NCBI GenBank assembly: GCA_031370645.1
Contig: JANMQV010000006.1
Location: 6,473-70,472, forward strand
Origin: Candidatus Eiseniibacteriota bacterium
GTDB taxonomy: Bacteria; Eisenbacteria; RBG-16-71-46; SZUA-252
Direction of reading: 5' to 3'
DNA length: 64,000 bases
Within the stretch, counting starts at the first letter, position 1. Each line of letters opens with the position of its first letter. Of this stretch, positions 1 through 64,000 are shown piece after piece. A model generated the notes under the pieces. It searched no databases. It was not told the origin of the DNA and worked only from the letters and a program-made list of their open reading frames with translations. Both the position numbers and the translations under genes were made by a program.

Positions 1-105
1 GATGGCGCCGTCGACCCGGACTTGCGGTGGAACTCCCGCGGACAAATGGAGATCCGACGCTCGCAGCTTGATCATCTCGTCCAGCAATTGGCGCAGCGAA
101 ACCAT
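1..105 (-). CDS. pilT: Twitching-motility ATPase PilT, 5' end only (gene runs off the left edge of the window)
   Basis: Reverse complement of 1..105 starts ATG and reads MVSLRQLLDEMIKLRASDLHLSAGVPPQVRVDGAI, the conserved PilT/PilU N-terminus. A GGGAGGGA Shine-Dalgarno sits 5 nt upstream. It lies directly downstream of pilB on the same strand. Confidence 0.6.
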   Translation of the reverse strand, partial: MVSLRQLLDEMIKLRASDLHLSAGVPPQVRVDGAI

Positions 106-122
106 GATCCCTCCCGAGCCGA

Positions 123-1895
123 CTACCGGTCGGCGGCCGTCTCCTTCAGGACTTCTTCGGCGGACGTGATGCCGTTCTTGAGCTTGGTGAGGCCGTCCGC
201 CCGCAACGTGAGCATTCCTTCCTCCACCGCCTGCTTCTTGATGGAGCTCACCGAGGAGCGGTCGAGCACGAGATCCCGGATCTTGGCGCTCATCGGCATG
301 ACCTCATAGACGCCGCAGCGCCCCTTGTAACCCGTGTTGTTGCAGTCGACACACCCCTTCCCCTCCTTGAACGTCGCTCCCTTCGCCTCCTCGTCCGAGA
401 TCCCCAGTTCGCGGAGCACTTCGGGGTGGAGCCGGATGTCGGACTTGCACGAGACGCAGACCTTGCGGAGAAGTCGCTGAGCCATGATCAGGTTCGTGGA
501 AGAAGCCACCAGGAACGGCTCGATCCCCATGTCGACCATGCGGTTGATCGTGCTGGGGGCGTCGTTCGTGTGCAGCGTGGAGAGCACGAGATGTCCCGTG
601 AGCGCCGCCTTGACGGCGATCGACCCGGTGTCGATGTCTCGAATTTCACCGACCATGATGATGTTGGGGTCCTGGCGCAGGAACGCGCGCAGGGACGCGG
701 CGAACGTGAGACCGACGTCGTCGTTCACGAGCACCTGGTTGATCCCGTCGAGGTTGTATTCGACCGGGTCTTCCGCGGTCATGATGTTCACTTCAGGGGT
801 GTTGATCTTCGAAAGCGCCGAGTAGAGCGTGGTGGTCTTGCCGCTTCCGGTCGGACCGGTCACGAGCACCATGCCGTACGGCTGCGCGATGGCGCGGCTG
901 AAGTCGTTCAACGCCCGCTCTTGGAAGCCGAGCTTCGTCAGGTCGATGTTCAGGTTGCCCTTGTCCAAGATACGCATGACGACCTTCTCGCCGAAGATCG
1001 TCGGGAGGCTCGAAACGCGGAGATCGATCGTTCGGCCGACGATTCGGAGCTTGATGCGGCCGTCCTGCGGCACGCGGCGCTCGGCGATGTCGAGTTCGGC
1101 CATGATCTTCAAGCGCGAGATGATGGCCGGCTTCATCCGAAAGGGAGGCGACATCATTTCGTAGAGCGTGCCGTCGATTCGGAAGCGGACGCGGAGCGCC
1201 TTCTCGTAGGGCTCGATGTGAATGTCGCTCGCTCCCTTTCGGACGGCGTCCGAGATGAGCGAGTTCACGAGCTTCACGACCGGCGCTTGATCGGCTTCTC
1301 CGATGAGCGCGGCATCCGGCGTGTCGTCGGCCTGCTCTTCGACGATCTCGATATCGTCTTCCATCCCCTTCATGACGTTTTCGAAGGAGGCGGCGTGATC
1401 GTAGGCCTTGTCGATCGCCTTCTTGATGGACGCCTCGGAGGCGACCATCGGCTGCACCTCGCAGCCGGTGATGAACTTGATGTCGTCGATGGCGAAGATG
1501 TTGGCCGGGTTCGCCATCGCCACCTGCAACTTCCGCCCCGACTTCGCGACCGGGACGACCTGGAACTTGTTCGCCACGTCGGACGGCAGGAGCTTCACGA
1601 CGGACGGATCGGGGATGAAATTCGAGAGGTCGATCGACGGCACGCCGTAGAGCTCGCCGAGGAACTTCGTCAGATCGGCCTCGGTCACAGCTCCGACCTT
1701 GATGAGCGCGGCGGTGATATTCCCGCCCCCGGTCTTGACCTGCAGCTGAGCCTTCTGGAGCGACTCGGGCGTGATGAGGCGCGCCTCGAGAAGCTTGAGA
1801 CCGATGTTGTCCTGCTGCACGATCCGTCCCCCGAGCATTTCGATGGCATGAAAGGTGGGACCCGCACCAGAAGGCGCGAGTGTGGCGGGACGCAT
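123..1895 (-). CDS. pilB: Type IV pilus assembly / type II secretion ATPase (PilB/GspE family)
   Basis: 590 aa. N-terminal GSPII_E-type domain (LITPESLQKAQLQ..., VPSIDLSNF). Walker A GPTGSGKTTTLYSAL. C-terminal CxxC...CxxC tetracysteine motif (CVSCKS...CVDCNNTGYKGR). Confidence 0.9.
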   Translation of the reverse strand: MRPATLAPSGAGPTFHAIEMLGGRIVQQDNIGLKLLEARLITPESLQKAQLQVKTGGGNITAALIKVGAVTEADLTKFLGELYGVPSIDLSNFIPDPSVVKLLPSDVANKFQVVPVAKSGRKLQVAMANPANIFAIDDIKFITGCEVQPMVASEASIKKAIDKAYDHAASFENVMKGMEDDIEIVEEQADDTPDAALIGEADQAPVVKLVNSLISDAVRKGASDIHIEPYEKALRVRFRIDGTLYEMMSPPFRMKPAIISRLKIMAELDIAERRVPQDGRIKLRIVGRTIDLRVSSLPTIFGEKVVMRILDKGNLNIDLTKLGFQERALNDFSRAIAQPYGMVLVTGPTGSGKTTTLYSALSKINTPEVNIMTAEDPVEYNLDGINQVLVNDDVGLTFAASLRAFLRQDPNIIMVGEIRDIDTGSIAVKAALTGHLVLSTLHTNDAPSTINRMVDMGIEPFLVASSTNLIMAQRLLRKVCVSCKSDIRLHPEVLRELGISDEEAKGATFKEGKGCVDCNNTGYKGRCGVYEVMPMSAKIRDLVLDRSSVSSIKKQAVEEGMLTLRADGLTKLKNGITSAEEVLKETAADR

Positions 1896-2048
1896 TTCCG
1901 CAAGTCCGATGCCATTCGCCGCATCGCGCGGGGGATACCTGACGGGAAAGGCTAGGTGACGGCGGGCGTGTCGCTTAGCGGCTGGCTCGATCGAGCCGGA
2001 GGGGTTCCACGACGTGCAGGCGGCACGCCATCGTGCAATCCGCGCTGG

Positions 2049-2540
2049 TCAGTTTGCGAACGGCGACGCCGAATCGGCCGGTGCCGAACGGAGAAAGGGG
2101 CGGAGTCGTTCGAGCGTTCGAGGCCCGATTCCGCGAACGCGGAGGAGCCCTTCCGGAGTTCCGAACGCCCCGCGCGCCGCCCGATCGGAAACGATGCGGG
2201 CGGCGAGCGCCGGGCCGATGCCCGGCAGGCGCTCCCAATCGCTCGCCGACGCGCGGTCGGGGTCGATCCTGCCGAGCGCGAGAGAGCTCATCTTGGCCCG
2301 AGAGCGATTCCCCGGGAGCCCGCGGGTGGCGGGCGGCGGAGCCGCTGAATCGGGGTCGATCCCCGCGAGCCCGGTGGCTTCGCGGCCCTCCTCTTCGCGA
2401 AGAGCGTCCGATTCCTCGAGGGTTCTCAGGCGCTCCACGAAGGTCGGGCCGTCCGGGCCGCTTAGGGATCGGTAGGCGGCGCCGACGAGGAGCGAGATCA
2501 GTACGAAGAGTAGCGTGGCACGAAACTGACGCCCACCCAT
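2049..2540 (-). CDS. comEA: ComEA-like helix-hairpin-helix DNA-binding competence protein
   Basis: 163 aa. N-terminal membrane anchor (LLFVLISLLVGAAY). C-terminal tandem HhH motif DWERLPGIGPALAARIV...LLRVRGIGPRTLERLRPFL. Confidence 0.8.
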   Translation of the reverse strand: MGGRQFRATLLFVLISLLVGAAYRSLSGPDGPTFVERLRTLEESDALREEEGREATGLAGIDPDSAAPPPATRGLPGNRSRAKMSSLALGRIDPDRASASDWERLPGIGPALAARIVSDRAARGAFGTPEGLLRVRGIGPRTLERLRPFLRSAPADSASPFAN

Positions 2541-2570
2541 GGCGATTTCCTCACCGGCCCCGAGGCCATG

Positions 2571-4703
2571 TCAGTCGAGGAGGTTCCAGACCACGCCGAA
2601 GCGTAGACGGCGCCCCGCGGTGGGGACTCCGGCGTCGGACGCGATTTCGTAGAGGCCGCTGGGGGGGCGGCGATCGAAGAGGTCGTCGACGCGCAAGTAG
2701 ATCCCGGCGTCGCCGAAGTCGGCGTGAAGCGTCGCGTCGAAGAGGGCCGTCGCGGCGGCGCGAATCGCTCCCTCGCGCCGGCCCACCACATGCGCTTCGA
2801 CGCCGAGACGAAGCGGGAGATCGCCCCGGAAGAACTTGGCGGCGCCGTGGACCGAAGCATCGACCCCGGCGCGCGGGAGCGATCCGGCGTGCGGGGACTG
2901 CCGCGAGGAGCCTCCCCGCAGCCAGCCGAGCGCTCGAAAACCGATCGGTCCCAACGTGGCGGCTGTACCGAAGGAGGCGTGGCTCACCCAACCGGAGCCC
3001 CGCAGCGTGGCGCGATCGTCGACGACGATCGTGTCGGGGGTCTCGGACCGGGTCAGATTCCATCCAAAGTCGTCCACGAGATAACGCGCCGATCCCGACG
3101 CGGTGAATTCCATGCGCTTCGAGGTGCGCCACGCGGTCGTCGCCACGGCGCCATTCAACCGCCGTGGGCGAAGCGACGGATCGCCGGACACGGTATAGCG
3201 GACCGGCTTCGGGAGCACGACGACGTCCTCGAAGGGACGGTCCCGCGTGGGGAGGAGCCGATCTTCCCATGTCGCCCGCTCGTGCGTCGACTCGATGTCG
3301 AGACGCGCGCTACCGCGCGACGCCGTCATCGACGCATGGAGGCGCGCGTCGAGAAATCCGAGATCCCCTTCGCGAGCGTCGTAGGCGAGGTCCGCGCCCC
3401 ATTCTCGCAGCCGCTTTCCGCTCCGGACGTCGCGCCGCACCGCGAGGCCGGCGCGCCCTTCGGTCCGCGTTCCATGAAATTCGACATCGAGCAATCCCGC
3501 CGGGGTGTTCGCGGGTCCCGCGCGGTAGCGGAGCGTGCGCCCCGTCGCGCGCGCCGCGGCCATCCAAAGCCATCCCGCGGCGGGCTGCCACTGCGACTCC
3601 TCCGCGACGGTCCACGTTGGTTCGTCCCAGCGCTCGCGCGTTCCGTCGATCTCGATGCCGGTGTGACGCGAGCGCGCCGCCTCCGCGCGGAATCGATGCT
3701 CCCACACCCCCGCGCGCTGAATGGCGTGCAGCGCCAGACTCCGATCGTTCAGGAGCGCCTCGCCCGCGCGAATGCGTCCGCGCGAAGCATCGAGCTCGGC
3801 ATCCTCGACGCGCCGCGTCGCGACGTCGCCCTCGATCCAGGCGCGAAGCCCGCCGCGGCGCGGAAGCGCCACCACCGCGGCATAGCGCGTATCGGTGGCG
3901 CGCAACAACGCGTCGGCACCGTCGCTCGAGCGCCGCGTGTAGGCGGCCGCGAGCCCCGGTCCGAGCGCCGGTGCGGTGAAGCGCGCTCCGACTTGCTGGA
4001 GCCCAAGGTCCCCTTTCTCGTAGAGCAGCGCGCTCTCCGTCGGGCCGGGACGCGCGCCCCGATCGAGAAGTGCTTCTTCCCACCAGAGCACCGGACGCGG
4101 CGCCGCGAGAAGCTCCGCTGGCCCTTCGAGGACGGGGCGCGTCGTCGGCTCGCTCCAGCGCGAGACGAGAAGCGGATCGTTTCTAGAAGCCCCGGGAGCC
4201 GCGATGGCGGTCGCGGCGTTCGGCATGCCGAGGAGGAGCAGGTAGCCGGCAACCGGCGTCCGATCGGTCGCGGCGGTGCGCCACCCGGCGAGCGGGACAC
4301 CCGCGTCGAGCGTCACGGGGCGTTCCCACGCCTCGCTCGGCAACGGGAGCGCGAACGCGTCCGCCGGCCATCGTTCGCGGAACTGCAGCCGAAGCGACGT
4401 CTTCCCCTCGAGACGGAGCGGGTCGACATCGAGGTGGAGTCCGGAGGGCGGGGCAGGCGGCGACGTCGCCGAGCGAACGACGGAGTCGGCCGAGGCGGAG
4501 TGGCCCGTCGGAAGCGACGGTGCGGAAGTTCCGTGAAGTGCGACGCTGTCGGCCGGAACGGTGACGGAGTCGCGGAGCGCGACGCCTTGCGCGCGCGACA
4601 TCCCGATCGGGATCGTCGCTCCCGCGAAGAGCGCGGCGAACGTGCCGGCCACGATCGCGGCAGCGGCAGCGGGCCCGAGCGTTCGAGTCTTACGCGACGG
4701 CAT
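2571..4703 (-). CDS. Putative outer-membrane protein (about 710 aa, signal peptide, Gly/Ala/Arg-rich; possibly a beta-barrel)
   Basis: The long minus-strand ORF 2571..4946 carries a spurious N-terminal extension. An internal Met at about 4703 gives a classic signal peptide (MPSRKTRTLGPAAAAAIVAGTFAALFAGA). The protein is long and glycine-rich with alternating amphipathic C-terminal strands. No recognisable family motif. The start overlaps the upstream gene end (4690) by about 13 nt. Confidence 0.45.
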   Translation of the reverse strand: MPSRKTRTLGPAAAAAIVAGTFAALFAGATIPIGMSRAQGVALRDSVTVPADSVALHGTSAPSLPTGHSASADSVVRSATSPPAPPSGLHLDVDPLRLEGKTSLRLQFRERWPADAFALPLPSEAWERPVTLDAGVPLAGWRTAATDRTPVAGYLLLLGMPNAATAIAAPGASRNDPLLVSRWSEPTTRPVLEGPAELLAAPRPVLWWEEALLDRGARPGPTESALLYEKGDLGLQQVGARFTAPALGPGLAAAYTRRSSDGADALLRATDTRYAAVVALPRRGGLRAWIEGDVATRRVEDAELDASRGRIRAGEALLNDRSLALHAIQRAGVWEHRFRAEAARSRHTGIEIDGTRERWDEPTWTVAEESQWQPAAGWLWMAAARATGRTLRYRAGPANTPAGLLDVEFHGTRTEGRAGLAVRRDVRSGKRLREWGADLAYDAREGDLGFLDARLHASMTASRGSARLDIESTHERATWEDRLLPTRDRPFEDVVVLPKPVRYTVSGDPSLRPRRLNGAVATTAWRTSKRMEFTASGSARYLVDDFGWNLTRSETPDTIVVDDRATLRGSGWVSHASFGTAATLGPIGFRALGWLRGGSSRQSPHAGSLPRAGVDASVHGAAKFFRGDLPLRLGVEAHVVGRREGAIRAAATALFDATLHADFGDAGIYLRVDDLFDRRPPSGLYEIASDAGVPTAGRRLRFGVVWNLLD

Positions 4704-5223
4704 CGGCACTCCCCGATTGGCGCGCCAGCCATGGCGCCGCGAGCCGGCCCACGATGAAGAAGATGACACCGTTCGACGCGATGTGCTGCACCGCGGGAAT
4801 GGCGCCGAGCGCGAAGGTCGCGGGGATCGACCCGAAGACGAGCCCTTGCGCCACGTTCGTGAGGAGATCATAGGCGAGCGTCCCGGCGATCCCGACGAGG
4901 AGCCAAACGAACGTGGAGGCGCCCCCGCGACGCGCGAGCGGCCCACGCAAGAGACCCCCGATGGCTCCGAGCATCGCTCCTCCGAGAACTTGCGCCGCCA
5001 GCACCCAAGGATGCGGCGGACCGTAGGGATTCGCCACGCTGAAGACCAGACGCGCGACCCCGCCGATCCAGGCGCCCCAGATGACGCCGGTCAGCGCCCC
5101 TGAAAGAACCGTGGCGGCGGAAAAAAGCTCCACGAAGAATAGAAAGGGGAAGAGAACCATCTTGGCGTAGCCGCAGGCGACGGTAAAGGCGATGAGGGAG
5201 GCGCTACGGACGACCGTTCGCAT
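4690..5223 (-). CDS. Small polytopic membrane protein (5-6 TM; ECF-transporter S-component-like?)
   Basis: 177 aa, almost entirely hydrophobic with Gly-rich TM helices (VIWGAWIGGVARLVFSVANPYG, WLLVGIAGTLAYDLL, GVIFFIVGRLAAPWL). Third-position GC is consistent with coding. Confidence 0.5.
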   Translation of the reverse strand: MRTVVRSASLIAFTVACGYAKMVLFPFLFFVELFSAATVLSGALTGVIWGAWIGGVARLVFSVANPYGPPHPWVLAAQVLGGAMLGAIGGLLRGPLARRGGASTFVWLLVGIAGTLAYDLLTNVAQGLVFGSIPATFALGAIPAVQHIASNGVIFFIVGRLAAPWLARQSGSADAVA

Positions 5224-5297
5224 GGGAGGGCGAGACGAAGGCGGACGGTATCAGATGAAGGGGTACGGCGCTACGCGAAAAGCGAAGGAGGGCGGAG

Positions 5298-6141
5298 CTA
5301 GGGGCGGCTTCGGAGCGGCCGGCGGGCGCGGAACGCCTCCTCGAGTGGGCCGAGGATCTCGTACGGCACCGGAACCGAGCCGATGGCCACGCCCGGGGTT
5401 CGAGCTCCGTGGCAGTCGGAACCGCCGGTCTTCAAGAGCCCGTACCGGTCGGCGATGGCGGTGAACTTCTTCACGGCCGAGGCGTCGTGCTTCGTGTGCC
5501 AGACCTCGATGCCATCGAGCCCGCGGCGCGTCCAGCCCTCGATCAGGTGATCTCGATTGAGCGTGCCGGGATGGGCGAGGACGGTGACCCCGCCCGCCTC
5601 GTGCACGATGGCGGCCGCCTCGTCCATCGGCACCGTCATCTTCGGAACGTACGCGGGCGCATGGTGTCCGAGAAATCGTTGAAACGCTTCGTTCAGCGTG
5701 TCGACGTGCCCTTCTTGGAGAAGCGCTTCGGCCACGTGCGGTCGGCCGATCGCCCCGCCGTTCGCGATCGCCTCGATCTCTTCGATCGATATCTTGATTC
5801 CGATTCCCTTCAACCGCGCGAGGATCTTCCGGGCCCGCTCGTGCCTTCCCTGGCGCCAGCGCGCGAGTGCCACGGCGAATCCGGGTTCTTCGGGATCGAA
5901 GCCGTATGCGAGGACGTGAACGTCGATCCCCTGCTCGTTCACCGAGAGCTCGACTCCGGTGATGACGCGAATGCCGGCCGCCTCCGCGCGTTCGCGGAGC
6001 CGGGGGATGCCGTCGACGGCGTCATGATCGGTGAGCGCGATGACTTCGACGCCCTGGCGGGCGGCGTGGGCGGCTACCTCCTCCGGGGTGTCGGCGCCGT
6101 CGGAGGCGGTCGAATGAAGGTGAAGGTCGAGTCGCGCGCCC
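5298..6141 (-). CDS. PHP-domain metal-dependent phosphoesterase (TrpH/YciV family)
   Basis: The true start is an internal Met, MGARLDLHLHSTASDGADTPEEV (ATG at about 6139-6141). Motifs: LHLHSTASDG, ALTDHD, GVEVWH, GSDCHG (PHP metal-binding His/Asp). The 5' part of the 500-aa track ORF is an Arg-rich artefact. Confidence 0.8.
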
Positions 6142-6142
6142 A

Positions 6143-8137
6143 TTATCCGAGGTCCCGGGAGCCAGACAACTTTTGCTTCAGCTCTCGTACCTTGGTCGCG
6201 ACTTTCAAGAAGTCGACATTCAGGACGTGGACCTCCTCGAAATGCTGGAGGGCGCGGTCGAGGTTTCCAAGGCGTTCGTGAGCCACACCCAGATTGTACC
6301 GGATACTGATCGTTTCGTCCGGCCCATGTCCGGGGAGCTCCAGCGCCCGGGTAAGCTCCTTGATGGCCTCGCCAGGCTCGTTCTTCTCCAGGCAGCAGAG
6401 GGCGATCATCTCGAGCGACTTGAGTTCCATGGGCGCCCCCTTCTGCGCGATCTGGAACTCGGCGATCGCCTCGTCGTAGAGGCCCATTTCCATGTAGGCC
6501 ATGCCGAGATCGTAGTGGCTCTCGTGGTCCTCGCCGGAGATCGAGTTCTGCACACCCTGCTTGAACTCGTCGATGATCTCCTCGAGGTCCACCAGGCTGT
6601 CGAGGTTCGACGGCGTTTCGTCGCGCACGCGAACCGAGGCGGCCGGTTTCGGCACATTGATCGCGTCGAAGTCGATGTCGCTCCCCGCAGGGGTCGGCGT
6701 GTGGAGGAGCGCGTCGAGCCGCTGTACGCGCATCCGCGCGCGGTCGCTCGAGCCGTCGATCTCGAGCACGCGCAGGTACTCGGCGCGAGCGAGCGCCCAC
6801 TCTTCCATCGCCAGGTAGCGCTCGGCGAGATCGAATCGCGCTCGCGCCTCCGCGGGACGGTCCTCGGTCTGCGCCGTGATGTCGACTTGGCGCCGGAGCG
6901 CCGCCTCGTGCTGCGGCGCGATCTGGAGGAGCGACGCGAGAAGCATCCGCGCGCGGTCGAGATCTCCGCGGAAGAACGAGAGCTCCGCGGCCTTCCAGAA
7001 TTCGTCCGCGGCGAGCTCGGGCTTTCCGGTGCTGAGATAGGTCGTCGCCAGTTCCTCGTGGCTCGGCGGCACGGTCTCCGCGGGCGCGATGAAGACCGGC
7101 TCCGCTTCCGCGGGCGCCGGTGCCGCGGGAGCGGTGGGAGCCGGCGGCGTTGCCGCGACCGGAACCCCAGGCGACGCGCTCGCTGGCGCGGAATCGCCCT
7201 CCGTCTGCGTGAACGGCTTCGAGAACGAGATCTTCTCCTCCGGCGGCGCGACGAGCGGCTCCGAGGAGAGCGAGACGACGCCCGGCTCGAGCGGACCGGT
7301 CGCTCCGCCGGCGGACGTCGGCGAAGGATCGCTCGCCGGCCCGTGGGCGAGCGAGACGACGCCCGGCTCGAGATTCCCCGCGCCGCCCGGCGCGATCGAC
7401 TGGGCGGAGGATTCGAAGCCGTTTCGGCTCGGCGGCATCGTGACCGGCGCCGATTCGCTTTGGAGACCGGAGCCCTGTTCGATGGCGAACGTGCCGTCGC
7501 CCGAATCCGCGGGGGCCGCGGGAGCGGCCGCCGCCGAACCGATCGAAGGCGCAAGTGTGGACGCGCGCTCGCGCAACTCGACCGCGGCGCTTCGCCGACC
7601 CGCCTGTTCCGCGCGGTCTGCCCGCCGGATGAGTTCCTTGCCGCCGCGCTCGGGCTGATCGCCGCGCATGGCGATCTCGACGTACTTCTCCGAGAGTTCT
7701 TCGTTGTCGGGGGAGAGCGAGAGGACCTGGTCGAGCGCGTCGAGCGCCGACTCGTGCTCCTGGCGGCGAATCGACCCTTCGGCGTACTCGAGGTAGTGGA
7801 TCTGCGCGTCGCCGTAGAGCCCCTCTTTCGCGTAGAGGTCTCCGAGCGAGCGGTGAATCTGGAGGTCCTCCTTCGAAATCCGGAGGATCTTCTTGCAGAC
7901 CGCGATGGCGTTCTTGAACAGTTCGCCCCGCGTGTACTCGTCCACGGCCTGGCGGTAGCGGCGGACCGCCTCCTGCATGGAGCCGCGCTTCGCGAGCAGA
8001 TCCGCGACCAGAATGAAGTCGTACGGGTCCTTATCGCCGCTGTCGAAGAGCTTATCGAACTCCGCCAGGGCGGCGTCGATCTGCCCCTTCTGGATCAGCA
8101 GCTGGGCTTTCTTCTTGATCGCGAGATTGCGGTCCAC
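6143..8137 (-). CDS. TPR-repeat protein with a central Pro/Ala/Ser-rich low-complexity linker
   Basis: 664 aa. N-terminal and C-terminal TPR-like helical repeats (LGDLYAKEGLYGDAQIHYLEYA; YDLGMAYMEMGLYDEAIAEFQIA). The central ~200 aa are PAPTAPAAPAPA-type low complexity. Confidence 0.7.
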   Translation of the reverse strand: MDRNLAIKKKAQLLIQKGQIDAALAEFDKLFDSGDKDPYDFILVADLLAKRGSMQEAVRRYRQAVDEYTRGELFKNAIAVCKKILRISKEDLQIHRSLGDLYAKEGLYGDAQIHYLEYAEGSIRRQEHESALDALDQVLSLSPDNEELSEKYVEIAMRGDQPERGGKELIRRADRAEQAGRRSAAVELRERASTLAPSIGSAAAAPAAPADSGDGTFAIEQGSGLQSESAPVTMPPSRNGFESSAQSIAPGGAGNLEPGVVSLAHGPASDPSPTSAGGATGPLEPGVVSLSSEPLVAPPEEKISFSKPFTQTEGDSAPASASPGVPVAATPPAPTAPAAPAPAEAEPVFIAPAETVPPSHEELATTYLSTGKPELAADEFWKAAELSFFRGDLDRARMLLASLLQIAPQHEAALRRQVDITAQTEDRPAEARARFDLAERYLAMEEWALARAEYLRVLEIDGSSDRARMRVQRLDALLHTPTPAGSDIDFDAINVPKPAASVRVRDETPSNLDSLVDLEEIIDEFKQGVQNSISGEDHESHYDLGMAYMEMGLYDEAIAEFQIAQKGAPMELKSLEMIALCCLEKNEPGEAIKELTRALELPGHGPDETISIRYNLGVAHERLGNLDRALQHFEEVHVLNVDFLKVATKVRELKQKLSGSRDLG

Positions 8138-8164
8138 GATGCCTCGTTCGCTCCTTCGAAGTCG

Positions 8165-9706
8165 CTACGCCCCGGCCGCGAGTCCCATCCGCGTCCGCAC
8201 CCGATCCAGAATCCCCGCGTGAAGCGCCGCCGCTCTCTCGGTCGCCTGTCGCGCTCGAACCTCGAGGCCTCCGCGCTCCTCCGCCGCGACCGACGGCAGA
8301 TTGATCGCCACGTTCAGTGCGGCACCCTCCACACCTCCCCGGGCGAGCCACCCGGCCACTCCCGCGTCACTCACGGCGTTCAGATTCCCCACTTCGGCGA
8401 CCTCGGCCACGAGTTCCAGAGCCCGCAGACAGGCTTCCGCCGTTCGAAGCGGCACCGCCGCCGCGTTTCGGGCGGCATCCGACAGCGCCTTCTCGCGCGT
8501 TGCCGTCTCTTCCGGCGTTCGCTGCGACATCTTCGACGCGGCCACGAAGCCCTCGTAGGCTCTCGCGTCCTCCGCGACCAAGTCGAAGAGTTCCCTTCGA
8601 AGCGCCTCGCCGTTTCGCTCCACGGAGCGCATCCGCTCCTCGTGCTCGGCGTAGCGCTTCTTTCCGATCGTCAGCCGCGCCACCATCGTCGCGAGCGCGC
8701 CGGCGAGCGAACCCGCGAGCGCCGCCACGCTTCCCCCGCCGGGCGTCGGCGCCGACGAGGCGACCTCGTCGAGGAACTCCGGCACCGCCTGTTCCGCGGC
8801 GCCGAGGTTTCGGGCCAGCCGAGTTTCCAAGATCTGCTCTCGGGAGAAGCTCTCGAGCCGCAGGGTGTGCTCCGCGACGTCGATGAGCGCGTCCTGGCAA
8901 ACCAGGCCGACGATCTCGCTCCCCACGATCGGAACGCCGTAGCGCTCCGCCTCCTCCCGGATCATCGCGAAGACGCGGTGCACCGGAGTGCCCCACGTGT
9001 TCACGAGATTCATCGACACCTGGACGATTCCTCGCTCGTGAAGCTCGAAGCCGAGCGCCTTCACGTACCGAAGCCCGCCCGTCTGGAAGCGGATCGCCTT
9101 CGCGATTCGCTTCGCCACTTCGACGTCGCGGGTTCCGAGATTCACGTTGAACGCGAGCAGCGGGAGCCTCGCCCCGATGGCGATCGCACCTGCCGACGCG
9201 TGAATCAACTTCGGACCGAAGTCGGGATCACGCTCGGGATTCGTTCCGAGCTCCTTCCCGATTCCCTCAAACTCGCCGCGCCGGACGTCCGCCAAATTCT
9301 GGCGGGCTGGCCGGGTCGCCGCTGCCTCATAGAGATAGACTGGGATCCCCAACTCCGTTCCAATCCGCTCCCCGGCACGGCGCGCCAACTCGACGCAACG
9401 ATCGAGCTTCGAGGATCCGACCGGAACGAACGGGAGCACGTCGGTGGCGCCCATCCGAGGGTGCTCCCCCTGGTGCTTCCTCAAATCGATCAGCTCGGCC
9501 GCCTTACGCACGGCCCGGACGGCAGCCTCCAACACGGCTTCCGGTTCCCCCACGAAGGTGACCACCGAACGGTTGTGATCGGCGTTCATCTCATGTCCGA
9601 GCAACTGGATCGAGCGATCATGCGAAATTTCGGCAACAATGGCCGTAACTACAGACTTATTTCGGCCTTCGCTGAAGTTGGGAACGCACTCGATCAGCTC
9701 TGCCAT
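8165..9706 (-). CDS. ftcD: Bifunctional glutamate formimidoyltransferase / formimidoyltetrahydrofolate cyclodeaminase (FTCD)
   Basis: Start at the internal MAELIECVPNFSEGR (formiminotransferase N-domain signature). C-terminal cyclodeaminase domain with PTPGGGSVAALAGSLAGALATMVARLTIGKK. About 513 aa. Confidence 0.85.
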   Translation of the reverse strand: MAELIECVPNFSEGRNKSVVTAIVAEISHDRSIQLLGHEMNADHNRSVVTFVGEPEAVLEAAVRAVRKAAELIDLRKHQGEHPRMGATDVLPFVPVGSSKLDRCVELARRAGERIGTELGIPVYLYEAAATRPARQNLADVRRGEFEGIGKELGTNPERDPDFGPKLIHASAGAIAIGARLPLLAFNVNLGTRDVEVAKRIAKAIRFQTGGLRYVKALGFELHERGIVQVSMNLVNTWGTPVHRVFAMIREEAERYGVPIVGSEIVGLVCQDALIDVAEHTLRLESFSREQILETRLARNLGAAEQAVPEFLDEVASSAPTPGGGSVAALAGSLAGALATMVARLTIGKKRYAEHEERMRSVERNGEALRRELFDLVAEDARAYEGFVAASKMSQRTPEETATREKALSDAARNAAAVPLRTAEACLRALELVAEVAEVGNLNAVSDAGVAGWLARGGVEGAALNVAINLPSVAAEERGGLEVRARQATERAAALHAGILDRVRTRMGLAAGA

Positions 9707-9795
9707 GGGGTTCCTCCCGGGTCGGTTTGGTCGCACGGCGGGGGCGCGGTTCGGGCCGCGATCGCCATTCAAGACAGAGAATTAGAGCATTGAGT

Positions 9796-11121
9796 TCAGG
9801 TGCAACGAGAGCCCGGGCCGGCGTCGTACACGACCTCGCCCCGGACCACGACCATGCGGGTGTGGTCGTGCCCGTAGTGGTAGGGGATGTGGCGATGGTC
9901 GCCCCCCTCGAAGAGGGCGAGATCGGCCTCGAACCCTGGCTGAATCCGGCCAATCCGGTCGCTTCTTCCGATCGCGGCGGCGGCGTTCGCGGTGACGGCC
10001 ATCCAGGCTTCGGCCGGGGTCATCTTCATCTGCGTGACCGCCATCGTCATCGCGAGCGGAAGCGAAGCGGACATGGTGCTCCCCGGATTCCAGTCTGTCG
10101 CGACCGCGACGGGAACTCCGAGTTCGATCATCCGTCGCGCGGGCGCGTACGGAAGCCCGAGCGTGAAGGCGGTGCCGGGGAGGAGGACGGCGATGACGCC
10201 CGCCTCGGCCATGGCGCGGAGTCCCCGTTCGGACGAGAAGAGGAGATGATCGGCGGAAACGGCCCCCACCTCGGCCGCCAGCGCGGCGGCGCCCACGTCC
10301 CCGAGTTCATCGGCGTGGAGCTTCGGCACGAGTCCGTGCCGCTTCCCCGCCTCGAGCACCCGGCGCGATTCCTCGACCGTGTAGATCCCCCGATCGCACC
10401 AAACGTCGCAGAAGGCGGCGAGTCGCTCCGCTTGAACCGCGGGGATCATCTCGTCGATCAAGAGCGAGATGTAGTCGTCGCGGCGCGAGCGGTATTCCGC
10501 GGGAATCGCGTGCGCGCCGAGGAACGTCGCCGCGATCTTCACCGGAGACGCCGCCGCGGCGCTGGCGAGGGCGCGAAGCTGCTTTCGCTCCTCGTCCCAA
10601 GAGAGTCCGTAGCCGCTCTTCGCCTCGACCGTGGTGACGCCCTGCTCGAGTAGGAGGCGAAGTCGGCCGGCGACTCGCTCGGCCAATTCGTCTTCGCTCG
10701 TCGCGCGAAGCGAGCGGCGGCTCGACTCGATGCCGCCCCCCTTCGCCGCGATCGATTCGTACGTCTCGCCTCGGGCGCGCGCGTCGAACTCCATCTCCCG
10801 CGTCCCGGCGAAGGGGAGGTGCGTGTGGGCGTCGATCAGTCCGGGCGTCACGAGAAGCCCGCCGGCGTCGATGACGCGCGCGGCGAGTCGTTCGGGGTAG
10901 GCCGCGGCCACCTCGGCGGTCGGACCAACGGCGACGACGACTCCGCCGACGCAGGCGACCGCCGCGTCGGCGAGGAGGAGCGGCTCGTCGAGCGCGCGCC
11001 CCCGAAGCGGCGCGCCACCGGGCGTGGCGGGCGCGGTCAGAAGCTCCGCCGCCCCCAGAATGAGGAGATCGGCGCGGCCCGCGGCTCCCCCGTTCGGCGT
11101 CGGCGTCGGGGCCGTGGTCAC
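9796..11121 (-). CDS. hutI: Imidazolonepropionase
   Basis: 441 aa. [17 protein letters not shown] metal-binding motif and KSGYGLS. The start overlaps the hutU stop (ATGA-type). Confidence 0.9.
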
Positions 11122-12812
11122 GTCGATCGCGGGATGGTGAGCCCGTGCCGCTTCGCGTTCGCCAGCGCGTCAGGATAGCCCGCGTCGGCGTGACGGAAGA
11201 GGCCCATGGCGGGATCGTTTGTGAGGACGCGCCGAATGCGTGCGAGTCCGGCCGGAGTTCCATCGGCCACCATAACGACGCCCGCGTGAATCGAGTTCCC
11301 GATCCCGACGCCGCCGCCGTGATGGACGGACACCCACGAAGCGCCCGAAACCGCGTTCACGAGCGCGTTCAGGATCGGCCAGTCGGCGATCGCGTCGCTC
11401 CCGTCCCGCATCGCCTCGGTCTCCCGGTGAGGCGAGGCGACCGAGCCGCAGTCGAGATGATCGCGGCCGATCACGATCGGCGCCTCCACCTCTCCCCGCT
11501 CGACCAGGCGGTTCAACACTTCGCCGAAGCGCGCCCGCTCGCCCATCCCGAGCCAGCAGATGCGCGCAGGCAGCCCCTGGAAGGCAACCCGCTCCGAGGC
11601 GAGACGAATCCAGCGGTGGAGCGGCTCGTTGTCGGGAAAGAGTTCGAGGACCGCGCGGTCGGTGACGGCGATGTCCTTGGGATTCCCCGAGAGCGCCGCC
11701 CAGCGGAATGGCCCCTTCCCCTCGCAGAAGAGGGGTCGGATGAACTCGGGGACGAATCCGGGGATCGTGAAGGCATCGGTCACGCCCGCCTTCTCCGCCT
11801 GCGCGCGAATATTGTTGCCGTAGTCGAACGTCACCGCGCCGGCGTTCTGAAAGTCGCGCATGGCGCGCACGTGACGCCCCATCGATTCGACCGAGAGGGC
11901 GATGTACCGCGTCGGGTCCTCCACGCGAAGCCGAAGCGCGTCCTCGTACGACATGCCGCCCGGCACGTAACCGTTCAGTTCGTCGTGCGCGGAGGTCTGA
12001 TCGGTGACGAAATCGGGCCGCACGCCGCGGCGCACCATCTCCGGAAGGAGATCGGCTGCGTTCCCGACGAGACCGATGGAAAGCGCGCGGCGCGCCTTCG
12101 TCGCCTCCTCCACCCAGCGAAGCGCCTCGTCGAGGGAGCTGGTGCTTTTGTCGACGTAGCGGGTCTCCAGACGGCGCTCCACGCGGTGCGGATCGACGTC
12201 CAGGGCGAGACAGACGCCTTCGTTCATCGTGACGGCGAGCGGCTGCGCACCCCCCATGCCACCGAGTCCCGCCGTGAGAACCCACTTCCCTTGGAGCGTG
12301 CCGCCGCCGTGCTGACGCGCCGCCTCGGCGAACGTCTCGTACGTCCCCTGAAGAATTCCCTGCGTGCCGATGTAGATCCAGGAGCCGGCCGTCATCTGGC
12401 CATACATCGTGAGGCCCTTCGCCTCGAGCGCGCGGAATTCGTCCCACGTCGCCCACTTCGGCACGAGAAGCGAATTGGCGATGAGGACGCGCGGGGCGTC
12501 GGGGTGCGTGTTCACCACTCCGACCGGCTTTCCCGACTGCACGAGGAGCGTCTGATCGTTCTCGAGCGCGCGGAGCGACGAGACGATGGCGTGATAGTCG
12601 GGCCAGGAGCGCGCCGCGCGGCCCGTGCCGCCGTAGACGACGAGGTCTTGAGGCTTCTCCGCCACCTCCGGGTCGAGGTTGTTCATGAGCATCCGGAGCG
12701 CACCTTCCTGATGCCATCCCTTGCACGAACGCTGCGCGCCGCGCGGGGCGCGGATCGGTTCGGCGGGCGGCGTCCCCCTCAGCGAGGTGGGCGCGGTTTC
12801 GGCGCGAGTCAT
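11118..12812 (-). CDS. hutU: Urocanate hydratase
   Basis: 564 aa. [31 protein letters not shown] and the NAD-binding [12 protein letters not shown] motif. Confidence 0.9.
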
Positions 12813-14385
12813 CGAACGGCTCCTTTCGTCTCAAACGGCGCGACGTCCGCCGCGTCGGCGGCGGCGGCGCTCGCGATCCATGAGTCGAGGCGTTCCAAGT
12901 CTTGATCGAGGCGCCGGTCCCCCGTCAGCGGAGGCACGAGCGCGCGGACGCCGGCGTGGAGCGCTTCGAGCGGCGCGCTTGAACGATGCGGCCGAAGCGA
13001 CTCGATCCCCTGCGCGGCGCAGAGGAGTTCCGCCGCCACGATGCGGCGAACATTCCGAACGAGCGCGAGCGCCTTGATCGCGGCGTGCATGGCGAAGCTC
13101 ACGTGATCCTCCTGCCCCGCCGACGAAGGGATCGAATCGACCGAGGCGGGGTGCGCCAGCGCCTTGTTCTCCGATACGAGCGCCGCCTGGAGATATTGAA
13201 CGATCATGAGGCCCGACTCGAGCCCCGGATTCGTCGCGAGGAAGGGAGGAAGCCCGCTCTTCGACGACTCCAAGAGCAGGTAGCTCCGCCGCTCGGCGAT
13301 CGATCCGACTTCGGCGAGGCCGATCGCCAGGAAGTCGAGCGCCTGCGCGATGGGCTGGCCGTGAAAATTCCCGGCCGACACGACCTCGGGGCTCGCGGCG
13401 CCCGGCGTGGCGTCGGCGAGGCAGAGCGGATTGTCGGTGACGCTGTTCATTTCGATCACGAGCCGGTCGCGCGCGAACCACGCCGCTTCGATGGAAGCGC
13501 CGAGCACTTGCGGCGCGCAGCGGAAGGAGTAGGGATCTTGCACGCGGTCGCAGTCGGCGTGGGACGCTACGATCTCGCTGCCGTCGAGGAGCCGGCGAAC
13601 GGCCGCGGCGGAGGCGATCTGCCCCGCGTGCGGACGGAGGGCGTGGACGCGCGCGTCGAACGGTTTCGGACTCCCGCGCATCGCTTCTACCGACAGCGCG
13701 CAAGCCGCGTGCGCCGCGCGGAGCACTTCGAATCCTTCGTGGAGCGCCAGAATGCCGACCGCCGTGGCCGCCTGCGTCCCGTTGATGAGCGCGAGCCCCT
13801 CTTTCGCCGCAAGCGCGAGTGGCGCGATCCCCGCGTCGCGCAGGTGCTCGGCGGCCGGCGCCGCTCGTCCGGCGCGCCGCGCTTCCCCTTCCCCGATGAC
13901 CACCAGCGCGAGATGGGCGAGCGGGATCAGATCGCCGCTCGCGCCGAGCGAACCCTTGCTCGGGACGATGGGGAGGATGTCGCGTTCGCGTAGTTCGAGA
14001 AGTCGCGCGACGAGTTCGGGGCGAACTCCGCTCGCGCCGAGCGAAAGGGAGTGGGCGCGAAGCGCGAGCATCAGGCGAACCACGGAGGGCTCGAGTTCCG
14101 GCCCCGCGCCCGCCGCGTGGCTTCGGAGGAGATTGACCTGCAGCGCCGCCAGGTCGCCGTCGGCGATGCGGACCGACTTGAGCGCTCCAAACCCGGTGTT
14201 GACGCCGTAGACGGCGGCCCCTCGGCGAAGCGAGTCGTCGACGAGCGCGCGCGAAGGGGCCATCCGTCCGGCCGCGCCGGCGTCAAGCCGCGCGGGAGCA
14301 CCCGATGCGAGCGCGCGAGCGTCGTTGAAGGTGAGCGCGCGTCCCCCGATGGGGACCGGGGCCGGGGTCACGCTGGACACGGGAG
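12809..14385 (-). CDS. hutH: Histidine ammonia-lyase
   Basis: The MIO-forming triad is present in [23 protein letters not shown] motif present. Probable GTG start at about 14385 (VSSVTPAPV...) preceded by GGAGG. This start is embedded 18 nt inside the 3' end of dinG. The 831-aa track ORF is over-extended. Confidence 0.85.
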
Positions 14386-16476
14386 AGCCTCCATTTCGAT
14401 GAAGTCGCGAACCAGCGCGGCCGCCTCGGCGGGCGTCCGCGCGACGGCCGGACGCGACGGAAGCACCGCGACGAACCGCGCGCCGTATCCCGCGCGAAGA
14501 AGGCGAGGATCCGCGACCAGCACGGCGCCGCGATCGCTCGCGCTTCGAATGAGACGTCCTACTCCCTGGCGGAAACGAAGAATCGCCTCCGGGAGCATCA
14601 GCTCCTTGAAAGGGTCGCCTCCCTCGGCGACGATTCGCTCCGACCGGGCTTCGACGACCGGATCGGTCGGCACCGGGAACGGCAGCCGCGCGATGATGAG
14701 GATCTCGAGCGACGCGCCCGGGAAATCGACGCCTTCCCAAAACGACGCCGTTCCGAGCAGCACGCTCCCCGGCCGATCGCGGAAGGCGTCGGCCAGTGGT
14801 GCTGCCGGAGCGCCCGGCGTCTGCGCCAGAAGCGGAACGCCGAGCGACGCGAGCGGTACCCGGAGGCGTGTCGCCAAACTCTCCAGCATCGAGAACGACG
14901 TGAGGAGAACGAGCGTGCTCCGGCGAAGCGCCGAAAGCGATAGCACCGCGGACGCGAGCCCGTCCACGTACGCGGCGTCGTTCGGCGCGCTCCCCTCGAG
15001 CACGACCGTTCGAACCATTCGCTCGAGCGGGAAGGGTGATTCCAGGCACTCGCACTCCGCCTCGGTCGGCTCGAGCCCGAGGGCGCGGAGTGTCGGTGCG
15101 AAGTCGCGTTCCGGCGCCATTGTGGCCGACGTCAAGAGCACGCGCTCGGCGTGGGCGAAGATGCTGTCGCGGAGCACGCCTCCGACCCGAAGCGGCCGGC
15201 GATTGAGGCGCGGCGTTCCCCGCTCGTCGCGGTCGAGGAAGAACGCGTGATCGCGCTCCTCCACGCGAACCACGGCGCGAAGCGCCTGTTCGGTCTCGAT
15301 CCACGCGGCCACGCGCGCGCGCCCTTCGGCGAGCGCGTCGTCCGAGCCGGGGCGGAGCACTCCCGTCTCCGTCTCCGCCTCGTGAAGCGCCCGCTCCAGC
15401 GCGCGAATGAGCGTTCCGAGCGCGCCGAGGAGGAGATCGAGCGCTGCGGGGCTCACGGTCGCGAGGTCGACGTCGGCGCCGAGCCGCGCCGCGGCGACGC
15501 CGTCGGGGAGAAGTGCCGCGAGATCGCGCGTGAGCGCCGCCGTGTGATCGAGCACGGGACGGAGCGCTTGGTCTGCTTCCACGATCCGTTCGGCGACTCC
15601 GGAGGAGCGGCCGCGCCGAAGGGAACGGGAGAGGAGCCGGAGCGCGCCGTTTCGCGCGTCGGTCCGCGCCGCCAATCGCGCCACGTCCTGCATCCCCACG
15701 GTCACGCCAAAGGTTTCGCGCGCGACGCGTTCGAATTGATGCGCTTCATCCAGAATCAAGGCCCCCGCTTCGGCGACGACCGACTGGCGGAGTCCCGCGT
15801 CGGAGAGAAGAAGCGCGTGATTCAGAATGATCACGTCCGCCTTCCGCGCTTCGCGCCGAGCCGCCTTGGCGAAGCAGCCCGAGGCGGGATCGCAATCGGG
15901 GCCCGAGCAGAAGATTGGATCGGAAGCGATCTCGGCCGCGAGCGACGAACCGGGTCCGAGCCCCACGCCGAGCCCGAGTGTCGCCAGTTCCTCTAACTCC
16001 CCCTTCCTCGTGTGTTCGATCCACGACTCCAGCCGCTCCAGGGCTTCCCCGTCGAGCGGCGCTCCCCCTCCCGCGAAGAGCCGTCGCTGCCGGAGCCGCG
16101 CCTGCGCGCGCCGGCGGCAGAGATAGGAGGCGCGACCCTTCAGCGTGGCGGCGCGCACGGGGCGGCCGAGCGCGCGCGACGCGAGGGGAACGTCTCGCGT
16201 GATCAACTGCTCTTGGAGCGCCTTCGTGTGGGTGGAGACGACGATCGGACCCGACCCGCCGGCACGGAGCAGAAGCGCGGGGAGGAGATAGGCGAGCGAT
16301 TTCCCGACGCCGGTCGGCGCCTCGATCGCGAGGACGCCGCGATGAAGCAGAAGTTCCGCCCATCGCCGGGCCATGCGGGCCTGGGCTGGGCGGTGCTCGA
16401 ATTCCGGCGCGTCGCGTTCGAGGCGCTCGAACGCCTCCTCGACCGTCGCTACGAGATCGAAATCGCGCGAGTTCAT
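14368..16476 (-). CDS. dinG: ATP-dependent DNA helicase, DinG/Rad3 (XPD-like) family
   Basis: 702 aa. Walker A APTGVGKSLAYLLPALL, DEAH box LILDEAHQFE, C-terminal helicase motifs. Confidence 0.85.
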   Translation of the reverse strand: MNSRDFDLVATVEEAFERLERDAPEFEHRPAQARMARRWAELLLHRGVLAIEAPTGVGKSLAYLLPALLLRAGGSGPIVVSTHTKALQEQLITRDVPLASRALGRPVRAATLKGRASYLCRRRAQARLRQRRLFAGGGAPLDGEALERLESWIEHTRKGELEELATLGLGVGLGPGSSLAAEIASDPIFCSGPDCDPASGCFAKAARREARKADVIILNHALLLSDAGLRQSVVAEAGALILDEAHQFERVARETFGVTVGMQDVARLAARTDARNGALRLLSRSLRRGRSSGVAERIVEADQALRPVLDHTAALTRDLAALLPDGVAAARLGADVDLATVSPAALDLLLGALGTLIRALERALHEAETETGVLRPGSDDALAEGRARVAAWIETEQALRAVVRVEERDHAFFLDRDERGTPRLNRRPLRVGGVLRDSIFAHAERVLLTSATMAPERDFAPTLRALGLEPTEAECECLESPFPLERMVRTVVLEGSAPNDAAYVDGLASAVLSLSALRRSTLVLLTSFSMLESLATRLRVPLASLGVPLLAQTPGAPAAPLADAFRDRPGSVLLGTASFWEGVDFPGASLEILIIARLPFPVPTDPVVEARSERIVAEGGDPFKELMLPEAILRFRQGVGRLIRSASDRGAVLVADPRLLRAGYGARFVAVLPSRPAVARTPAEAAALVRDFIEMEALPCPA

Positions 16477-16548
16477 GAGCCTAGATCGTTCGGGGATAGG
16501 AAGATCGGACGGTTGACCGCTTCAACCTACGGGAGGAGGGCGGGGTTG

Positions 16549-18044
16549 TCAACGCGGGCCATTTCCGGCCGCGCGGAGGGCTTTGTCGAGCGCCTCGCCG
16601 CGGCGGCCCACGACCTCCGGAGCGGCCGCCACGTCGGCCTCGGACGTGTTGAAGTTGACGATGCAGGCGCGAAGCACGTAGCGGCCATCGAGGACCGCGT
16701 TCGAGACGAAGATCTCTCCTCCCCGCTGAAGATCGTCGAGGAGAGCCTGGTTCAGGCGGCTCAGGTATTCCTCGGAAGCCGCTTCGCCGCGGCGCGAGCG
16801 GAGGTCGGCGGGAACGTAGCGGAAGGTGACGATGCTGAGTTCGGTGGTGAGCACTTCGAGCAGGTCGTGCTTCTCGATGGCGCGCGCCATCGATCGCGCG
16901 AGGAGAATGTCGTCGGAGATCATGCGCCGATGCCCTGAAGCTCCGGCGTGGCGGAAGGAGAGCCACACCTTGAGTGCCCGAAAGCCGCGCGAATTCTGCA
17001 TGCCGTAGTCGACGAAGTTCACCGACTTCTCTTCGAAGTGGTAGTAGGGAGGATGGTAGGAGAAGGCGGCGCGGTGAAGCACCGGATCGCGAACGAGCGC
17101 GCATCCCGCTTCGAGCGGCGCGTAGAGCCACTTGTGGGGATCGACCGCGACGGAATCGGCCTCGGAGAGTCCGCGAAGATCGCCGGGCGCCTCCGGCACG
17201 GCGGCGGCGATGCCGCCGTAGGCGCCGTCGACGTGGAACCAGAGCCCCTCCCGCCGGCAGAACGCCGCGAGCGCGGGGAGCGGGTCGACGGCGCCCGTGC
17301 TGACCGAGCCACCGGTGCCGACGACCAGGAACGGGATGTCTCCGGCGGCGCGATCGGCCGCCACCTGGCGCTCGAGTTCATCAAGTCGCAGACGCTGCGA
17401 TCCATCCGTCTCGATCCATCGAATCGAATCGGTGCCGAGACCCGAGAGATCGGCGGCCTTCTGAATCCACGTGTGCGTCTCCTTCGAGGCGTACGAGCGA
17501 AGCCGGCCGCATCCCGCCGGCATGGCGCCGTCGCGCTGCACCGCCCACGGCGCCTTCGCCGCGCGCGCCGCGAAGAAGCAGACGAGATTCGCCATGTTCC
17601 CACCGCTCACGAGAACGCCGCCGCACGTCTCGGGATATCCGATGAACTGGGTGATCCAGCGGACGGTCTGCACCTCGATCTCCGTTGCAGCGGGCGAGAG
17701 CGACCAGCCGCCGGCATTCGGATTCACCGCCGCGCCGATGAGATCGGCAAACATGCCGATCGGCGCGGGCGAGGAGGTGATGTAGCCCCAGAACCGGGGA
17801 TGTCCGTTGAAGAGGGAGTGATCGAAGAGGAGCCGCGTCGATTCTTCGAGCAGCGCGGCCGGATCGCTCCCCTCCTCCGGAAGCGGCGCGTCGGTGCCGA
17901 GCGCGGCGCGCACCTGCGAGGGGCGCTCGCCGGGCGTCACCGGTCCTCGCGGGATCGCCTCCAGCCGGTCGGCGAGTTGGTCCACGAGGCGGTGGCCCAG
18001 CGCGCGGAATTCGGCGGAGGGAATGGCGAGCGGGCGCTGACGGC

Positions 18045-18048
<4 letters not shown>
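16549..18048 (-). CDS. Pyridoxal-phosphate-dependent group II decarboxylase (diaminobutyrate / aromatic amino-acid decarboxylase-like)
   Basis: 499 aa. PLP-lysine motif SVAVDPHKWLYAPLEAG. SGGNMANL motif present. Confidence 0.85.
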
Positions 18049-22724
<4,676 letters not shown>

Positions 22725-22725
<1 letters not shown>

Positions 22726-25700
22726 CAGAACGAACTCCGGAGTTCGAGCCGCGCGGTGTAGCTGCCGGTGCCGCTCGGAACGGCCGCGCCGTTCACTCCA
22801 AGCGTCAGCTGAAGCCGGTCGCGCATCGTCCACTCGGAGAGAAGATCGTAATCGAGCCGCCCCCCGAGCACGGGTGCGAGAAAGGCTCCCGACGGCGCGT
22901 AGGATCCGTTCCGTTCGGTCTTCCCCCAGAGCGCTCGCGCGTCGACGCGAAGACGTCCCCCGGAAGCGCAACGGATCGCGGGGCCGGCCGACCAGGTCGT
23001 CTGCGTCCCGCCTCGAAGCGCGTCGCGATCCAGCCGATGCCTCCCGATGAGCGAGAGATTCCACTGCGGTCCCGCGGCCCGAGAGAGTTCGACCTCAGCA
23101 CCTCGTCCCGTGAGGCGGCTCCGGGCCCGGTCGGGCGAGTCGGAGCGAGTCGATGCGTAGCGGCTCTGATCGATGGTGATGCGCTCGGAGAGCCGGAGAC
23201 GCGCCGGCAACGGATGGCGCGCTCGAAGCGTCGCGTCGCGCGAATCGCGGCCGACGCGCAGGTTCTCGAGATCGCCCAGGAGTTCTCGGCGCGCTCCCGC
23301 CTCGGCACGAAGTTCGTAGCGGGCGCCGGCGGGGACGAATTCGAGCGTCTGGCGCCCGCTCCATTCCCCGCGAATCGTGGCGTCGCCGTCGAGGTAGTCG
23401 CTGAATCGGAACGCGCGCTCCAGCCGCCCGAGCGGGAGGCGCGACTGGCTGTCGAGGCGAAGAAGCGTGCTCGCGCCGAGCGCGCGCCACCAGGCTCGCC
23501 GCGCGGCCGGCGTCCGCGCCGCCCGTGCGGGGTAGGCGTCGAGCCGCCACTGCCACGAGGCCTTTGTTCTCGTCGCCTCCGGGCCCGTCACGCTCACGAA
23601 CTCGTAGCCCCCTCCCGGGGAGAGCGTGCCGGTCGCGTCGTAGGAGCCGAGCCCCGGGCCGAGGGCGACGAGCGAGCGCTGCCGTTCTGGCTCCCGCACC
23701 TGTGAAACATCCCACCGGACTTCGCTCGTGAGGGCGCCTCCCGCTCGGCCTCCGGTGAGGACAACCTGAGCGAGATCGGTGTCGGTGCCGCCGCTCGCTC
23801 CGCGCGACCGCCGGCGCGAGAGCGAGGCGTCGACCGTGACGAGGTCCGCGCGAACCGTGGCGCCGCCATCGAACGCGACCGAGCGGCGGGTCCGATCCCC
23901 CTGCGAAAGGTTCACCTCGAGCGGGGCTTCGAGATCCCGCCGCCAGGTGACCCCGCCGCGGAATCGCATCGCGGTGGCCGGCGAGAGGACGACGCTGCTC
24001 GAGGCGAAGCGCGTGTCGCGGCGCGCGACCGAGTCGCCGTCCGCGCCCGACACCCGCTCTGATCCGGCGCGAAGGTGCGGCTGTACCACGCCTCGGTCGC
24101 GGCCGAGATCGAGACCCCAACGTGCACGCCTCCCCGCACCGCTCGCGCCGTCATTTCTCGCCTCCTCCCATCGCGCCGTCCCCCCTACGAAGCCGCGCCA
24201 CTCCGCCTCGGCGGCTCGCCTCGTGGAGCGGGCGCCGTCGGCGAGACGCCGGTGGCCCCATTCGCCCCGAAGGCTCGCGGCGTTCGAGGCGTCGTATTGC
24301 GCCGTCGCTTCGTAGCGTCGCTCTCCCACGTCGCCCGAGCGCTGATTCCAGCGATCCCCTTCGAACGCCGCGTCAACCCGATCGAACGAGGTGAACGATT
24401 CGTCGCGCGAACGAAGGGAGACCCCGGCGCGGAGCGCTCCCGCCTTCCGGCCGAAAAGCCGAAGCGGGCGCGGGTCGAGGCGAAGGGCCGCGCGCGCGGC
24501 GATACCGCCGTTGTCGCCGTCGTCGCGCGCGCTCAGGAGGTTTCGATCGAGCGAGGAGCGGGCGAACTCCGCGTCGAGCGAGACCGCACCGCCGAATCGC
24601 GTCGTGCCGCCCACATCGAAGAGCGCGGCCGCCGCCGGCACCGCGAGCGAACGGCCGGGGGTGAAGTCGCCGAGCGAAGACCCGATGTAGTGATAGTAGC
24701 GAGTACCGTCGACTCCGACCGTGTCGGCGTACGAGCCGCGCCCGGCGCCGACTTCGGAGAACTCGACATCGTGATCGCCTCCGCCCACGCCCAGGTAAAC
24801 CCAGCGGGGAGCGGCGGCATCGCTTTCGTCCCACGCGTAGGAGCCGGCCCCCGGACCGACGTAGCGCACGCCGCTCGGGAGCGGCGCGTCGGCGGAGTCT
24901 CCCGCCCCGGAGAGCGCGTCACGGTCTTCGCGCGTCAATTCCGCGCCGAAGGGACGCTTCCAATCGTCCCCCTCGCGGAGGTAGGCCGCATACCAGTTCC
25001 GGCGGAGATCCCCTCCGCGCGTCGCCGCTGAATAGAGCTGCCGTTTGTAACGCGATGCCGCCTCCTCGTAGTCGACCGCGATTCGATTCGCGGCCGCGAT
25101 CGGCCGACGCACCGTGAAGCTGATCGTGCCCGCGGAGTAGTCCATCACGTAATCGGCGTCGGCGCCGCGGCGAAGCTTGCCGCCGTCGAGCCAGACCGTC
25201 TCGCTCCCGGCCACGATGCCGCCGTCGCCCCCGCTCGAGACGGTGCGCGTGGTGAGAACGTACGGTCCCTGCTTCCCCTCTTCCCCGCGGAATTCGGCCG
25301 CGCGCCGCTCCCCTTTCGCACCGGCGGCGGTAACGTCCCAATGAGTCCCGCGCACGTTCGCCGCGCCGCGCACGCCTTGCAACTCTCGGCTTAGGCGCGC
25401 GAACTCTCCCGGGAACGCGTCGAGGCGGAAGTCGCCGAGCGTCGCCTCTCCGCCCGGCGCCCGAACGGCGAGCGAGAGACGGTCGAGATCGTCGAGTTCG
25501 CGCGTGGCGCCGTCGGGTTCGAACGGGAGCGCGCGATCGCTCAGAGTCGCGCTCACGTCGACGTCGCCCGCGATCCGGCCGCGGAGCGAAAGATCGAGCC
25601 CCTGAGAGAGCGTGGCGTCGCGGCGGCGGCCGAGTTCGACGGCGAACGATTTCGAGCCGCTCACCGTGATGCGATCCCCACTCGCGGCGGCGTCGCCCAC

Positions 25701-26003
25701 CGTACCGGCGAAGGCGTCGCGCCGCAGCAGTGTCGCCGCGCCCTCCGCAGGAGCCGCGCCCCAGGCTTCGCGCGCCCCGGGTGGAAGTGACGCGGCGGCG
25801 GCAAGCGGCGCGCTCGCCCGGAGCAGGAGGAGGGAGGGCGAATTCCGCACCGGGAGGATGAGAACCGTCGAATCCGGTTCGGCGGGGGCATCACCGGCGG
25901 TGCGCGGCTCGGAGTCGTCCGAGGTGGGACGCGCGAACGCGCCACCCGGGACGAGAACGAGCCACAGGGCCAGAAGCGCGCCGGTCTTCGCGCGGGCGCT
26001 CAT
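22725..26003 (-). CDS. Large (~1090 aa) putative outer-membrane beta-barrel protein of unknown function
   Basis: Signal peptide MSARAKTGALLALWLVLVPGGAFA. Very Gly/Asp/Arg-rich. C-terminal ...YTARLELRSSF (beta-signal with terminal Phe). 1-nt stop/start overlap with the downstream Omp85 gene. Confidence 0.5.
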
Positions 26004-27031
26004 GGCGCGGCGCCCCGATCGATGGTGAAGATCCAAATCTCACCGCGCGTCTCATCGGCGACGGCGATTCGATCGTCCGGGCTCCAGGCGATCGCCCCGG
26101 GCCTCCACGCGTGCCGCTCCCCGCCGAGCCACCGGGTATGAAGTCGCGCGCCGTCCGACCCGAACACGAGAAGGCGCGCCCCCGCCGCATCGGCCACGTA
26201 GAGGGCGCCCGAGTCGTCGGCGGCCAGATCGATCGGCTCGGCGGCGAGGGAATCTCCCGCCGGGATACCCGGCCCCACGCGCCCCGTCGCGTCGAACCGG
26301 CGGAGCGTTCCCGCTTCGCGATCGGCGATCCACCCTCCTCCTTCGGGGAGAAAGACGGCGGCCGACGGCGAGCCGACCGACTCCTCGGGCGTGAGGAAGC
26401 GACCGGCGCGCCGGCGAAGAAGGCGCGAGTCGAGCGGGATCAAGTCGCGCGCGCGCGGCGCGAGGAGCCAGAGGTCGCCGTACGGATCGCGCAGGAGGCG
26501 TGCCTCGGGCGCGCGCGCCTCGTCGGCCAATTGAAGGTCGATGTCGCGCGTTCCGAGGTAGGCGGTGCGGCGGTCGTAGGCCAAGAGCGACGCGTGCGAG
26601 CGATCGAGCACGAGGAGCGATCCCCGCGCGTCGACGACGAGGTCGTGGGGTAGCGCCGAAGCCGGAGCGTCGTCGCCGAAAATGGTACCGAGGCCCGCCT
26701 CCGCCGCCGGCACGGTGGCCGCCCCGCGCGAGGGATCGCCGGCGCGAGGAGGGAGCGAAAGCCGTACGACGCGCCTCGCGCGCGCGTCGAGCACGTAGAG
26801 CGCGCCCTCTCCGTCGAACGCGAGCCGCGACGGGCGTTCGATGCCGGCCGCGCGGAGGCGATCGTGGTCGAGAAGGAGTTCCGCCCGCAGCGATCGCGGC
26901 GGCGCATCGGTGCGCCCGCGCCGTTCGATGTCGGGGGTCGGGAGCGCATGAGCGGGGCGCGGGACGGCCGGAGCGGCGAGGAGGCAGGCGAAGCAGACGG
27001 CCGCGAGGGCCAACCCCGTAGTTCGGCTCAC
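26000..27031 (-). CDS. Secreted NHL-repeat / six-bladed beta-propeller protein
   Basis: 343 aa. Signal peptide LALAAVCFACLLAAPAV. Repeated YVxDxxxxRxxxF-type NHL blades (GALYVLDARARRVV; GSLLVLDRSHASLLAYD; GALYVADAAGARLLVF; RIAVADETRGEIWIF). Confidence 0.6.
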   Translation of the reverse strand: MSRTTGLALAAVCFACLLAAPAVPRPAHALPTPDIERRGRTDAPPRSLRAELLLDHDRLRAAGIERPSRLAFDGEGALYVLDARARRVVRLSLPPRAGDPSRGAATVPAAEAGLGTIFGDDAPASALPHDLVVDARGSLLVLDRSHASLLAYDRRTAYLGTRDIDLQLADEARAPEARLLRDPYGDLWLLAPRARDLIPLDSRLLRRRAGRFLTPEESVGSPSAAVFLPEGGGWIADREAGTLRRFDATGRVGPGIPAGDSLAAEPIDLAADDSGALYVADAAGARLLVFGSDGARLHTRWLGGERHAWRPGAIAWSPDDRIAVADETRGEIWIFTIDRGAAP

Positions 27032-27104
27032 GATGTCGGGACCCTCCGGATGTCTCCAGGGCCCGGCGGCGGATTCGCCGTTCGCCGGGGTGAGGGCCGG
27101 GGCG

Positions 27105-27998
27105 CTAAAAGCGGCGGAGGAGGATGACGCGCGCGCCGCCGTCCGGCGTGGCGTCGGCCAGGAGGCGCGTTCCCTCGTCGAGCCGCGCCTGCCCGTCCTT
27201 CATGAGGCGACGATGCAGGACCTGCGTGTCGATCGCGCTCACGAGACGATTGAGGATCGCCGCGGCGAACGAGTACTTCGCGCGGTCGTAGGCTCGATTG
27301 GACGAAGCGCGCGTGGTCCGATACGACTTCTGAAGTTCCGCGCTGCTCCAGTTCCAGGCGCGGTCGCCCGACGGCAGATTCTTCGCCACGTAGTCGTCCT
27401 GCGCCGCGGGGTCGTCGGGAAATTGGTCGCGCGCATCGCGGCGCACGGTCTCTTCGTAGCTTCCCGGGCCGGAGCCGCTCGAGCGCTCGTACTGTCCCAC
27501 CAACTTCCAGTAGCTATCGCTCTCGCTGCCGGTCCCCACGCCCGCGTTCAATTGAGCCTGTTCGATGTAATCGTCGCGGCGAAGTCTCCCCGCCACTTCG
27601 AACCAGACGTAGTGCGTCCAGATGAGCCCTTCCGCGGCGAAGAATCCGGCAGCGCGTCCGCGCGCGCCGAGCGAGAGTTCGCCGGCGCCGGGAAGGAGAA
27701 GCGAATAGAGCAGAGCCTTCCGCTTCCCGGGACGCTTGGCCGGCGCCGAATCCGTCGTCGGAGCCGGCGGAGCATCCTGTCGCGTGAACGACGCCTCAGC
27801 CATCGCCGACGCCGAACGGTCGGCACCGGCGTCGCGCGCGGCGAGTTCGAGCGGTGTGGAGACGGGCAGGTGGAGCGAAGACGACGTGGCGGCAGGCTCG
27901 GCGAGCGCACGCGCGGCCGCCGGCAAGGCGACCAGGAGTGAGAACGCCGCGGCGAGCGCGCTAGTAAAGGCGGCGCGTGACCGTGATCTTGAGCGCAT
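27105..27998 (-). CDS. Secreted hypothetical protein, paralog B of a tandem pair (DUF5683-like LPGAG motif)
   Basis: 297 aa. Signal peptide. Motifs KALLYSLLLPGAGELSLG, EGLIWTHYVWF, C-terminal YSFAAAILNRLVSAIDTQVL. About 25-30% identity to the neighbouring gene, judged by eye. Confidence 0.55.
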   Translation of the reverse strand: MRSRSRSRAAFTSALAAAFSLLVALPAAARALAEPAATSSSLHLPVSTPLELAARDAGADRSASAMAEASFTRQDAPPAPTTDSAPAKRPGKRKALLYSLLLPGAGELSLGARGRAAGFFAAEGLIWTHYVWFEVAGRLRRDDYIEQAQLNAGVGTGSESDSYWKLVGQYERSSGSGPGSYEETVRRDARDQFPDDPAAQDDYVAKNLPSGDRAWNWSSAELQKSYRTTRASSNRAYDRAKYSFAAAILNRLVSAIDTQVLHRRLMKDGQARLDEGTRLLADATPDGGARVILLRRF

Positions 27999-28827
27999 TT
28001 TCGTTGGAGAACGGCCTCGTGCGCATGTTGAACTTGATCTGCGTGCTGTTTCCGAGGTTGGCGCGGCCGCGGTTTTTGAGAAGGCGGAGCACGTCGACCG
28101 CGCTCACGATACGGTTCACGAACCCGCCCACGATCGCGTAGCGGGCGTTCTTCAGGAAATTATTGCTGTCGTTTCGAATCCCATAATAGAAGCGCCGCGT
28201 CGGCGCGTCGGCCGGAGGAACGGCGTACCCCTCCCACCCGGTCCAGTAGATCGGGAGCTTGCCGATGTCCTCGTAGTACTGCTGCTTGTTGGTCTGCAGG
28301 AAGTTCTTGATGAGGTTGTCGGCATCGGAGCCTGGATTCGCAGGGTCGTACGCGATCCACCGCGCGTAGTCCCACTTGTCGTCGGCGTACGCCTCGTATT
28401 GATTTTCCTTCGTCTTGCCGCGGTCGTGATAGTAGAGATACGTGACCCACGTCGCGCCTTCGAGCCCGAGGTGGATCCAGCCTCGCTTGTTCCCCGCGTA
28501 GAGATGCCCCGCGCCCGGCACGATCATGTTGAGGAGGAACGCGCGCCCCGGCGACTTCGCGACAGGAACGAGGTCTTCATCGTGAGCGGGTGTCGAGGCG
28601 ACGGAACCCGGAGGCGCCACCGGTGGCGGGGAAACCGAGTCGGCGATGGCTCGCTGCGCGAGCAAAATCTCCCCGACGGAATTGATGCGGTAGTCGATGT
28701 CGGATGCGTGGGAAACTCCGGTGGCGATGACTACCGAAAAGAGGCCCGCGAGGACCGCGATATAAACCTGGCGCAGGGTCAGAATCTGGTTTCCTAAAAC
28801 CGGCCGGATGTGGGTTTCACCAAACAA
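27961..28827 (-). CDS. Secreted hypothetical protein, paralog A of the tandem pair (DUF5683-like); lower-GC gene
   Basis: 288 aa. Probable TTG start. Signal peptide IAVLAGLFSVVIATGVSHA. Motifs RAFLLNMIVPGAGHLYAG, EGATWVTYLYY, YAIVGGFVNRIVSAVDVL. The protein is K/N/Y/I-rich and the DNA is markedly less GC-rich than its flanks. Confidence 0.55.
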   Translation of the reverse strand: MFGETHIRPVLGNQILTLRQVYIAVLAGLFSVVIATGVSHASDIDYRINSVGEILLAQRAIADSVSPPPVAPPGSVASTPAHDEDLVPVAKSPGRAFLLNMIVPGAGHLYAGNKRGWIHLGLEGATWVTYLYYHDRGKTKENQYEAYADDKWDYARWIAYDPANPGSDADNLIKNFLQTNKQQYYEDIGKLPIYWTGWEGYAVPPADAPTRRFYYGIRNDSNNFLKNARYAIVGGFVNRIVSAVDVLRLLKNRGRANLGNSTQIKFNMRTRPFSNENALKITVTRRLY

Positions 28828-28850
28828 GTTAATGATACCTCGGCAAGAGC

Positions 28851-31800
28851 CTATCTAACAACGGCGAACTTCTGGAACGAGACCTCGCTGGCGCTACCGC
28901 GGCGGGCTTCGATCCTAACCAGATATACCCCGCTCGAGAGGTTTTGTAGCGGCAATTTCGTCACATTTTGCGCGGGCGCGGTCTCGCCCTGCATGGTTCG
29001 CACCACCTCCCCGGTCGGATCCAGGACGCGAATCTCGACCGAAGAGACTCCCGAATCGAGCGTGTAGGCGATCCCGATCTCATTGCCCCGAGACGGGTTG
29101 GGGAAGCAGTAGAAGGAACCCTTCGCGACGAGAGCCCCCCGCGCGGCGGGTGCCGCCAGCTGGAACTCGTCGAGAACGGCGCTCCGCCGGCGGTCGCCAT
29201 GGAGTCCGATCCAGGGAGTGCGAGCGCTCGTCCCGTCGGTGCTGAAGAGCGCGCTATCGGCCCGGACATCCGTCTGGTGGACGTCCCACTGGCCGAAATC
29301 CCCCACCGCCACCACGTGGAGCCACGCCGGCCCCGCCGGGTCGATCGGGACATCGGGTCCGTTGAGCGAGACCAACAGGGGCGTCGATTGGGTCGAGCGC
29401 TCCATTCCGAGGGGCCACCCGCTGACCGTCCGGCCCGTGGCGTCGAGCGCCACGAGAAGACCGTTGGTCAGTGCCACGAGCACATCCTGCGTTCCATTTC
29501 CGTCGAGATCCCCCACCACCGGCGAGCCCGAACCTCCACCGGCTCCGGCCCCGTAGCGAGACGCCAGTCGAACGGGCCAGCCGAGTGCTTCCACGCCGTT
29601 CCGGTTCCAGCGGTGAACCGAGCCCTGATCGTCCACCGCCATGATCTCGGGGAAGCCGTCGCCGTCGAGATCTCCCGCGGCCGCGGCGCCGAGCGTCCCC
29701 GCCACGGTGACGGGCCAGCCGCGCAGTTCCGCGCCGCTCAGGTCGAAGGCGTGAACGGTCCCCCGTGGAGAATCGACCACGATCACTTCAAGTTCACGAT
29801 TCGGGTCGCGGTCGAGATCAACGCCGAGGAGTGTTGGATTGAAATCGTTGACCCCGGTGATCGCGCGCCAGACGACATCGATGGCGCCGCCTCCCTTCCC
29901 GGGCTGATCGACGACGCGGAGGTAACCGTCCCGCGTGGCGTAGGCCATGGAGTACCCGCCAACGCCGTGGAAGCGCCCCACGGCGAGATTCCCCGACACC
30001 TCCGTCGTGACGGGCGTCGTGCCGTCGAGAAGCGTGTCGCACGCCGCGGATACGAGAGGAGCGATGGAAACACTGTCGGAAGGAGTCACGACGAAGACGC
30101 GACCGTCGCTCGTGCCGACGAGGATATTTCCGTCGGGCGAGAGGACCGGCCCCGTCGTGGCGTTGATGGAAGGATCACCGAGCGTCGGAGGCCAGCCGAA
30201 GAGTGAAATCGCCTGCCCCGCCGATTGGGAGTCGGGGCGGACGGCGTAGAGACGGCCGTCGTCGCAGGCAGCCACGATCCCCGCGCCGTGTCGTGCCGCC
30301 GGATTCCGCCGGAAGAGCGAGTCGACGAAGAGAACCGGCCCGCGAATCTTCGCGGGGAGCGGCATGAATTCACCGCTCTCGCGCCCGTTCACGTAGGGAC
30401 GCCCGTCCCCCATCCAGGCGAGAATCAGGCTATCCGCCGCGGTGACGAGCGATCGTCGTCCGTCGTGAAGGAGGCTCCCGAACGTCGGCGCGCCGAGTCC
30501 TCGACCCACCGCGCTCAAAAGCGGCCAGCCCGGAAGTCGAATGGTCGACTCGACCGACACGATCATATCGACGGCGGGAGCAGAGAGGACGCGGAGCGTG
30601 ACGTGGCTGAGGGCGCCGTCGTTCGTGGTCGTGCTCGGATTCGTATTCGGACCGAGGACGGTGTGGTTGCCGACGAAGTAGGGATCGAAGGGGCTCCCGT
30701 AGAAGTAGTACGACGCGGGATCCCCGAGGTCCTTGATCCCGTCCGCTTCCATGAGGCCGACGCCGAGCCGCTCGGGATTCGAATTGATGCCGAAGTCGGG
30801 ATTCGCATTCGGCCCGCAGACGAAGCCCGCCCCCGTGCCCGACACCTCGCCGGTGACGGTGCAGAAGACGGAGGGATCGATGTGCCAGACGAGAATGCCC
30901 TGCCCCGGGAGGAGGAAGTCGTACTCCTTGTCGCCGGTCGTATCGAGCGGGTCGGCGCTCGAGAGTCCCGGCCCGAGAATGACGTTGGTCGTGGAATCGC
31001 GATCGAGATAGAGCGATTGATCGCCGTTCAAGTCGGTCTGACGATTCTCCACGAGGAGGTATTCGTCCCCGTCGAGCGGGATGTAGAGCAATCGAGGGTC
31101 GAGTTGCGTCGACTTCAAGGGAGTCGTGACTTGCCGCTCGGGATCGGTGAACTCGAGCCCCGCAGGCCAGAGGAGCGACTTGCACCAGGGGTCGAGGCTC
31201 GTCGGCATGATGCCGCTGGCGACGACGATGGCGCCCGTCTTCGAGTCCTGGAGCGCCGTGCCGAGGAGATACCCCGAGTCCATGTTGCTCCAGATGCCGA
31301 CCGCCGGGAAGAACGTGTTGATGTCGTAGAGATCGGGAAGCCCCTGCGTGTGTCCGAACTCATGCGCGAGCGTGCCGTTGATGGCCCCGAAGTAGCCGTC
31401 CTGATTCTCCGTCTCCGGCATGACGAGTCCGCCGAAGATGCCGCGCGCGCCCCCGTTTACCGCGGCCGATTCCTCGAGAGAGATTTGGAAGGTCGGAAGG
31501 TCGCGCTGCGAGTCGCCGAGGATGTCCGACTGGTAGTCGGCGCCGGCGTGGAAGATCGAGACGACGTCGAAGTCGCCGAAGGGAATCGAATCGGTGGCGT
31601 CGGCCGCCAGGACCGCGTCGCGGAAGAAGCGCTGCGCTTCGGCGAACGACTGACTCCCGAGCGTCCAGGGGCCGTAACGACCCGTGTCGCCGAGGCGGTA
31701 CGCGCTGTTCTCCGCCTTCGGATAGACGTCGTACTCGACGACGAGCTGTCCGTACGACTGCTGCTTGAAATAGCGCGAGAGCGCTTCCAGGTGCGAGAGG

Positions 31801-32303
31801 AAGAAGCTTCGGTTGTGCGGCGGTGGATCGATGACGATGCCGAGCGCCGATCCATCGCGGAGATCGAACTTGCCGTCGGAGGTGCTGGTGGCGCTCCCGA
31901 GACTGTCGGTGTCGAACTCGACGCGAAGGGCGAGCACTCGCACGGTGTCGGCCACGCCCGTGGTGGAGAGCGCGCGCTCGAGCCGACCGGCGCCGTTCGG
32001 CGCGAGGAGCGGAGGTTTCCGGCCGCTGATCCAGGGAGATCGGCGTCCCCCGCCGAGATGCTCGGGGAAGGCGCGCCTTAGCGCGAGCCGGCGATCGGTG
32101 AGCATCTTCACCGCCTGGCGATCGGCGGCCGAAAGCGCTTCGGGCCGCGCCTTCGCCACGCGCCACGGCTCTCCCCGGCGGACGGGTGCGGTGGGGACCG
32201 GTGCCCCGGCAGCCTCCGCGCGGGAAACAAAAGGAGCCAGGCTTCCGAACGAAGCCTGGCTCCCGAGGAGTAGCGTGACGATCCAGCGCTTCAGGCGCCC
32301 CAC
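28851..32303 (-). CDS. Secreted M6 (immune-inhibitor-A-like) zinc metalloprotease with FG-GAP repeats and a T9SS C-terminal sorting domain
   Basis: 1150 aa. Signal peptide. Zinc motif HEFGHTQGLPDLYD (M6 HExxHxxGxxD). FG-GAP-like repeats GDLDGDGFPEIMAV and GDLDGNGTQDVLVAL. The C-terminal ~90 aa read FYCFPNPSRGNEIGIAYTL...VEIRVLDPTGEVVRTM...SGVYLVRIEA..., the T9SS CTD pattern. Confidence 0.8.
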   Translation of the reverse strand: MGRLKRWIVTLLLGSQASFGSLAPFVSRAEAAGAPVPTAPVRRGEPWRVAKARPEALSAADRQAVKMLTDRRLALRRAFPEHLGGGRRSPWISGRKPPLLAPNGAGRLERALSTTGVADTVRVLALRVEFDTDSLGSATSTSDGKFDLRDGSALGIVIDPPPHNRSFFLSHLEALSRYFKQQSYGQLVVEYDVYPKAENSAYRLGDTGRYGPWTLGSQSFAEAQRFFRDAVLAADATDSIPFGDFDVVSIFHAGADYQSDILGDSQRDLPTFQISLEESAAVNGGARGIFGGLVMPETENQDGYFGAINGTLAHEFGHTQGLPDLYDINTFFPAVGIWSNMDSGYLLGTALQDSKTGAIVVASGIMPTSLDPWCKSLLWPAGLEFTDPERQVTTPLKSTQLDPRLLYIPLDGDEYLLVENRQTDLNGDQSLYLDRDSTTNVILGPGLSSADPLDTTGDKEYDFLLPGQGILVWHIDPSVFCTVTGEVSGTGAGFVCGPNANPDFGINSNPERLGVGLMEADGIKDLGDPASYYFYGSPFDPYFVGNHTVLGPNTNPSTTTNDGALSHVTLRVLSAPAVDMIVSVESTIRLPGWPLLSAVGRGLGAPTFGSLLHDGRRSLVTAADSLILAWMGDGRPYVNGRESGEFMPLPAKIRGPVLFVDSLFRRNPAARHGAGIVAACDDGRLYAVRPDSQSAGQAISLFGWPPTLGDPSINATTGPVLSPDGNILVGTSDGRVFVVTPSDSVSIAPLVSAACDTLLDGTTPVTTEVSGNLAVGRFHGVGGYSMAYATRDGYLRVVDQPGKGGGAIDVVWRAITGVNDFNPTLLGVDLDRDPNRELEVIVVDSPRGTVHAFDLSGAELRGWPVTVAGTLGAAAAGDLDGDGFPEIMAVDDQGSVHRWNRNGVEALGWPVRLASRYGAGAGGGSGSPVVGDLDGNGTQDVLVALTNGLLVALDATGRTVSGWPLGMERSTQSTPLLVSLNGPDVPIDPAGPAWLHVVAVGDFGQWDVHQTDVRADSALFSTDGTSARTPWIGLHGDRRRSAVLDEFQLAAPAARGALVAKGSFYCFPNPSRGNEIGIAYTLDSGVSSVEIRVLDPTGEVVRTMQGETAPAQNVTKLPLQNLSSGVYLVRIEARRGSASEVSFQKFAVVR

Positions 32304-32316
32304 GTCGATGGCGATC

Positions 32317-33288
32317 TTAGAAGTGGTAGCTGGCCGAGAAGCGGCTTGTACGATTCAGGAACTCCGACTGCGGGAACGACGCGTAGTCGAAGCGGAACCC
32401 CTTGTACGTCAGGCCGAGCCCGTAGGTCGCGTCCGTAATCGTGCCGATCGGGTCGCTGATGTAGCCAACCCGAAGCGCGATGAGCCGGTTGAACTCGTAT
32501 TCGATGCCGGCATTCCAGACGCTCACGCCGAGTACCTCGTCCGGAAGGAGGAAGCGATTCGCGTCGGCGGCGATCAGGACCCGGTGAACCTCGTTTTCAA
32601 ACGGGGTATAGGCGAACCCGATCTTCAGATTGCGACCGAGCGGATCGGACTGATCCTCATCGATGTACGCGATGCTCGGGCCGAGGTTTTGGATTACCGC
32701 CGCGAAGGACGCCTTCCATTTCGGCACTTTGTAGAGGGTCCCGATGTCGGCGGCGAACGACGTGCCCCGTCCGGCGCGGCCGTCGAGGGTCACCGTGGCC
32801 GGCGCGAGATCGACCCGCAGCAGCTTCAGCGCCACGCCGAATCCGAGGTTGTCGCCGATTTCGGTTCCGTAGGCGATCGTCGGGGCGATTTCATAGGAAC
32901 TGAATTCGCCGGTCACATTGCCGTCCGGATCGGTTCCCTCGGTCTTGCCGTAGGAGAGATAACCGATCGCAGCACCGAGACCGCCCCATCCCTCAACATG
33001 CTGCACATACGCGAGGTAGGAGAAGTTGACGTCGTCGGCCAGATCCGGCACGAGCTGCGTGTACATGAACGACGCGTCGTGGCCGCGGGCGAAGGCCATG
33101 GCGCCCGGATTCCACCAAATCATGTTGGCGTCGTCCGCCACGGCGACGAAGGCGCGCCCCATGCCGTCCGAGCGAGCCCCGGGGGCAATGAGGGAAGACG
33201 CCGCGCCGGCTTGCGACTGCGCGTGGGCTGTTCCGACCGTGCCCACCAATAGCAGGGCCGCCAGGCAGAGCGTGGTGAAACGAATCAT
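32317..33288 (-). CDS. porV: PorV/LptO-like FadL-type outer-membrane beta-barrel (T9SS cargo shuttle)
   Basis: 323 aa. Signal peptide ending AHAQS. N-terminal SDGMGRAFVAVADDANMIWWNPGAMAF motif. C-terminus ...FSASYHF. Lies between porU and a CTD cargo gene. Confidence 0.6.
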   Translation of the reverse strand: MIRFTTLCLAALLLVGTVGTAHAQSQAGAASSLIAPGARSDGMGRAFVAVADDANMIWWNPGAMAFARGHDASFMYTQLVPDLADDVNFSYLAYVQHVEGWGGLGAAIGYLSYGKTEGTDPDGNVTGEFSSYEIAPTIAYGTEIGDNLGFGVALKLLRVDLAPATVTLDGRAGRGTSFAADIGTLYKVPKWKASFAAVIQNLGPSIAYIDEDQSDPLGRNLKIGFAYTPFENEVHRVLIAADANRFLLPDEVLGVSVWNAGIEYEFNRLIALRVGYISDPIGTITDATYGLGLTYKGFRFDYASFPQSEFLNRTSRFSASYHF

Positions 33289-33393
33289 TTCGTAACCTCC
33301 TTCGAGACACTACAGAGGGATGCCGAAGCACCCCGCAGCCGAGACCTCTCAATGGTACCGGAAATTGGGGCCACCTTCAAGCGCGACACCCGG

Positions 33394-36300
33394 TTATCGA
33401 GTCCGAAGCGCGCGCCCGACCGCGTCCACCCTGCCTGATCCCGCCGCTTCCGCCGTAACGTGAATGAGGTACACGCCGATGGCCACATTTTCTCCCCCTG
33501 AATCGCGCCCGTCCCACGGAAGGTAATTCTCCCCCGCCTTCCCGTCCGCCGACCACTCGCGCACCCTCCGACCCGCCACGGTAAGGATCTGCACCTTCAA
33601 CCGGGCCGGCTGACTCAGGCGAACGTGGACGTAGGTCTCCTTTTCGAACGGGTTGGGGTAGTTGAAGACCTGGCTCAACTGAAGCGGCCCGCCACCGCCG
33701 GCCGAGGCCGCCACCTCGATCACGAACGAGGCGACGCCGATATTCCGGTAGGTATCGGAAGCGTGCACTTCCATCCGGTGGGGGCCGGTCGCGAGGGGGG
33801 GCAGGGTGAGGATCACGCTCCCTCGCGTGCCGCTCCCGACCTGGTAGACGAACGCGGAGGTGAGGTTGATCGGGGTTCCCGCATCGTCGAAGAGGACGAA
33901 GACGGCGTGGGCGTTGTCGAAGCCGGTCAGATCGATGCCGCTCGAGTCCTCGATCGCGATCGTCACCTGGTCGCCCGGGGAATAGGTCGTGTCGGGGGGT
34001 GCGACGAGGGTGATGGTGGGAGGCGTGACGTCGATGCGCGGGGAGAGCCCCTGTCCGATCCGAAGCGAATCGACCGCGAGCCCCACGCCCTCTCCGCCTG
34101 CCTGTTCGAGGAGCGCCTCGAGCCGCGCGCCGGGGCCGCTCACGCGCGCGTCGACCGGCACTGTGAACTGAATCGCGAAGGTGCCTGCCGCGAGCGAAAC
34201 CTCGCCCTGGTAAAGCAACGGGCCGGGGAGATCGTACGGAGCGATTCCCGGATTCCCGCCGTTCGACCCCGTTTGAATTCGCCTCGACGGGGGCCCGAGA
34301 ATCCGAAGACGGGCGCGACCCGCGGCGAGTGTGTCGGCGGAACCGTCCTCGTTGATGGCATGGCCGCGAAGGGTGACCTGCTCTCCGCGAAGGACCGAAT
34401 CGAGCGCGCCCTTTTCCCACACCCCCCTACCACGCGGGAGCGGCGGGAGAGTCCCGGGCTCGCCCAAGAGGGCGTACTTCCGGGCGCTGATATTGACGCT
34501 CTGATTCTTGGCGCGCGCCCACGCGAGGCCGACGGTGGTCAGACTGTCGACGCGGGGAGCGAGGGGAAAGAGCTGGTCGACGAAGCGGTCGTTCAACTCG
34601 CTGCTTTCGGTGCCGAAGACTTCCCCGGTCGCGGCGACGGCCGCCACGGCGCCGACGGTCGGTGCACGCACGAGGATCTCCGCCAGCCCGTCCGCCCCGC
34701 TCCGGTATTCGTCGAAACGTCCCACCGTGCAGCTCATGAAGCACCAGATCGCGGGAAAGGAAGTGTTCGTCAGCCGGGTGGCATCGGTCGAGCGGAAGAC
34801 CTGCTCGTCGGCAAGGAAATTGTCGGTGCCATGCCCGATATAGTCGACGAGCCAGTTCTGGCGGTTCACCGCGGCGATGAATGCTTCCCGCGCCCCCGGC
34901 TTCGACGTCTTGAACGAGTCGGAGAATGCGTAGTCGTTCAGATAGACCTTTTCACGTGTGATCGGGAACGGGAGGTGGAATCGATCCTTCCGCTCCATTT
35001 GTCGCACGTGGTCCAGGCCGACTGGATCGAGTTGCTGCGGTTTCGACCACTTCCAGGCATCGTCGGCGCAGAGCAACGCGCGATTCCTCGCAAGATCGAA
35101 GGAAGTGTTCGATTCATAGATCCTTCGCTTGCCGCGAACCATCTCGAGCGCTTCCTCCGGCGTTCGCGCCGGAAGGCGGCCGATCGCGAGGTCGAGGAGC
35201 TGGTCGCCCGGTCCGTCGAGCCGGACGATCCAGTCCTCGATCGAGTACTGCTCCTGGAGCTCGGTGTGGTGCCCCCGACTGTAGGTCGGTACCTGATCGA
35301 TGACGCGAAGACCCGAGTAGTTGAGCGGATCGAGCGATGCGTCGCCGAGGAGGCAGACATAGAGCGGAGGGCGCGCCCAGTGCCGCGTCGCATACGCGAG
35401 GAAATTTCGAAGCGCCGCGACGTCGGGAGTGCCGCCGGCGAATTGGCTGAAAATCCGATCCGTCGTCGCGACCCGCGCGATGGGGTTCGCCTCCCCGCTC
35501 AGGAAGCGGGACCGATCGGTGGCCAGCGATTCCGCGGCGGCGAGGAAAGCCGGGGGCGCGACGACGATGTAGTCCGCCTGGTTCGCCGTATCGAGCAGGT
35601 CGCTGACGGTTCGCGCTCCCATCGGAGGCGCGTAGAGAGCGATGGCGGAGGGACGTAGCGCTCGCGTCGTGGAGAGGAGCGCATAGCGGGGACGATATCC
35701 GGGCCCCGCGCTGTCTTCGAGCGTGAGCGTGAAGGCGCCCGGCGCCCCACTCCAGGCGCCGCCGAACAATCGGACCGGACGGTCGGGGTCGGTGCGGTCG
35801 TAGCAGCGGACGGCGGCGCTGTCCGACACGGCGCTGACCGCGTAGCGGAATCGGCCCGCGGCCACCGAGTCGGGCGCGGCGAAGAAAAGCGTGTCGGCCG
35901 TCGCCTGGAGCCGCCGTGAATAATCGACGTCGAACCAGGCGATGTACTGCGCGTCGCTCCGATTTGGATCGCTCGGATCGTTGATGAGCGGTACGCCGAC
36001 TTCGAGCGTATCGCGGATCGACTGCCCTACCGCGAATCCTCCACCCGTCAGATCTTGCGGAAGCGAGAAATTCCAGCCCGCGCTATCAACAAGGGCGCGA
36101 TTCCACGTAACGCGGGCGATGTGGTCCGGGATCGACGTCCCAATCGAGCTGTTGAATCCCCAGAGCCGAAGGCGGAGCGACGCGGCGCTTCCCGGAACGG
36201 CGCCCGGGAGCGAGAGCGGGTAGGCAATGCGATTTCCTTCGACGATGATTCGATCGAACCATCGCTCCCAGGTGTAACCCGGCAGGAAGAGATTGATCTG

Positions 36301-37548
36301 GTAGAGCCGATTCGCCCCAATGTGAAGCCGGTGCACGTCCGTGGTCAAGAGCGGGGCGCTGCCGGACACCAACGCGGCGTCTCGCCCCGGGACGCGAAGG
36401 GGTGCCGTGACCGGCGGTCCTGATCCCCACGTGAGCCAGTAGGGCGCTTCGAACGTACGGAGCGCCTCTTTAAATTCCTCGCCGCCACCGCGCTTCAGGT
36501 CGAATCCGAAACCGAACGCGCCGGTGCCGTAGAAATAGAGGGTATCGGCGGGGTCGAACGAGCCGTCACCCTCCCCTTTCACCTCGATCGCGCACTCGCG
36601 AAGCGAATCGGGGACGAGATCGACGTCGACGCTCTCCGGAAGGTCTCCGGGAGAGGCGCGGAAGATTCGGAGCGTCGCGGGATCGATCGAACCGACCGCC
36701 ACGCCCGCGGTGGCGAGGTCGGCGGCCGTCACGCGATAGAGCCCGGTGCGCGTCGTTGCGAGGCGAACCCAAGGACGCGACGGATCGACGCGAAGCGGCC
36801 CGCCCGCGGCGGTGGCGCGAGGGGCGGGGGAACTCGAACGCATGGCGTAGCGCGGTCCCGCGGCGGCGTCCGGCTCGAGCGCCACGGCCCGAGCGCTCGC
36901 CCGCGGTGTGCTCCCCGCTCCCGGCGCCAGCGCCTCGACAGGACGCTCCCACGAGACGTCAAGCACCACGTCTTCGAACTGCCACGCGCTTCCGGTCGCC
37001 GGCTCCCACTGCACGGGCGCGAGTTCCACGGCGAGGATTCGCGTCCCTCCCACCGCCATCGGCGTGACCCGCCGAATCAGGTCGGCCGGCGGAGCCGCGG
37101 CATAGGCCGGCGAGGCGAGTGCCTCCCGCCAATCGCGAGTCCGCTGTCCTGCCCGCTCGCTCGGTTCCGTGACGAGCTTCGGTACCGGCGTCGGCCGGAT
37201 CGCGCCAAGAGGGCGCGTCGTACCGGGCGTCGCGCGGACGTGCGGTTCCACACCCCATGGCACGCGGAGCCATACCGTGCGCGTCGGAATCTGCGGCGCT
37301 CCGTCGGGCGCGGTGTCGGCCCCGCCGGGAAGGAGCACCTCATCGAGGGGGACTCCCTCGACGTCGCCGTGCACCACGACGGCTTCCCCGATCGGAACAC
37401 GGACGCGGTAGCCGAACGGGGTGGCGGCGGAGGTAACGAGCGCGGGAGGAAGCGACGCGGCGGCCGACGCGGAGGCCGCGGCTCCGCCGAGAATCGGGGC
37501 GGCGGCAATCGCGACCCATGCGAGGACGCCGGAGAAAAAGCGGCGCAT
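33394..37548 (-). CDS. porU: PorU-like T9SS C-terminal signal peptidase/sortase (peptidase C25, gingipain family) with its own T9SS CTD
   Basis: Real start at the internal MRRFFSGVLAWVAIAAAPILGGAAASASA (ATG at 37546-37548). About 1384 aa. C25-type segments ADYIVVAPPAF and WLVDYIGHGTDNFLADE...AIWCFMSCTVGRFD (catalytic His/Cys). C-terminal CTD LSQVFNYPNPFEKETYVHVRL...VQILTVAGRRV...GVYLIHVTAEA. Confidence 0.8.
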   Translation of the reverse strand: MRRFFSGVLAWVAIAAAPILGGAAASASAAASLPPALVTSAATPFGYRVRVPIGEAVVVHGDVEGVPLDEVLLPGGADTAPDGAPQIPTRTVWLRVPWGVEPHVRATPGTTRPLGAIRPTPVPKLVTEPSERAGQRTRDWREALASPAYAAAPPADLIRRVTPMAVGGTRILAVELAPVQWEPATGSAWQFEDVVLDVSWERPVEALAPGAGSTPRASARAVALEPDAAAGPRYAMRSSSPAPRATAAGGPLRVDPSRPWVRLATTRTGLYRVTAADLATAGVAVGSIDPATLRIFRASPGDLPESVDVDLVPDSLRECAIEVKGEGDGSFDPADTLYFYGTGAFGFGFDLKRGGGEEFKEALRTFEAPYWLTWGSGPPVTAPLRVPGRDAALVSGSAPLLTTDVHRLHIGANRLYQINLFLPGYTWERWFDRIIVEGNRIAYPLSLPGAVPGSAASLRLRLWGFNSSIGTSIPDHIARVTWNRALVDSAGWNFSLPQDLTGGGFAVGQSIRDTLEVGVPLINDPSDPNRSDAQYIAWFDVDYSRRLQATADTLFFAAPDSVAAGRFRYAVSAVSDSAAVRCYDRTDPDRPVRLFGGAWSGAPGAFTLTLEDSAGPGYRPRYALLSTTRALRPSAIALYAPPMGARTVSDLLDTANQADYIVVAPPAFLAAAESLATDRSRFLSGEANPIARVATTDRIFSQFAGGTPDVAALRNFLAYATRHWARPPLYVCLLGDASLDPLNYSGLRVIDQVPTYSRGHHTELQEQYSIEDWIVRLDGPGDQLLDLAIGRLPARTPEEALEMVRGKRRIYESNTSFDLARNRALLCADDAWKWSKPQQLDPVGLDHVRQMERKDRFHLPFPITREKVYLNDYAFSDSFKTSKPGAREAFIAAVNRQNWLVDYIGHGTDNFLADEQVFRSTDATRLTNTSFPAIWCFMSCTVGRFDEYRSGADGLAEILVRAPTVGAVAAVAATGEVFGTESSELNDRFVDQLFPLAPRVDSLTTVGLAWARAKNQSVNISARKYALLGEPGTLPPLPRGRGVWEKGALDSVLRGEQVTLRGHAINEDGSADTLAAGRARLRILGPPSRRIQTGSNGGNPGIAPYDLPGPLLYQGEVSLAAGTFAIQFTVPVDARVSGPGARLEALLEQAGGEGVGLAVDSLRIGQGLSPRIDVTPPTITLVAPPDTTYSPGDQVTIAIEDSSGIDLTGFDNAHAVFVLFDDAGTPINLTSAFVYQVGSGTRGSVILTLPPLATGPHRMEVHASDTYRNIGVASFVIEVAASAGGGGPLQLSQVFNYPNPFEKETYVHVRLSQPARLKVQILTVAGRRVREWSADGKAGENYLPWDGRDSGGENVAIGVYLIHVTAEAAGSGRVDAVGRALRTR

Positions 37549-37724
37549 CAGGTCCGTTCGATCTTCTCCGCTTCCTCGGGAAGCATGACGGGAACGCCGT
37601 CCACGACCGGATAGCGGAGTGCGCACGCTTCGCAGATCAGCTTGTCGGCCTCGCGATCGTACCGGAGATCGCCCCGGCAATTCGGGCAGACCAAAAGGGC
37701 GAGGAGCTCGTCGCTCAGCGGCAT
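37548..37724 (-). CDS. Trm112/YcaR (UPF0434) family small zinc-ribbon protein; absent from the supplied ORF track (58 aa)
   Basis: Reverse complement of 37548..37724 translates as MPLSDELLALLVCPNCRGDLRYDREADKLICEACALRYPVVDGVPVMLPEEAEKIERT. This is the Trm112p-like CPxC...CxxC...YPVxDGIPVML signature. GAAGGA sits 9 nt upstream of the ATG. The TGA stop overlaps the porU ATG by 1 nt. Confidence 0.7.
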   Translation of the reverse strand: MPLSDELLALLVCPNCRGDLRYDREADKLICEACALRYPVVDGVPVMLPEEAEKIERT

Positions 37725-37749
37725 CGGATCGGTCCTTCGTCGAAGAGGG

Positions 37750-38790
37750 TCAGAGCGCGGGCGGCATCGCGGCGCCGGCCGCCGGGGCGGAATCGAGAGA
37801 GGTGCCCTCCGGAGGGCTCGCCACGGCGACCGCCTCCTCGAGATACACCCCCATCTTCAAGTATTTCTCCAGCCGCCGGTCGAGAAGTTCCTGCTTCGGC
37901 AGCCCGAGGAGGGAACGGATGTGGCGGAGAACCGCGTCCTTGAGTCGAATCGCCGTCTCGTCGGGATCGCGGTGTGCGCCTCCCAGCGGTTCCGGGATGA
38001 TCTCGTCGATCACGTGCAGTTCGAGGAGATCCTTCGCCGTCAACTTCAGGGCCTCGGCCGCCTGTTCCGCCTTCGAGGCGTCCTTCCAGAGGATCGCGGC
38101 ACACCCCTCCGGCGTGATGACCGAGTAGATCGAATTCTCCATCATCATGACGACGTCGCCGACGGCGAGGGCCAACGCACCGCCGGAGCCGCCCTCGCCG
38201 ATTACCACCGTGACGATCGGCACGGGGAGATGCGCCATCTCGAGAATGTTTCGCGCCAGGGCCTCCGACTGGCCGCGCTCTTCCGCGCCGAGCCCGGGGT
38301 ACGCCCCCGGCGTATCGACCAGTGTCACGATCGGAAGGCCGAAGGAGGCGGCCGTCTTCATGATGCGAAGCGCCTTCCGGTACCCCTCCGGGTGCGCCAT
38401 GCCGAAATTCCGGTAGATGTTCTCCTTCGTGTCGCGCCCCTTCTGGTGCCCCATGAGCACGAGCGGGAGATCGTCCACAACGGCGAAACCCGCGACGATG
38501 GCGGGATCCTCCCCGAAGCGCCTGTCTCCATGGAGCTCCATGAATCCGGGCGCGATCTGTTTGATGTAGTCGAGGGTGTAGGGGCGGCGCGGATGGCGCG
38601 CCAGTTTCACGCGCTGCCAGCGCGTCAGTTTCGCGTAGATGTCGTGGCGAAGCCGATCGGCCTGGCGTTCGAGCTTTTGCAGCTCGTCCATGGCCTTCGG
38701 ATTTTCGGGCGTGGCGAGCCCGCGGAGGTCTTCGATCTTTCGCTCGATCTCGACGATCGGCTTTTCGAAATCGAGCCACGTCCCGTTCAT
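37750..38790 (-). CDS. accA: Acetyl-CoA carboxylase carboxyltransferase alpha subunit
   Basis: 346 aa. MNGTWLDFEKPIVEIERKIEDL N-terminus. TPGAYPGLGAEERGQSEA and IGEGGSGGALA motifs. Confidence 0.9.
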   Translation of the reverse strand: MNGTWLDFEKPIVEIERKIEDLRGLATPENPKAMDELQKLERQADRLRHDIYAKLTRWQRVKLARHPRRPYTLDYIKQIAPGFMELHGDRRFGEDPAIVAGFAVVDDLPLVLMGHQKGRDTKENIYRNFGMAHPEGYRKALRIMKTAASFGLPIVTLVDTPGAYPGLGAEERGQSEALARNILEMAHLPVPIVTVVIGEGGSGGALALAVGDVVMMMENSIYSVITPEGCAAILWKDASKAEQAAEALKLTAKDLLELHVIDEIIPEPLGGAHRDPDETAIRLKDAVLRHIRSLLGLPKQELLDRRLEKYLKMGVYLEEAVAVASPPEGTSLDSAPAAGAAMPPAL

Positions 38791-38809
38791 GTCGCCCTCC
38801 CGGCCTCGG

Positions 38810-41800
38810 CTAGACCGCGACTGCTTCCGCTTCGGGATCGGGATCCGCGAGGCGGACCGCGTCGGCGCCGAGCCTTGCCCGAAGCGCCTGGATCAGCTCC
38901 TCGCACGGATTCGCGAGCAGCGTCTTCGCGCGGATCACCGCCCGCGACCCGTCCGCGCCCCGCACCGTGAAGTATACCGGGCTCTCGCCGGGATGGCGCA
39001 GCAGGAGTGCGCGCACCGCGTCGAGCGGCTGTCCCGAACTCGACTCGTCGATCTCGAGATAGAGCGCACGCGCCTTCGCGGGATCGGGAACCGCCACGAC
39101 CCGAGCCGCAAGAAGCACCATCTTCGGATCGGCCTCGTCGCGGAGATTGACGCGTCCCTTCACTTCCAGCACCGCACCCGGCACGATGACCGAGCGCGAC
39201 TTCTCCCAGAGGTCGTTGAAGCAGGTCGCTTCCACCGTACCTTCTAGATCTTCGATCGTGATGAATGCCATGGCCCGCTTGTTCCGGTCCATGTGCGTCT
39301 TCACTGAGGCGACGATTCCGAGGAGCGGCACCTCGTCGCCCTCCTTCCGTTCGCGAAGGCCGAGCGTCGTCGAGCCGCCGCGAGCCTCGAGCATGGCGAG
39401 AAGCGGGCGATAGGCGGCGAGCGGGTGATCGGAGAAATAGAAGCCGAGCACTTCTTTCTCCCGGCGAAGCCGCTCCTCGAGCCCCCAGGGCGCCGTGTTC
39501 GGGAGGGGCGGGTCCTGCATGACCGCCACTTCGCCCGCGCCGAAGAGACTCTCCTGGGCCAGGTCGACGCCGCGCGCCTGCCCCTGCGCGCGCGAGAGGA
39601 GTTCCCCCACCGCTTCCAGAAGCTGCGACCGGTCGCCACCGAGGCGGTCGGACGCCCCCGCCTGTATGAGCGATTCGAGAACGCGGCGATTGATGGCGCT
39701 CAGGTCGACGCGCCGGATGAGGTCGCCGAGCGACTGGAAGGGGCCGCCCTCCTCTCGGGCCCGGACGATCGCTTCGACCGATCCCTGCCCCACGTTCTTC
39801 ACGGCCGCGAGGCCGAAACGGATGCCGTCCCCTTCGAGCGCGAACTCCGTGCGGCTCGCGTTCACATCGGGCGGATGAACCGTGATGCCGAGGCGCCTCG
39901 CTTCGTCCACGAGCGTCACGATCCGGTCGGTGTTCCCGATTTCGCTCGTGAGCGACGCGGCCAGGTAGGCGGCCGGATGGTGCGTCTTCAGCCACGCCGC
40001 CTGATACGAGAGCGCGGCGTACGCGGTCGAGTGCGCCCGCACGAAGCCGTAGCCGGCGAACTTCTCCATGAGGTCGAAAATCTCGCCCGCCTTCTTCGCC
40101 GGACAGTTGTTCTTCTCCGCGCCCTCGACGAAGGACGACTTCATGCGGGTCATCTCCTCCGGCATCTTCTTTCCCATGGCCCGCCGAAGGAGATCTGCTT
40201 GCGCGAGGGAGAAGCCGGCGAGCCGGTTGGCCACCTGCATGACCTGGTCCTGGTAGACGATGACGCCGTACGTCGGCTTGAGGATCGCCTCGAGCGTCGG
40301 ATGGGGATAGACGACCTTCGCCCGTCCGTGCTTCCGCTTCACGAAGTCGTCGATCATTCCCGACTGGATCGGCCCCGGGCGGAAGAGCGCGTTGATGGCG
40401 ATGATGTCTTCGAACGTGTCGGGGGCGACCTTCCGGAGCAGATCCCGCATGCCGGACGATTCCAATTGGAAGATGCCGATCGTCTGCGCGCTCTGGAAGA
40501 GTTTGTAGGTCGGTTCGTCGTCGAGCGGCAAGGCGGCCAGCTCGACTCGCGTTCCGGTCGACTCCTCGACCATGCGCGTGGCGTCCTCGAGCACCGTCAG
40601 CGTGCGAAGCCCGAGGAAGTCCATCTTGAGGAGCCCCACCTTCTCCACCGATTTCATGTCGAACTGGGTCGTCACATCCCCCTTCGACGATTTGAAGATC
40701 GGGACGAAATCGGAGAGAGCCCCCGGCGCGATGACGACCCCCGCCGCGTGCGTGGAAGCGTGCCGCGCCAAGCCTTCGAGCGCGAGCGACGCACGGATCA
40801 ACTTGGCGTAGCGCTCATCCTGCTTCTGGAGCGCCTTCAGCTCGGGAACGATCTCGAGCGCCTTCGGGAGCGTCATCCCCAGATCGCCCGGGACCATCTT
40901 CGCCACCTTGTCGACCTCGGCGTAGGAGAGCCCGATGGCGCGACCGACGTCTCGGACCACGGCGCGCGCGGCCATCGTTCCGAACGTGATGATCTGGCTC
41001 ACCGAATCGCGGCCGTACCGCTGGATGACGTAGTTGATCACCTTCTCGCGATGTTCGTACGCGAAGTCGATATCGATATCGGGCATCGTCACGCGCTCGG
41101 GATTCAAGAAGCGCTCGAAGAGGAGGTTGAAGCGGAGCGGATCGACGTCGGTGATTCCGAGCGAGTAGGAGACGAGGCTTCCGGCGGCCGAACCGCGGCC
41201 GGGCCCGACGCCGATGCCGTTTCGCCGCGCGTAGTCCGTGAAATCGCGGACGATGAGGAAGTAGCGCGCGTAGCCGACCTGGCAGATCGTCTTCAGTTCG
41301 TATTCGAGCCGCTCCTCGATCTCGGGCGTGACGGCGGGGAAGCGCCGCTTCACGCCCTCCCACGCGAGGTGGCGGAGGTAGAGGTCCTCGTGCTCGAACT
41401 CGGGCGGAAGCGGGAACGCCGGCAGATCGACGCGCTCGCCCTCCAGCTTGAAGTCGCAGCGCTCGGCGGCGACGACGGTGTTCCTCAGGACGTCGGGGAC
41501 ACCATCGAAGAGCGCCGCCATCTCCTCTGGCGATTTCACGTAGACCTGGTCGGTCGCGAATTTGAACCGGTCGGCGTCGAGGAGTGTTTTCCCGGTCTGG
41601 ATGCAGAGAAGGATCTCGTGCGCCTCGGAGTCCTCGCGCGCCAGGTAGTGGCAGTCGTTCGTCGCGAGGACCGGAATGCCCATTTCGCGGCCGAGCTCCA
41701 AGAGCCCCTTCGCCACGACCTGTTCCTCGGGAATCCCGTGGTCCTGCACTTCCAGGAAGTAGTTCTCCGCGCCGTAGAGGTCGCGGTACCAGGCGGCCGA

Positions 41801-42280
41801 CTTCTTCGCCGCCGCCAACTCTCCCTCCACAATGCGCTGCGGGACCTCGCCGCGGAGGCAGGCGCTCAGACAGAGGAGACCGCCCGCGTGCGCCGCGAGC
41901 GTTTCCTTGTCGACGCGGGGCTTGTAGTGGAAACCCTCCAGGTATCCGATGGAGGATATCTTCATCAGATTGCGGTACCCCTCCCGGTTTCGCGCCAGGA
42001 GGACGAGATGGTCGTACGCGCCCTTGCCGTCGGCCGTGCGCGTCTTCTCCCCGCGCGCGCCGTGCGAGACATAGACCTCGCAGCCGATGATCGGCTTGAT
42101 GCCGGCGGCCTTCGAGGCTTGGTAGAACTCGACCGCGCCGAACATGTTGCCGTGATCGGTGATGGCGAGCGCGGGCATGCCGAAGCCCTTCGCGCGCGCG
42201 ACGAGGCGATCGATTCGGCAAGCGCCGTCGAGCAGCGAATAGTCGCTATGGTTGTGCAGGTGAATGAAGTCGACGCTCAT
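38810..42280 (-). CDS. dnaE: DNA polymerase III alpha subunit
   Basis: 1156 aa. PHP domain FIHLHNHSDYSLLDG...ITDHGNMFG. Polymerase core and OB-fold are typical of DnaE. Confidence 0.95.
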   Translation of the reverse strand: MSVDFIHLHNHSDYSLLDGACRIDRLVARAKGFGMPALAITDHGNMFGAVEFYQASKAAGIKPIIGCEVYVSHGARGEKTRTADGKGAYDHLVLLARNREGYRNLMKISSIGYLEGFHYKPRVDKETLAAHAGGLLCLSACLRGEVPQRIVEGELAAAKKSAAWYRDLYGAENYFLEVQDHGIPEEQVVAKGLLELGREMGIPVLATNDCHYLAREDSEAHEILLCIQTGKTLLDADRFKFATDQVYVKSPEEMAALFDGVPDVLRNTVVAAERCDFKLEGERVDLPAFPLPPEFEHEDLYLRHLAWEGVKRRFPAVTPEIEERLEYELKTICQVGYARYFLIVRDFTDYARRNGIGVGPGRGSAAGSLVSYSLGITDVDPLRFNLLFERFLNPERVTMPDIDIDFAYEHREKVINYVIQRYGRDSVSQIITFGTMAARAVVRDVGRAIGLSYAEVDKVAKMVPGDLGMTLPKALEIVPELKALQKQDERYAKLIRASLALEGLARHASTHAAGVVIAPGALSDFVPIFKSSKGDVTTQFDMKSVEKVGLLKMDFLGLRTLTVLEDATRMVEESTGTRVELAALPLDDEPTYKLFQSAQTIGIFQLESSGMRDLLRKVAPDTFEDIIAINALFRPGPIQSGMIDDFVKRKHGRAKVVYPHPTLEAILKPTYGVIVYQDQVMQVANRLAGFSLAQADLLRRAMGKKMPEEMTRMKSSFVEGAEKNNCPAKKAGEIFDLMEKFAGYGFVRAHSTAYAALSYQAAWLKTHHPAAYLAASLTSEIGNTDRIVTLVDEARRLGITVHPPDVNASRTEFALEGDGIRFGLAAVKNVGQGSVEAIVRAREEGGPFQSLGDLIRRVDLSAINRRVLESLIQAGASDRLGGDRSQLLEAVGELLSRAQGQARGVDLAQESLFGAGEVAVMQDPPLPNTAPWGLEERLRREKEVLGFYFSDHPLAAYRPLLAMLEARGGSTTLGLRERKEGDEVPLLGIVASVKTHMDRNKRAMAFITIEDLEGTVEATCFNDLWEKSRSVIVPGAVLEVKGRVNLRDEADPKMVLLAARVVAVPDPAKARALYLEIDESSSGQPLDAVRALLLRHPGESPVYFTVRGADGSRAVIRAKTLLANPCEELIQALRARLGADAVRLADPDPEAEAVAV

Positions 42281-42399
42281 GGTCGTGGAGCGCCCGGCCC
42301 GGTCGGGGCGGGCACCGGTCTGCAGTCTACTCGATCGGCGGTCGGACGCGGCCGCATTTTCCCGCCCCTCCGATTCGAGTGATGTGGTAGAAACGCGAG

Positions 42400-42999
42400 A
42401 TGAACACGACCGTATCGTTGATCGGCGCCGCCGCGCTCGGCGCTCCCACCGCGGATGACCGGAAGCGCCTTTTCGACATCCTCTTGGAGCGCTCGCTCCG
42501 ATTCGGCGACTTCACGCTCTCGTCGGGCGCGAAGAGCAAATACTACATCGACGTCCGCCAGACGAGCCTCCACCCGGAGGGCTCCCTTCTCATCGCCAAG
42601 TTCCTCTATCCGCTGATGAAAGAAGCGGGAGTCGAGGGAGTCGGCGGCCTGACGCTCGGCGCGGACCCGATCGCGGGCGCCGTCGCGCTCTGGAGCCAGT
42701 TGCAGGGAACGCCGATGTCGGGATTCATCGTCCGGAAGGAAGCGAAGTCGCACGGCGCCGCGCGTCAAGTGGAGGGGCCGTTTCACTCGGGCATGAAAGT
42801 CGCCGTCGTGGACGACGTCATCACGAAGGGCGGCTCGGCGCTCCTCGCCTTCGAGGCGGTGCGGGCCGCGGGAGCCGACGTGAGGTTGGTGGCGTGCGTG
42901 GTCGACCGCGGCGAAGGAGGTCCGGAGGAATTCGGGTCGCGCGGCGTGCCGTTCCACTCCGTCTTCCATATTCAGGAATTTCTCGAAGGGCGCGTCTAG
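42400..42999 (+). CDS. pyrE: Orotate phosphoribosyltransferase
   Basis: 199 aa. FGDFTLSSGAKSKYYIDVR and PRPP-binding VAVVDDVITKGGS motifs. Exact start uncertain. Confidence 0.85.
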   Translation: MNTTVSLIGAAALGAPTADDRKRLFDILLERSLRFGDFTLSSGAKSKYYIDVRQTSLHPEGSLLIAKFLYPLMKEAGVEGVGGLTLGADPIAGAVALWSQLQGTPMSGFIVRKEAKSHGAARQVEGPFHSGMKVAVVDDVITKGGSALLAFEAVRAAGADVRLVACVVDRGEGGPEEFGSRGVPFHSVFHIQEFLEGRV

Positions 43000-43039
43000 C
43001 ACCCGCCACGTTCGAAGCTCCACGCTTCGATCAGCGCTT

Positions 43040-45535
43040 CTAGAGGTTCGTGCCTTCTTCTCCCGGCGCGGGCTCTTGCGGCGTCTCATCCTGCGGCGGC
43101 TCCGGCCCCTCCCCGACCGGTGGCGCTCCTTCCTGAGCATCCTCGCCCCACATCCCGGCGCCCGTGCTGTCCATCCAGGCCGGCGGGTGGAAGACGCCAC
43201 AGACTTGGCGCGGCTCCGTCTTCGGCACGAAGGCGGCGCGCATGACGCGCGGACATTCGGCGCCCGCGCGATACCCCGTTTCCGCGTCGATCCAGACCTC
43301 CACCACGCCGGGCGGCGCTTCGAAGTCGGCCACCGGCTTCCCTCGATGCGCCACCTCCATGAAGCGCGCCCAAATCGGAACGGCGGCCTGCGTCCCGGTG
43401 AGCCCGAGCCGTCTCCCCTTGTCGCATCCGACCCAAACGCCGCAGGCGAGCTGCGGCGTGTAGCCGATGAACCAGGCGTCGTTCTCGTCGCTCGTGGTCC
43501 CCGTCTTCCCCGCCGCCGGGCGGACGAACCCGAACTGGCTCCGAATGCCCGCCGCCGTGCCGTAGATGACGGGTCCTTGCAGGAGCACCGTTCCCATGTA
43601 GGCCGTCTCGGGGCGGATCACGCGCTTCTGCTCGCGCTTCGGCGACCATCGCACGTTTCCGCCGCGATCGAGGACCGCCCGAACGGAGATCGGCTTCGCC
43701 ATCGTCCCCCCGTTCGCGAGCGCGGCGTACGCACGCGTCATTTCCAAAACTGAAACTTCGCATGCCCCGAGCGCAAGCGAGGGAACGTTTCGGAGCCTGC
43801 TCTCCACCCCGAGCGTCTTCGCCATCTGGATCACCTTCGGAATGCCGACCTCGAGTTCCAGGTGAACGGTGGCCACGTTGAGCGAGCGCGCCAGGGCGCG
43901 GGCCGCCGTCACGCGCCCCTCGTAGACGTCCTCGAAATTTCGCGGCGCCCACGGACCGATGTCGGTCACGAACGTGTCGGGGAGATCCTCGAGCAGCGTG
44001 GCCGCGGTCAGGGGAGGACGCCTGCCTTGGAACGGCGTGTCGAGCGCGGCGAGATAGACGAACGGCTTGAACGCGGAACCGGGCTGGCGGCGGGAATCGA
44101 CCGCACGATTGTAGGAGCTCTCGGCATAGTTTCGTCCGCCGACCATCGCCCGCACGTACCCGGTGGACGGTTCCATGGCGAAGAGCGACGCCTGAGCCGG
44201 ATTTCGCTCCGACCCTCCTAGCGGCGAGCGCCAATCCGCCTCGCGCGCCCCGTCTCGAACGAGGCGCTCCGCGGCGGCCTGCATGCGCGAGTCGAGCGTC
44301 GTGAAAATGGCGAAGCCACGCGCGTTCAGGTCGGCCTCCGCAATGTCCCGCGAGAGCGCTTCCCGGACGTAGTCGATGAAGTAGGGGGCCTTCGTCGTGG
44401 GAGGCGGGTTCGGAGCGAAGCGCATCGGCTGGCGCCGGAACTTGTTCGCCTCGTCCTTTCCGAGCCAGCCGCACTCGACCATGTTCGTCAGGACTTCGTT
44501 CCGGCGCTCGATCGCCGCCTCGGGATCGCGATAGGGCGAGAGGCGATTCGGCGCGGGGATGATGCCGGCCAGGAGCGCCCCTTCCGGCACGGTCAGTTCG
44601 CGCGCGTGCTTGTTGAAGTAGAAGAGCGCCGCTTCCTCCACACCGCAGAGACTCCAGGAGCCCCGCTGCCCGAGATAGATCTGGTTCAAATAGAACTCGA
44701 GGATCTCCTCCTTGGAATAGCGAAGCTCCAGCATCACGGCAAGGAGCGCTTCGTGGAACTTGCGGAAGATGTTCCGCTCCCGGGAGAGAAAGAGATTCTT
44801 CGCGAGCTGCTGAGAGAGCGTGCTCCCGCCTTCCACGACGCCGCCGGCGCGAACGTTTCGAACCGTCGCGCGGCCGAGGCCGAGGAGATCGATCCCCCAA
44901 TGCCGGAAGAAGCGCCGGTCTTCGCTCGCCACGACGGCTTGCACGACGTGGCGCGGAATCTCGTTCAACGGGACGAAGGAGCGTCGTTCCCGCTCCGTGT
45001 CCGAGAATTCGGCTAGGAGTTCCGGCTCGACGCGCAAGATGCCGCGCGGGTGCGGCTCGTCGAAACCCTCCGTCAGCGTCGTCAGCGCGCCGTTCACGAG
45101 CGTGGCGGAGACTTCCCCGCCCCGCTCGACCGTCTCGGGAAAGGTGAATGCCCGAAGTCGGATCTCGTAAGTCTCGCCTCGCACGCGGTAGTCCCCCGGC
45201 GCGGCGGGCTTCTTCCAGACTCGTCGGTAGCGCGCGCGGTCCAACGCGTCGCGGAGATCGTCCTCCGCGAGCCGGTCCCCGATCTTCCATTCGCGCCAAT
45301 CGGCATAGACGCGGGTCGGGAATTTCCAACCCTTCCCAGCGTAGCGATCGGAGCCGATGGCGGAGAGACGAAACCAGTCGTAGCCAAGAAATCCAACGAC
45401 CAGGAGGAGAAGGAAGAGAAACCACCGGGCGCGTCCCGCGGGAAGCCACGACGGTCTCCAGGTCCAACGCGGAGGAGACGGAGTGCGGTCGCGTCGCGAC
45501 GTACCGCCGGAAGGGGGCGAGGTCGAGGGGGTCAC
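43040..45535 (-). CDS. mrcA: Class A penicillin-binding protein (bifunctional transglycosylase/transpeptidase, PBP1A)
   Basis: 831 aa. N-terminal TM anchor. GT51 motifs EDRRFFRHWGID and GGSTLSQQLAKN. Transpeptidase SxxK/KTG motifs (KTGTT). Pro/Glu-rich C-terminal tail. Confidence 0.9.
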   Translation of the reverse strand: MTPSTSPPSGGTSRRDRTPSPPRWTWRPSWLPAGRARWFLFLLLLVVGFLGYDWFRLSAIGSDRYAGKGWKFPTRVYADWREWKIGDRLAEDDLRDALDRARYRRVWKKPAAPGDYRVRGETYEIRLRAFTFPETVERGGEVSATLVNGALTTLTEGFDEPHPRGILRVEPELLAEFSDTERERRSFVPLNEIPRHVVQAVVASEDRRFFRHWGIDLLGLGRATVRNVRAGGVVEGGSTLSQQLAKNLFLSRERNIFRKFHEALLAVMLELRYSKEEILEFYLNQIYLGQRGSWSLCGVEEAALFYFNKHARELTVPEGALLAGIIPAPNRLSPYRDPEAAIERRNEVLTNMVECGWLGKDEANKFRRQPMRFAPNPPPTTKAPYFIDYVREALSRDIAEADLNARGFAIFTTLDSRMQAAAERLVRDGAREADWRSPLGGSERNPAQASLFAMEPSTGYVRAMVGGRNYAESSYNRAVDSRRQPGSAFKPFVYLAALDTPFQGRRPPLTAATLLEDLPDTFVTDIGPWAPRNFEDVYEGRVTAARALARSLNVATVHLELEVGIPKVIQMAKTLGVESRLRNVPSLALGACEVSVLEMTRAYAALANGGTMAKPISVRAVLDRGGNVRWSPKREQKRVIRPETAYMGTVLLQGPVIYGTAAGIRSQFGFVRPAAGKTGTTSDENDAWFIGYTPQLACGVWVGCDKGRRLGLTGTQAAVPIWARFMEVAHRGKPVADFEAPPGVVEVWIDAETGYRAGAECPRVMRAAFVPKTEPRQVCGVFHPPAWMDSTGAGMWGEDAQEGAPPVGEGPEPPQDETPQEPAPGEEGTNL

Positions 45536-45601
45536 AAGAGGAGCCTACGGAGGCGGCGTCGGCGCGTCAACGCCGCGCGTCGCGAATCCCGAAGAGATGG
45601 G

Positions 45602-47203
45602 TCAGCGGCGCTCGGCGAGCGCGTCTTCGAGTTCGCGAAGTCGCGCGGCGCTCCGCGCGTCGGCTCCGCCGGCGGGAGCGTTCAGCAGAAAGTCTCGATA
45701 AGCGGCGAGCGTCTCGCGCTGTTCGGCGTCGCGGCCGCTCAGCCCCTGAATCTCCCAGAGGCAGTCGGCTAGCTCGCGTTTGGCGCGGGACCGGTCGGGG
45801 CCGACAACGGTGCGGAGCAGATTCTTCCAAGCGACCTTGAGCTGGCGCAATGTGACCAGATCGTGATCCTTCGCCGCCTGCACCGTCGCGGCGTGAATTC
45901 GATCGATCGGACGAAGCTCCGCGGGCGGCGCATCGGGCGAGGGTGGGTTCACGCGCTCCGGCGTGCTCGCCGCGGGAGGAGTGGAGACGGAAGATTCCGG
46001 AGTCGAAGTGTTGGGGGTCCGCTTTGCCGGAACGGCCGCTTTCGGCGCGACCGGCGTCGCGCGGATCGGATCATCGGTCGGCCACATATCGTCGTCGTCC
46101 CGCTTCACGCGCGGAGCCGGCGTCACGGGTGCCGTGGCGGTCGACTTCTCCGCGACGAAGGGATCCTTCGTCGTCACGGTACCGGCAACCGACTTGACGT
46201 CGGTGCCTCCGGTCGACTTCGCGCCACTCTTCGTCGTCGCCGTCGCGGGCGAGGGAGTCGGCTTCGTGACGGACGGCTTCACCGCGATCCTCGTCGTCGG
46301 GACGGAAGGCGATGCCCGCGGAGGCGTGAGGCTCGACTTGACCGGGTTTGTCACCGACGTCGGGGGCGTCGACGACGACGCGACCGAGGGACGATCCGTA
46401 TTCGACCCTGTCGCTTCACCGGCCGGACCGGGCACCGATTCGGGGGCGGCACCGTTCCCCGGCCCGCTCGAACCGTCGGCGCCGGGCGCCGAATGAGTCA
46501 CCGTGAGGGAGCCGGCTTCGAACGGACGCACGCGCGTGGAAATCTCGCGAGGGGGCGCGGCGTGCGGCGCCAACACCATCCAGACGGCGACGCCAAGCAA
46601 TCCGACGCCGACGACGGCGCCACCACCCCAAAGCATCGCGCGAAACGCGGCGCTCTTCTTGTTCGGATCGTCGAGCCGCCGGTTCAGAACTTGCTCCGCG
46701 AAGAGGAGACTTTCTTCCGGAGGCGTCGCCTCCCGCGCCGCATCGGCCGGTTCGAAATCCCAGCCTTCCGGGACCGCGGTCGGCTTCGTCATGGTAGGAG
46801 CGGCGCCGACCGGCTCGGCCGGGACGGCGAACGCAGGCTCGGGCTCGGCGGCAGGCCCGGAAAGTTCGTCGTTCGAGAAGAGCGGCGGCGGCGCCGAATT
46901 CGACGCGCTCCTCGCCGACTCCTCGGCCGCCACACTCTTAACGATTCCTCCGCGGTCATCGCCGAAAATCTTCTCCACCGTCCAGTCGGAGGTCGGAGGC
47001 GCGAGCGGCGCGACTTGGAGAACCGGCTCGGGCATCGGTTCGGCGAGTGGTGGCGGGGGCGCACCGGGCCCCTGCAAGAGTTCCAGTTCGAGCGTGCACT
47101 CCTCGCACGACTCGAGATGACGACGAAGCTCCGCCTCGTCCTCGGTGGCAAGACGCCCCGAGGCCAGCGCGGGCAGTTGTTGTTTCGCTTCGCTGCAGTC
47201 CAT
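45602..47203 (-). CDS. Membrane-spanning zf-HC2 anti-sigma-factor-like protein with a Pro/Thr/Ser-rich stalk
   Basis: 533 aa. N-terminal MDCSEAKQQL...LRRHLESCEEC (C-x-H-x3-C-x2-C zinc-finger anti-sigma motif). Single TM (MLWGGGAVVGVGLLGVAVWMVLA). About 200 aa low-complexity stalk, then a C-terminal domain. No adjacent sigma-factor gene. Confidence 0.55.
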   Translation of the reverse strand: MDCSEAKQQLPALASGRLATEDEAELRRHLESCEECTLELELLQGPGAPPPPLAEPMPEPVLQVAPLAPPTSDWTVEKIFGDDRGGIVKSVAAEESARSASNSAPPPLFSNDELSGPAAEPEPAFAVPAEPVGAAPTMTKPTAVPEGWDFEPADAAREATPPEESLLFAEQVLNRRLDDPNKKSAAFRAMLWGGGAVVGVGLLGVAVWMVLAPHAAPPREISTRVRPFEAGSLTVTHSAPGADGSSGPGNGAAPESVPGPAGEATGSNTDRPSVASSSTPPTSVTNPVKSSLTPPRASPSVPTTRIAVKPSVTKPTPSPATATTKSGAKSTGGTDVKSVAGTVTTKDPFVAEKSTATAPVTPAPRVKRDDDDMWPTDDPIRATPVAPKAAVPAKRTPNTSTPESSVSTPPAASTPERVNPPSPDAPPAELRPIDRIHAATVQAAKDHDLVTLRQLKVAWKNLLRTVVGPDRSRAKRELADCLWEIQGLSGRDAEQRETLAAYRDFLLNAPAGGADARSAARLRELEDALAERR

Positions 47204-47276
47204 GGAACTCGGTCTCCGGCGCTGATGCCGGGCGGCACGGGTGGGCCCGTGTTCGCGATCCGCCGGCTGGTACTCC

Positions 47277-47981
47277 TTATCGGCCGGGGGCGGCAGGTTC
47301 TTGAGAGGCGGCAGTCCGGGGCCGGGCGGCCCTAATCCAGAGGTATTCCGGCACCTCCGGACCCGGGAGCGGCACCCGGCGCGGGGTGACGCGGAGTCGG
47401 AGGGTAACGAGGCGATCGATCACGATCGGATCGCCGAATTGGTAGGCGAATTCGTCCGGTGGCATCGGGTCTGGGCGCTCTTCGGTCGTCCGAACGAGCG
47501 CCAAGTCGTATGTCAAGCCGGAGAGATCGATGACCTCACAATATTCCTGAAGCACATCTCGCAAGCGATTGGCGGTGTAGGGGTTGACGTGGTGTTGATT
47601 GAGCCGATTTTCGTAGCGATTGAAGTCGTCATTCGGAGTCTTGAGGAGGAAGAGTCCGCCCGGCTTGAGGGCTCGAAAGGCGGCGCGGATGAAGGCGTCG
47701 CCATCGGAGAGGTGCTCGATGACCTCGCTCGAAAAGACGACGTCCGCCGTCCCGTCGGGGATCGGGAAGGGTTGCGAGGCGTCGTGGACGTGAAACTCCA
47801 GATTCGGCCGGGCGTGCCGAGCGCGGGCCGCCGCGATTCCTTCCGGCGAGAGATCGAACGCCACGACTCGCGACGCATGCCGCGCGAAGAGCGCCGCTCC
47901 GGCTCCTTCGTTCGTTCCCGCGTCGACCACGACCTTCCCCGCGACGTCGGGAAGCGCCAGGTGATAGGCGGCCAAGTTCAC
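47277..47981 (-). CDS. Class I SAM-dependent methyltransferase
   Basis: Motif I VVDAGTNEGAGAALFA and post-I acidic DLS. Methyltransf_11-like layout (ALKPGGLFLL). The ORF track starts at GTG 47981. The frame stays open upstream to about 48329 with no ATG/GTG/TTG, so the start is uncertain. Confidence 0.6.
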   Translation of the reverse strand: MNLAAYHLALPDVAGKVVVDAGTNEGAGAALFARHASRVVAFDLSPEGIAAARARHARPNLEFHVHDASQPFPIPDGTADVVFSSEVIEHLSDGDAFIRAAFRALKPGGLFLLKTPNDDFNRYENRLNQHHVNPYTANRLRDVLQEYCEVIDLSGLTYDLALVRTTEERPDPMPPDEFAYQFGDPIVIDRLVTLRLRVTPRRVPLPGPEVPEYLWIRAARPRTAASQEPAAPGR

Positions 47982-48240
47982 CCGGACGAATCCCGACGGC
48001 TGCTCCCCCAGGACGAAGCGCTCGCACGCGACTCCGGAGGGGACGCCGCCGAAATCCTCGTAGGGTTTGATCCGAATATAGGTCGATCCGAGCGAACCGA
48101 GGACGAGGCCGAGGTTTTCGCGCGATCGCCGCCAGAGACGGCGGGCGTACGCCAGATCCCGGTAGCGGACGAGCGCGATCAGAAATCGTAGCAGTCTCAG
48201 GGCCTGGCTCCGGGGAGAGGCGACGAACGCGGGGCGCGGC

Positions 48241-48438
48241 CTAGTCGGGCAGGATGGCCCCTTCGATCGGACAGGCCTCGAGGCACGCGTTGCAGGATAC
48301 GCAATCCTCCGCGACGATGAAAAACCACGTCATCCCTTTCCCGTTTTGGCCGTCGGCCTTCTTGATGCAATCCACGGGACAAACATCGACGCAGGACGAC
48401 TCTCCTTCGCAGATGTCTTTGACGATCTCGTACGCCAT
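48241..48438 (-). CDS. 2x[4Fe-4S] ferredoxin
   Basis: 65 aa. Two cluster motifs: CEGESSCVDVCP and CVSCNACLEACP. Confidence 0.75.
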   Translation of the reverse strand: MAYEIVKDICEGESSCVDVCPVDCIKKADGQNGKGMTWFFIVAEDCVSCNACLEACPIEGAILPD

Positions 48439-48466
48439 TCGTTCCTCCGCGACCGCTTCCGGTCCG

Positions 48467-49552
48467 TCAGTGGACCTGGAGCATGCGGTCGAGCGCTACC
48501 CGCGCCCACTTCTTCGTCGTCTCGGGGACGCGGATCGGGTTGACCACCTCGCCTCGCACCAGGCTCTCCAGCGCCCAGAGGAGGTTCTGCGGCGAAATTC
48601 GGTACATGGTAGCGCAGAGACAGAACTCTTTCGAGAGGATCACGATGTTTTTCTCGGGCATCTGCTTCGCGAGCCGATTCACGAGATGGTACTCGGTCCC
48701 CACGGCCCACTTGGACCCGGCGGGCGCCTCCCGCAGCGTTCGGATGATGAATTCCGTCGAACCGACCGAGTCGGCCATGGCCACGACTTCGTGGGGCACC
48801 TCGGGATGGACGAGGATCTTGACCTCCGGGTCCTCGGCCCGCCGATCGAGCACGTGCTTCACGTGGAACTTCGTGTGAACCGAGCAACACCCCTTCCAGA
48901 CGATGACGCGAACAGCCCGGAGCGTCTCCTCGGAGAGTCCTCCCTGCGGCCTGGCCGGATCCCAGACGGCGATCTCCGCTTCCGGAATTCCCATGGCGAT
49001 CGCTGTGTTCCGCCCCAAGTGCTCGTCCGGGAAGAAGAAGATCTTCTCGCGCTGCCTGAACGCCCATTCGAAGATGGCGCGGCAGTTCGAGGAGGTGCAG
49101 ACGGCGCCGCCGCGCTCCCCGCAGAACGCCTTCAGCTCGGCCGTCGAATTCATATAGGTGACCGGCGTAACCGAGTGGAGGCCAAGCCGCTCGAGCGTCG
49201 CGCCCGCCTCGTAAACGTCCTCGGATTGGGCCATGTCGGCCATGGAGCAGCCGGCGTTCAGGTCGGGGAGAATGACCGTCTGGTGCGGCGCGCGGAGGAT
49301 ATCGGCGCTCTCCGCCATGAAGTGGACGCCGCAGAAGACCAGGTAATCCGCGTCGGTTCGTTCCGAGCCAAGGTGCGCCAGCTTGTAGGAATCGCCCGTG
49401 ATGTCGGCGTGCTGGATGATGTCGTCGCGCTGGTAGTGATGCCCCAGGACGATCAACCGCTTCCCCAGAGCGCGCTTCGCCTCGGCGATCCGCGAGGCGA
49501 GCGCGGCGTCATCCAGCGAAAGGTAGACTTCGGGCAAAAGCGTTCGAGTCAT
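48467..49552 (-). CDS. nadA: Quinolinate synthase A
   Basis: 361 aa. HHYQRDDIIQ, FCGVHFMAE and VHPE..H motifs of NadA. The three Fe-S cysteines are present. Confidence 0.9.
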   Translation of the reverse strand: MTRTLLPEVYLSLDDAALASRIAEAKRALGKRLIVLGHHYQRDDIIQHADITGDSYKLAHLGSERTDADYLVFCGVHFMAESADILRAPHQTVILPDLNAGCSMADMAQSEDVYEAGATLERLGLHSVTPVTYMNSTAELKAFCGERGGAVCTSSNCRAIFEWAFRQREKIFFFPDEHLGRNTAIAMGIPEAEIAVWDPARPQGGLSEETLRAVRVIVWKGCCSVHTKFHVKHVLDRRAEDPEVKILVHPEVPHEVVAMADSVGSTEFIIRTLREAPAGSKWAVGTEYHLVNRLAKQMPEKNIVILSKEFCLCATMYRISPQNLLWALESLVRGEVVNPIRVPETTKKWARVALDRMLQVH

Positions 49553-49558
49553 CGTTTC

Positions 49559-49587
49559 ATTCTTCGATGCGGCGCGGCGGGCGTCAA
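49559..49587 (-). promoter_or_regulatory. Putative sigma-70-like promoter giving a leaderless nadA transcript
   Basis: On the minus strand: TTGACG, a 17-nt spacer, AAGAAT, then 6 nt, then the nadA ATG. Spacing implies a transcription start at or next to the start codon. No Shine-Dalgarno sequence present. Confidence 0.25.
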
Positions 49588-49792
49588 GGGCTTCCCCCCG
49601 GAGGGGGCTCGAACCGTGCGCTTCCTTGCCGCGTCTAAGTTCACAGAACGCGCCTCGTTAGCGGTCCGTGGGCGGGCGCGCCGGGGTTCCCCTGGACCGG
49701 GCCGCCGAGGGTGCCCTAGAATCGGCGGCCAGCCCTCCAAGGCCAAACTTCCTGATACTTCCGACGCGGCCATTCACGAAAGGGTTTCCGCT

Positions 49793-51604
49793 TTGAACGC
49801 GCCGACTCCGATTCGGGTCAACGAGTTCAACCTGCACGTGGCGACGGTCAACGGCTCGGGGAGCCAGACCGCCAACACGACGCTGCTCCGTTCCATCTTC
49901 CAGATGGGGATTCCGGTCGGCGGGAAGAACCTCTTCCCCTCGAACATCGCCGGCCTTCCCACCTGGTTCACAATCCGAGTGAGCGAAAAGGGGTATCTCG
50001 CACGTCAGAAGGCGAACGATTTCCTCGTCGCCCTCAATCCCGAGACCGCCGCCGCCGACATCGCGGCCATGGGACCCGGCTCCGTCATCGTGGTCAACGA
50101 GGGCGTTCCGCTTCCTCCGGTGCCCACCGACCGAACCGTCCATGTCGTTCCACTCACGAAACTGGTCGAGCCGATCGTTCCGGACGCGCGGCTTCGGAAA
50201 CTGGTCGTGAACATGGTCTACGTCGGCGTGGTCTGCCACCTCCTCGGCATCGATCCCGAAGAAGTCGACCGGGCGCTCGCGGCACAATTGGGACGGAAGC
50301 AAAAGGCGCTCGCGATGAATCGCGAAGCGATCCGCGCGGGGTTGGAGTTCGGACGCGCGAACCTCGCTCCGGCGCCCTTCCGTGTCGAGCGGAGAAACCT
50401 CGTCGGAACGAAGATCCTCATCGAGGGGAATACGGCCGGCGCGCTCGGAGCCATGTTCGGCGGCGTCACGTTCGCCGCGTGGTACCCGATCACTCCCTCT
50501 TCGAGCCTCGCCGAAGCGCTCCAGAACTATCTCGATCGCTACCGCCGCGACCCGAAGAGCGGCGCCGCCACGTTCGCGATCCTCCAGGCGGAGGATGAAA
50601 TCGCGGCGATCGGAATGGTGCTCGGCGCCTCGTGGGCCGGAGCGCGCGCCATGACGGCGACATCGGGGCCCGGCCTTTCGCTCATGACCGAATTCATCGG
50701 CTACGCCTATTACGCCGAGATCCCCGCCGTGATCTGGGACATCCAGCGGATCGGCCCGAGCACGGGGCTCCCCACCCGGACGTCGCAGGGCGATCTCCTC
50801 TCCGTGGCCTTCATGTCGCACGGCGACACGAAGCACGTGATGCTCTTCCCTTCCACGGTGGACGACTGCTTCCGCTACGGCATGACCGCCTTCGATCTCG
50901 CCGATCGGCTTCAGACGCCCGTCTTCGTGATGAGCGATCTCGACCTCGGGATGAACATCTGGATGTCGGAGCCGTTCACCTACCCCGAGAAACCCTGGGA
51001 CCGTGGAAAGGTCTTGAGCGACGAAGAAATCGCGCGACTCGGCAAGTTCGAGCGCTACCGCGACTCCGACGGCGACGGCATTCCCTACCGAACCGTCCCG
51101 GGACAGAAGCATCCGCTCGCCGCATACTTCACGCGCGGCTCGGGGCACGACGAGCAGGCGCGCTACACGGAATCGAGCGAGACCTACCCGCGCGTCATGG
51201 ACCGGCTCTCGAAGAAGTACGACACGGCTCGGAGGCTCGCGCCGGCGCCGGTCGTCGATCGGACGCCGCGCGCCACCGTGGGGCTCCTCTCCTATGGCTC
51301 CACGGCCTGGGCCATGGAAGAGGCGCGCGATCTTCTCCGTTCCGAGGGGATCGAGACCTCCCACTTGCTCCTGAAGGCCTTTCCCTTCCACCCCGATGTT
51401 CGCGCCTACATCGAGTCGTACGAGCGAGTCTACGTCGTGGAGCAGAATCGCGATGGGCAGATGGCGTCGCTCCTCCGGATGGACATGCCCGATCTGGCGC
51501 CGCGGTTCCGCTCCATCCTTCACTATGACGGCCTCCCCATCGACGCTGTGACGATTCTCGACGGCGTGCGAAGCGGTGAGCGCGAGGAGGTGACGGTCCG
51601 ATGA
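49793..51604 (+). CDS. korA: 2-oxoacid:ferredoxin oxidoreductase, fused gamma/alpha subunit
   Basis: Probable TTG start (LNAPTPIRVNEFNLHVATVNGSGSQTANTTLLRSIF...). AAGGG sits 9 nt upstream. The start codon is uncertain. About 603 aa, KorA/OorA-type. The stop overlaps the korB start (ATGA). The 1116-aa track ORF is a run-on through antisense nadA. Confidence 0.85.
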   Translation: MNAPTPIRVNEFNLHVATVNGSGSQTANTTLLRSIFQMGIPVGGKNLFPSNIAGLPTWFTIRVSEKGYLARQKANDFLVALNPETAAADIAAMGPGSVIVVNEGVPLPPVPTDRTVHVVPLTKLVEPIVPDARLRKLVVNMVYVGVVCHLLGIDPEEVDRALAAQLGRKQKALAMNREAIRAGLEFGRANLAPAPFRVERRNLVGTKILIEGNTAGALGAMFGGVTFAAWYPITPSSSLAEALQNYLDRYRRDPKSGAATFAILQAEDEIAAIGMVLGASWAGARAMTATSGPGLSLMTEFIGYAYYAEIPAVIWDIQRIGPSTGLPTRTSQGDLLSVAFMSHGDTKHVMLFPSTVDDCFRYGMTAFDLADRLQTPVFVMSDLDLGMNIWMSEPFTYPEKPWDRGKVLSDEEIARLGKFERYRDSDGDGIPYRTVPGQKHPLAAYFTRGSGHDEQARYTESSETYPRVMDRLSKKYDTARRLAPAPVVDRTPRATVGLLSYGSTAWAMEEARDLLRSEGIETSHLLLKAFPFHPDVRAYIESYERVYVVEQNRDGQMASLLRMDMPDLAPRFRSILHYDGLPIDAVTILDGVRSGEREEVTVR

Positions 51605-52698
51605 GCACCGCCGCGAAGACCCCCGCTCCCGGCCCGGTCCCCGGCCCCGCGAAGAACCGCATCGGTTTGACGCAGGCCGACTACAAGGGGTCGAAATCGA
51701 CGCTCTGCCCCGGCTGCGGGCACGACGCCATCACGAACAGCATCGTCACGGCCGCGTTCGAGATGGGGCTCGAGCCGCATCGCCTGGCGAAGCTCTCCGG
51801 CATCGGCTGCTCCAGCAAGACGCCGGCCTACTTCATGAGCCGGTCGTTCGCGTTCAACGCGGTCCACGGGCGGATGCCTTCCATCGCGACGGGCGTTCAT
51901 GTGGCGAACCGCGAACTCCAACTGCTCGGCATTTCGGGCGATGGCGATACCGCGTCGATCGGGATCGGGCAATTCATTCATTTGATCCGGCGGAACATCC
52001 CGGTCGCCTACTTGATCGAGAACAACGGGGTCTACGGACTCACGAAGGGGCAATTCTCCGCCACCGCGGACCTCGGCACCCGCGCGAAGACGGGGCGCGT
52101 GAACGAGATGATGCCGATCGATCTCTGCGCGCTCGCGATCGAACTCGGCTGCGGCTTCGTGGCGCGCTCCTTCAGCGGCGACCCGAAACAGCTTCGCCCG
52201 ATTCTGAAAGCCGCGCTCTCCCACCGCGGCACCGCGGTGATCGACATTCTTTCCCCCTGCGTCACGTTCAACAATCACGAGGGCTCGACCAAGTCGTACG
52301 ACAACGTGAAGGAGCACGACGCGCCGCTGCACGACATCACCTTCGTTCCGGCGCACGAGCCGATCATGGTCGACTACGCGCCCGGCGAATCGCGCGAAGT
52401 GAGGCTTTTCGACGGATCGCGCGTGACGCTGAAGAAACTGGGCGACGACTACGATCCGAGCGACGGCATGCGCGCCATGGTCACGCTCCGCCAGGCGCGG
52501 GAGGAGGGAAAGTTCGTGACGGGCGTGCTCTACGCGAATCCGGAAAAGACCGCCTTCGATCGCGAGATGGGAATGGTGGAGCAGCCGCTTTCGTCGTTAA
52601 CGCTGGAGCAGGTGCGGCCCGGACGCGAGGCGCTCGAGGAGATCATGGCGAGCCTTCGGACCGGTGCCGGGGCGCCCGTCGCGGCGGGCGGAGGCTGA
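51601..52698 (+). CDS. korB: 2-oxoacid:ferredoxin oxidoreductase beta subunit (TPP-binding)
   Basis: 365 aa. CPGCGHDAI, GIGCSS and GDGDTASIG (TPP GDG motif). Confidence 0.9.
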   Translation: MSTAAKTPAPGPVPGPAKNRIGLTQADYKGSKSTLCPGCGHDAITNSIVTAAFEMGLEPHRLAKLSGIGCSSKTPAYFMSRSFAFNAVHGRMPSIATGVHVANRELQLLGISGDGDTASIGIGQFIHLIRRNIPVAYLIENNGVYGLTKGQFSATADLGTRAKTGRVNEMMPIDLCALAIELGCGFVARSFSGDPKQLRPILKAALSHRGTAVIDILSPCVTFNNHEGSTKSYDNVKEHDAPLHDITFVPAHEPIMVDYAPGESREVRLFDGSRVTLKKLGDDYDPSDGMRAMVTLRQAREEGKFVTGVLYANPEKTAFDREMGMVEQPLSSLTLEQVRPGREALEEIMASLRTGAGAPVAAGGG

Positions 52699-52705
52699 TC
52701 GGCGC

Positions 52706-53026
52706 CTAACGGCGAGAACGCCGGAAGCGCTCGGCCACAGCCGCGAGGAGGCGGCGGGCCCAGGGTGCGACGATCATCGAATGAATCGCGCGGGCCATCG
52801 CCGGCTGATCCGGCGGTGGCCCGTCGCTTCTTACGACGAAGACGTCGGGGTCGGGCGTGAAGGTGACGTCGGTGACGTTCGGCAGGGAGCGGAGTGCGGC
52901 GTCGGTGCGGCGGACGCAGATGGAATCGCAGGCTAGTCCCGTGACCCTCACTTCGAGCGCGCCGTCCTCACGGCGCCGGACCGACGCCACCTCGGGTCGC
53001 TCGAAGATGTTCCGGAGGCCGGGCAC
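52706..53026 (-). CDS. Small hypothetical protein with a CxxxC motif, co-oriented with and abutting the rhomboid gene
   Basis: 106 aa. GC-rich third positions are consistent with coding. LACDSICVRR motif. No family recognised. Confidence 0.35.
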   Translation of the reverse strand: MPGLRNIFERPEVASVRRREDGALEVRVTGLACDSICVRRTDAALRSLPNVTDVTFTPDPDVFVVRSDGPPPDQPAMARAIHSMIVAPWARRLLAAVAERFRRSRR

Positions 53027-53770
53027 CTACTCCTCGTCGCGGTTCGGGTCCTCGCCGCGCGTATCGCGATAGTAGAGTTTGAACTTCTTCCGAAGCGCGG
53101 CCTGCCGCCTCGACTCCTGCCACTCCTTCCACGACGGAATCCTTAGCCCCGATCCCGCGCGCCATCCGCGGAGGTAGAGATAGCCGAAGAGCATTCCGCC
53201 GAGGTGCGCCACGTGCGCCACGCCGCTCCCCGAGGCCGAGAGGCTCGACCAGAAGGTGATGAGTCCGAGGATGAGGACAAACCATTTCGCCTTGATCGGC
53301 ACGATGAAGTAGAGGAGGAGCGTGCGATCGGGAAAGAGGATTCCGTAAGCGGCGAGAAGTCCATAGATGGCGCCCGAGGCGCCGATGATCGGAATGTACG
53401 AATTCCACGACGCCAGGACCGAGCAGAGCCCGGCGCCGACGCCCGTCACGAAGTAGAAGAGCGTGAACCGCTCGCTCCCCCACGTCTCCTCCAATTCGCC
53501 CCCGAACATCCAGAGCGCGATCATGTTCAGCGCAAGGTGGAGAATGCCGCCGTGCAGGAAGAGGTAGGTGCCGAGTTGCCAAAGGAAGAAGTGATGCGTG
53601 ACGTCGTACGGCACGAGTCCGAAGATCTGATCGAGCCGCGTGTGGGCGAGCGCTTCGGCCAGCACCTGAAACGTGTAGATGACCACGTTCGCGATGAGAA
53701 GCGTCTTCACGACCGGTGGGACCGATCCCCCGAAGCCGGTCCGGCGCTGATCCGACCAGGTCGGTCTCAT
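53027..53770 (-). CDS. Rhomboid-family intramembrane serine protease
   Basis: Internal start MRPTWSDQRR (ATG about 53768-53770). Six TM helices. Catalytic GASGAIYG (Ser) and AHLGG (His) motifs. The track ORF's N-terminal 150 aa are the out-of-frame 3' end of the upstream gene. Confidence 0.8.
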   Translation of the reverse strand: MRPTWSDQRRTGFGGSVPPVVKTLLIANVVIYTFQVLAEALAHTRLDQIFGLVPYDVTHHFFLWQLGTYLFLHGGILHLALNMIALWMFGGELEETWGSERFTLFYFVTGVGAGLCSVLASWNSYIPIIGASGAIYGLLAAYGILFPDRTLLLYFIVPIKAKWFVLILGLITFWSSLSASGSGVAHVAHLGGMLFGYLYLRGWRAGSGLRIPSWKEWQESRRQAALRKKFKLYYRDTRGEDPNRDEE

Positions 53771-55077
53771 CGACGGCCCGGTGTGGGCGCGCCGGCCCGG
53801 CTCGCGCCCGCCGCCAGGTAGTGCCCCCGCTCCGCGCTCGTGTCGTCGAACGCCTGGCGGATGAGGGAGTCCTGCTCCACGCGAAATTCGATCTTCCGCC
53901 GCTCCATGGCGCGGGCGGCCGTTTCGATCATGTCGGTGATCCGGTGCTCCACGAGCGCTTCCGGCGTTCCCCAGACGAACGAGGGAACGTAGGTCGGCTG
54001 AAGCGCGGTGCCGTAGAGATTGCAGCCGATTCCCACGACGGCGCCGGTCGGGAACGTCGCCCCGATCCCTGTCTTCGTGTAATCCCCGATCGTGAGCCCC
54101 AGGAGCCGCTGGCCGCTGTCGGTCGCCGCGCCCTCGAGCCAGGCGTCGGCCGAGGTAAAATAGCGGACGTTCGAGTAGTTGTTCTTCAGGTCGCTCGTGA
54201 TCGTCCCGGCGCCCAGGTTGACCCACTCGCCGACGAAGGAGTGCCCGACGAAACCGTCGTGCTGCTTGTTGGCGTAACCTTGGAAGACCGTTGCCTCCAC
54301 CTCGCCGCCGATCTTACAGACGGGGCCGATCACGGTTCCCTCGCGGATCTGGGCGCCCGCCTTCACCCGCGAGCCCTCCCCGACCACCGCGGGACCTTCG
54401 ATGTAGGCGAGCGGCTCCACGACCGCGTTCTCAAGAATGAGGATCGGCCCGCCCTCGGCGTTCAAAACCGCTCCCGGCATGACGCGCGCCCCGCGGGCCA
54501 CGTGCACCGCGTCGGCCTGTAACAGGTGAGCCCCGGGATCGATCCGACCGCGAACCGTGCCGGCCTGAAAGGCGTAGCGGAAGTCCTGCACGATTTGGCG
54601 CGGGCTCCAACGAATGAGATCCGCGGCCGAGCGTGCGAGAAACGCGTTCACCTCCGCCGGGTAGCGGAGTTCTTCGAACGCCTTCTCCGGCTCCCCCTCG
54701 CGAAGCCAGCGCGCGACGTGCGCGACGCGGCTCCCCGAGACCTTCGCGGCAAAAAGCGTCCCGTCCGCCATGAAGGAGGCTTCAAGCGGCGAAGCGGCGA
54801 GAAAATGGAGCACCTCGTCGTCCGTCATGCAGAGCCGTCCGTTGATGAAAAGCGTCTCCTCCTCCGGCGGTTCGCCGACCACCGCAGTCGGGTAGAGGAG
54901 CCGCGTCCACTCCTCGAGCTCGGAACGGACCATGAGCGCGAGCGTCGCATCAGGAAACGCACGGACGAGCTTCTCGACGAGCGTGAAAGCCCCGCAACGG
55001 AGGCCGAAAACGGGCCGGAGGAGCGTGTGCGGTCCGAAGGAACGAACCGCGGGATCCTCGTAGAGGCAGAGGTTCAT
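53767..55077 (-). CDS. Sugar-phosphate nucleotidyltransferase fused to a left-handed beta-helix (hexapeptide) domain (GlmU / DUF4954-like)
   Basis: 436 aa. N-terminal NTP-transferase-like fold. C-terminal imperfect hexapeptide repeats (VIGPVCKIGGEVEATVFQGYANKQHDGFVGHSFVGEWVNLGAGTITSD). Confidence 0.65.
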   Translation of the reverse strand: MNLCLYEDPAVRSFGPHTLLRPVFGLRCGAFTLVEKLVRAFPDATLALMVRSELEEWTRLLYPTAVVGEPPEEETLFINGRLCMTDDEVLHFLAASPLEASFMADGTLFAAKVSGSRVAHVARWLREGEPEKAFEELRYPAEVNAFLARSAADLIRWSPRQIVQDFRYAFQAGTVRGRIDPGAHLLQADAVHVARGARVMPGAVLNAEGGPILILENAVVEPLAYIEGPAVVGEGSRVKAGAQIREGTVIGPVCKIGGEVEATVFQGYANKQHDGFVGHSFVGEWVNLGAGTITSDLKNNYSNVRYFTSADAWLEGAATDSGQRLLGLTIGDYTKTGIGATFPTGAVVGIGCNLYGTALQPTYVPSFVWGTPEALVEHRITDMIETAARAMERRKIEFRVEQDSLIRQAFDDTSAERGHYLAAGASRAGAPTPGRR

Positions 55078-55122
55078 GACTGCAGCGTAGAGGCGCGCCC
55101 GAAACGCGTCAAGTAAGGTACA

Positions 55123-56682
55123 ATGCGCGCCATGAACGATTCGAAACGGGACGACCCGGCCGCGCCCCCGAGTACAACGAAGAACGGGTCGACGGCTGCC
55201 GGCGCTCCCGTAGCGCCGCGCGAACCGTCGGCCCGCGCGCTTCGCTCACGCGAACATCGAATTCCCCGCCGGCATCGCGTCTTCGTGAATCGGAATCTCC
55301 GCATGACGCGCATCCGCGCGATCGGCTTCGATCTCGATCATACCCTCGCGCACTACGACCCGATCCCGGTCGAAGATCTCGCGTTCGACCTGACGAAGAA
55401 GAAACTCGTGGAGTTCCGCGGCTACTCTCCCGAGATCTTGAAGTTCGCCTATGACCCCCACTTCGTGGTTCGGGGGCTCGTGGTCGACAAGAAGCGCGGA
55501 AATCTCCTCAAGATGGACTACTTCAATTTCGTCTCCCGCGCGACACACGGGCTCACGTCGCTCCGTTCCGAAGAACGGAGGCGGGCGTACCGCACGTCGC
55601 GCGTCCGAGTCGGTCACGAGAACTACGTCTCGGTGGACACGCTCTTCCACCTCCCCGAAGTCTATCTCTACGCGGTTCTCGTCGATTTCCTGGAGAGGCA
55701 GAAGCCCGCCGGGGGAGTCGACTACGAAAAGGTCTACGGCGATGTCCGCGCCATGATCGACGAGGCGCATCGGGACGGGAGCCTCAAGTCGATCATCACG
55801 AGCGACCTCGATCGTTACATTCGATTCGATCCCGAACTCCGTGTCGTCCTCGAGGAGTTCCGGCGCGCCGGGAAGAAACTCTTCCTCCTGACGAACAGTG
55901 AGTGGTCGTACACGGACAAGCTGCTTCGCCACCTCATGGAGCGGGGGCGCGGCGCGCCGGAGCACTGGTCGGAACTCTTCAACGTCGTCCTGGTCGATGC
56001 GCAAAAGCCGGGGTTCTTCGCGGAGACGGAAGCGCCGTCGCCGATTCCGGAACTGAAGGGGCAGAAACTGGCCGCGATCACCGGGAGCGGAGGAGGCGGA
56101 GCGTATCTCGAGCGAGCGCTCGGCGCCGCCGGCGAGCATGTGCTCTATTTCGGGGATCACACCTACGGCGACATCTTGCAATCGAAGCGGGCCCTCGGCT
56201 GGCGCACTGCCATGCTCGTCCCCGAGCTCGACCGGGAGATTCAGGTAACGCAGGACTACGCCAAGGAGTTCGACCGGCTGTCGAAACTCTCTTCGGAACG
56301 TCATCACATCGAGATCGACAAGGCGGCCGTGGGTCGCGAGCATCGCCGGCTCGCCCAAGTTCTCGCGGACGGTGATACGAACGACGCCGCGAAGCGGGAG
56401 GAAATGACGAAGCGGATCGAGGAAATTCCGGAACAGATCGCCGAGATGGAGCGGCGGAGCCTCGAGCTCTCCGGAGAAATCGAGAGCGTTCAGGTGAAGA
56501 TCGACCGCGCCTACAATTCGCGTTGGGGGTCGCTCTTCCGGGAAGGCAACGAGTCGAGCCGCTTCGGACATCAGTTGAAGGACTTCGCCTGCCTCTACAC
56601 GAGCCGGGTTTCGAACTTCCTTCACTACCCCTGGAACTACTACTACCAATCTCCTGTCGGCTACATGCCGCACGATATCTAG
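55123..56682 (+). CDS. HAD-IG family 5'-nucleotidase (cytosolic purine 5'-nucleotidase cN-II-like)
   Basis: 519 aa. RVFVNRNLRMTRIRAIGFDLDHTLAHY (HAD motif I DxDxT). LLTNSEWSYTDK, YFGDHTYGDILQSKRALGWRT and C-terminal HYPWNYYYQSPVGYMPHD all parallel the eukaryotic cN-II. Confidence 0.85.
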   Translation: MRAMNDSKRDDPAAPPSTTKNGSTAAGAPVAPREPSARALRSREHRIPRRHRVFVNRNLRMTRIRAIGFDLDHTLAHYDPIPVEDLAFDLTKKKLVEFRGYSPEILKFAYDPHFVVRGLVVDKKRGNLLKMDYFNFVSRATHGLTSLRSEERRRAYRTSRVRVGHENYVSVDTLFHLPEVYLYAVLVDFLERQKPAGGVDYEKVYGDVRAMIDEAHRDGSLKSIITSDLDRYIRFDPELRVVLEEFRRAGKKLFLLTNSEWSYTDKLLRHLMERGRGAPEHWSELFNVVLVDAQKPGFFAETEAPSPIPELKGQKLAAITGSGGGGAYLERALGAAGEHVLYFGDHTYGDILQSKRALGWRTAMLVPELDREIQVTQDYAKEFDRLSKLSSERHHIEIDKAAVGREHRRLAQVLADGDTNDAAKREEMTKRIEEIPEQIAEMERRSLELSGEIESVQVKIDRAYNSRWGSLFREGNESSRFGHQLKDFACLYTSRVSNFLHYPWNYYYQSPVGYMPHDI

Positions 56683-58057
56683 ACCCGGAGCGCCTCCACC
56701 AAGAGTTCCACGGCGCGCGCCACGTGCTCGGGCGCCATGCGGCGCGAGGGGTAGAGCGAGAGCACGTTCCCACCGCGCCCTCCCGGAAGGACGAGAAGCC
56801 CGCGCCGCATCAGGTCGCGACAGATCATGGCCGCGCGAGCGGGGTCGGGCGCCTTGGTAGCGGCATCGGACACGAGATCGATCGCGAGCATGAGTCCCGC
56901 CTGGCGAACGTCGCCGACACCGCGGCACGATTTCACCTCCCTCAAGCCCGATTCGAATCCACGCGCAACCCCCGCCGCTTCCTCCTCCGTCGACTCCAGG
57001 AGTGAAAGGGCGGAGAGCGCGCCGGCGCACGCGATCGGATGTGCGTAGAACGTGCTCGCGTAGGGCGCCTCGCCCGATGCGGGAAGATGCTTCGCCCAGA
57101 CTTCCATGACGCGCGGCGTCCCAAGCAGCGCCGCGATGGCCACGCCTCCTCCGATCCCCTTCCCCGTCACGAGCAAGTCGGGCTCGGCCGCGGCGCCACC
57201 GTTCGACCGACTCCACGCCCAGAACGGCCCGGTCCGCGCAGCCCCGGTCAGGATCTCGTCGTAGATCACGAGCATTCCTCTCGAGCGGGCGCGCGCGACG
57301 AGTCGCGGCAAGAACTCGGGTGGCGGCACGATAACGCCGGCGCGTCCCTGGATCGGTTCCACGAGAACCGCGCCGGGGGGGTCGGGGCCGTCGCACGCCC
57401 TTTCGACTTCCTCCCACCCTTCCTCGAAGCAGGCGAGGTCGCACCCGCCGCCTTCGCGCTCCAGGGGACAGCGATAGGGATCGGGGAAGGGAATGTGGAT
57501 CGCGCGACGGGAACCGGGCGGCCGAAGCAGTCCGGGCGACGCGGGAAAGTGCGTGACCTCGAGCGCGGCTCCACTCTGCCCGTGGTAGCCGCCCTCGAAC
57601 GCGACGACGCGGCGGCGTCCCGTGGCGAGCGCCGCGGTCTGAAGCGCGAGATCGACCGCGTCGGATCCCGTCGAGGCGAAGAGCACTTTGGAGAGCCGGC
57701 CTCCGAGCTTCGACAAACGGCGCGCCAATTTTTCCCTGGTGGCGTGGGGCTGCAAATCGCCCAGCCCCTGCGCCATCGTTCGGGCCTGGGCCGCGACGGC
57801 GCGCGCGATTTCGGGAGCCGCGTGGCCGAGGGAGGCGACGCCGAATCCCGACGTGAGATCGAGATACCGATTCCCGTCGAGATCCTCGACAACGGAGCCC
57901 TTCGCTCGTGCCCAGACGATCGGTTGCGAATCCGCTCCCCAGATCGCCGCCCCCTCCGCGCGTCGCAGCCGTTTCGAAGCGGCCAGCGACTTCGGGCCGG
58001 GCGGAGGAGTAACGATCTCCGGCAGTTCGTCCCCGCGCAGCGGCGGACGGCGCGTCA
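56679..58057 (-). CDS. Class III pyridoxal-phosphate aminotransferase (GabT/ArgD-like)
   Basis: Probable GTG start about 58057 (VTRRPPL...) overlapping the EamA stop. YDEILTGAARTG and the PLP-lysine region LLVTGKGIGGG. About 459 aa. The track ORF's 5' 170 aa are an artefact. Confidence 0.8.
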
Positions 58058-58990
58058 CGCCTTCCCCCGCCGCGTCTCCACCCACGTCACCCCCGCAAGG
58101 ATGAGCAGGGCGCCGAGGAAGAAACCGCCCGTGAAGCGCTCCCGGAAGACGAGCCAGGAGAGAATCGACGTGAGGATCGGCTGCGTGTTCTGGGCGACGG
58201 CGACCTTGGCCGTTTCCAAATGGCGGAGCGCGTACATATAGAGAGGGTACGCGATCGCCGAGGTGCCTATCGCCAGGTAAAGAATGGCGCCCCAGGTCGG
58301 TAGCGTGATGCTCGAAAGCTTCGGAATCGCGCCGGGAATGAAGAGAGCGGGAAGCGTCAGAAGGGTCCCGCTCACGATGGCGCCCGTCGTGACCGCCATG
58401 CCGTCGTACTTGGCCAGGAGCGGCTTCGATAGGACCGTGTAGAGCGCCCAGGCGAAGACGGCGACGAGAATGAGGAGATCGCCGCGGAGCAGGGCCATCT
58501 CCCGCTTCAAGCCGCGCTCGGTGAGGATGACGATGACGCCGCCGAACGCGACCGCGATGCCGACGAGCGAAGACCACGGGGTTCGTTCTCGAATCATCGC
58601 CTTCGCGAGAAGAAAGACGACGAGCGGCGTCAGCGCGTAGAGGAGCGCCGCGTGGCTTGGTGTGGAGTGGACCATCCCGAAGAGAAAGAATCCCTGATTC
58701 ATCGGAACGACGAGAAAGCCGAGAAGCGCCACGCGGGGCCAGTCCCGGCGCTCGATTCCCGACACGCCTCGCGCCCGCTGCCAGCCCCAGAGCGAGACCG
58801 AGGCGATCACGAAACGAAGCAGGGCCACCGGGAGCGCGCCGATCGCGGCGACGGCGCCTTTCGCGAAGAGGTGGGTGGCGCTGGCCAAAATTTGATTCGC
58901 GCCGAGCGCCAGGGCGACCCGGGGACCTTGATCGTGGGGACGGATGAGGGCAGTTCCTTTCGCGTGGGGCGTGAGCCGAGGGCCGGGCAC
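58055..58990 (-). CDS. EamA/DMT-superfamily transporter (10 TM)
   Basis: Two EamA repeats (ALPVALLRFVIASVSLWGW...; LILVAVFAWALYTVLSKPLL...). The start is placed at a GTG near 58990 preceding TM1 (uncertain). The track ORF's N-terminal extension is unlikely to be real. Confidence 0.65.
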   Translation of the reverse strand: MPGPRLTPHAKGTALIRPHDQGPRVALALGANQILASATHLFAKGAVAAIGALPVALLRFVIASVSLWGWQRARGVSGIERRDWPRVALLGFLVVPMNQGFFLFGMVHSTPSHAALLYALTPLVVFLLAKAMIRERTPWSSLVGIAVAFGGVIVILTERGLKREMALLRGDLLILVAVFAWALYTVLSKPLLAKYDGMAVTTGAIVSGTLLTLPALFIPGAIPKLSSITLPTWGAILYLAIGTSAIAYPLYMYALRHLETAKVAVAQNTQPILTSILSWLVFRERFTGGFFLGALLILAGVTWVETRRGKA

Positions 58991-59114
58991 CGAGACGGCA
59001 TCTCCCGGGCTCCGTTCGGGCGGCAGTTTAGCCAATGGAATCCCTCCGCCGCAACCCGCTGGCGCCGCAAGCCGACTTAGGGTATGCTGCTCGGCTCCGG
59101 AGGATACGATCACA

Positions 59115-61798
59115 TGATGGATACCGATTTTCGGAATTACCTCCGCGCCGCTCAAGGGCCGGAGCCAGATATCGCCCTGAGCAACCCGCGGTGGCACGAA
59201 ACCGAAGTCGTCGCGAAAAAACTAATCGAGACCAGCGCCGCGGAACCGGGGCTCAAGTCGCTTCTGAACGAGCCGCTGCGAAAGAAGCGCTGGGATCTCC
59301 TGCTCCTTTCCGGGCTCCTGCATCAGGCGCTCGGACAGCGAATGCCGGCGGTCGAGTGCTTCGAGGTCGTCGGCGACAAATGCATCGCGGCGAACGACCG
59401 AGACGCCGTCATTCATCTCCTTCCCCGCTTCCTGGTTCCCGATCCCGCTCCCCAAGCCGTCCGATTTCTCCATTACATCGCGAAGGGCGCTCCCTCGGAA
59501 GAAGAACGAATCGAGGCGCTCCGCCACGCGATTGCCATTCGCCCCTCCGATCCCGACCTCCATCTCGATCTCGCCGGCGCGCTCGAGCAGGCCCAGGACC
59601 TCGAGGCCGCGCGCGAGCACCGGCTCCGCTATCTCGAGCTGTCGCTCGAGGAGACGCGACCGAAGGGGCTCTCGGAGGCGGTCGCGCGCGCGGTCGAGGA
59701 AGACCTGGCCGCCGAGCCGAAGCGAGTCGGCACCATCGTCGTCCGATACGCGGGCAAGGTCGCCTGGAAGGATGCCGAGGCGGTCCTCGAGCTGGCCATG
59801 CCCGAGTTGGAGAAGTTCGCGGGAGGGCTCCTGCCTTGGGACGATCTCGCGGTCCTTCTTCCCAAGATTCTCGCCACGCCTGCGGGGCGTGAAACGGCCG
59901 CGGAGCTCGTGAAGATCGCGGTCGCGCGCGAGCCGCAGCCGGCGGCGATCGTCGAGGGCTCGGGGATTCTCGATTCCTCCGTCGATGCGAACGTCGTCGT
60001 CGATCGCGTCCCCAAGATTCTTGCCCTACCCCCCGGCGCCTACGTGACGCACAGCGCGTGGGGCCTCGGCCGCGTCACGGCGACCGACGGCGAATCGGTG
60101 AAGCTCGACTTTCCGAACCGCGTCGGGCATCAGATGTCGTTCGCCATGGCTTCGAAGTCGCTCCTTCGGCTCCACGCCGACGGACTCCGCGTCCTTTCGA
60201 TCGAGGAGCCCGAACGGCTCCACGCGCTGGCGAAGGCCGGCGACCCCGATCTCCTGGCGCGCGCCCTGCGCGAAGTGGGTGGCAAGGCCTCGACCGCGAA
60301 TTTGAAGCCGCGGTTCGAGATTGCCTACCCTGACGGCGATTGGTCGGCCTACATCAAGAAGGCGAAAGAAAAGATTAAGGAGGATCCTCGCTTCGACCTG
60401 AGCGAGGCCTACAAGAACGTCTACTCGCTCGCCCCCGAAGGACAGGCGGGACGAGGTGCGGTGCTGCCTCGACTCTCTTCTCGTGCCGCGGTGAAGGGTC
60501 TCGCCGTCGTGAAGAAGTTCATGCGGGAGCATCCGGAAGAGGAGACGCGGCTCCGCGAGCATGCGGGACCGCTCGTTGCCCGCTGGATCGGCGATCCCGC
60601 GCTCGACCTCACGGGCCGCGCCCAAGCACTTTGCTACGCGGTCGGTTGGAACAGCATGAGCCGCGAGGAAGCGATCGAGGCGCTCGGCGACCTCATCCAC
60701 GAAGGGCTCTCTCCGGACGATCTCAACATCAGTCAATATCAGGAACTCCTCATGGATCTCGCCGAGGGTTCGCCCGACGAGGAGGCGTTCCTTTGGCGCG
60801 CTTTCGAGAGCCGCCTTCCGCGGCTTCGCGATCGCGGACGCCTGCGGCTCCAGGACTTGCTCGGCGACGCCTACACGCGAGCTATCGAACAGCGCGTGCA
60901 GCGAAGCGCCGATACCCCGGGCCTCACGTCGCGGCTCATCGAACATTTCGCCGTGCAGCCGGAGGACGCCGGGGCCCCGCCCCAGGCCCTTCTGCTCGTC
61001 GCGGCCATCCGGCTCCTGGAGAAGGAACTGGCCGAGGGGGTTCCCGAGCGGCTCCTCGCGCTTCTCGACGAAGGGGGCGCCTATCGCGTGCGGTTCCGGG
61101 TGACCCAGCCCGACGCGGAGGCGATGGAAGCGATCGAACGCACCGTGCTCGCGTGGAGCGGGAGCGAGCGAAGACTCGTCCCGATACTCGACTTTCTCCG
61201 AGTGATCGGACATCCGGGAATCGCCGACGCCTACGAGGAGCGCCGCAAGGCGCGCGCGAAGAGCCTCCTCGAGGGAAAATCGACCGAGGACGTCGACACG
61301 CGCTTCACGCTCATGACCAAGACGACCTACCAGCGGCTGGAGTCGGAACTCAAGCGGCTCGCGCTGGAACTGAAAACGACGATCCCGGCCGCCATCGAAC
61401 GCGCCCGGCAGTTGGGCGACCTGAAGGAGAACGCCGAGTACGACGCCGCGAAGGCCAAGCAGGCGAACACGGCCCATCGCGTGCAGGAGTTGATCACGCT
61501 CCTCGAAGCGACGCAGATTCTCGAGTCGCTCGAGATCGACCCGAAGCGGGTCGGCGCAGGTACGGAGGTGTTCCTCACTCCGCTCGCCGCGGGCGAAGCG
61601 CCGGTCCGGTTCTGGATCCTGGGCGAGGGGGATCACCTCCTCGGGGAGGGCATTCTCTCCTACCGGGCGCCACTCGCGCGGCCGCTCCTCGGACTGAACG
61701 CCGGCGCCGAGGTAGCGATCGAATTCGAATCCGGCACGCGGCGATTCCGTATCGAGTCGATCCGCAAGCGGCTTCCGGGCGATCCCGTTCCGGTCTAA
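59115..61798 (+). CDS. Large (~894 aa) transcription-factor-like protein: helical/TPR-like N-terminus, central CarD/TRCF-type RNAP-interacting motif, and C-terminal GreA/GreB-like domain
   Basis: ATG at 59115 with a perfect GGAGGA 9 nt upstream. Central PGAYVTHSAWGLGRVTATDGESVKLDF matches GDYVVHxxHGIGRY of CarD_CdnL_TRCF. The C-terminal 160 aa read MTKTTYQRLESELKRLALELK...GDLKENAEYDAAKAKQ...RVGAGTEVFL...YRAPLARPLLGLNAGAEV, matching the GreA coiled-coil tip (D..ENAEY) and the FKBP-like domain. Confidence 0.7.
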
Positions 61799-61863
61799 GC
61801 CGCATCCAAAGAAGCTAAGTCCCCGACGTCCGGGGAGAAAACCAACGGAAAGGAGAATCGTCC

Positions 61864-62475
61864 ATGTCCAAGCACGTGGTGAAGCCCCTTCCCTACGCGA
61901 ACGATGCGCTGAAGGGAATCGGCTCGAAGACGATCGAAATCCATCACGACAAGCTCTACGCGGGCTACGTGAACAAGCGGAATGAAATCGAAGAGGCCCT
62001 GGCGAAGGTGGACCGGAGCAAGGCGAATCAGATCTACTCCGACATGCGCGGCATGAAGCACGAGGAGACGTTCGCCGCGAACGGCCAGATTCTCCACGAA
62101 ATCTATTTCGCCGTGATGGGCGGCGACGGCCAGCCGAAGGGCGAAGTGGTCGACAAGATCAAGGAGGACTTCGGAACGTTCGCCGCGTGGGAGGAGGACT
62201 TCAAGGCCTCCGGCATGTGCGCTCGCGGATGGGTCGTCCTCGCCTTCGATCCGACCGACGGCCGCCTCCACAACTTCATCGGCGACTCGCAGAACCAGGG
62301 CGGCGTGTGGGGCACCTTCCCGGTTCTGAACGTCGACACCTACGAGCACTCCTACTTCATCGATTACGGCTCGGATCGAAAAGCCTACCTCGAGGCCTTC
62401 ATGCGGAACATCAATTGGGACGAGGTCAACCGGCGCTACCTGGCCGCCTCCTCCATGGCGATGGCCCGGAAGTAA
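61864..62475 (+). CDS. sodA: Fe/Mn superoxide dismutase
   Basis: 203 aa. LPYANDALKG, IEIHHDKLYAGYV and DTYEHSYFIDY signatures. Lower GC than the neighbourhood. Confidence 0.9.
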   Translation: MSKHVVKPLPYANDALKGIGSKTIEIHHDKLYAGYVNKRNEIEEALAKVDRSKANQIYSDMRGMKHEETFAANGQILHEIYFAVMGGDGQPKGEVVDKIKEDFGTFAAWEEDFKASGMCARGWVVLAFDPTDGRLHNFIGDSQNQGGVWGTFPVLNVDTYEHSYFIDYGSDRKAYLEAFMRNINWDEVNRRYLAASSMAMARK

Positions 62476-62482
62476 CGACTCC

Positions 62483-62507
62483 GCGGCGGCCGGAAACGGC
62501 CCTCCGC
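62483..62507 (+). terminator. Putative intrinsic terminator downstream of sodA (GC stem with GAAA tetraloop)
   Basis: GGCCG-GAAA-CGGCC perfect hairpin beginning 8 nt after the sodA TAA stop, extensible to about 9 bp. It is followed by a modestly U-containing tail (CUCGAUUG). Confidence 0.35.
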
Positions 62508-62730
62508 TCGATTGCAGTACGGCGGGTGTCCTTGCAAAATGCACGGACCCCGCCTTTCGTTTTGCCCCCTCCTTCGTCCCGCGTTCCCCAACTGACTTGT
62601 TATCAATAGGTTGGTAAAACCGCCGCGGAAGCCCTTCGGCGGCATGGCCTTTGCTCTACACCCCAGGGGTTTTTCCAATTGTGATCGTATTTCGTTCGCG
62701 ATGGGGATCGCGACAAACAAGGAGACCGAC

Positions 62731-63267
62731 ATGAAGACGGTGAAGGTGTTCGTCATCGCCCTCGCGGCGCTTGGAGCGCTGGCGGCGTTGAACGGCTGCA
62801 CGGACGTGTCGTCGCGAAACATTCTGCAGGTTGTGAGCGTGAACGCCGGCGACGTCTATTACAGCGACTTGGTGACCGACTCGGGCACGGTGGTGGCCGA
62901 CGCGGTTCAGCTGAAGGTGACGAACATCCCGAACGACGGCGGCGCGACGCTTGCGCCCGGCACGCCCTTTTCACAGATCATTCTCACCGGCTACACGGTC
63001 ACGTTCGACAACGGCGTCTATCCGCCGGTTTCGGGCGGCATCTCGGGCGTCGTGAATTCCGGAGAGCAGGCCGATGTCTCGATCGCGCTGACCGACATTG
63101 GCGTGAAGGCTTCGCTCTCGCCGTTTCTCGCCACGAGCACCACGGCTCGAATTACGCTGACCGGGTTCAACCATATCAACGGCGGGAACAACGGCGAAAC
63201 GGTTACCGCGCGCGCCAACCTTCCCGTGCAGGTCGCGAACTTCAAGGACTCCGACATCGCCAACTGA
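62731..63267 (+). CDS. Lipoprotein of unknown function
   Basis: Internal ATG with AAGGAG 7 nt upstream. Signal peptide MKTVKVFVIALAALGALAALNGC (lipobox LNGC). Ser/Thr/Gly/Val-rich beta-type sequence, 178 aa. Confidence 0.6.
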   Translation: MKTVKVFVIALAALGALAALNGCTDVSSRNILQVVSVNAGDVYYSDLVTDSGTVVADAVQLKVTNIPNDGGATLAPGTPFSQIILTGYTVTFDNGVYPPVSGGISGVVNSGEQADVSIALTDIGVKASLSPFLATSTTARITLTGFNHINGGNNGETVTARANLPVQVANFKDSDIAN

Positions 63268-63322
63268 CCGTCTCGTCGGTCGCGATCCCCTCGGCCCGTC
63301 ACGTACTCGTGGCGGGCCGATT

Positions 63323-63697
63323 CTATTTCCGACGGCCTGCTCGAAGATTCCAGCGGTAGGTTTCGAGAGAAATGCGCCCGTTCGGATCGAACGCGACGCC
63401 CTCGCACTCCAGGCGGAACCGCTGCGGAAGCTCTCCGCCCGCGATTCCCCTCCCGAGGCTAATCCGGCCCTGGGCGTTCACCACCCGATGCCAGGGGATT
63501 CGAATTCCCTCCGGCGTGGCGTGGAGCGCGTATCCCACCAAGCGTGCCTGTCCCGGCATCCGTGCCACACGCGCGATATCGCCGTAGGTCGCGACACGGC
63601 CGCGAGGGATTTTCCGGACGGCCGCGTAGATGAGTCGATAGGTCGTCGAGGGCGCCGGCGCCCGTGGAGCGCGCCGCTTCACCGCCGGCCGCTTCAC
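63323..63697 (-). CDS. Alkyltransferase-like protein (ATL; MGMT DNA-binding domain with Trp replacing the acceptor Cys)
   Basis: 124 aa. YGDIA helix-turn-helix region and IPWHRVVNAQG. The canonical Ogt active site is IPCHRV. PWHRV is the ATL (YbaZ/Atl1) signature. Confidence 0.75.
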   Translation of the reverse strand: MKRPAVKRRAPRAPAPSTTYRLIYAAVRKIPRGRVATYGDIARVARMPGQARLVGYALHATPEGIRIPWHRVVNAQGRISLGRGIAGGELPQRFRLECEGVAFDPNGRISLETYRWNLRAGRRK

Positions 63698-64000
63698 CGG
63701 TACGCGAAGAGCATCGCGTAGATGATTCCGAGCACGACGAGGAAACCGATCGTGACGGCGGTGAAACCGAAGGCCCGTACGGCGCGAATGACGATGGGCG
63801 GATAGGGCTCCACCAGATGCGCTTCCAGCGTCCCACGCCGGACCAGTTCATCGTACTCCGCTGGCTTGTCCTGCTTGAACTCCTCGAGGGGCATGCTGCC
63901 GGTGAAAATGACCAGGTCCATCGGGAATTTCTCCGGCCTTAGGTGCGTGTTGAAGAAGTGAACGGTGAAGATGAAGCCGACCGCGAGCAGCGCCTCGTCG
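63694..64000 (-). CDS. 3' end of a membrane-protein gene (possibly a b-type cytochrome subunit-like protein); 5' part lies beyond the window
   Basis: The open frame continues to the window edge (...AVGFIFTVHFFNTHLRPEKFPMDLVIFTGSMPLEEF...). A C-terminal TM helix follows (AFGFTAVTIGFLVVLGIIYAMLFAY). No confident family assignment. Confidence 0.35.
   Translation of the reverse strand, partial: DEALLAVGFIFTVHFFNTHLRPEKFPMDLVIFTGSMPLEEFKQDKPAEYDELVRRGTLEAHLVEPYPPIVIRAVRAFGFTAVTIGFLVVLGIIYAMLFAYR

Follow-up and report, generated by a model that had tools for sequence, protein, structure and literature searches.

Does the porU-porV pair in this genome, together with the M6 metalloprotease gene beside it, form a self-contained type IX secretion system (T9SS) module, or does it belong to a larger unit? 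We examined this question in a 64-kb window, by which we mean the whole stretch of DNA that was analyzed. The first-pass annotation had described Trm112-like, porU, porV and M6 open reading frames (ORFs), all on the minus strand, with accA and dnaE upstream of trm112 on the same strand, and these genes stand where it had placed them. All seven of the gene calls that were compared (trm112, porU, porV, M6, NHL, Big, and Omp85-like) exactly match proteins called on a 75,313-bp NCBI contig. The genome lies outside the Bacteroidota, as had been supposed; the names of the database records assign it to Candidatus Eisenbacteria/Eiseniibacteriota rather than to the Gemmatimonadota-like lineage first suggested. 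The GC content, put at ~70%, is about 0.67 when the whole window is counted and varies between 0.645 and 0.69 along the region.

We conclude that porU and porV probably form one end of an outer-membrane secretion/attachment cluster of eight genes that is conserved phylum-wide in Candidatus Eisenbacteria. The cluster is one tightly packed same-strand chain between dnaE-accA-trm112 and ligA (Table 1). The three-gene extent originally proposed for the module was too short: five more genes belong to the conserved unit, the last of them Omp85-like, in the order porU-porV-M6-X1-X2-NHL-Big-Omp85 (window positions 20878–37548). Some 50 Eisenbacteria genomes and one genome of TA06 share this order, at identities that fall as low as about 30%. 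For example, it is complete at loci L001 and L002 (the latter a complete 2.69-Mb Eiseniibacteriota genome), where the M6 proteins are 59% and 34% identical, respectively. Among 51 loci with porV, an X gene, and Big (one of them from TA06), M6 is present in 48 and porU was detected upstream in 44; in one clade porU is not adjacent to porV. Profile searches of the 64-kb window found no porK/L/M/N, sprE, porT, porQ, porZ, or full-length sprA.

Table 1. Features of the cluster and its flanks, in window coordinates; profile scores are given against the model cutoff.
Feature	Coordinates	Strand	Evidence
dnaE (DNA polymerase III alpha), housekeeping gene on the upstream side of the chain	38810..42280	-	NCBIfam PRK06826, 1424.8 bits vs cutoff 1260
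accA (acetyl-CoA carboxylase carboxyltransferase alpha)	37750..38790	-	TIGR00513, 470.7 bits vs 319
Trm112/YcaR-like zinc-ribbon ORF, 58 aa	37548..37724	-	PF03966, 50.9 bits vs 22, E 1.5e-13
porU, C25-family T9SS sortase, 1384 aa, signal peptide, about 250 aa extra at the N-terminus	33394..37548	-	NF033707, 445 bits vs 420
porV, FadL-like outer-membrane shuttle, PorV/PorQ family, 323 aa	32317..33288	-	PF19572, 74.1 vs 27; NF033709, 223.7 vs 90
Conserved RNA hairpin, 14-bp stem, 5-nt loop, then UUUGUUUCC; candidate attenuator/terminator	32232..32264	-	Terminator-like site
M6 (InhA-like) zinc metalloprotease, 1150 aa	28851..32303	-	Peptidase_M6, FG-GAP_3 and Por_Secre_tail matches
X1, 288 aa, PGAGxLYxG motif, DUF5683-like	27961..28827	-	Position conserved in loci
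X2, paralogue of X1	27105..27998	-	BLASTP X1 vs X2, E 2e-12
NHL-repeat beta-propeller protein, signal peptide	26000..27031	-	PF01436, E 6.9e-15
Big, 1092-aa outer-membrane protein, candidate compact translocon	22725..26003	-	Signal peptide, terminal Phe
Omp85-like protein (putative POTRA + barrel), 615 aa	20878..22725	-	PF01103, 23.5 bits (cutoff 24)
ligA (NAD-dependent DNA ligase), housekeeping gene that bounds the cluster downstream	18866..20881	-	PF01653, E 1.9e-88, and further domains

The sortase and the shuttle are identified by curated models. PorU, annotated from the start as a C25 sortase, passes the cutoffs of both NF033707 and Peptidase_C25 (PF01364, 214 bits against 23, E = 5e-63). 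It aligns with P. gingivalis PorU (PDB 6ZA2; E = 8.7e-34) over residues 656–1370, and the His and Cys segments proposed as catalytic pair within this alignment (‘YIGHGT’ with ‘YAGHGG’, and ‘FMSCTVG’ with ‘TATCDF’). The P. gingivalis PorU residues that we take to be catalytic, carried over through the 6ZA2 alignment, point to His906 and Cys940 as the equivalents here. The suggestion that PorU has a C-terminal sorting domain (CTD) of its own is plausible: its score on TIGR04183 falls short (22.1 against 23), but FlgD_ig reaches 34 against 27 and the 6ZA2 alignment extends through the CTD to residue 1370. PorV likewise passes its family cutoffs and ends, as had been noted, in HF (...SASYHF). On NF033710, the equivalog model that tells PorV apart from PorQ and further paralogues, it scores 146.8, below the cutoff of 250 and above its score on PorQ (92.3). 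Its best PDB match is the F. johnsoniae PorV (6h3i_F, E = 1.5e-19), and BamG is not among its PDB matches.

At the other end of the cluster, half of the X1/X2 family (22 of 44 members) matches DUF5683, with a best E of 1.1e-6; because the longest X2 ORF overlaps X1 by 38 nt, the X2 start codon is uncertain. The PDB matches of the NHL protein are NHL/Pizza propellers, and the T9SS Plug is not among them. From here on the genes overlap: the NHL stop with the Big start (ATGA), the Big stop with the Omp85-like ATG (by 1 nt), and the Omp85-like stop with the ligA start (GTGA). The Omp85-like protein also scores 19 against 21.3 on POTRA and 37 against 297 on BamA (TIGR03303, E = 1.2e-9), and its L002 orthologue gives faint POTRA, POTRA_2, and Omp85 matches. 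Its gene follows Big in 63 of the 64 loci that have enough room downstream of Big.

Big is a candidate compact translocon and may be a compact secretion pore. The AlphaFold model is a confident giant barrel of about 36–40 strands with two small inserted domains; SprA/Sov is a 36-strand barrel of about 2400 aa (PMC10994853). We found no Pfam family for Big, whose sole database similarity is a ~55-residue motif common with the T9SS translocon SprA/Sov. This motif occurs in 30 of 33 Big family members, and SprA is the top PDB match for the motif profile; in eight of the 33 the motif also matches phage tail-tube models. Big was rejected as a canonical SprA/Sov: it scores 21.3 bits against 200 on TIGR04189, over residues 253–316 only, and is 1092 aa long against about 2300–2500 aa. 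There is a substantial minority chance that Big and the Omp85-like protein are unrelated to type IX secretion, forming instead a giant porin, or an anchor for an S-layer, and its dedicated insertase, and sit beside porUV only as part of a frozen envelope/housekeeping block. A full-length Big profile found no match in the PDB, and fold searches of Big returned generic barrels only (TM-score ≤0.25). The Big family comprises more than 4600 unannotated clusters. Gene neighborhoods beyond the phylum do not link Big to PorU and PorV: no PorU, PorV, or Omp85 is encoded next to a Chloroherpetonaceae Big homologue, and neither porU nor porV was detected within 10 kb upstream of Big in a KSB1 genome.

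The M6 protein is, as first described, a CTD-bearing protease of 1150 aa with FG-GAP repeats, and its Peptidase_M6 and CTD matches pass HMM cutoffs. It consists of a signal peptide (the N-terminus, MGRLKRWIVTLLLG...AEA, resembles one), a predicted catalytic domain with an intact HEFGHTQGLPDLY, a beta-propeller (FG-GAP/PQQ-like; FG-GAP_3, E = 3.4e-10), and a type-A T9SS CTD at residues 1067–1138 (PF18962 Por_Secre_tail, 33.8 against 27; TIGR04183, 28.7 against 23), and it includes the segment AHEFGHTQGLPDLYD. In the catalytic domain, PF05547 scores 27.3 against 22 over 43 residues only, and TIGR03296 scores 61.6 against 110.8. The AF2 model (pLDDT 79.5) matches InhA2 in Foldseek (4yu6, E = 1e-9, 788 columns). 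The zinc motif HExxHxxGxxDxY is intact in 119 of 120 M6 homologues, and this conservation fits an active enzyme. The best NCBIfam match is NF052323, the T9SS-dependent M6-like inactivated metalloprotease (231 bits, E = 2e-68); we rejected membership in that family, as the score is far under the cutoff of 600 and the active-site motif is not degenerate. The description of M6 as a cargo is apt in that it bears a CTD, but this cargo is no arbitrary one: syntenic orthologues of it occur throughout the phylum.

This constancy raises the prospect that M6 has a fixed working role alongside PorU and PorV, as a PorZ-like subunit of the attachment complex or as a protease acting in maturation, parallel to an NCBIfam trio of PorU2, PorV2, and inactivated M6. 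We consider this unlikely. The accession NF052323 is consecutive with NF052324 (PorU2) and NF052325 (PorV2), models that the PorU and PorV of the window match weakly, but that the three describe one co-located system is read from names and numbering alone, and the low NF052323 score and the conserved zinc motif of an apparently active enzyme speak against the parallel. M6 is syntenic with porV down to about 30% identity; however, it is missing from L035, L073, and L075, where porU, porV, X, and Big are still there. The C-terminal propeller and CTD resemble PorZ in Foldseek (5m11, E = 5e-10, 940 aligned columns), and PorU and PorZ each carry a CTD of their own (PMC11285876), although the TM-score of 0.17 marks the PorZ resemblance as a generic propeller match.

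The start of the M6 gene also carries a conserved RNA hairpin. It begins 52 nt past the porV stop, spans codons ~14–24 of the M6 signal peptide, and has a minimum free energy of −32.6 kcal/mol (z −3.07). Among the 20 loci with a porV of ≥65% identity, 18 have a stem of 12–15 bp that lies ~52–64 nt past the porV stop. Compensatory changes occur at four of its thirteen pairs, with none broken in twelve. The covarying hairpin and its U-tract, placed in the first M6 codons, would probably set the ratio of porUV to downstream-gene transcripts.

At the porU end, the cluster adjoins housekeeping genes. The gaps on either side of accA are 19 nt (to dnaE) and 25 nt (to trm112), and cluster mates of the Trm112-like ORF are named ‘Trm112 family protein [Candidatus Eisenbacteria bacterium]’. 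Upstream of the cluster, dnaE is kept in L001 and L002, and trm112 lies immediately 5′ of porU in L001, L002, and L035; in most loci ligA follows the cluster. The reported 1-nt overlap between the trm112 stop and the porU start is real (‘acc TGATG cgc’, in which TGA and ATG share one base). The junction itself varies: the two genes overlap by 4 nt in L001 and stand 65 nt apart in L002, and L075 lacks trm112. Translational coupling, claimed for the whole module, is confined to trm112 and porU: porU and porV are separated by 105 nt, within which porV has its own GGAGG ribosome-binding site, and porV and M6 by 13 nt. That the three genes are a self-contained T9SS module with an ordinary M6 cargo, translationally coupled to housekeeping genes within one transcript, in a Gemmatimonadota-like genome with canonical SprA/PorKLMN elsewhere, is quite improbable. 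The PorU, PorV, and M6 identities and the 1-nt overlap are confirmed, and Big is linked to SprA only weakly, so a canonical machine may be encoded elsewhere. Against this reading, the lineage is Eisenbacteria, five further genes are equally syntenic, the 105-nt gap with its own ribosome-binding site and a terminator-like hairpin flank porV, and M6 keeps its position as a conserved orthologue, unlike a cargo that varies.

If porU and porV are part of the eight-gene secretion/attachment cluster, as we favor, the SprA/PorV mechanism (PMC10994853) offers a template for how its products could work. The M6 protease, which has a signal peptide, would cross the inner membrane via Sec. By analogy with the Bacteroidota T9SS, its CTD would be recognized at an outer-membrane translocon, with PorV as the shuttle. 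PorU, with an intact His906/Cys940 dyad, would then remove the CTD, and the M6 protease would be released or surface-anchored. The likeliest translocon would be the co-encoded Big, with the Omp85-like protein as its possible dedicated insertase. Taken further, Eisenbacteria and at least TA06 might encode a compact, co-localized outer-membrane half of a type IX-like system, in which a ~1100-aa Big replaces the ~2400-aa SprA/Sov and works with PorV and PorU, its own Omp85 paralogue inserts it, two DUF5683-like proteins and an NHL propeller accompany it, and the active M6 represents the ancestral state of the ‘inactivated M6-like’ partner beside PorU2/PorV2 in Bacteroidota. We advance this fuller picture tentatively, as a rather doubtful one.

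The closest known counterpart is the PorU-PorV pair of Bacteroidota. Both pairs combine a sortase of the C25 fold, in which the His and Cys segments align and a CTD is probably retained, with a PorV-family FadL-like barrel; in both, porU and porV are adjacent genes and there is type-A CTD cargo. In contrast, the PorU described here has an N-terminus longer by about 230 aa, its PorV falls below the equivalog cutoff, and the host is a member of Candidatus Eisenbacteria, whose PorU orthologues are named merely ‘C25 family cysteine peptidase’ in public records; the pair has no porZ or porQ nearby and is fused into the dnaE-accA-trm112 ... ligA chain. Like SprA/Sov (PDB 6H3I/6H3J), Big is predicted to be a single-chain giant barrel with a similar strand number, is encoded with PorV, and contains the motif GSxxVxxxGxxLxxGxDYxxDYxxG, which corresponds to SprA residues 696–746. 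Unlike SprA/Sov, Big is half the length, has no detectable similarity outside the motif, and is followed by an Omp85-like gene. The M6 protease and InhA (MEROPS M6; PDB 4YU5/4YU6) have in common the HEFGH..GLPDLY zinc motif and a Foldseek fold match, whereas their sequence similarity is marginal (E = 0.005) and the M6 protein adds a beta-propeller and a T9SS CTD. Finally, the NF052323, PorU2, and PorV2 families likewise bring PorU-like and PorV-like proteins together with a protein in which a large beta-rich region and a T9SS CTD come after an M6-like domain. Here, however, PorU, PorV, and M6 all score far below those cutoffs, PorU and PorV fit their primary models better, and the zinc site is intact and conserved, with the motif kept in 119 of 120 M6 homologues.

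The sortase, shuttle and protease genes form part of a longer conserved cluster, within a single tightly packed chain of minus-strand genes that runs from 42280 down to 18866. We inspected the surroundings of two M6 homologues, on a 2.1-Mb contig (59% identity) and in a complete 2.69-Mb genome (34%). Each has the order dnaE, accA, trm112, porU, porV and M6, followed by a pair of ~270-aa genes and then by genes for an NHL-repeat protein, a ~1100-aa protein and an Omp85/POTRA protein. The first-pass annotation had delimited a module of three genes; in relatives the same order reaches five genes further, to the Omp85-like gene. A synteny scan with one genome per species and the ~1100-aa protein (Big, a predicted giant outer-membrane barrel) as the query found 271 relatives, from which we kept 80 loci, whose cluster content was determined by tblastn with the window proteins. 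PorV, X1 or X2 (the paralogous pair after M6), and Big occur together in 51 loci, one of them from candidate division TA06. The M6 gene is flanked by porV and X1 in 48 of these 51 (it is missing from loci L035, L073 and L075), and porU was detected upstream in 44. An Omp85-like gene directly follows Big in 63 of the 64 loci with enough sequence. None of porK/L/M/N, sprE, porT, porQ or porZ was found within the 64-kb window.

Features of the cluster and of the surrounding window
Feature	Coordinates	Strand	Description	Junction with next gene
PilB/T2SSE-type ATPase	123-1895	-	MshEN domain	
ORF	2571-4946	-	791 aa, coding-like GC3	
TPR protein	6143-8137	-	664 aa; best NCBIfam match SgmX, type IV pilus formation (104 bits, below cutoff)	
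Histidine-utilisation block	8165-12812	-	urocanase, imidazolonepropionase-like amidohydrolase, formiminotransferase-cyclodeaminase	
ORF	12986-13993	+	335 aa, coding-like GC3	
Omp85-like gene				4-nt overlap with ligA
Big	22725-26003	-	1092 aa; signal peptide, terminal Phe, no Pfam domain	1-nt overlap with Omp85-like gene
NHL gene				4-nt overlap with Big
X2	27105-27998	-	~290 aa	
X1	27961-28827	-	~290 aa	
M6 protease	28851-32303	-	1150 aa, FG-GAP repeats, type-A Por_Secre_tail	23-nt gap to X1
Hairpin	32232-32264	-	14-bp stem, then UUUGUUUCC	
porV	32317-33288	-	323 aa, C-terminal end ...SASYHF	13-nt gap to M6
Stem in porU-porV spacer	33315-33340	-	short GC stem, UUCG tetraloop (GGGGUGC-UUCG-GCAUCCC), just 5' of the porV GGAGG RBS	
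porU	33394-37548	-	1384 aa, NCBIfam PorU sortase model and Peptidase_C25	105-nt gap to porV
Trm112-family zinc ribbon	37548-37724	-	58 aa, PF03966 E 1.5e-13	1-nt overlap with porU
ORF	57039-58241	+	400 aa, coding-like GC3	
Gre-domain ORF	59084-61798	+	904 aa; GreA/GreB N- and C-terminal domains confined to last ~160 residues	

All seven of the gene calls that we looked up are identical to proteins called on a 75-kb NCBI contig, which, together with the family and structure matches, confirms the earlier reading of these genes as encoding a Trm112-family protein, PorU, PorV and an M6 protease. With 445 bits, PorU clears the curated cutoff (420) of the NCBIfam PorU sortase model, and it contains a full Peptidase_C25 domain (E 5e-63). 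Its only match among solved structures is Porphyromonas gingivalis PorU (6ZA2, E 8.7e-34), in an alignment that extends through the C-terminal sorting domain (CTD). The catalytic segments proposed from sequence do align with those of 6ZA2 (‘YIGHGT’ opposite ‘YAGHGG’ and ‘FMSCTVG’ opposite ‘TATCDF’), which points to a putative His906/Cys940 dyad. PorV exceeds the Pfam PorV and NCBIfam PorV/PorQ cutoffs, scores too low for the stricter PorV equivalog model (146.8 vs a cutoff of 250), and has F. johnsoniae PorV as its best PDB match. We also considered BamG, from the Bacteroidota-type BAM complex (PMC12611786, PMC12578637), for this FadL-like protein and rejected it because the PDB search gives PorV, not BamG.

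The M6 protein, which carries the sequence feature AHEFGHTQGLPDLYD, was previously described as a cargo with FG-GAP repeats and a CTD, and this description holds: its type-A Por_Secre_tail scores above the Pfam and TIGRFAM cutoffs alike. Of 120 homologues, 119 keep the zinc motif HExxHxxGxxDxY intact, so we read the M6 protein as a probable working protease under selection. The closest NCBIfam model is nonetheless the ‘T9SS-dependent M6-like inactivated metalloprotease’ (231 bits vs a cutoff of 600). This model is numbered beside the ‘PorU2’ and ‘PorV2’ models, which suggests that PorU/PorV pairs are recurrently accompanied by an M6-like protein; to judge by their names, the three models would describe one system. 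The simplest reading is that the M6 protein is a dedicated, conserved cargo. A rival reading makes it a PorZ-like partner: in its AlphaFold model (pLDDT 79.5) the C-terminal part matches propeller proteins, PorZ among them, and the N-terminal part matches InhA2.

The paralogous proteins X1 and X2 (E 2e-12 against each other) carry PGAGxLYxG and NRxVSAxD motifs, and nearly every locus keeps them at the position after M6 and before the NHL gene. Weak matches to DUF5683, an uncharacterised family, come from half of their relatives, and an X1/X2 profile had no match in the PDB. Locus L035 encodes a third X copy where M6 would stand. The NHL protein was considered as the T9SS protein Plug and rejected, as the PDB search gave no match to Plug.

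Big is predicted with confidence by AlphaFold (pLDDT 80.8, pTM 0.73, with 49 homologues as input) as ∼40 long antiparallel strands with two small inserted domains. Its sole family signal is to the SprA/Sov translocon model TIGR04189 (21 bits, E 3e-5 for the window protein). Thirty of 33 Big relatives match this model individually (best E 1.5e-11), in every case through one and the same stretch of ∼55 residues and with scores well short of the cutoff of 200, so that Big falls outside SprA membership by that cutoff. The same segment also touches a phage tail-tube model in eight of the 33. A motif-only profile placed F. johnsoniae SprA (residues 696–746) at the top of 177,635 PDB sequences with a borderline E of 0.022; a full-length Big profile had no match among PDB sequences. 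In our reading, Big is a giant outer-membrane barrel with one small domain in common with SprA. Given its conserved position beside porU and porV, we consider it a candidate compact translocon and hypothesize an SprA-like function; that it replaces SprA outright seems to us possible but rather unlikely. Two other identities were rejected: LptD, since Big has no LptD family match, and a TamB/AsmA-like protein, given the cleavable signal peptide, terminal Phe and fold matches to closed outer-membrane barrels.

An exhaustive HMM search defines a Big family of 4641 clusters, and the best 150 of these are all 1050–1260 aa long, save a few shorter, probably truncated entries. Named members carry the label ‘hypothetical protein’. 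The family reaches beyond Eisenbacteria, with members in KSB1 and Chloroherpetonaceae. At the KSB1 locus (L072), the Omp85-like gene still follows Big, and no porU or porV was detected within the upstream 10 kb; the Chloroherpetonaceae Big (L083) stands alone among unrelated genes.

Translational coupling, as first proposed for the module, holds only in part. Overlaps exist in the chain, including one in which the porU ATG and the Trm112 stop codon share one base (‘acc TGATG cgc’), yet they are absent among porU, porV and M6, which are separated by gaps. PorV is preceded by its own GGAGG site, and the trm112–porU link varies among relatives. A sigma-70 promoter scan was uninformative (one site vs 1.2 expected).

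The porV–M6 junction contains a hairpin that begins 52 nt past the porV stop, within codons ∼14–24 of the M6 signal peptide (MFE −32.6 kcal/mol, z −3.07). A 12–15 bp stem lies ∼52–64 nt past the porV stop in 18 of 20 loci with porV at least 65% identical, and a hairpin with a U-rich tail occurs at equivalent sites in relatives (loci L001, L003, L004, L006, L008, L010, L011, L015, L019, L021, L023-L026 and L028-L030). From 18 sequences, RNAalifold derives 13 pairs, of which four show compensatory double changes and 12 are never broken. In one case, a synonymous Gly change is offset by a Pro-to-Phe change in the opposite arm. Three further loci (L037, L042 and L068) have a hairpin of unrelated sequence at the same place. 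An Rfam search of 20000–43000 found no family, the hairpin included. The hairpin resembles an intrinsic terminator or attenuator in a coding start, and may split porUV from downstream gene expression.

The suggested GC-rich, non-Bacteroidota origin stands, with GC measured at about 0.65–0.69 in this region rather than 70%. The more specific guess of Gemmatimonadota was rejected, as nearly every named relative, whether of M6, PorU, PorV, Trm112 or the products of the downstream genes, comes from a MAG labelled ‘Candidatus Eisenbacteria’ or ‘Eiseniibacteriota’. A few contigs with other labels, among them Acidobacteriota and Hyphomicrobiales, show 50–70% identity to the window and are probably binning errors. 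At 30–66% identity, an Eisenbacteria-type cluster occurs on contigs labelled Acidobacteriota, Limnocylindrales, Bacteroidota, Dormiibacterota, Binatia, Hyphomicrobiales, Latescibacterota, Omnitrophota and others (loci L006, L009, L013, L017, L018, L020, L022, L027, L048, L051 and L074); at such identity these are probably mis-binned MAG contigs.

Elsewhere in the window, the PilB/T2SSE-type ATPase and TPR genes may have roles in type IV pili or motility, and the histidine-utilisation block shares the strand of the cluster. For a Gre factor, the N-terminal extension of the Gre-domain ORF is unusually long, unless the start codon is over-called. The 791-, 335- and 400-aa ORFs had no Pfam or NCBIfam match.

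To our knowledge, work on type IX secretion has been almost confined to Bacteroidota. A literature search found no paper pairing Eisenbacteria with type IX secretion, and nothing relevant on PorU2/PorV2 or DUF5683. T9SS components have been suggested in other FCB phyla, where they are mentioned merely as possibilities (PMC11285876). Here, a sortase, a shuttle, a conserved and apparently active protease cargo and a candidate half-size translocon stand together in one syntenic block that is kept throughout a candidate phylum. This gene set lets one ask what the minimal outer-membrane part of the T9SS is, and how the enormous SprA barrel originated. Current annotation misses a large family of giant barrels without a Pfam domain, structured RNA in a coding start, and the PorU orthologues, which public records name solely ‘C25 family cysteine peptidase’. 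PorU/PorV adjacency and CTD-bearing cargo are standard features of the Bacteroidota T9SS, and the window cluster has both in common with it; new are the conserved eight-gene cluster, the unannotated giant-barrel family with its SprA-type motif and Omp85 partner, the apparently active M6 counterpart of the ‘inactivated’ family, and the covarying hairpin.

What the first reader, a model, noticed from the sequence alone, without database searches (positions are those of the whole stretch)
59115..61798. Chimeric 894-aa protein joining a CarD/TRCF-type RNAP-interacting motif to a C-terminal GreA/GreB domain
The C-terminal 160 aa align convincingly with GreA. They include the acidic coiled-coil tip (GDLKENAEYDAAKAKQ, compared with GreA GDLSENAEYDAAKE) and the FKBP-like domain.

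The middle carries PGAYVTHSAWGLGRVTATDGESVKLDF. This matches the CarD_CdnL_TRCF RNA-polymerase beta-subunit-binding signature (GDYVVHxxHGIGRY...).

Outside those two segments:
- The N-terminal ~330 aa are helical/TPR-like.
- The region between the CarD-like motif and the GreA-like domain is also helical.

The gene has an ideal GGAGGA Shine-Dalgarno sequence and sits just upstream of sodA.

A protein that could dock on the RNAP beta lobe and insert into the secondary channel would be an unusual regulator. I am not aware of this architecture being characterised.
Basis: partly seen in the sequence, partly recalled or inferred. Interest (0 to 1): 0.65.

Follow-up and report, generated by a model that had tools for sequence, protein, structure and literature searches.

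The report
Long GreA with RNA-polymerase-type Tudor domain
This gene encodes an oversized version of the transcript-cleavage factor GreA whose extra N-terminal part contains a small Tudor domain of the kind that helicases and CarD/Mfd use to grip RNA polymerase; it belongs to a widespread, already catalogued but functionally unexplained family of "long GreA" proteins (also in spirochaetes, Chlamydia relatives and planctomycetes).

Summary
The ORF is real: window 59114..61798 (+), 894 aa. The C-terminal 160 aa are a genuine GreA: both Pfam domains pass their cut-offs, the acidic tip D769/E772 is invariant, and the model superposes on GreA/GreB.

The central motif does not score with CarD_TRCF_RID. 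It does sit on a confidently predicted five-strand barrel whose 14 best PDB fold matches are all bacterial RNAP-binding Tudor domains: UvrD/PcrA first, then CarD, CdnL and Mfd. A diverse family profile reaches the T. thermophilus UvrD Tudor at E=7.7e-5. The four PcrA residues needed for RNAP binding correspond to H313, W316, H339 and M341, all invariant in this family.

The architecture is not new. A GreA-free profile finds 1,115 representative clusters. They include spirochaete proteins that pass NCBIfam PRK14720 and PVC-type proteins matching PRK06330 ("transcript cleavage factor/unknown domain fusion protein"). The conserved core is Tudor, winged helix, helical domain, GreA. The TPR-like N-terminus varies in length.

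I found no paper explaining the extension. The most likely mechanism is a cleavage factor tethered to the RNAP beta subunit. That mechanism is inferred, not shown.

The parts
59099..59104 (+). Shine-Dalgarno GGAGGA, 9 nt before the start codon
   Evidence: read directly from the sequence
59114..61798 (+). Long GreA coding sequence, 894 aa plus stop
   Evidence: ORF list. Full-length homologs of 52-92% identity begin at the same Met.
59114..60025 (+). aa 1-304: helical-repeat (TPR-like) N-terminal extension, the part that varies in length across the superfamily
   Evidence: AF2 model is all helices with pLDDT about 90. TPR hits are sub-threshold: TPR_19 20.1 bits against 25. Designed TPR chains score E about 1e-4. 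The extension is absent or shorter in other classes.
   Evidence: Strands 310-313, 317-324, 328-333, 336-342 and 351-353. The top 14 Foldseek PDB hits are UvrD/PcrA/CarD/CdnL/Mfd Tudor domains. The family profile scores E=7.7e-5 against the Tth UvrD CTD. H313, W316, G317, G319, H339 and M341 are invariant.
60185..60433 (+). aa 358-440: winged-helix-like domain packed after the Tudor barrel, with conserved Trp cluster around W410
   Evidence: Secondary structure H-H-H-strand-H-H-strand. Lower-ranked Foldseek hits are winged-helix domains (CUL4B WH, Zur, ORC, Rpa2 WH). W410 is kept in 58/59 diverse members. Pfam PF27167 probably maps here, within aa 341-490.
60488..61264 (+). aa 459-717: all-helical connector domain of constant length between the Tudor/WH module and GreA
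   Evidence: AF2 helices with pLDDT 90-95. No Pfam match. The Tudor-to-GreA spacing is about 420-445 aa in all size classes.
61265..61300 (+). aa 718-729: disordered flexible linker
   Evidence: pLDDT below 50
61310..61519 (+). aa 733-802: GreA N-terminal coiled coil
   Evidence: PF03449 at 57.1 bits against a cut-off of 24.5. Helices 736-754, 756-766 and 774-798.
61415..61441 (+). aa 768-776: GDLKENAEY, the acidic tip of the coiled coil (D769, E772)
   Evidence: translation. Invariant in 45 homologs. Kept in nearly all long GreAs of other phyla.
61544..61765 (+). aa 811-884: GreA C-terminal globular domain
   Evidence: PF01272 at 32.0 bits against a cut-off of 26.9. The whole GreA part superposes on 1grj, 4wqt and 3aoi with target-normalised TM 0.76-0.78.
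61864..62475 (+). Fe/Mn superoxide dismutase gene, conserved downstream neighbour (context only; possibly co-transcribed)
   Evidence: Sod_Fe_N and Sod_Fe_C pass their cut-offs. The adjacency is conserved in Eisenbacteria-type loci. No terminator-like site lies in the 66-nt gap.

Best explanation
The gene encodes the Candidatus Eisenbacteria version of the 'long GreA' family.

Cleavage module. The C-terminal 160 aa form a functional Gre-type transcript-cleavage module. The coiled coil enters the RNAP secondary channel, and its acidic tip (D769, E772) helps the active site cleave backtracked RNA. This step rests on strong homology.

N-terminal module. The 730-aa N-terminal part is an accessory module: a TPR-like solenoid, a Tudor barrel, a winged helix and a helical connector. 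A 12-residue flexible linker joins it to the Gre module.

Proposed role. The Tudor barrel is a second RNAP-docking point on the beta subunit. The most likely site is the one used by its nearest relatives, the PcrA/UvrD Tudor domains: a TGE beta-hairpin in the SI1/beta2-lobe region. The beta1 site used by CarD and Mfd is less likely. Two-point attachment would keep the cleavage factor resident on elongating RNAP. It could also let it compete with UvrD/PcrA-type factors for the same docking site. This tethering step is inferred, not shown.
For: GreA module:
- Both Pfam domains pass their cut-offs.
- E=3.7e-23 to E. coli GreA 1grj.
- Fold match with target-normalised TM 0.76-0.78 to GreA, GreB and RNAP-bound Gfh1/GreA chimera.
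- Tip residues are invariant and conserved across phyla.

Tudor domain:
- Confident models, pLDDT 88-89.
- The top 14 Foldseek PDB hits are exclusively bacterial RNAP-binding Tudor domains. They include 7egt UvrD CTD (target TM 0.82, rmsd 1.2 A, 28% id), 9dqs UvrD1 (34% id), 5dma PcrA, 7egs UvrD CTD bound to the RNAP lobe, 4xax and 4kbm CarD bound to RNAP beta, Mfd and CdnL. Eukaryotic Tudor, PWWP and SH3 domains appear only below them.
- The diverse profile A5 hits UvrD/UvrD1/PcrA Tudors at E=7.7e-5, 1.3e-3 and 0.021.
- Of 59 members, 21 touch PcrA_UvrD_tudor, 19 CarD_TRCF_RID and 23 DUF3553.

Binding-face residues: PcrA H681A, W684A, K712A and L714A each severely reduce RNAP binding (PMC5397179). 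The aligned positions here are H313, W316, H339 and M341. All four are invariant in the family, and across phyla they are kept in 45, 51, 51 and 41 (+16 L/I) of 59.

Module behaviour: the Tudor/WH unit also occurs at the N-terminus of proteins without GreA. The Tudor-to-GreA spacing is constant at about 420-445 aa, which suggests a fixed geometric span.
Against: - No binding or cleavage assay exists for any long GreA in the literature I could search.
- The window protein itself is below threshold for every Tudor Pfam model.
- All Foldseek E-values for the small domain are 0.01-0.07; none is <=0.001.
- K712 of PcrA is His here, so the contact chemistry may differ.
- UvrD-type Tudor domains also bind UvrB and other partners through the same face (7egt; PMC8318588), so the partner need not be RNAP.
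- Inter-domain geometry is uncertain (pTM 0.54), and no complex model could be made.
- The Eisenbacteria rpoB could not be inspected for the docking hairpin.
Confidence: 0.55

Rival explanations
1. The Tudor/WH module does not bind RNAP. It binds another partner that carries the TGE 'helicase interaction' hairpin, such as UvrB. This would link the Gre factor to nucleotide excision repair or to another complex.
For: The best single structural match, 7egt, is the UvrD CTD in complex with UvrB, not RNAP. PMC8318588 shows that PcrA-type Tudor domains use one face for RpoB, UvrB and other partners.
Against: A GreA domain acts only on RNAP, so an RNAP-proximal partner is the simplest reading. The same Tudor class binds RNAP in 7egs, 6yi2, 4xax and 4kbm.
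Confidence: 0.17
2. One reading: the motif is a CarD/TRCF-type RID that docks on the beta1 lobe as CarD and Mfd do. The protein would then be a CarD-like initiation or TCR-site factor that also reaches the secondary channel.
For: CarD, CdnL and Mfd are among the top fold hits. 19 of 59 family members give weak CarD_TRCF_RID hits, best 1.8e-4. P0201 scores 18.3 bits.
Against: The window protein gives no CarD_TRCF_RID hit at all. Profile searches of PDB sequences find only UvrD/PcrA Tudors, never CarD or Mfd. Alignments to full-length CarD are poor beyond the barrel (rmsd 12-14 A, TM below 0.3), so there is no CarD-like C-terminal domain. PcrA-type and Mfd-type Tudors use different sites on beta.
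Confidence: 0.13
3. The N-terminal 730 aa are a scaffold, chaperone or regulatory domain unrelated to RNAP docking. Examples would be TPR-mediated binding of a stress signal or partner protein. The Tudor barrel would be only a structural element.
For: The TPR-like solenoid is a typical protein-protein scaffold. The conserved sodA adjacency hints at a stress link. PMC10995303 cites a reported chaperone activity for E. coli GreA.
Against: The TPR part is the variable, dispensable part of the superfamily, whereas Tudor/WH/connector is the conserved core. The residues matching the PcrA RNAP-contact face are the most conserved in the module.
Confidence: 0.12
4. The protein is a Gfh1-like inhibitor that occupies the secondary channel without stimulating cleavage.
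For: Gfh1 structures are among the fold and sequence matches.
Against: Both acidic tip residues are invariant here and across long GreAs. E. coli GreA is the best sequence match: E=3.7e-23 against 3.5e-10 for Gfh1. The model matches the RNAP-bound conformation (target TM 0.78) rather than free Gfh1 (0.44).
Confidence: 0.03

Closest known systems
Spirochaete-type long GreA (NCBIfam NF011309 / PRK14720, 906-position model)
   Same: Same overall length (~900 aa) and same order of parts: TPR-like N-terminus, Tudor/WH at about residue 300-450, helical connector, C-terminal GreA. True members (P0203 at 738.8 bits, above the 714 cut-off) are retrieved by the window family's GreA-free profile at E about 1e-18.
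   Different: The window protein scores only 133.6 bits, far below the equivalog cut-off. N-terminal identity to the spirochaete proteins is about 30% or less (L031). It is a separate, phylum-specific branch.
PVC/Chlamydia-type long GreA (NCBIfam NF004969 / PRK06330, 'transcript cleavage factor/unknown domain fusion protein', 718 positions; C. trachomatis CTL0004, 715 aa)
   Same: Same conserved core (Tudor/WH, ~430-aa spacing, GreA with acidic tip), seen in Planctomycetia and Lentisphaerota representatives. The extension is likewise unexplained: a 2024 review only notes that the protein is 'unusually large' (PMC10995303).
   Different: These proteins have only about 120 aa before the Tudor domain, not about 300. 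The window protein scores 85.5 bits against a cut-off of 697.
PcrA/UvrD C-terminal Tudor domain (Pfam PF21196; PDB 5dma, 7egt, 7egs, 9dqs, 6yi2)
   Same: Same five-strand Tudor fold (target TM 0.65-0.82). Shared G-x-x-V-x-H-x-x-W-G-x-G-x-V signature. Equivalents of the RNAP-contact residues H681 and W684 are identical, and L714 is conservatively replaced by Met.
   Different: Here the domain is internal, is followed by a winged helix, and is attached to a Gre factor rather than an SF1 helicase. K712 is replaced by His. The window sequence is below the Pfam cut-off (13.1 against 23.9 bits).
CarD/CdnL and Mfd (TRCF) RNAP-interaction domain (Pfam PF02559)
   Same: Same fold class. Both are bacterial domains that bind the RNAP beta subunit by beta-sheet addition.
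   Different: No sequence-model match for the window protein. No CarD-like C-terminal domain. CarD and Mfd bind beta1, a different site from PcrA/UvrD-type Tudors.
Canonical GreA/GreB (about 158 aa; PDB 1grj, 2p4v)
   Same: Coiled coil with acidic tip plus C-terminal globular domain. Both Pfam domains pass.
   Different: Canonical Gre factors have no N-terminal extension. The window protein is below the TIGR01462 greA cut-off (106.1 against 139 bits).

Membership tests
GreA/GreB transcript cleavage factors | N-terminal coiled-coil domain (Pfam PF03449) above the gathering score | tested here: met
   57.1 bits against 24.5, aa 733-802
GreA/GreB transcript cleavage factors | C-terminal globular domain (Pfam PF01272) above the gathering score | tested here: met
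   32.0 bits against 26.9, aa 811-884
GreA/GreB transcript cleavage factors | Two acidic residues at the coiled-coil tip (E. coli GreA D41/E44 by my recollection; motif GDLxENAEY) | tested here: met
   G768-D769-L-K-E772-N-A-E-Y776. Invariant in 45 homologs and kept across phyla.
GreA/GreB transcript cleavage factors | Three-dimensional fold superposes on solved Gre factors | tested here: met
   Target-normalised TM 0.76-0.78 and rmsd about 3 A to 1grj, 4wqt, 3aoi and 9a7t
GreA/GreB transcript cleavage factors | Stimulates endonucleolytic cleavage of backtracked RNA by RNAP | not testable with these tools
   needs a biochemical assay
NCBIfam TIGR01462 greA (canonical) | Score at or above 139 bits | tested here: not met
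   106.1 bits
NCBIfam NF011309 PRK14720 (spirochaete-type long GreA, equivalog) | Full-length score at or above 714 bits | tested here: not met
   133.6 bits, with the best stretch being only the GreA part. Homology of the N-part to true members is nevertheless shown by the GreA-free profile.
NCBIfam NF004969 PRK06330 (Chlamydia-type GreA fusion, equivalog) | Full-length score at or above 697 bits | tested here: not met
   85.5 bits
CarD_TRCF_RID (Pfam PF02559) | Sequence-model score at or above 23 bits | tested here: not met
   No hit at E<=10 for the whole protein or its pieces, and none at E<=1 for the isolated domain. Relatives reach 18.3 bits at best.
CarD_TRCF_RID (Pfam PF02559) | Tudor-like barrel fold shared with CarD/Mfd RID | tested here: met
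   4l5g, 4xax, 4kbm, 2lqk, 6aca and 6ac6 are among the top 14 Foldseek hits
CarD/CdnL proteins | Helical C-terminal domain following the RID, as in CarD | tested here: not met
   Alignments to full-length CarD have rmsd 12-14 A and TM 0.26-0.29. The following domain here resembles winged helices instead.
PcrA_UvrD_tudor (Pfam PF21196) | Sequence-model score at or above 23.9 bits | tested here: not met
   13.1 bits, E=0.088 for the window domain. Relative P0244 reaches 23.8 bits.
PcrA_UvrD_tudor (Pfam PF21196) | Profile-level sequence homology to solved PcrA/UvrD Tudor domains | tested here: met
   A5 profile against 7egt_B E=7.7e-5, 9dqs 1.3e-3, 5dma 0.021. Full-length UvrD and PcrA chains are hit only at their C-terminal Tudor.
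PcrA_UvrD_tudor (Pfam PF21196) | Conserved RNAP-contact face (PcrA H681, W684, K712, L714) | tested here: inconclusive
   H313 and W316 are identical. H339 replaces Lys and M341 replaces Leu. All are invariant in the family. The mapping of K712 and L714 goes through the Tth UvrD alignment and is partly inferred.
PcrA_UvrD_tudor (Pfam PF21196) | Binds the TGE hairpin of RNAP beta SI1 or UvrB | not testable with these tools
   rpoB and uvrB are absent from the window and loci, and no complex prediction was available
TPR repeat proteins | Any Pfam TPR model above its gathering score | tested here: not met
   Best is TPR_19 at 20.1 bits against 25. The region is helical-repeat by structure only.
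Pfam PF27167 (name unknown to me) | Match to the family model | not testable with these tools
   Precomputed on most homologs but absent from the local Pfam copy. By fragment mapping it lies within aa 341-490.

The most novel reading that the evidence does not exclude
Long GreAs are Gre factors held on elongating RNAP by a UvrD/PcrA-type Tudor domain that occupies the same beta-subunit hairpin the repair helicase uses. In Eisenbacteria, spirochaetes and the PVC group (including Chlamydia), anti-backtracking by Gre and pro-backtracking repair by UvrD would then compete directly for one docking site. This would explain why these lineages carry a five-fold enlarged GreA.
Probability: 0.25. Interest if true: 0.75.

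Novelty: new member of a known kind. Interest (0 to 1): 0.5.

Why it matters
Long GreAs occur in important pathogens. By my recollection they include Borrelia and Treponema-type spirochaetes. In Chlamydia trachomatis the 715-aa GreA is listed with no greB (PMC10995303). A 2024 review could only say that the size suggests a different function.

Recognising a conserved RNAP-interaction-type Tudor domain plus winged helix as the core of the extension turns that puzzle into specific experiments:
- point mutants at H313/W316 equivalents,
- competition with UvrD or Mfd,
- mapping on beta SI1 against beta1.

For this window itself the result is mostly a clarification. The gene is the Eisenbacteria ortholog of a catalogued family, not a one-off chimera.

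Tried and rejected
Searches that were unavailable or found nothing:
- The window has no second GreA, but 64 kb cannot show whether the genome has a canonical short GreA.
- Rfam found nothing in the window. The promoter scan found no sigma-70-like site near the gene.
- The genome-collection scan with the central-module profile used a single peptide pattern. It recovered almost only Eisenbacteria, 31 loci, so it is not a taxonomic census. The representative search serves that purpose better.
- The search for the TGE helicase-interaction motif in the window and loci found nothing, because rpoB and uvrB are not present.
- Ten literature searches found no study of the long-GreA extension. Several were noisy because 'grea' matched 'great'.

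Ideas considered and rejected:
- An apparent loss of the acidic tip in many ~720-aa proteins was an artefact of my too-strict regular expression. They read GDLRENFEY or GDLSENHEY.
- A CarD-like two-domain arrangement: similarity stops at the barrel.
- A Gfh1-like inhibitor: the tip acids are invariant.
Full report
**Observation**

The window holds one long ORF ending at 61798. Its longest form starts at ATG 59084 and gives 904 aa. GGAGGA lies at 59099-59104, 9 nt upstream of 59114. Homologs begin MMDADFR..., matching this start. A Fe/Mn superoxide dismutase gene follows after 66 nt, and an EamA transporter gene diverges upstream.

**GreA part**

- GreA_GreB_N (aa 733-802, 57.1 bits) and GreA_GreB C-terminal (aa 811-884, 32.0 bits) both pass Pfam's cut-offs.
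- A family profile matches E. coli GreA (1grj) at E=3.7e-23.
- The AF2 model of this part superposes on GreA, GreB and RNAP-bound Gfh1/GreA chimera with target-normalised TM 0.76-0.78.
- The tip motif GDLKENAEY lies at 61415-61441. D769 and E772 are invariant in 45 homologs and kept in nearly all distant long GreAs.

This part of the finding is confirmed. A cleavage-competent Gre module is the straightforward reading.

**Central motif**

No CarD_TRCF_RID match appears at E<=10 for the protein or its pieces, or at E<=1 for the isolated domain. On its own the domain gives only Tudor_1_RapA (E=0.024), PcrA_UvrD_tudor (0.088) and DUF3553 (0.1).

The motif is still not a chance resemblance, for four reasons.

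- Structure. The full-length model is confident (mean pLDDT 88.8). It places the motif on a five-strand barrel, aa 310-353. A separate model of aa 300-446 agrees (pLDDT 88).
- Fold search. Foldseek against the PDB returns only bacterial RNAP-binding Tudor domains as its 14 best hits:
  - T. thermophilus UvrD CTD (7egt: target TM 0.82, rmsd 1.2 A, 28% identity)
  - M. smegmatis UvrD1 (9dqs, 34% identity), PcrA (5dma), and E. coli UvrD CTD (6yi2; 7egs, solved with the RNAP lobe)
  - CarD (4l5g, plus 4xax and 4kbm solved with RNAP beta), CdnL (2lqk) and Mfd (6aca, 6ac6)
  
  E-values are modest (0.012-0.07), as expected for a 50-residue domain. The far more numerous eukaryotic Tudor, PWWP and SH3 entries rank below.
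- Sequence profiles. The Eisenbacteria-only profile hits only UvrD1 and UvrD Tudors, at E=0.027 and 0.051. A profile of 59 diverse family members improves this to 7.7e-5, 1.3e-3 and 0.021 (PcrA). It hits full-length UvrD and PcrA chains only at their C-terminal Tudor. Among those 59 members scanned individually, 23 touch DUF3553, 21 PcrA_UvrD_tudor and 19 CarD_TRCF_RID.
- Binding-face residues. In PcrA, H681A, W684A, K712A and L714A each severely reduce RNAP binding (PMC5397179). The aligned residues here are H313, W316, H339 and M341. All four are invariant in the Eisenbacteria family. Across phyla they are kept in 45, 51, 51 and 41 (+16 Leu/Ile) of 59 sequences. The mapping of the last two goes through the Tth UvrD alignment and is partly inferred.

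**Rest of the protein**

- aa 1-304 are helical repeats with only sub-threshold TPR scores.
- aa 358-440 form a winged-helix-like domain with a conserved Trp cluster; W410 is kept in 58/59.
- aa 459-717 are an all-helical domain with no family match.
- aa 718-729 are disordered.

**Family**

The word-based search found 109 close, full-length relatives, mostly named Candidatus Eisenbacteria. Genome loci at 92-93% protein identity carry the same label, so the window almost certainly comes from that phylum.

A profile of aa 1-722, with the GreA part left out, found 1,115 representative clusters at E<=1e-3 and 435 at E<=1e-10. Sampling them shows four classes:

- about 860-950-aa proteins. These include Spirochaetota members that reach or approach the NCBIfam PRK14720 cut-off over their full length (P0203 738.8 and P0170 706.2 bits, against 714).
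- about 715-760-aa proteins from Planctomycetia and Lentisphaerota. These match PRK06330, 'transcript cleavage factor/unknown domain fusion protein'.
- shorter forms that start directly with the Tudor domain.
- proteins with the Tudor/WH module but no GreA.

In all GreA-bearing classes the distance from Tudor start to GreA start is about 420-445 aa. The conserved core is therefore Tudor, winged helix, connector and GreA, and the TPR-like N-terminus is a variable add-on.

The window protein is below the equivalog cut-offs of both NCBIfam models (133.6 and 85.5 bits). It is a separate branch of a known superfamily. Most homologs also carry a precomputed Pfam family, PF27167, which my Pfam copy lacks. 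By fragment mapping it lies within aa 341-490, the winged-helix region.

**Literature**

I found no study of the long-GreA extension. A 2024 review notes that C. trachomatis GreA is 'unusually large' (715 aa), lists no greB, and concludes only that its function may differ (PMC10995303).

**Mechanism**

- Supported by strong homology: a Gre cleavage module with an intact catalytic tip.
- Inferred: the Tudor barrel docks on the RNAP beta subunit, giving two-point attachment through a connector of fixed length and a flexible linker.
- Likely site: PcrA/UvrD-type Tudors, the nearest relatives, bind a TGE hairpin in the beta SI1 insertion and the same motif in UvrB. Mfd and CarD use beta1 instead (PMC8318588).
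- From my own knowledge, not tested here: SI1 lies near the rim of the secondary channel in E. coli, where DksA also contacts it. That would make simultaneous binding geometrically plausible.

Rivals are that the Tudor binds UvrB or another partner, that it binds beta1 as CarD does, or that the N-terminal part is a scaffold unrelated to docking. A Gfh1-like inhibitor is unlikely because the tip acids are invariant.

**Limits**

- I could not determine whether the genome also has a short GreA (one search covers only the window).

**Verdict**

This is a new member of a known, uncharacterised kind. The useful output is a concrete, testable hypothesis for what the long-GreA extension does.

Noticed in passing
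window 58055-63267; loci L001-L030: The gene order EamA transporter (-) | long GreA | Fe/Mn SodA | orf62611 is conserved in essentially all Eisenbacteria-type loci, down to 52% GreA identity. No terminator-like site lies in the 66-nt greA-sodA gap, so the two may be co-transcribed.
   Followed up: partly
window 63323-63697 (-): This 124-aa protein matches the MGMT DNA-binding domain (PF01035, 83.7 bits). It reads PWHRVV where the active-site PCHRV would be, which by eye looks like an alkyltransferase-like (ATL) protein rather than an active methyltransferase.
   Followed up: no
window 62611-63267 (+): This conserved downstream ORF has no Pfam match. An internal Met is followed by MKTVKVFVIALAALGALAALNGC, which looks like a lipoprotein signal peptide with a lipobox, so the true start is probably about 40 codons downstream.
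   Followed up: no
loci L004, L006, L007, L009, L013, L014, L026, L029: These MAG contigs are labelled Acidobacteriota, Limnocylindrales, Omnitrophota, Bacteroidota, Hyphomicrobiales, Binatia, Dormiibacterota and Latescibacterota. They carry the long GreA and, where the contig extends far enough, the same neighbours; where SodA is present it is 79-95% identical. This suggests mis-binned or mislabelled contigs.
   Followed up: no
proteins P0178, P0201, P0202, P0230, P0234, P0242, P0244, P0255: The Tudor/winged-helix module also sits at the N-terminus of ~530-760-aa proteins with no GreA domain. They fall into at least two families whose ~500-aa C-terminal parts have no Pfam match. P0242 has a sub-threshold GrpE-like C-terminus (24.1 against 25.8 bits).
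   Followed up: partly
window 60341-60355 (aa 410-414): The winged-helix helix carries a W-x-x-W-W signature in most of the superfamily. W410 is kept in 58/59 and W414 in 56/59. The window protein and its closest relatives have Tyr413/Ile414 instead.
   Followed up: no
homologs P0001-P0109: Most homologs carry a precomputed Pfam family PF27167 that is missing from the local Pfam copy. Fragment mapping places it within aa 341-490, so curators have already defined part of the N-terminal region as a family.
   Followed up: partly
window 55123-56682 (+) and 56679-~57900 (-): Upstream neighbours are a cytosolic 5'-nucleotidase family protein (PF05761, 461 bits) and a class-III aminotransferase (234 bits). 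The nucleotidase is also conserved in the Eisenbacteria loci.
   Followed up: no
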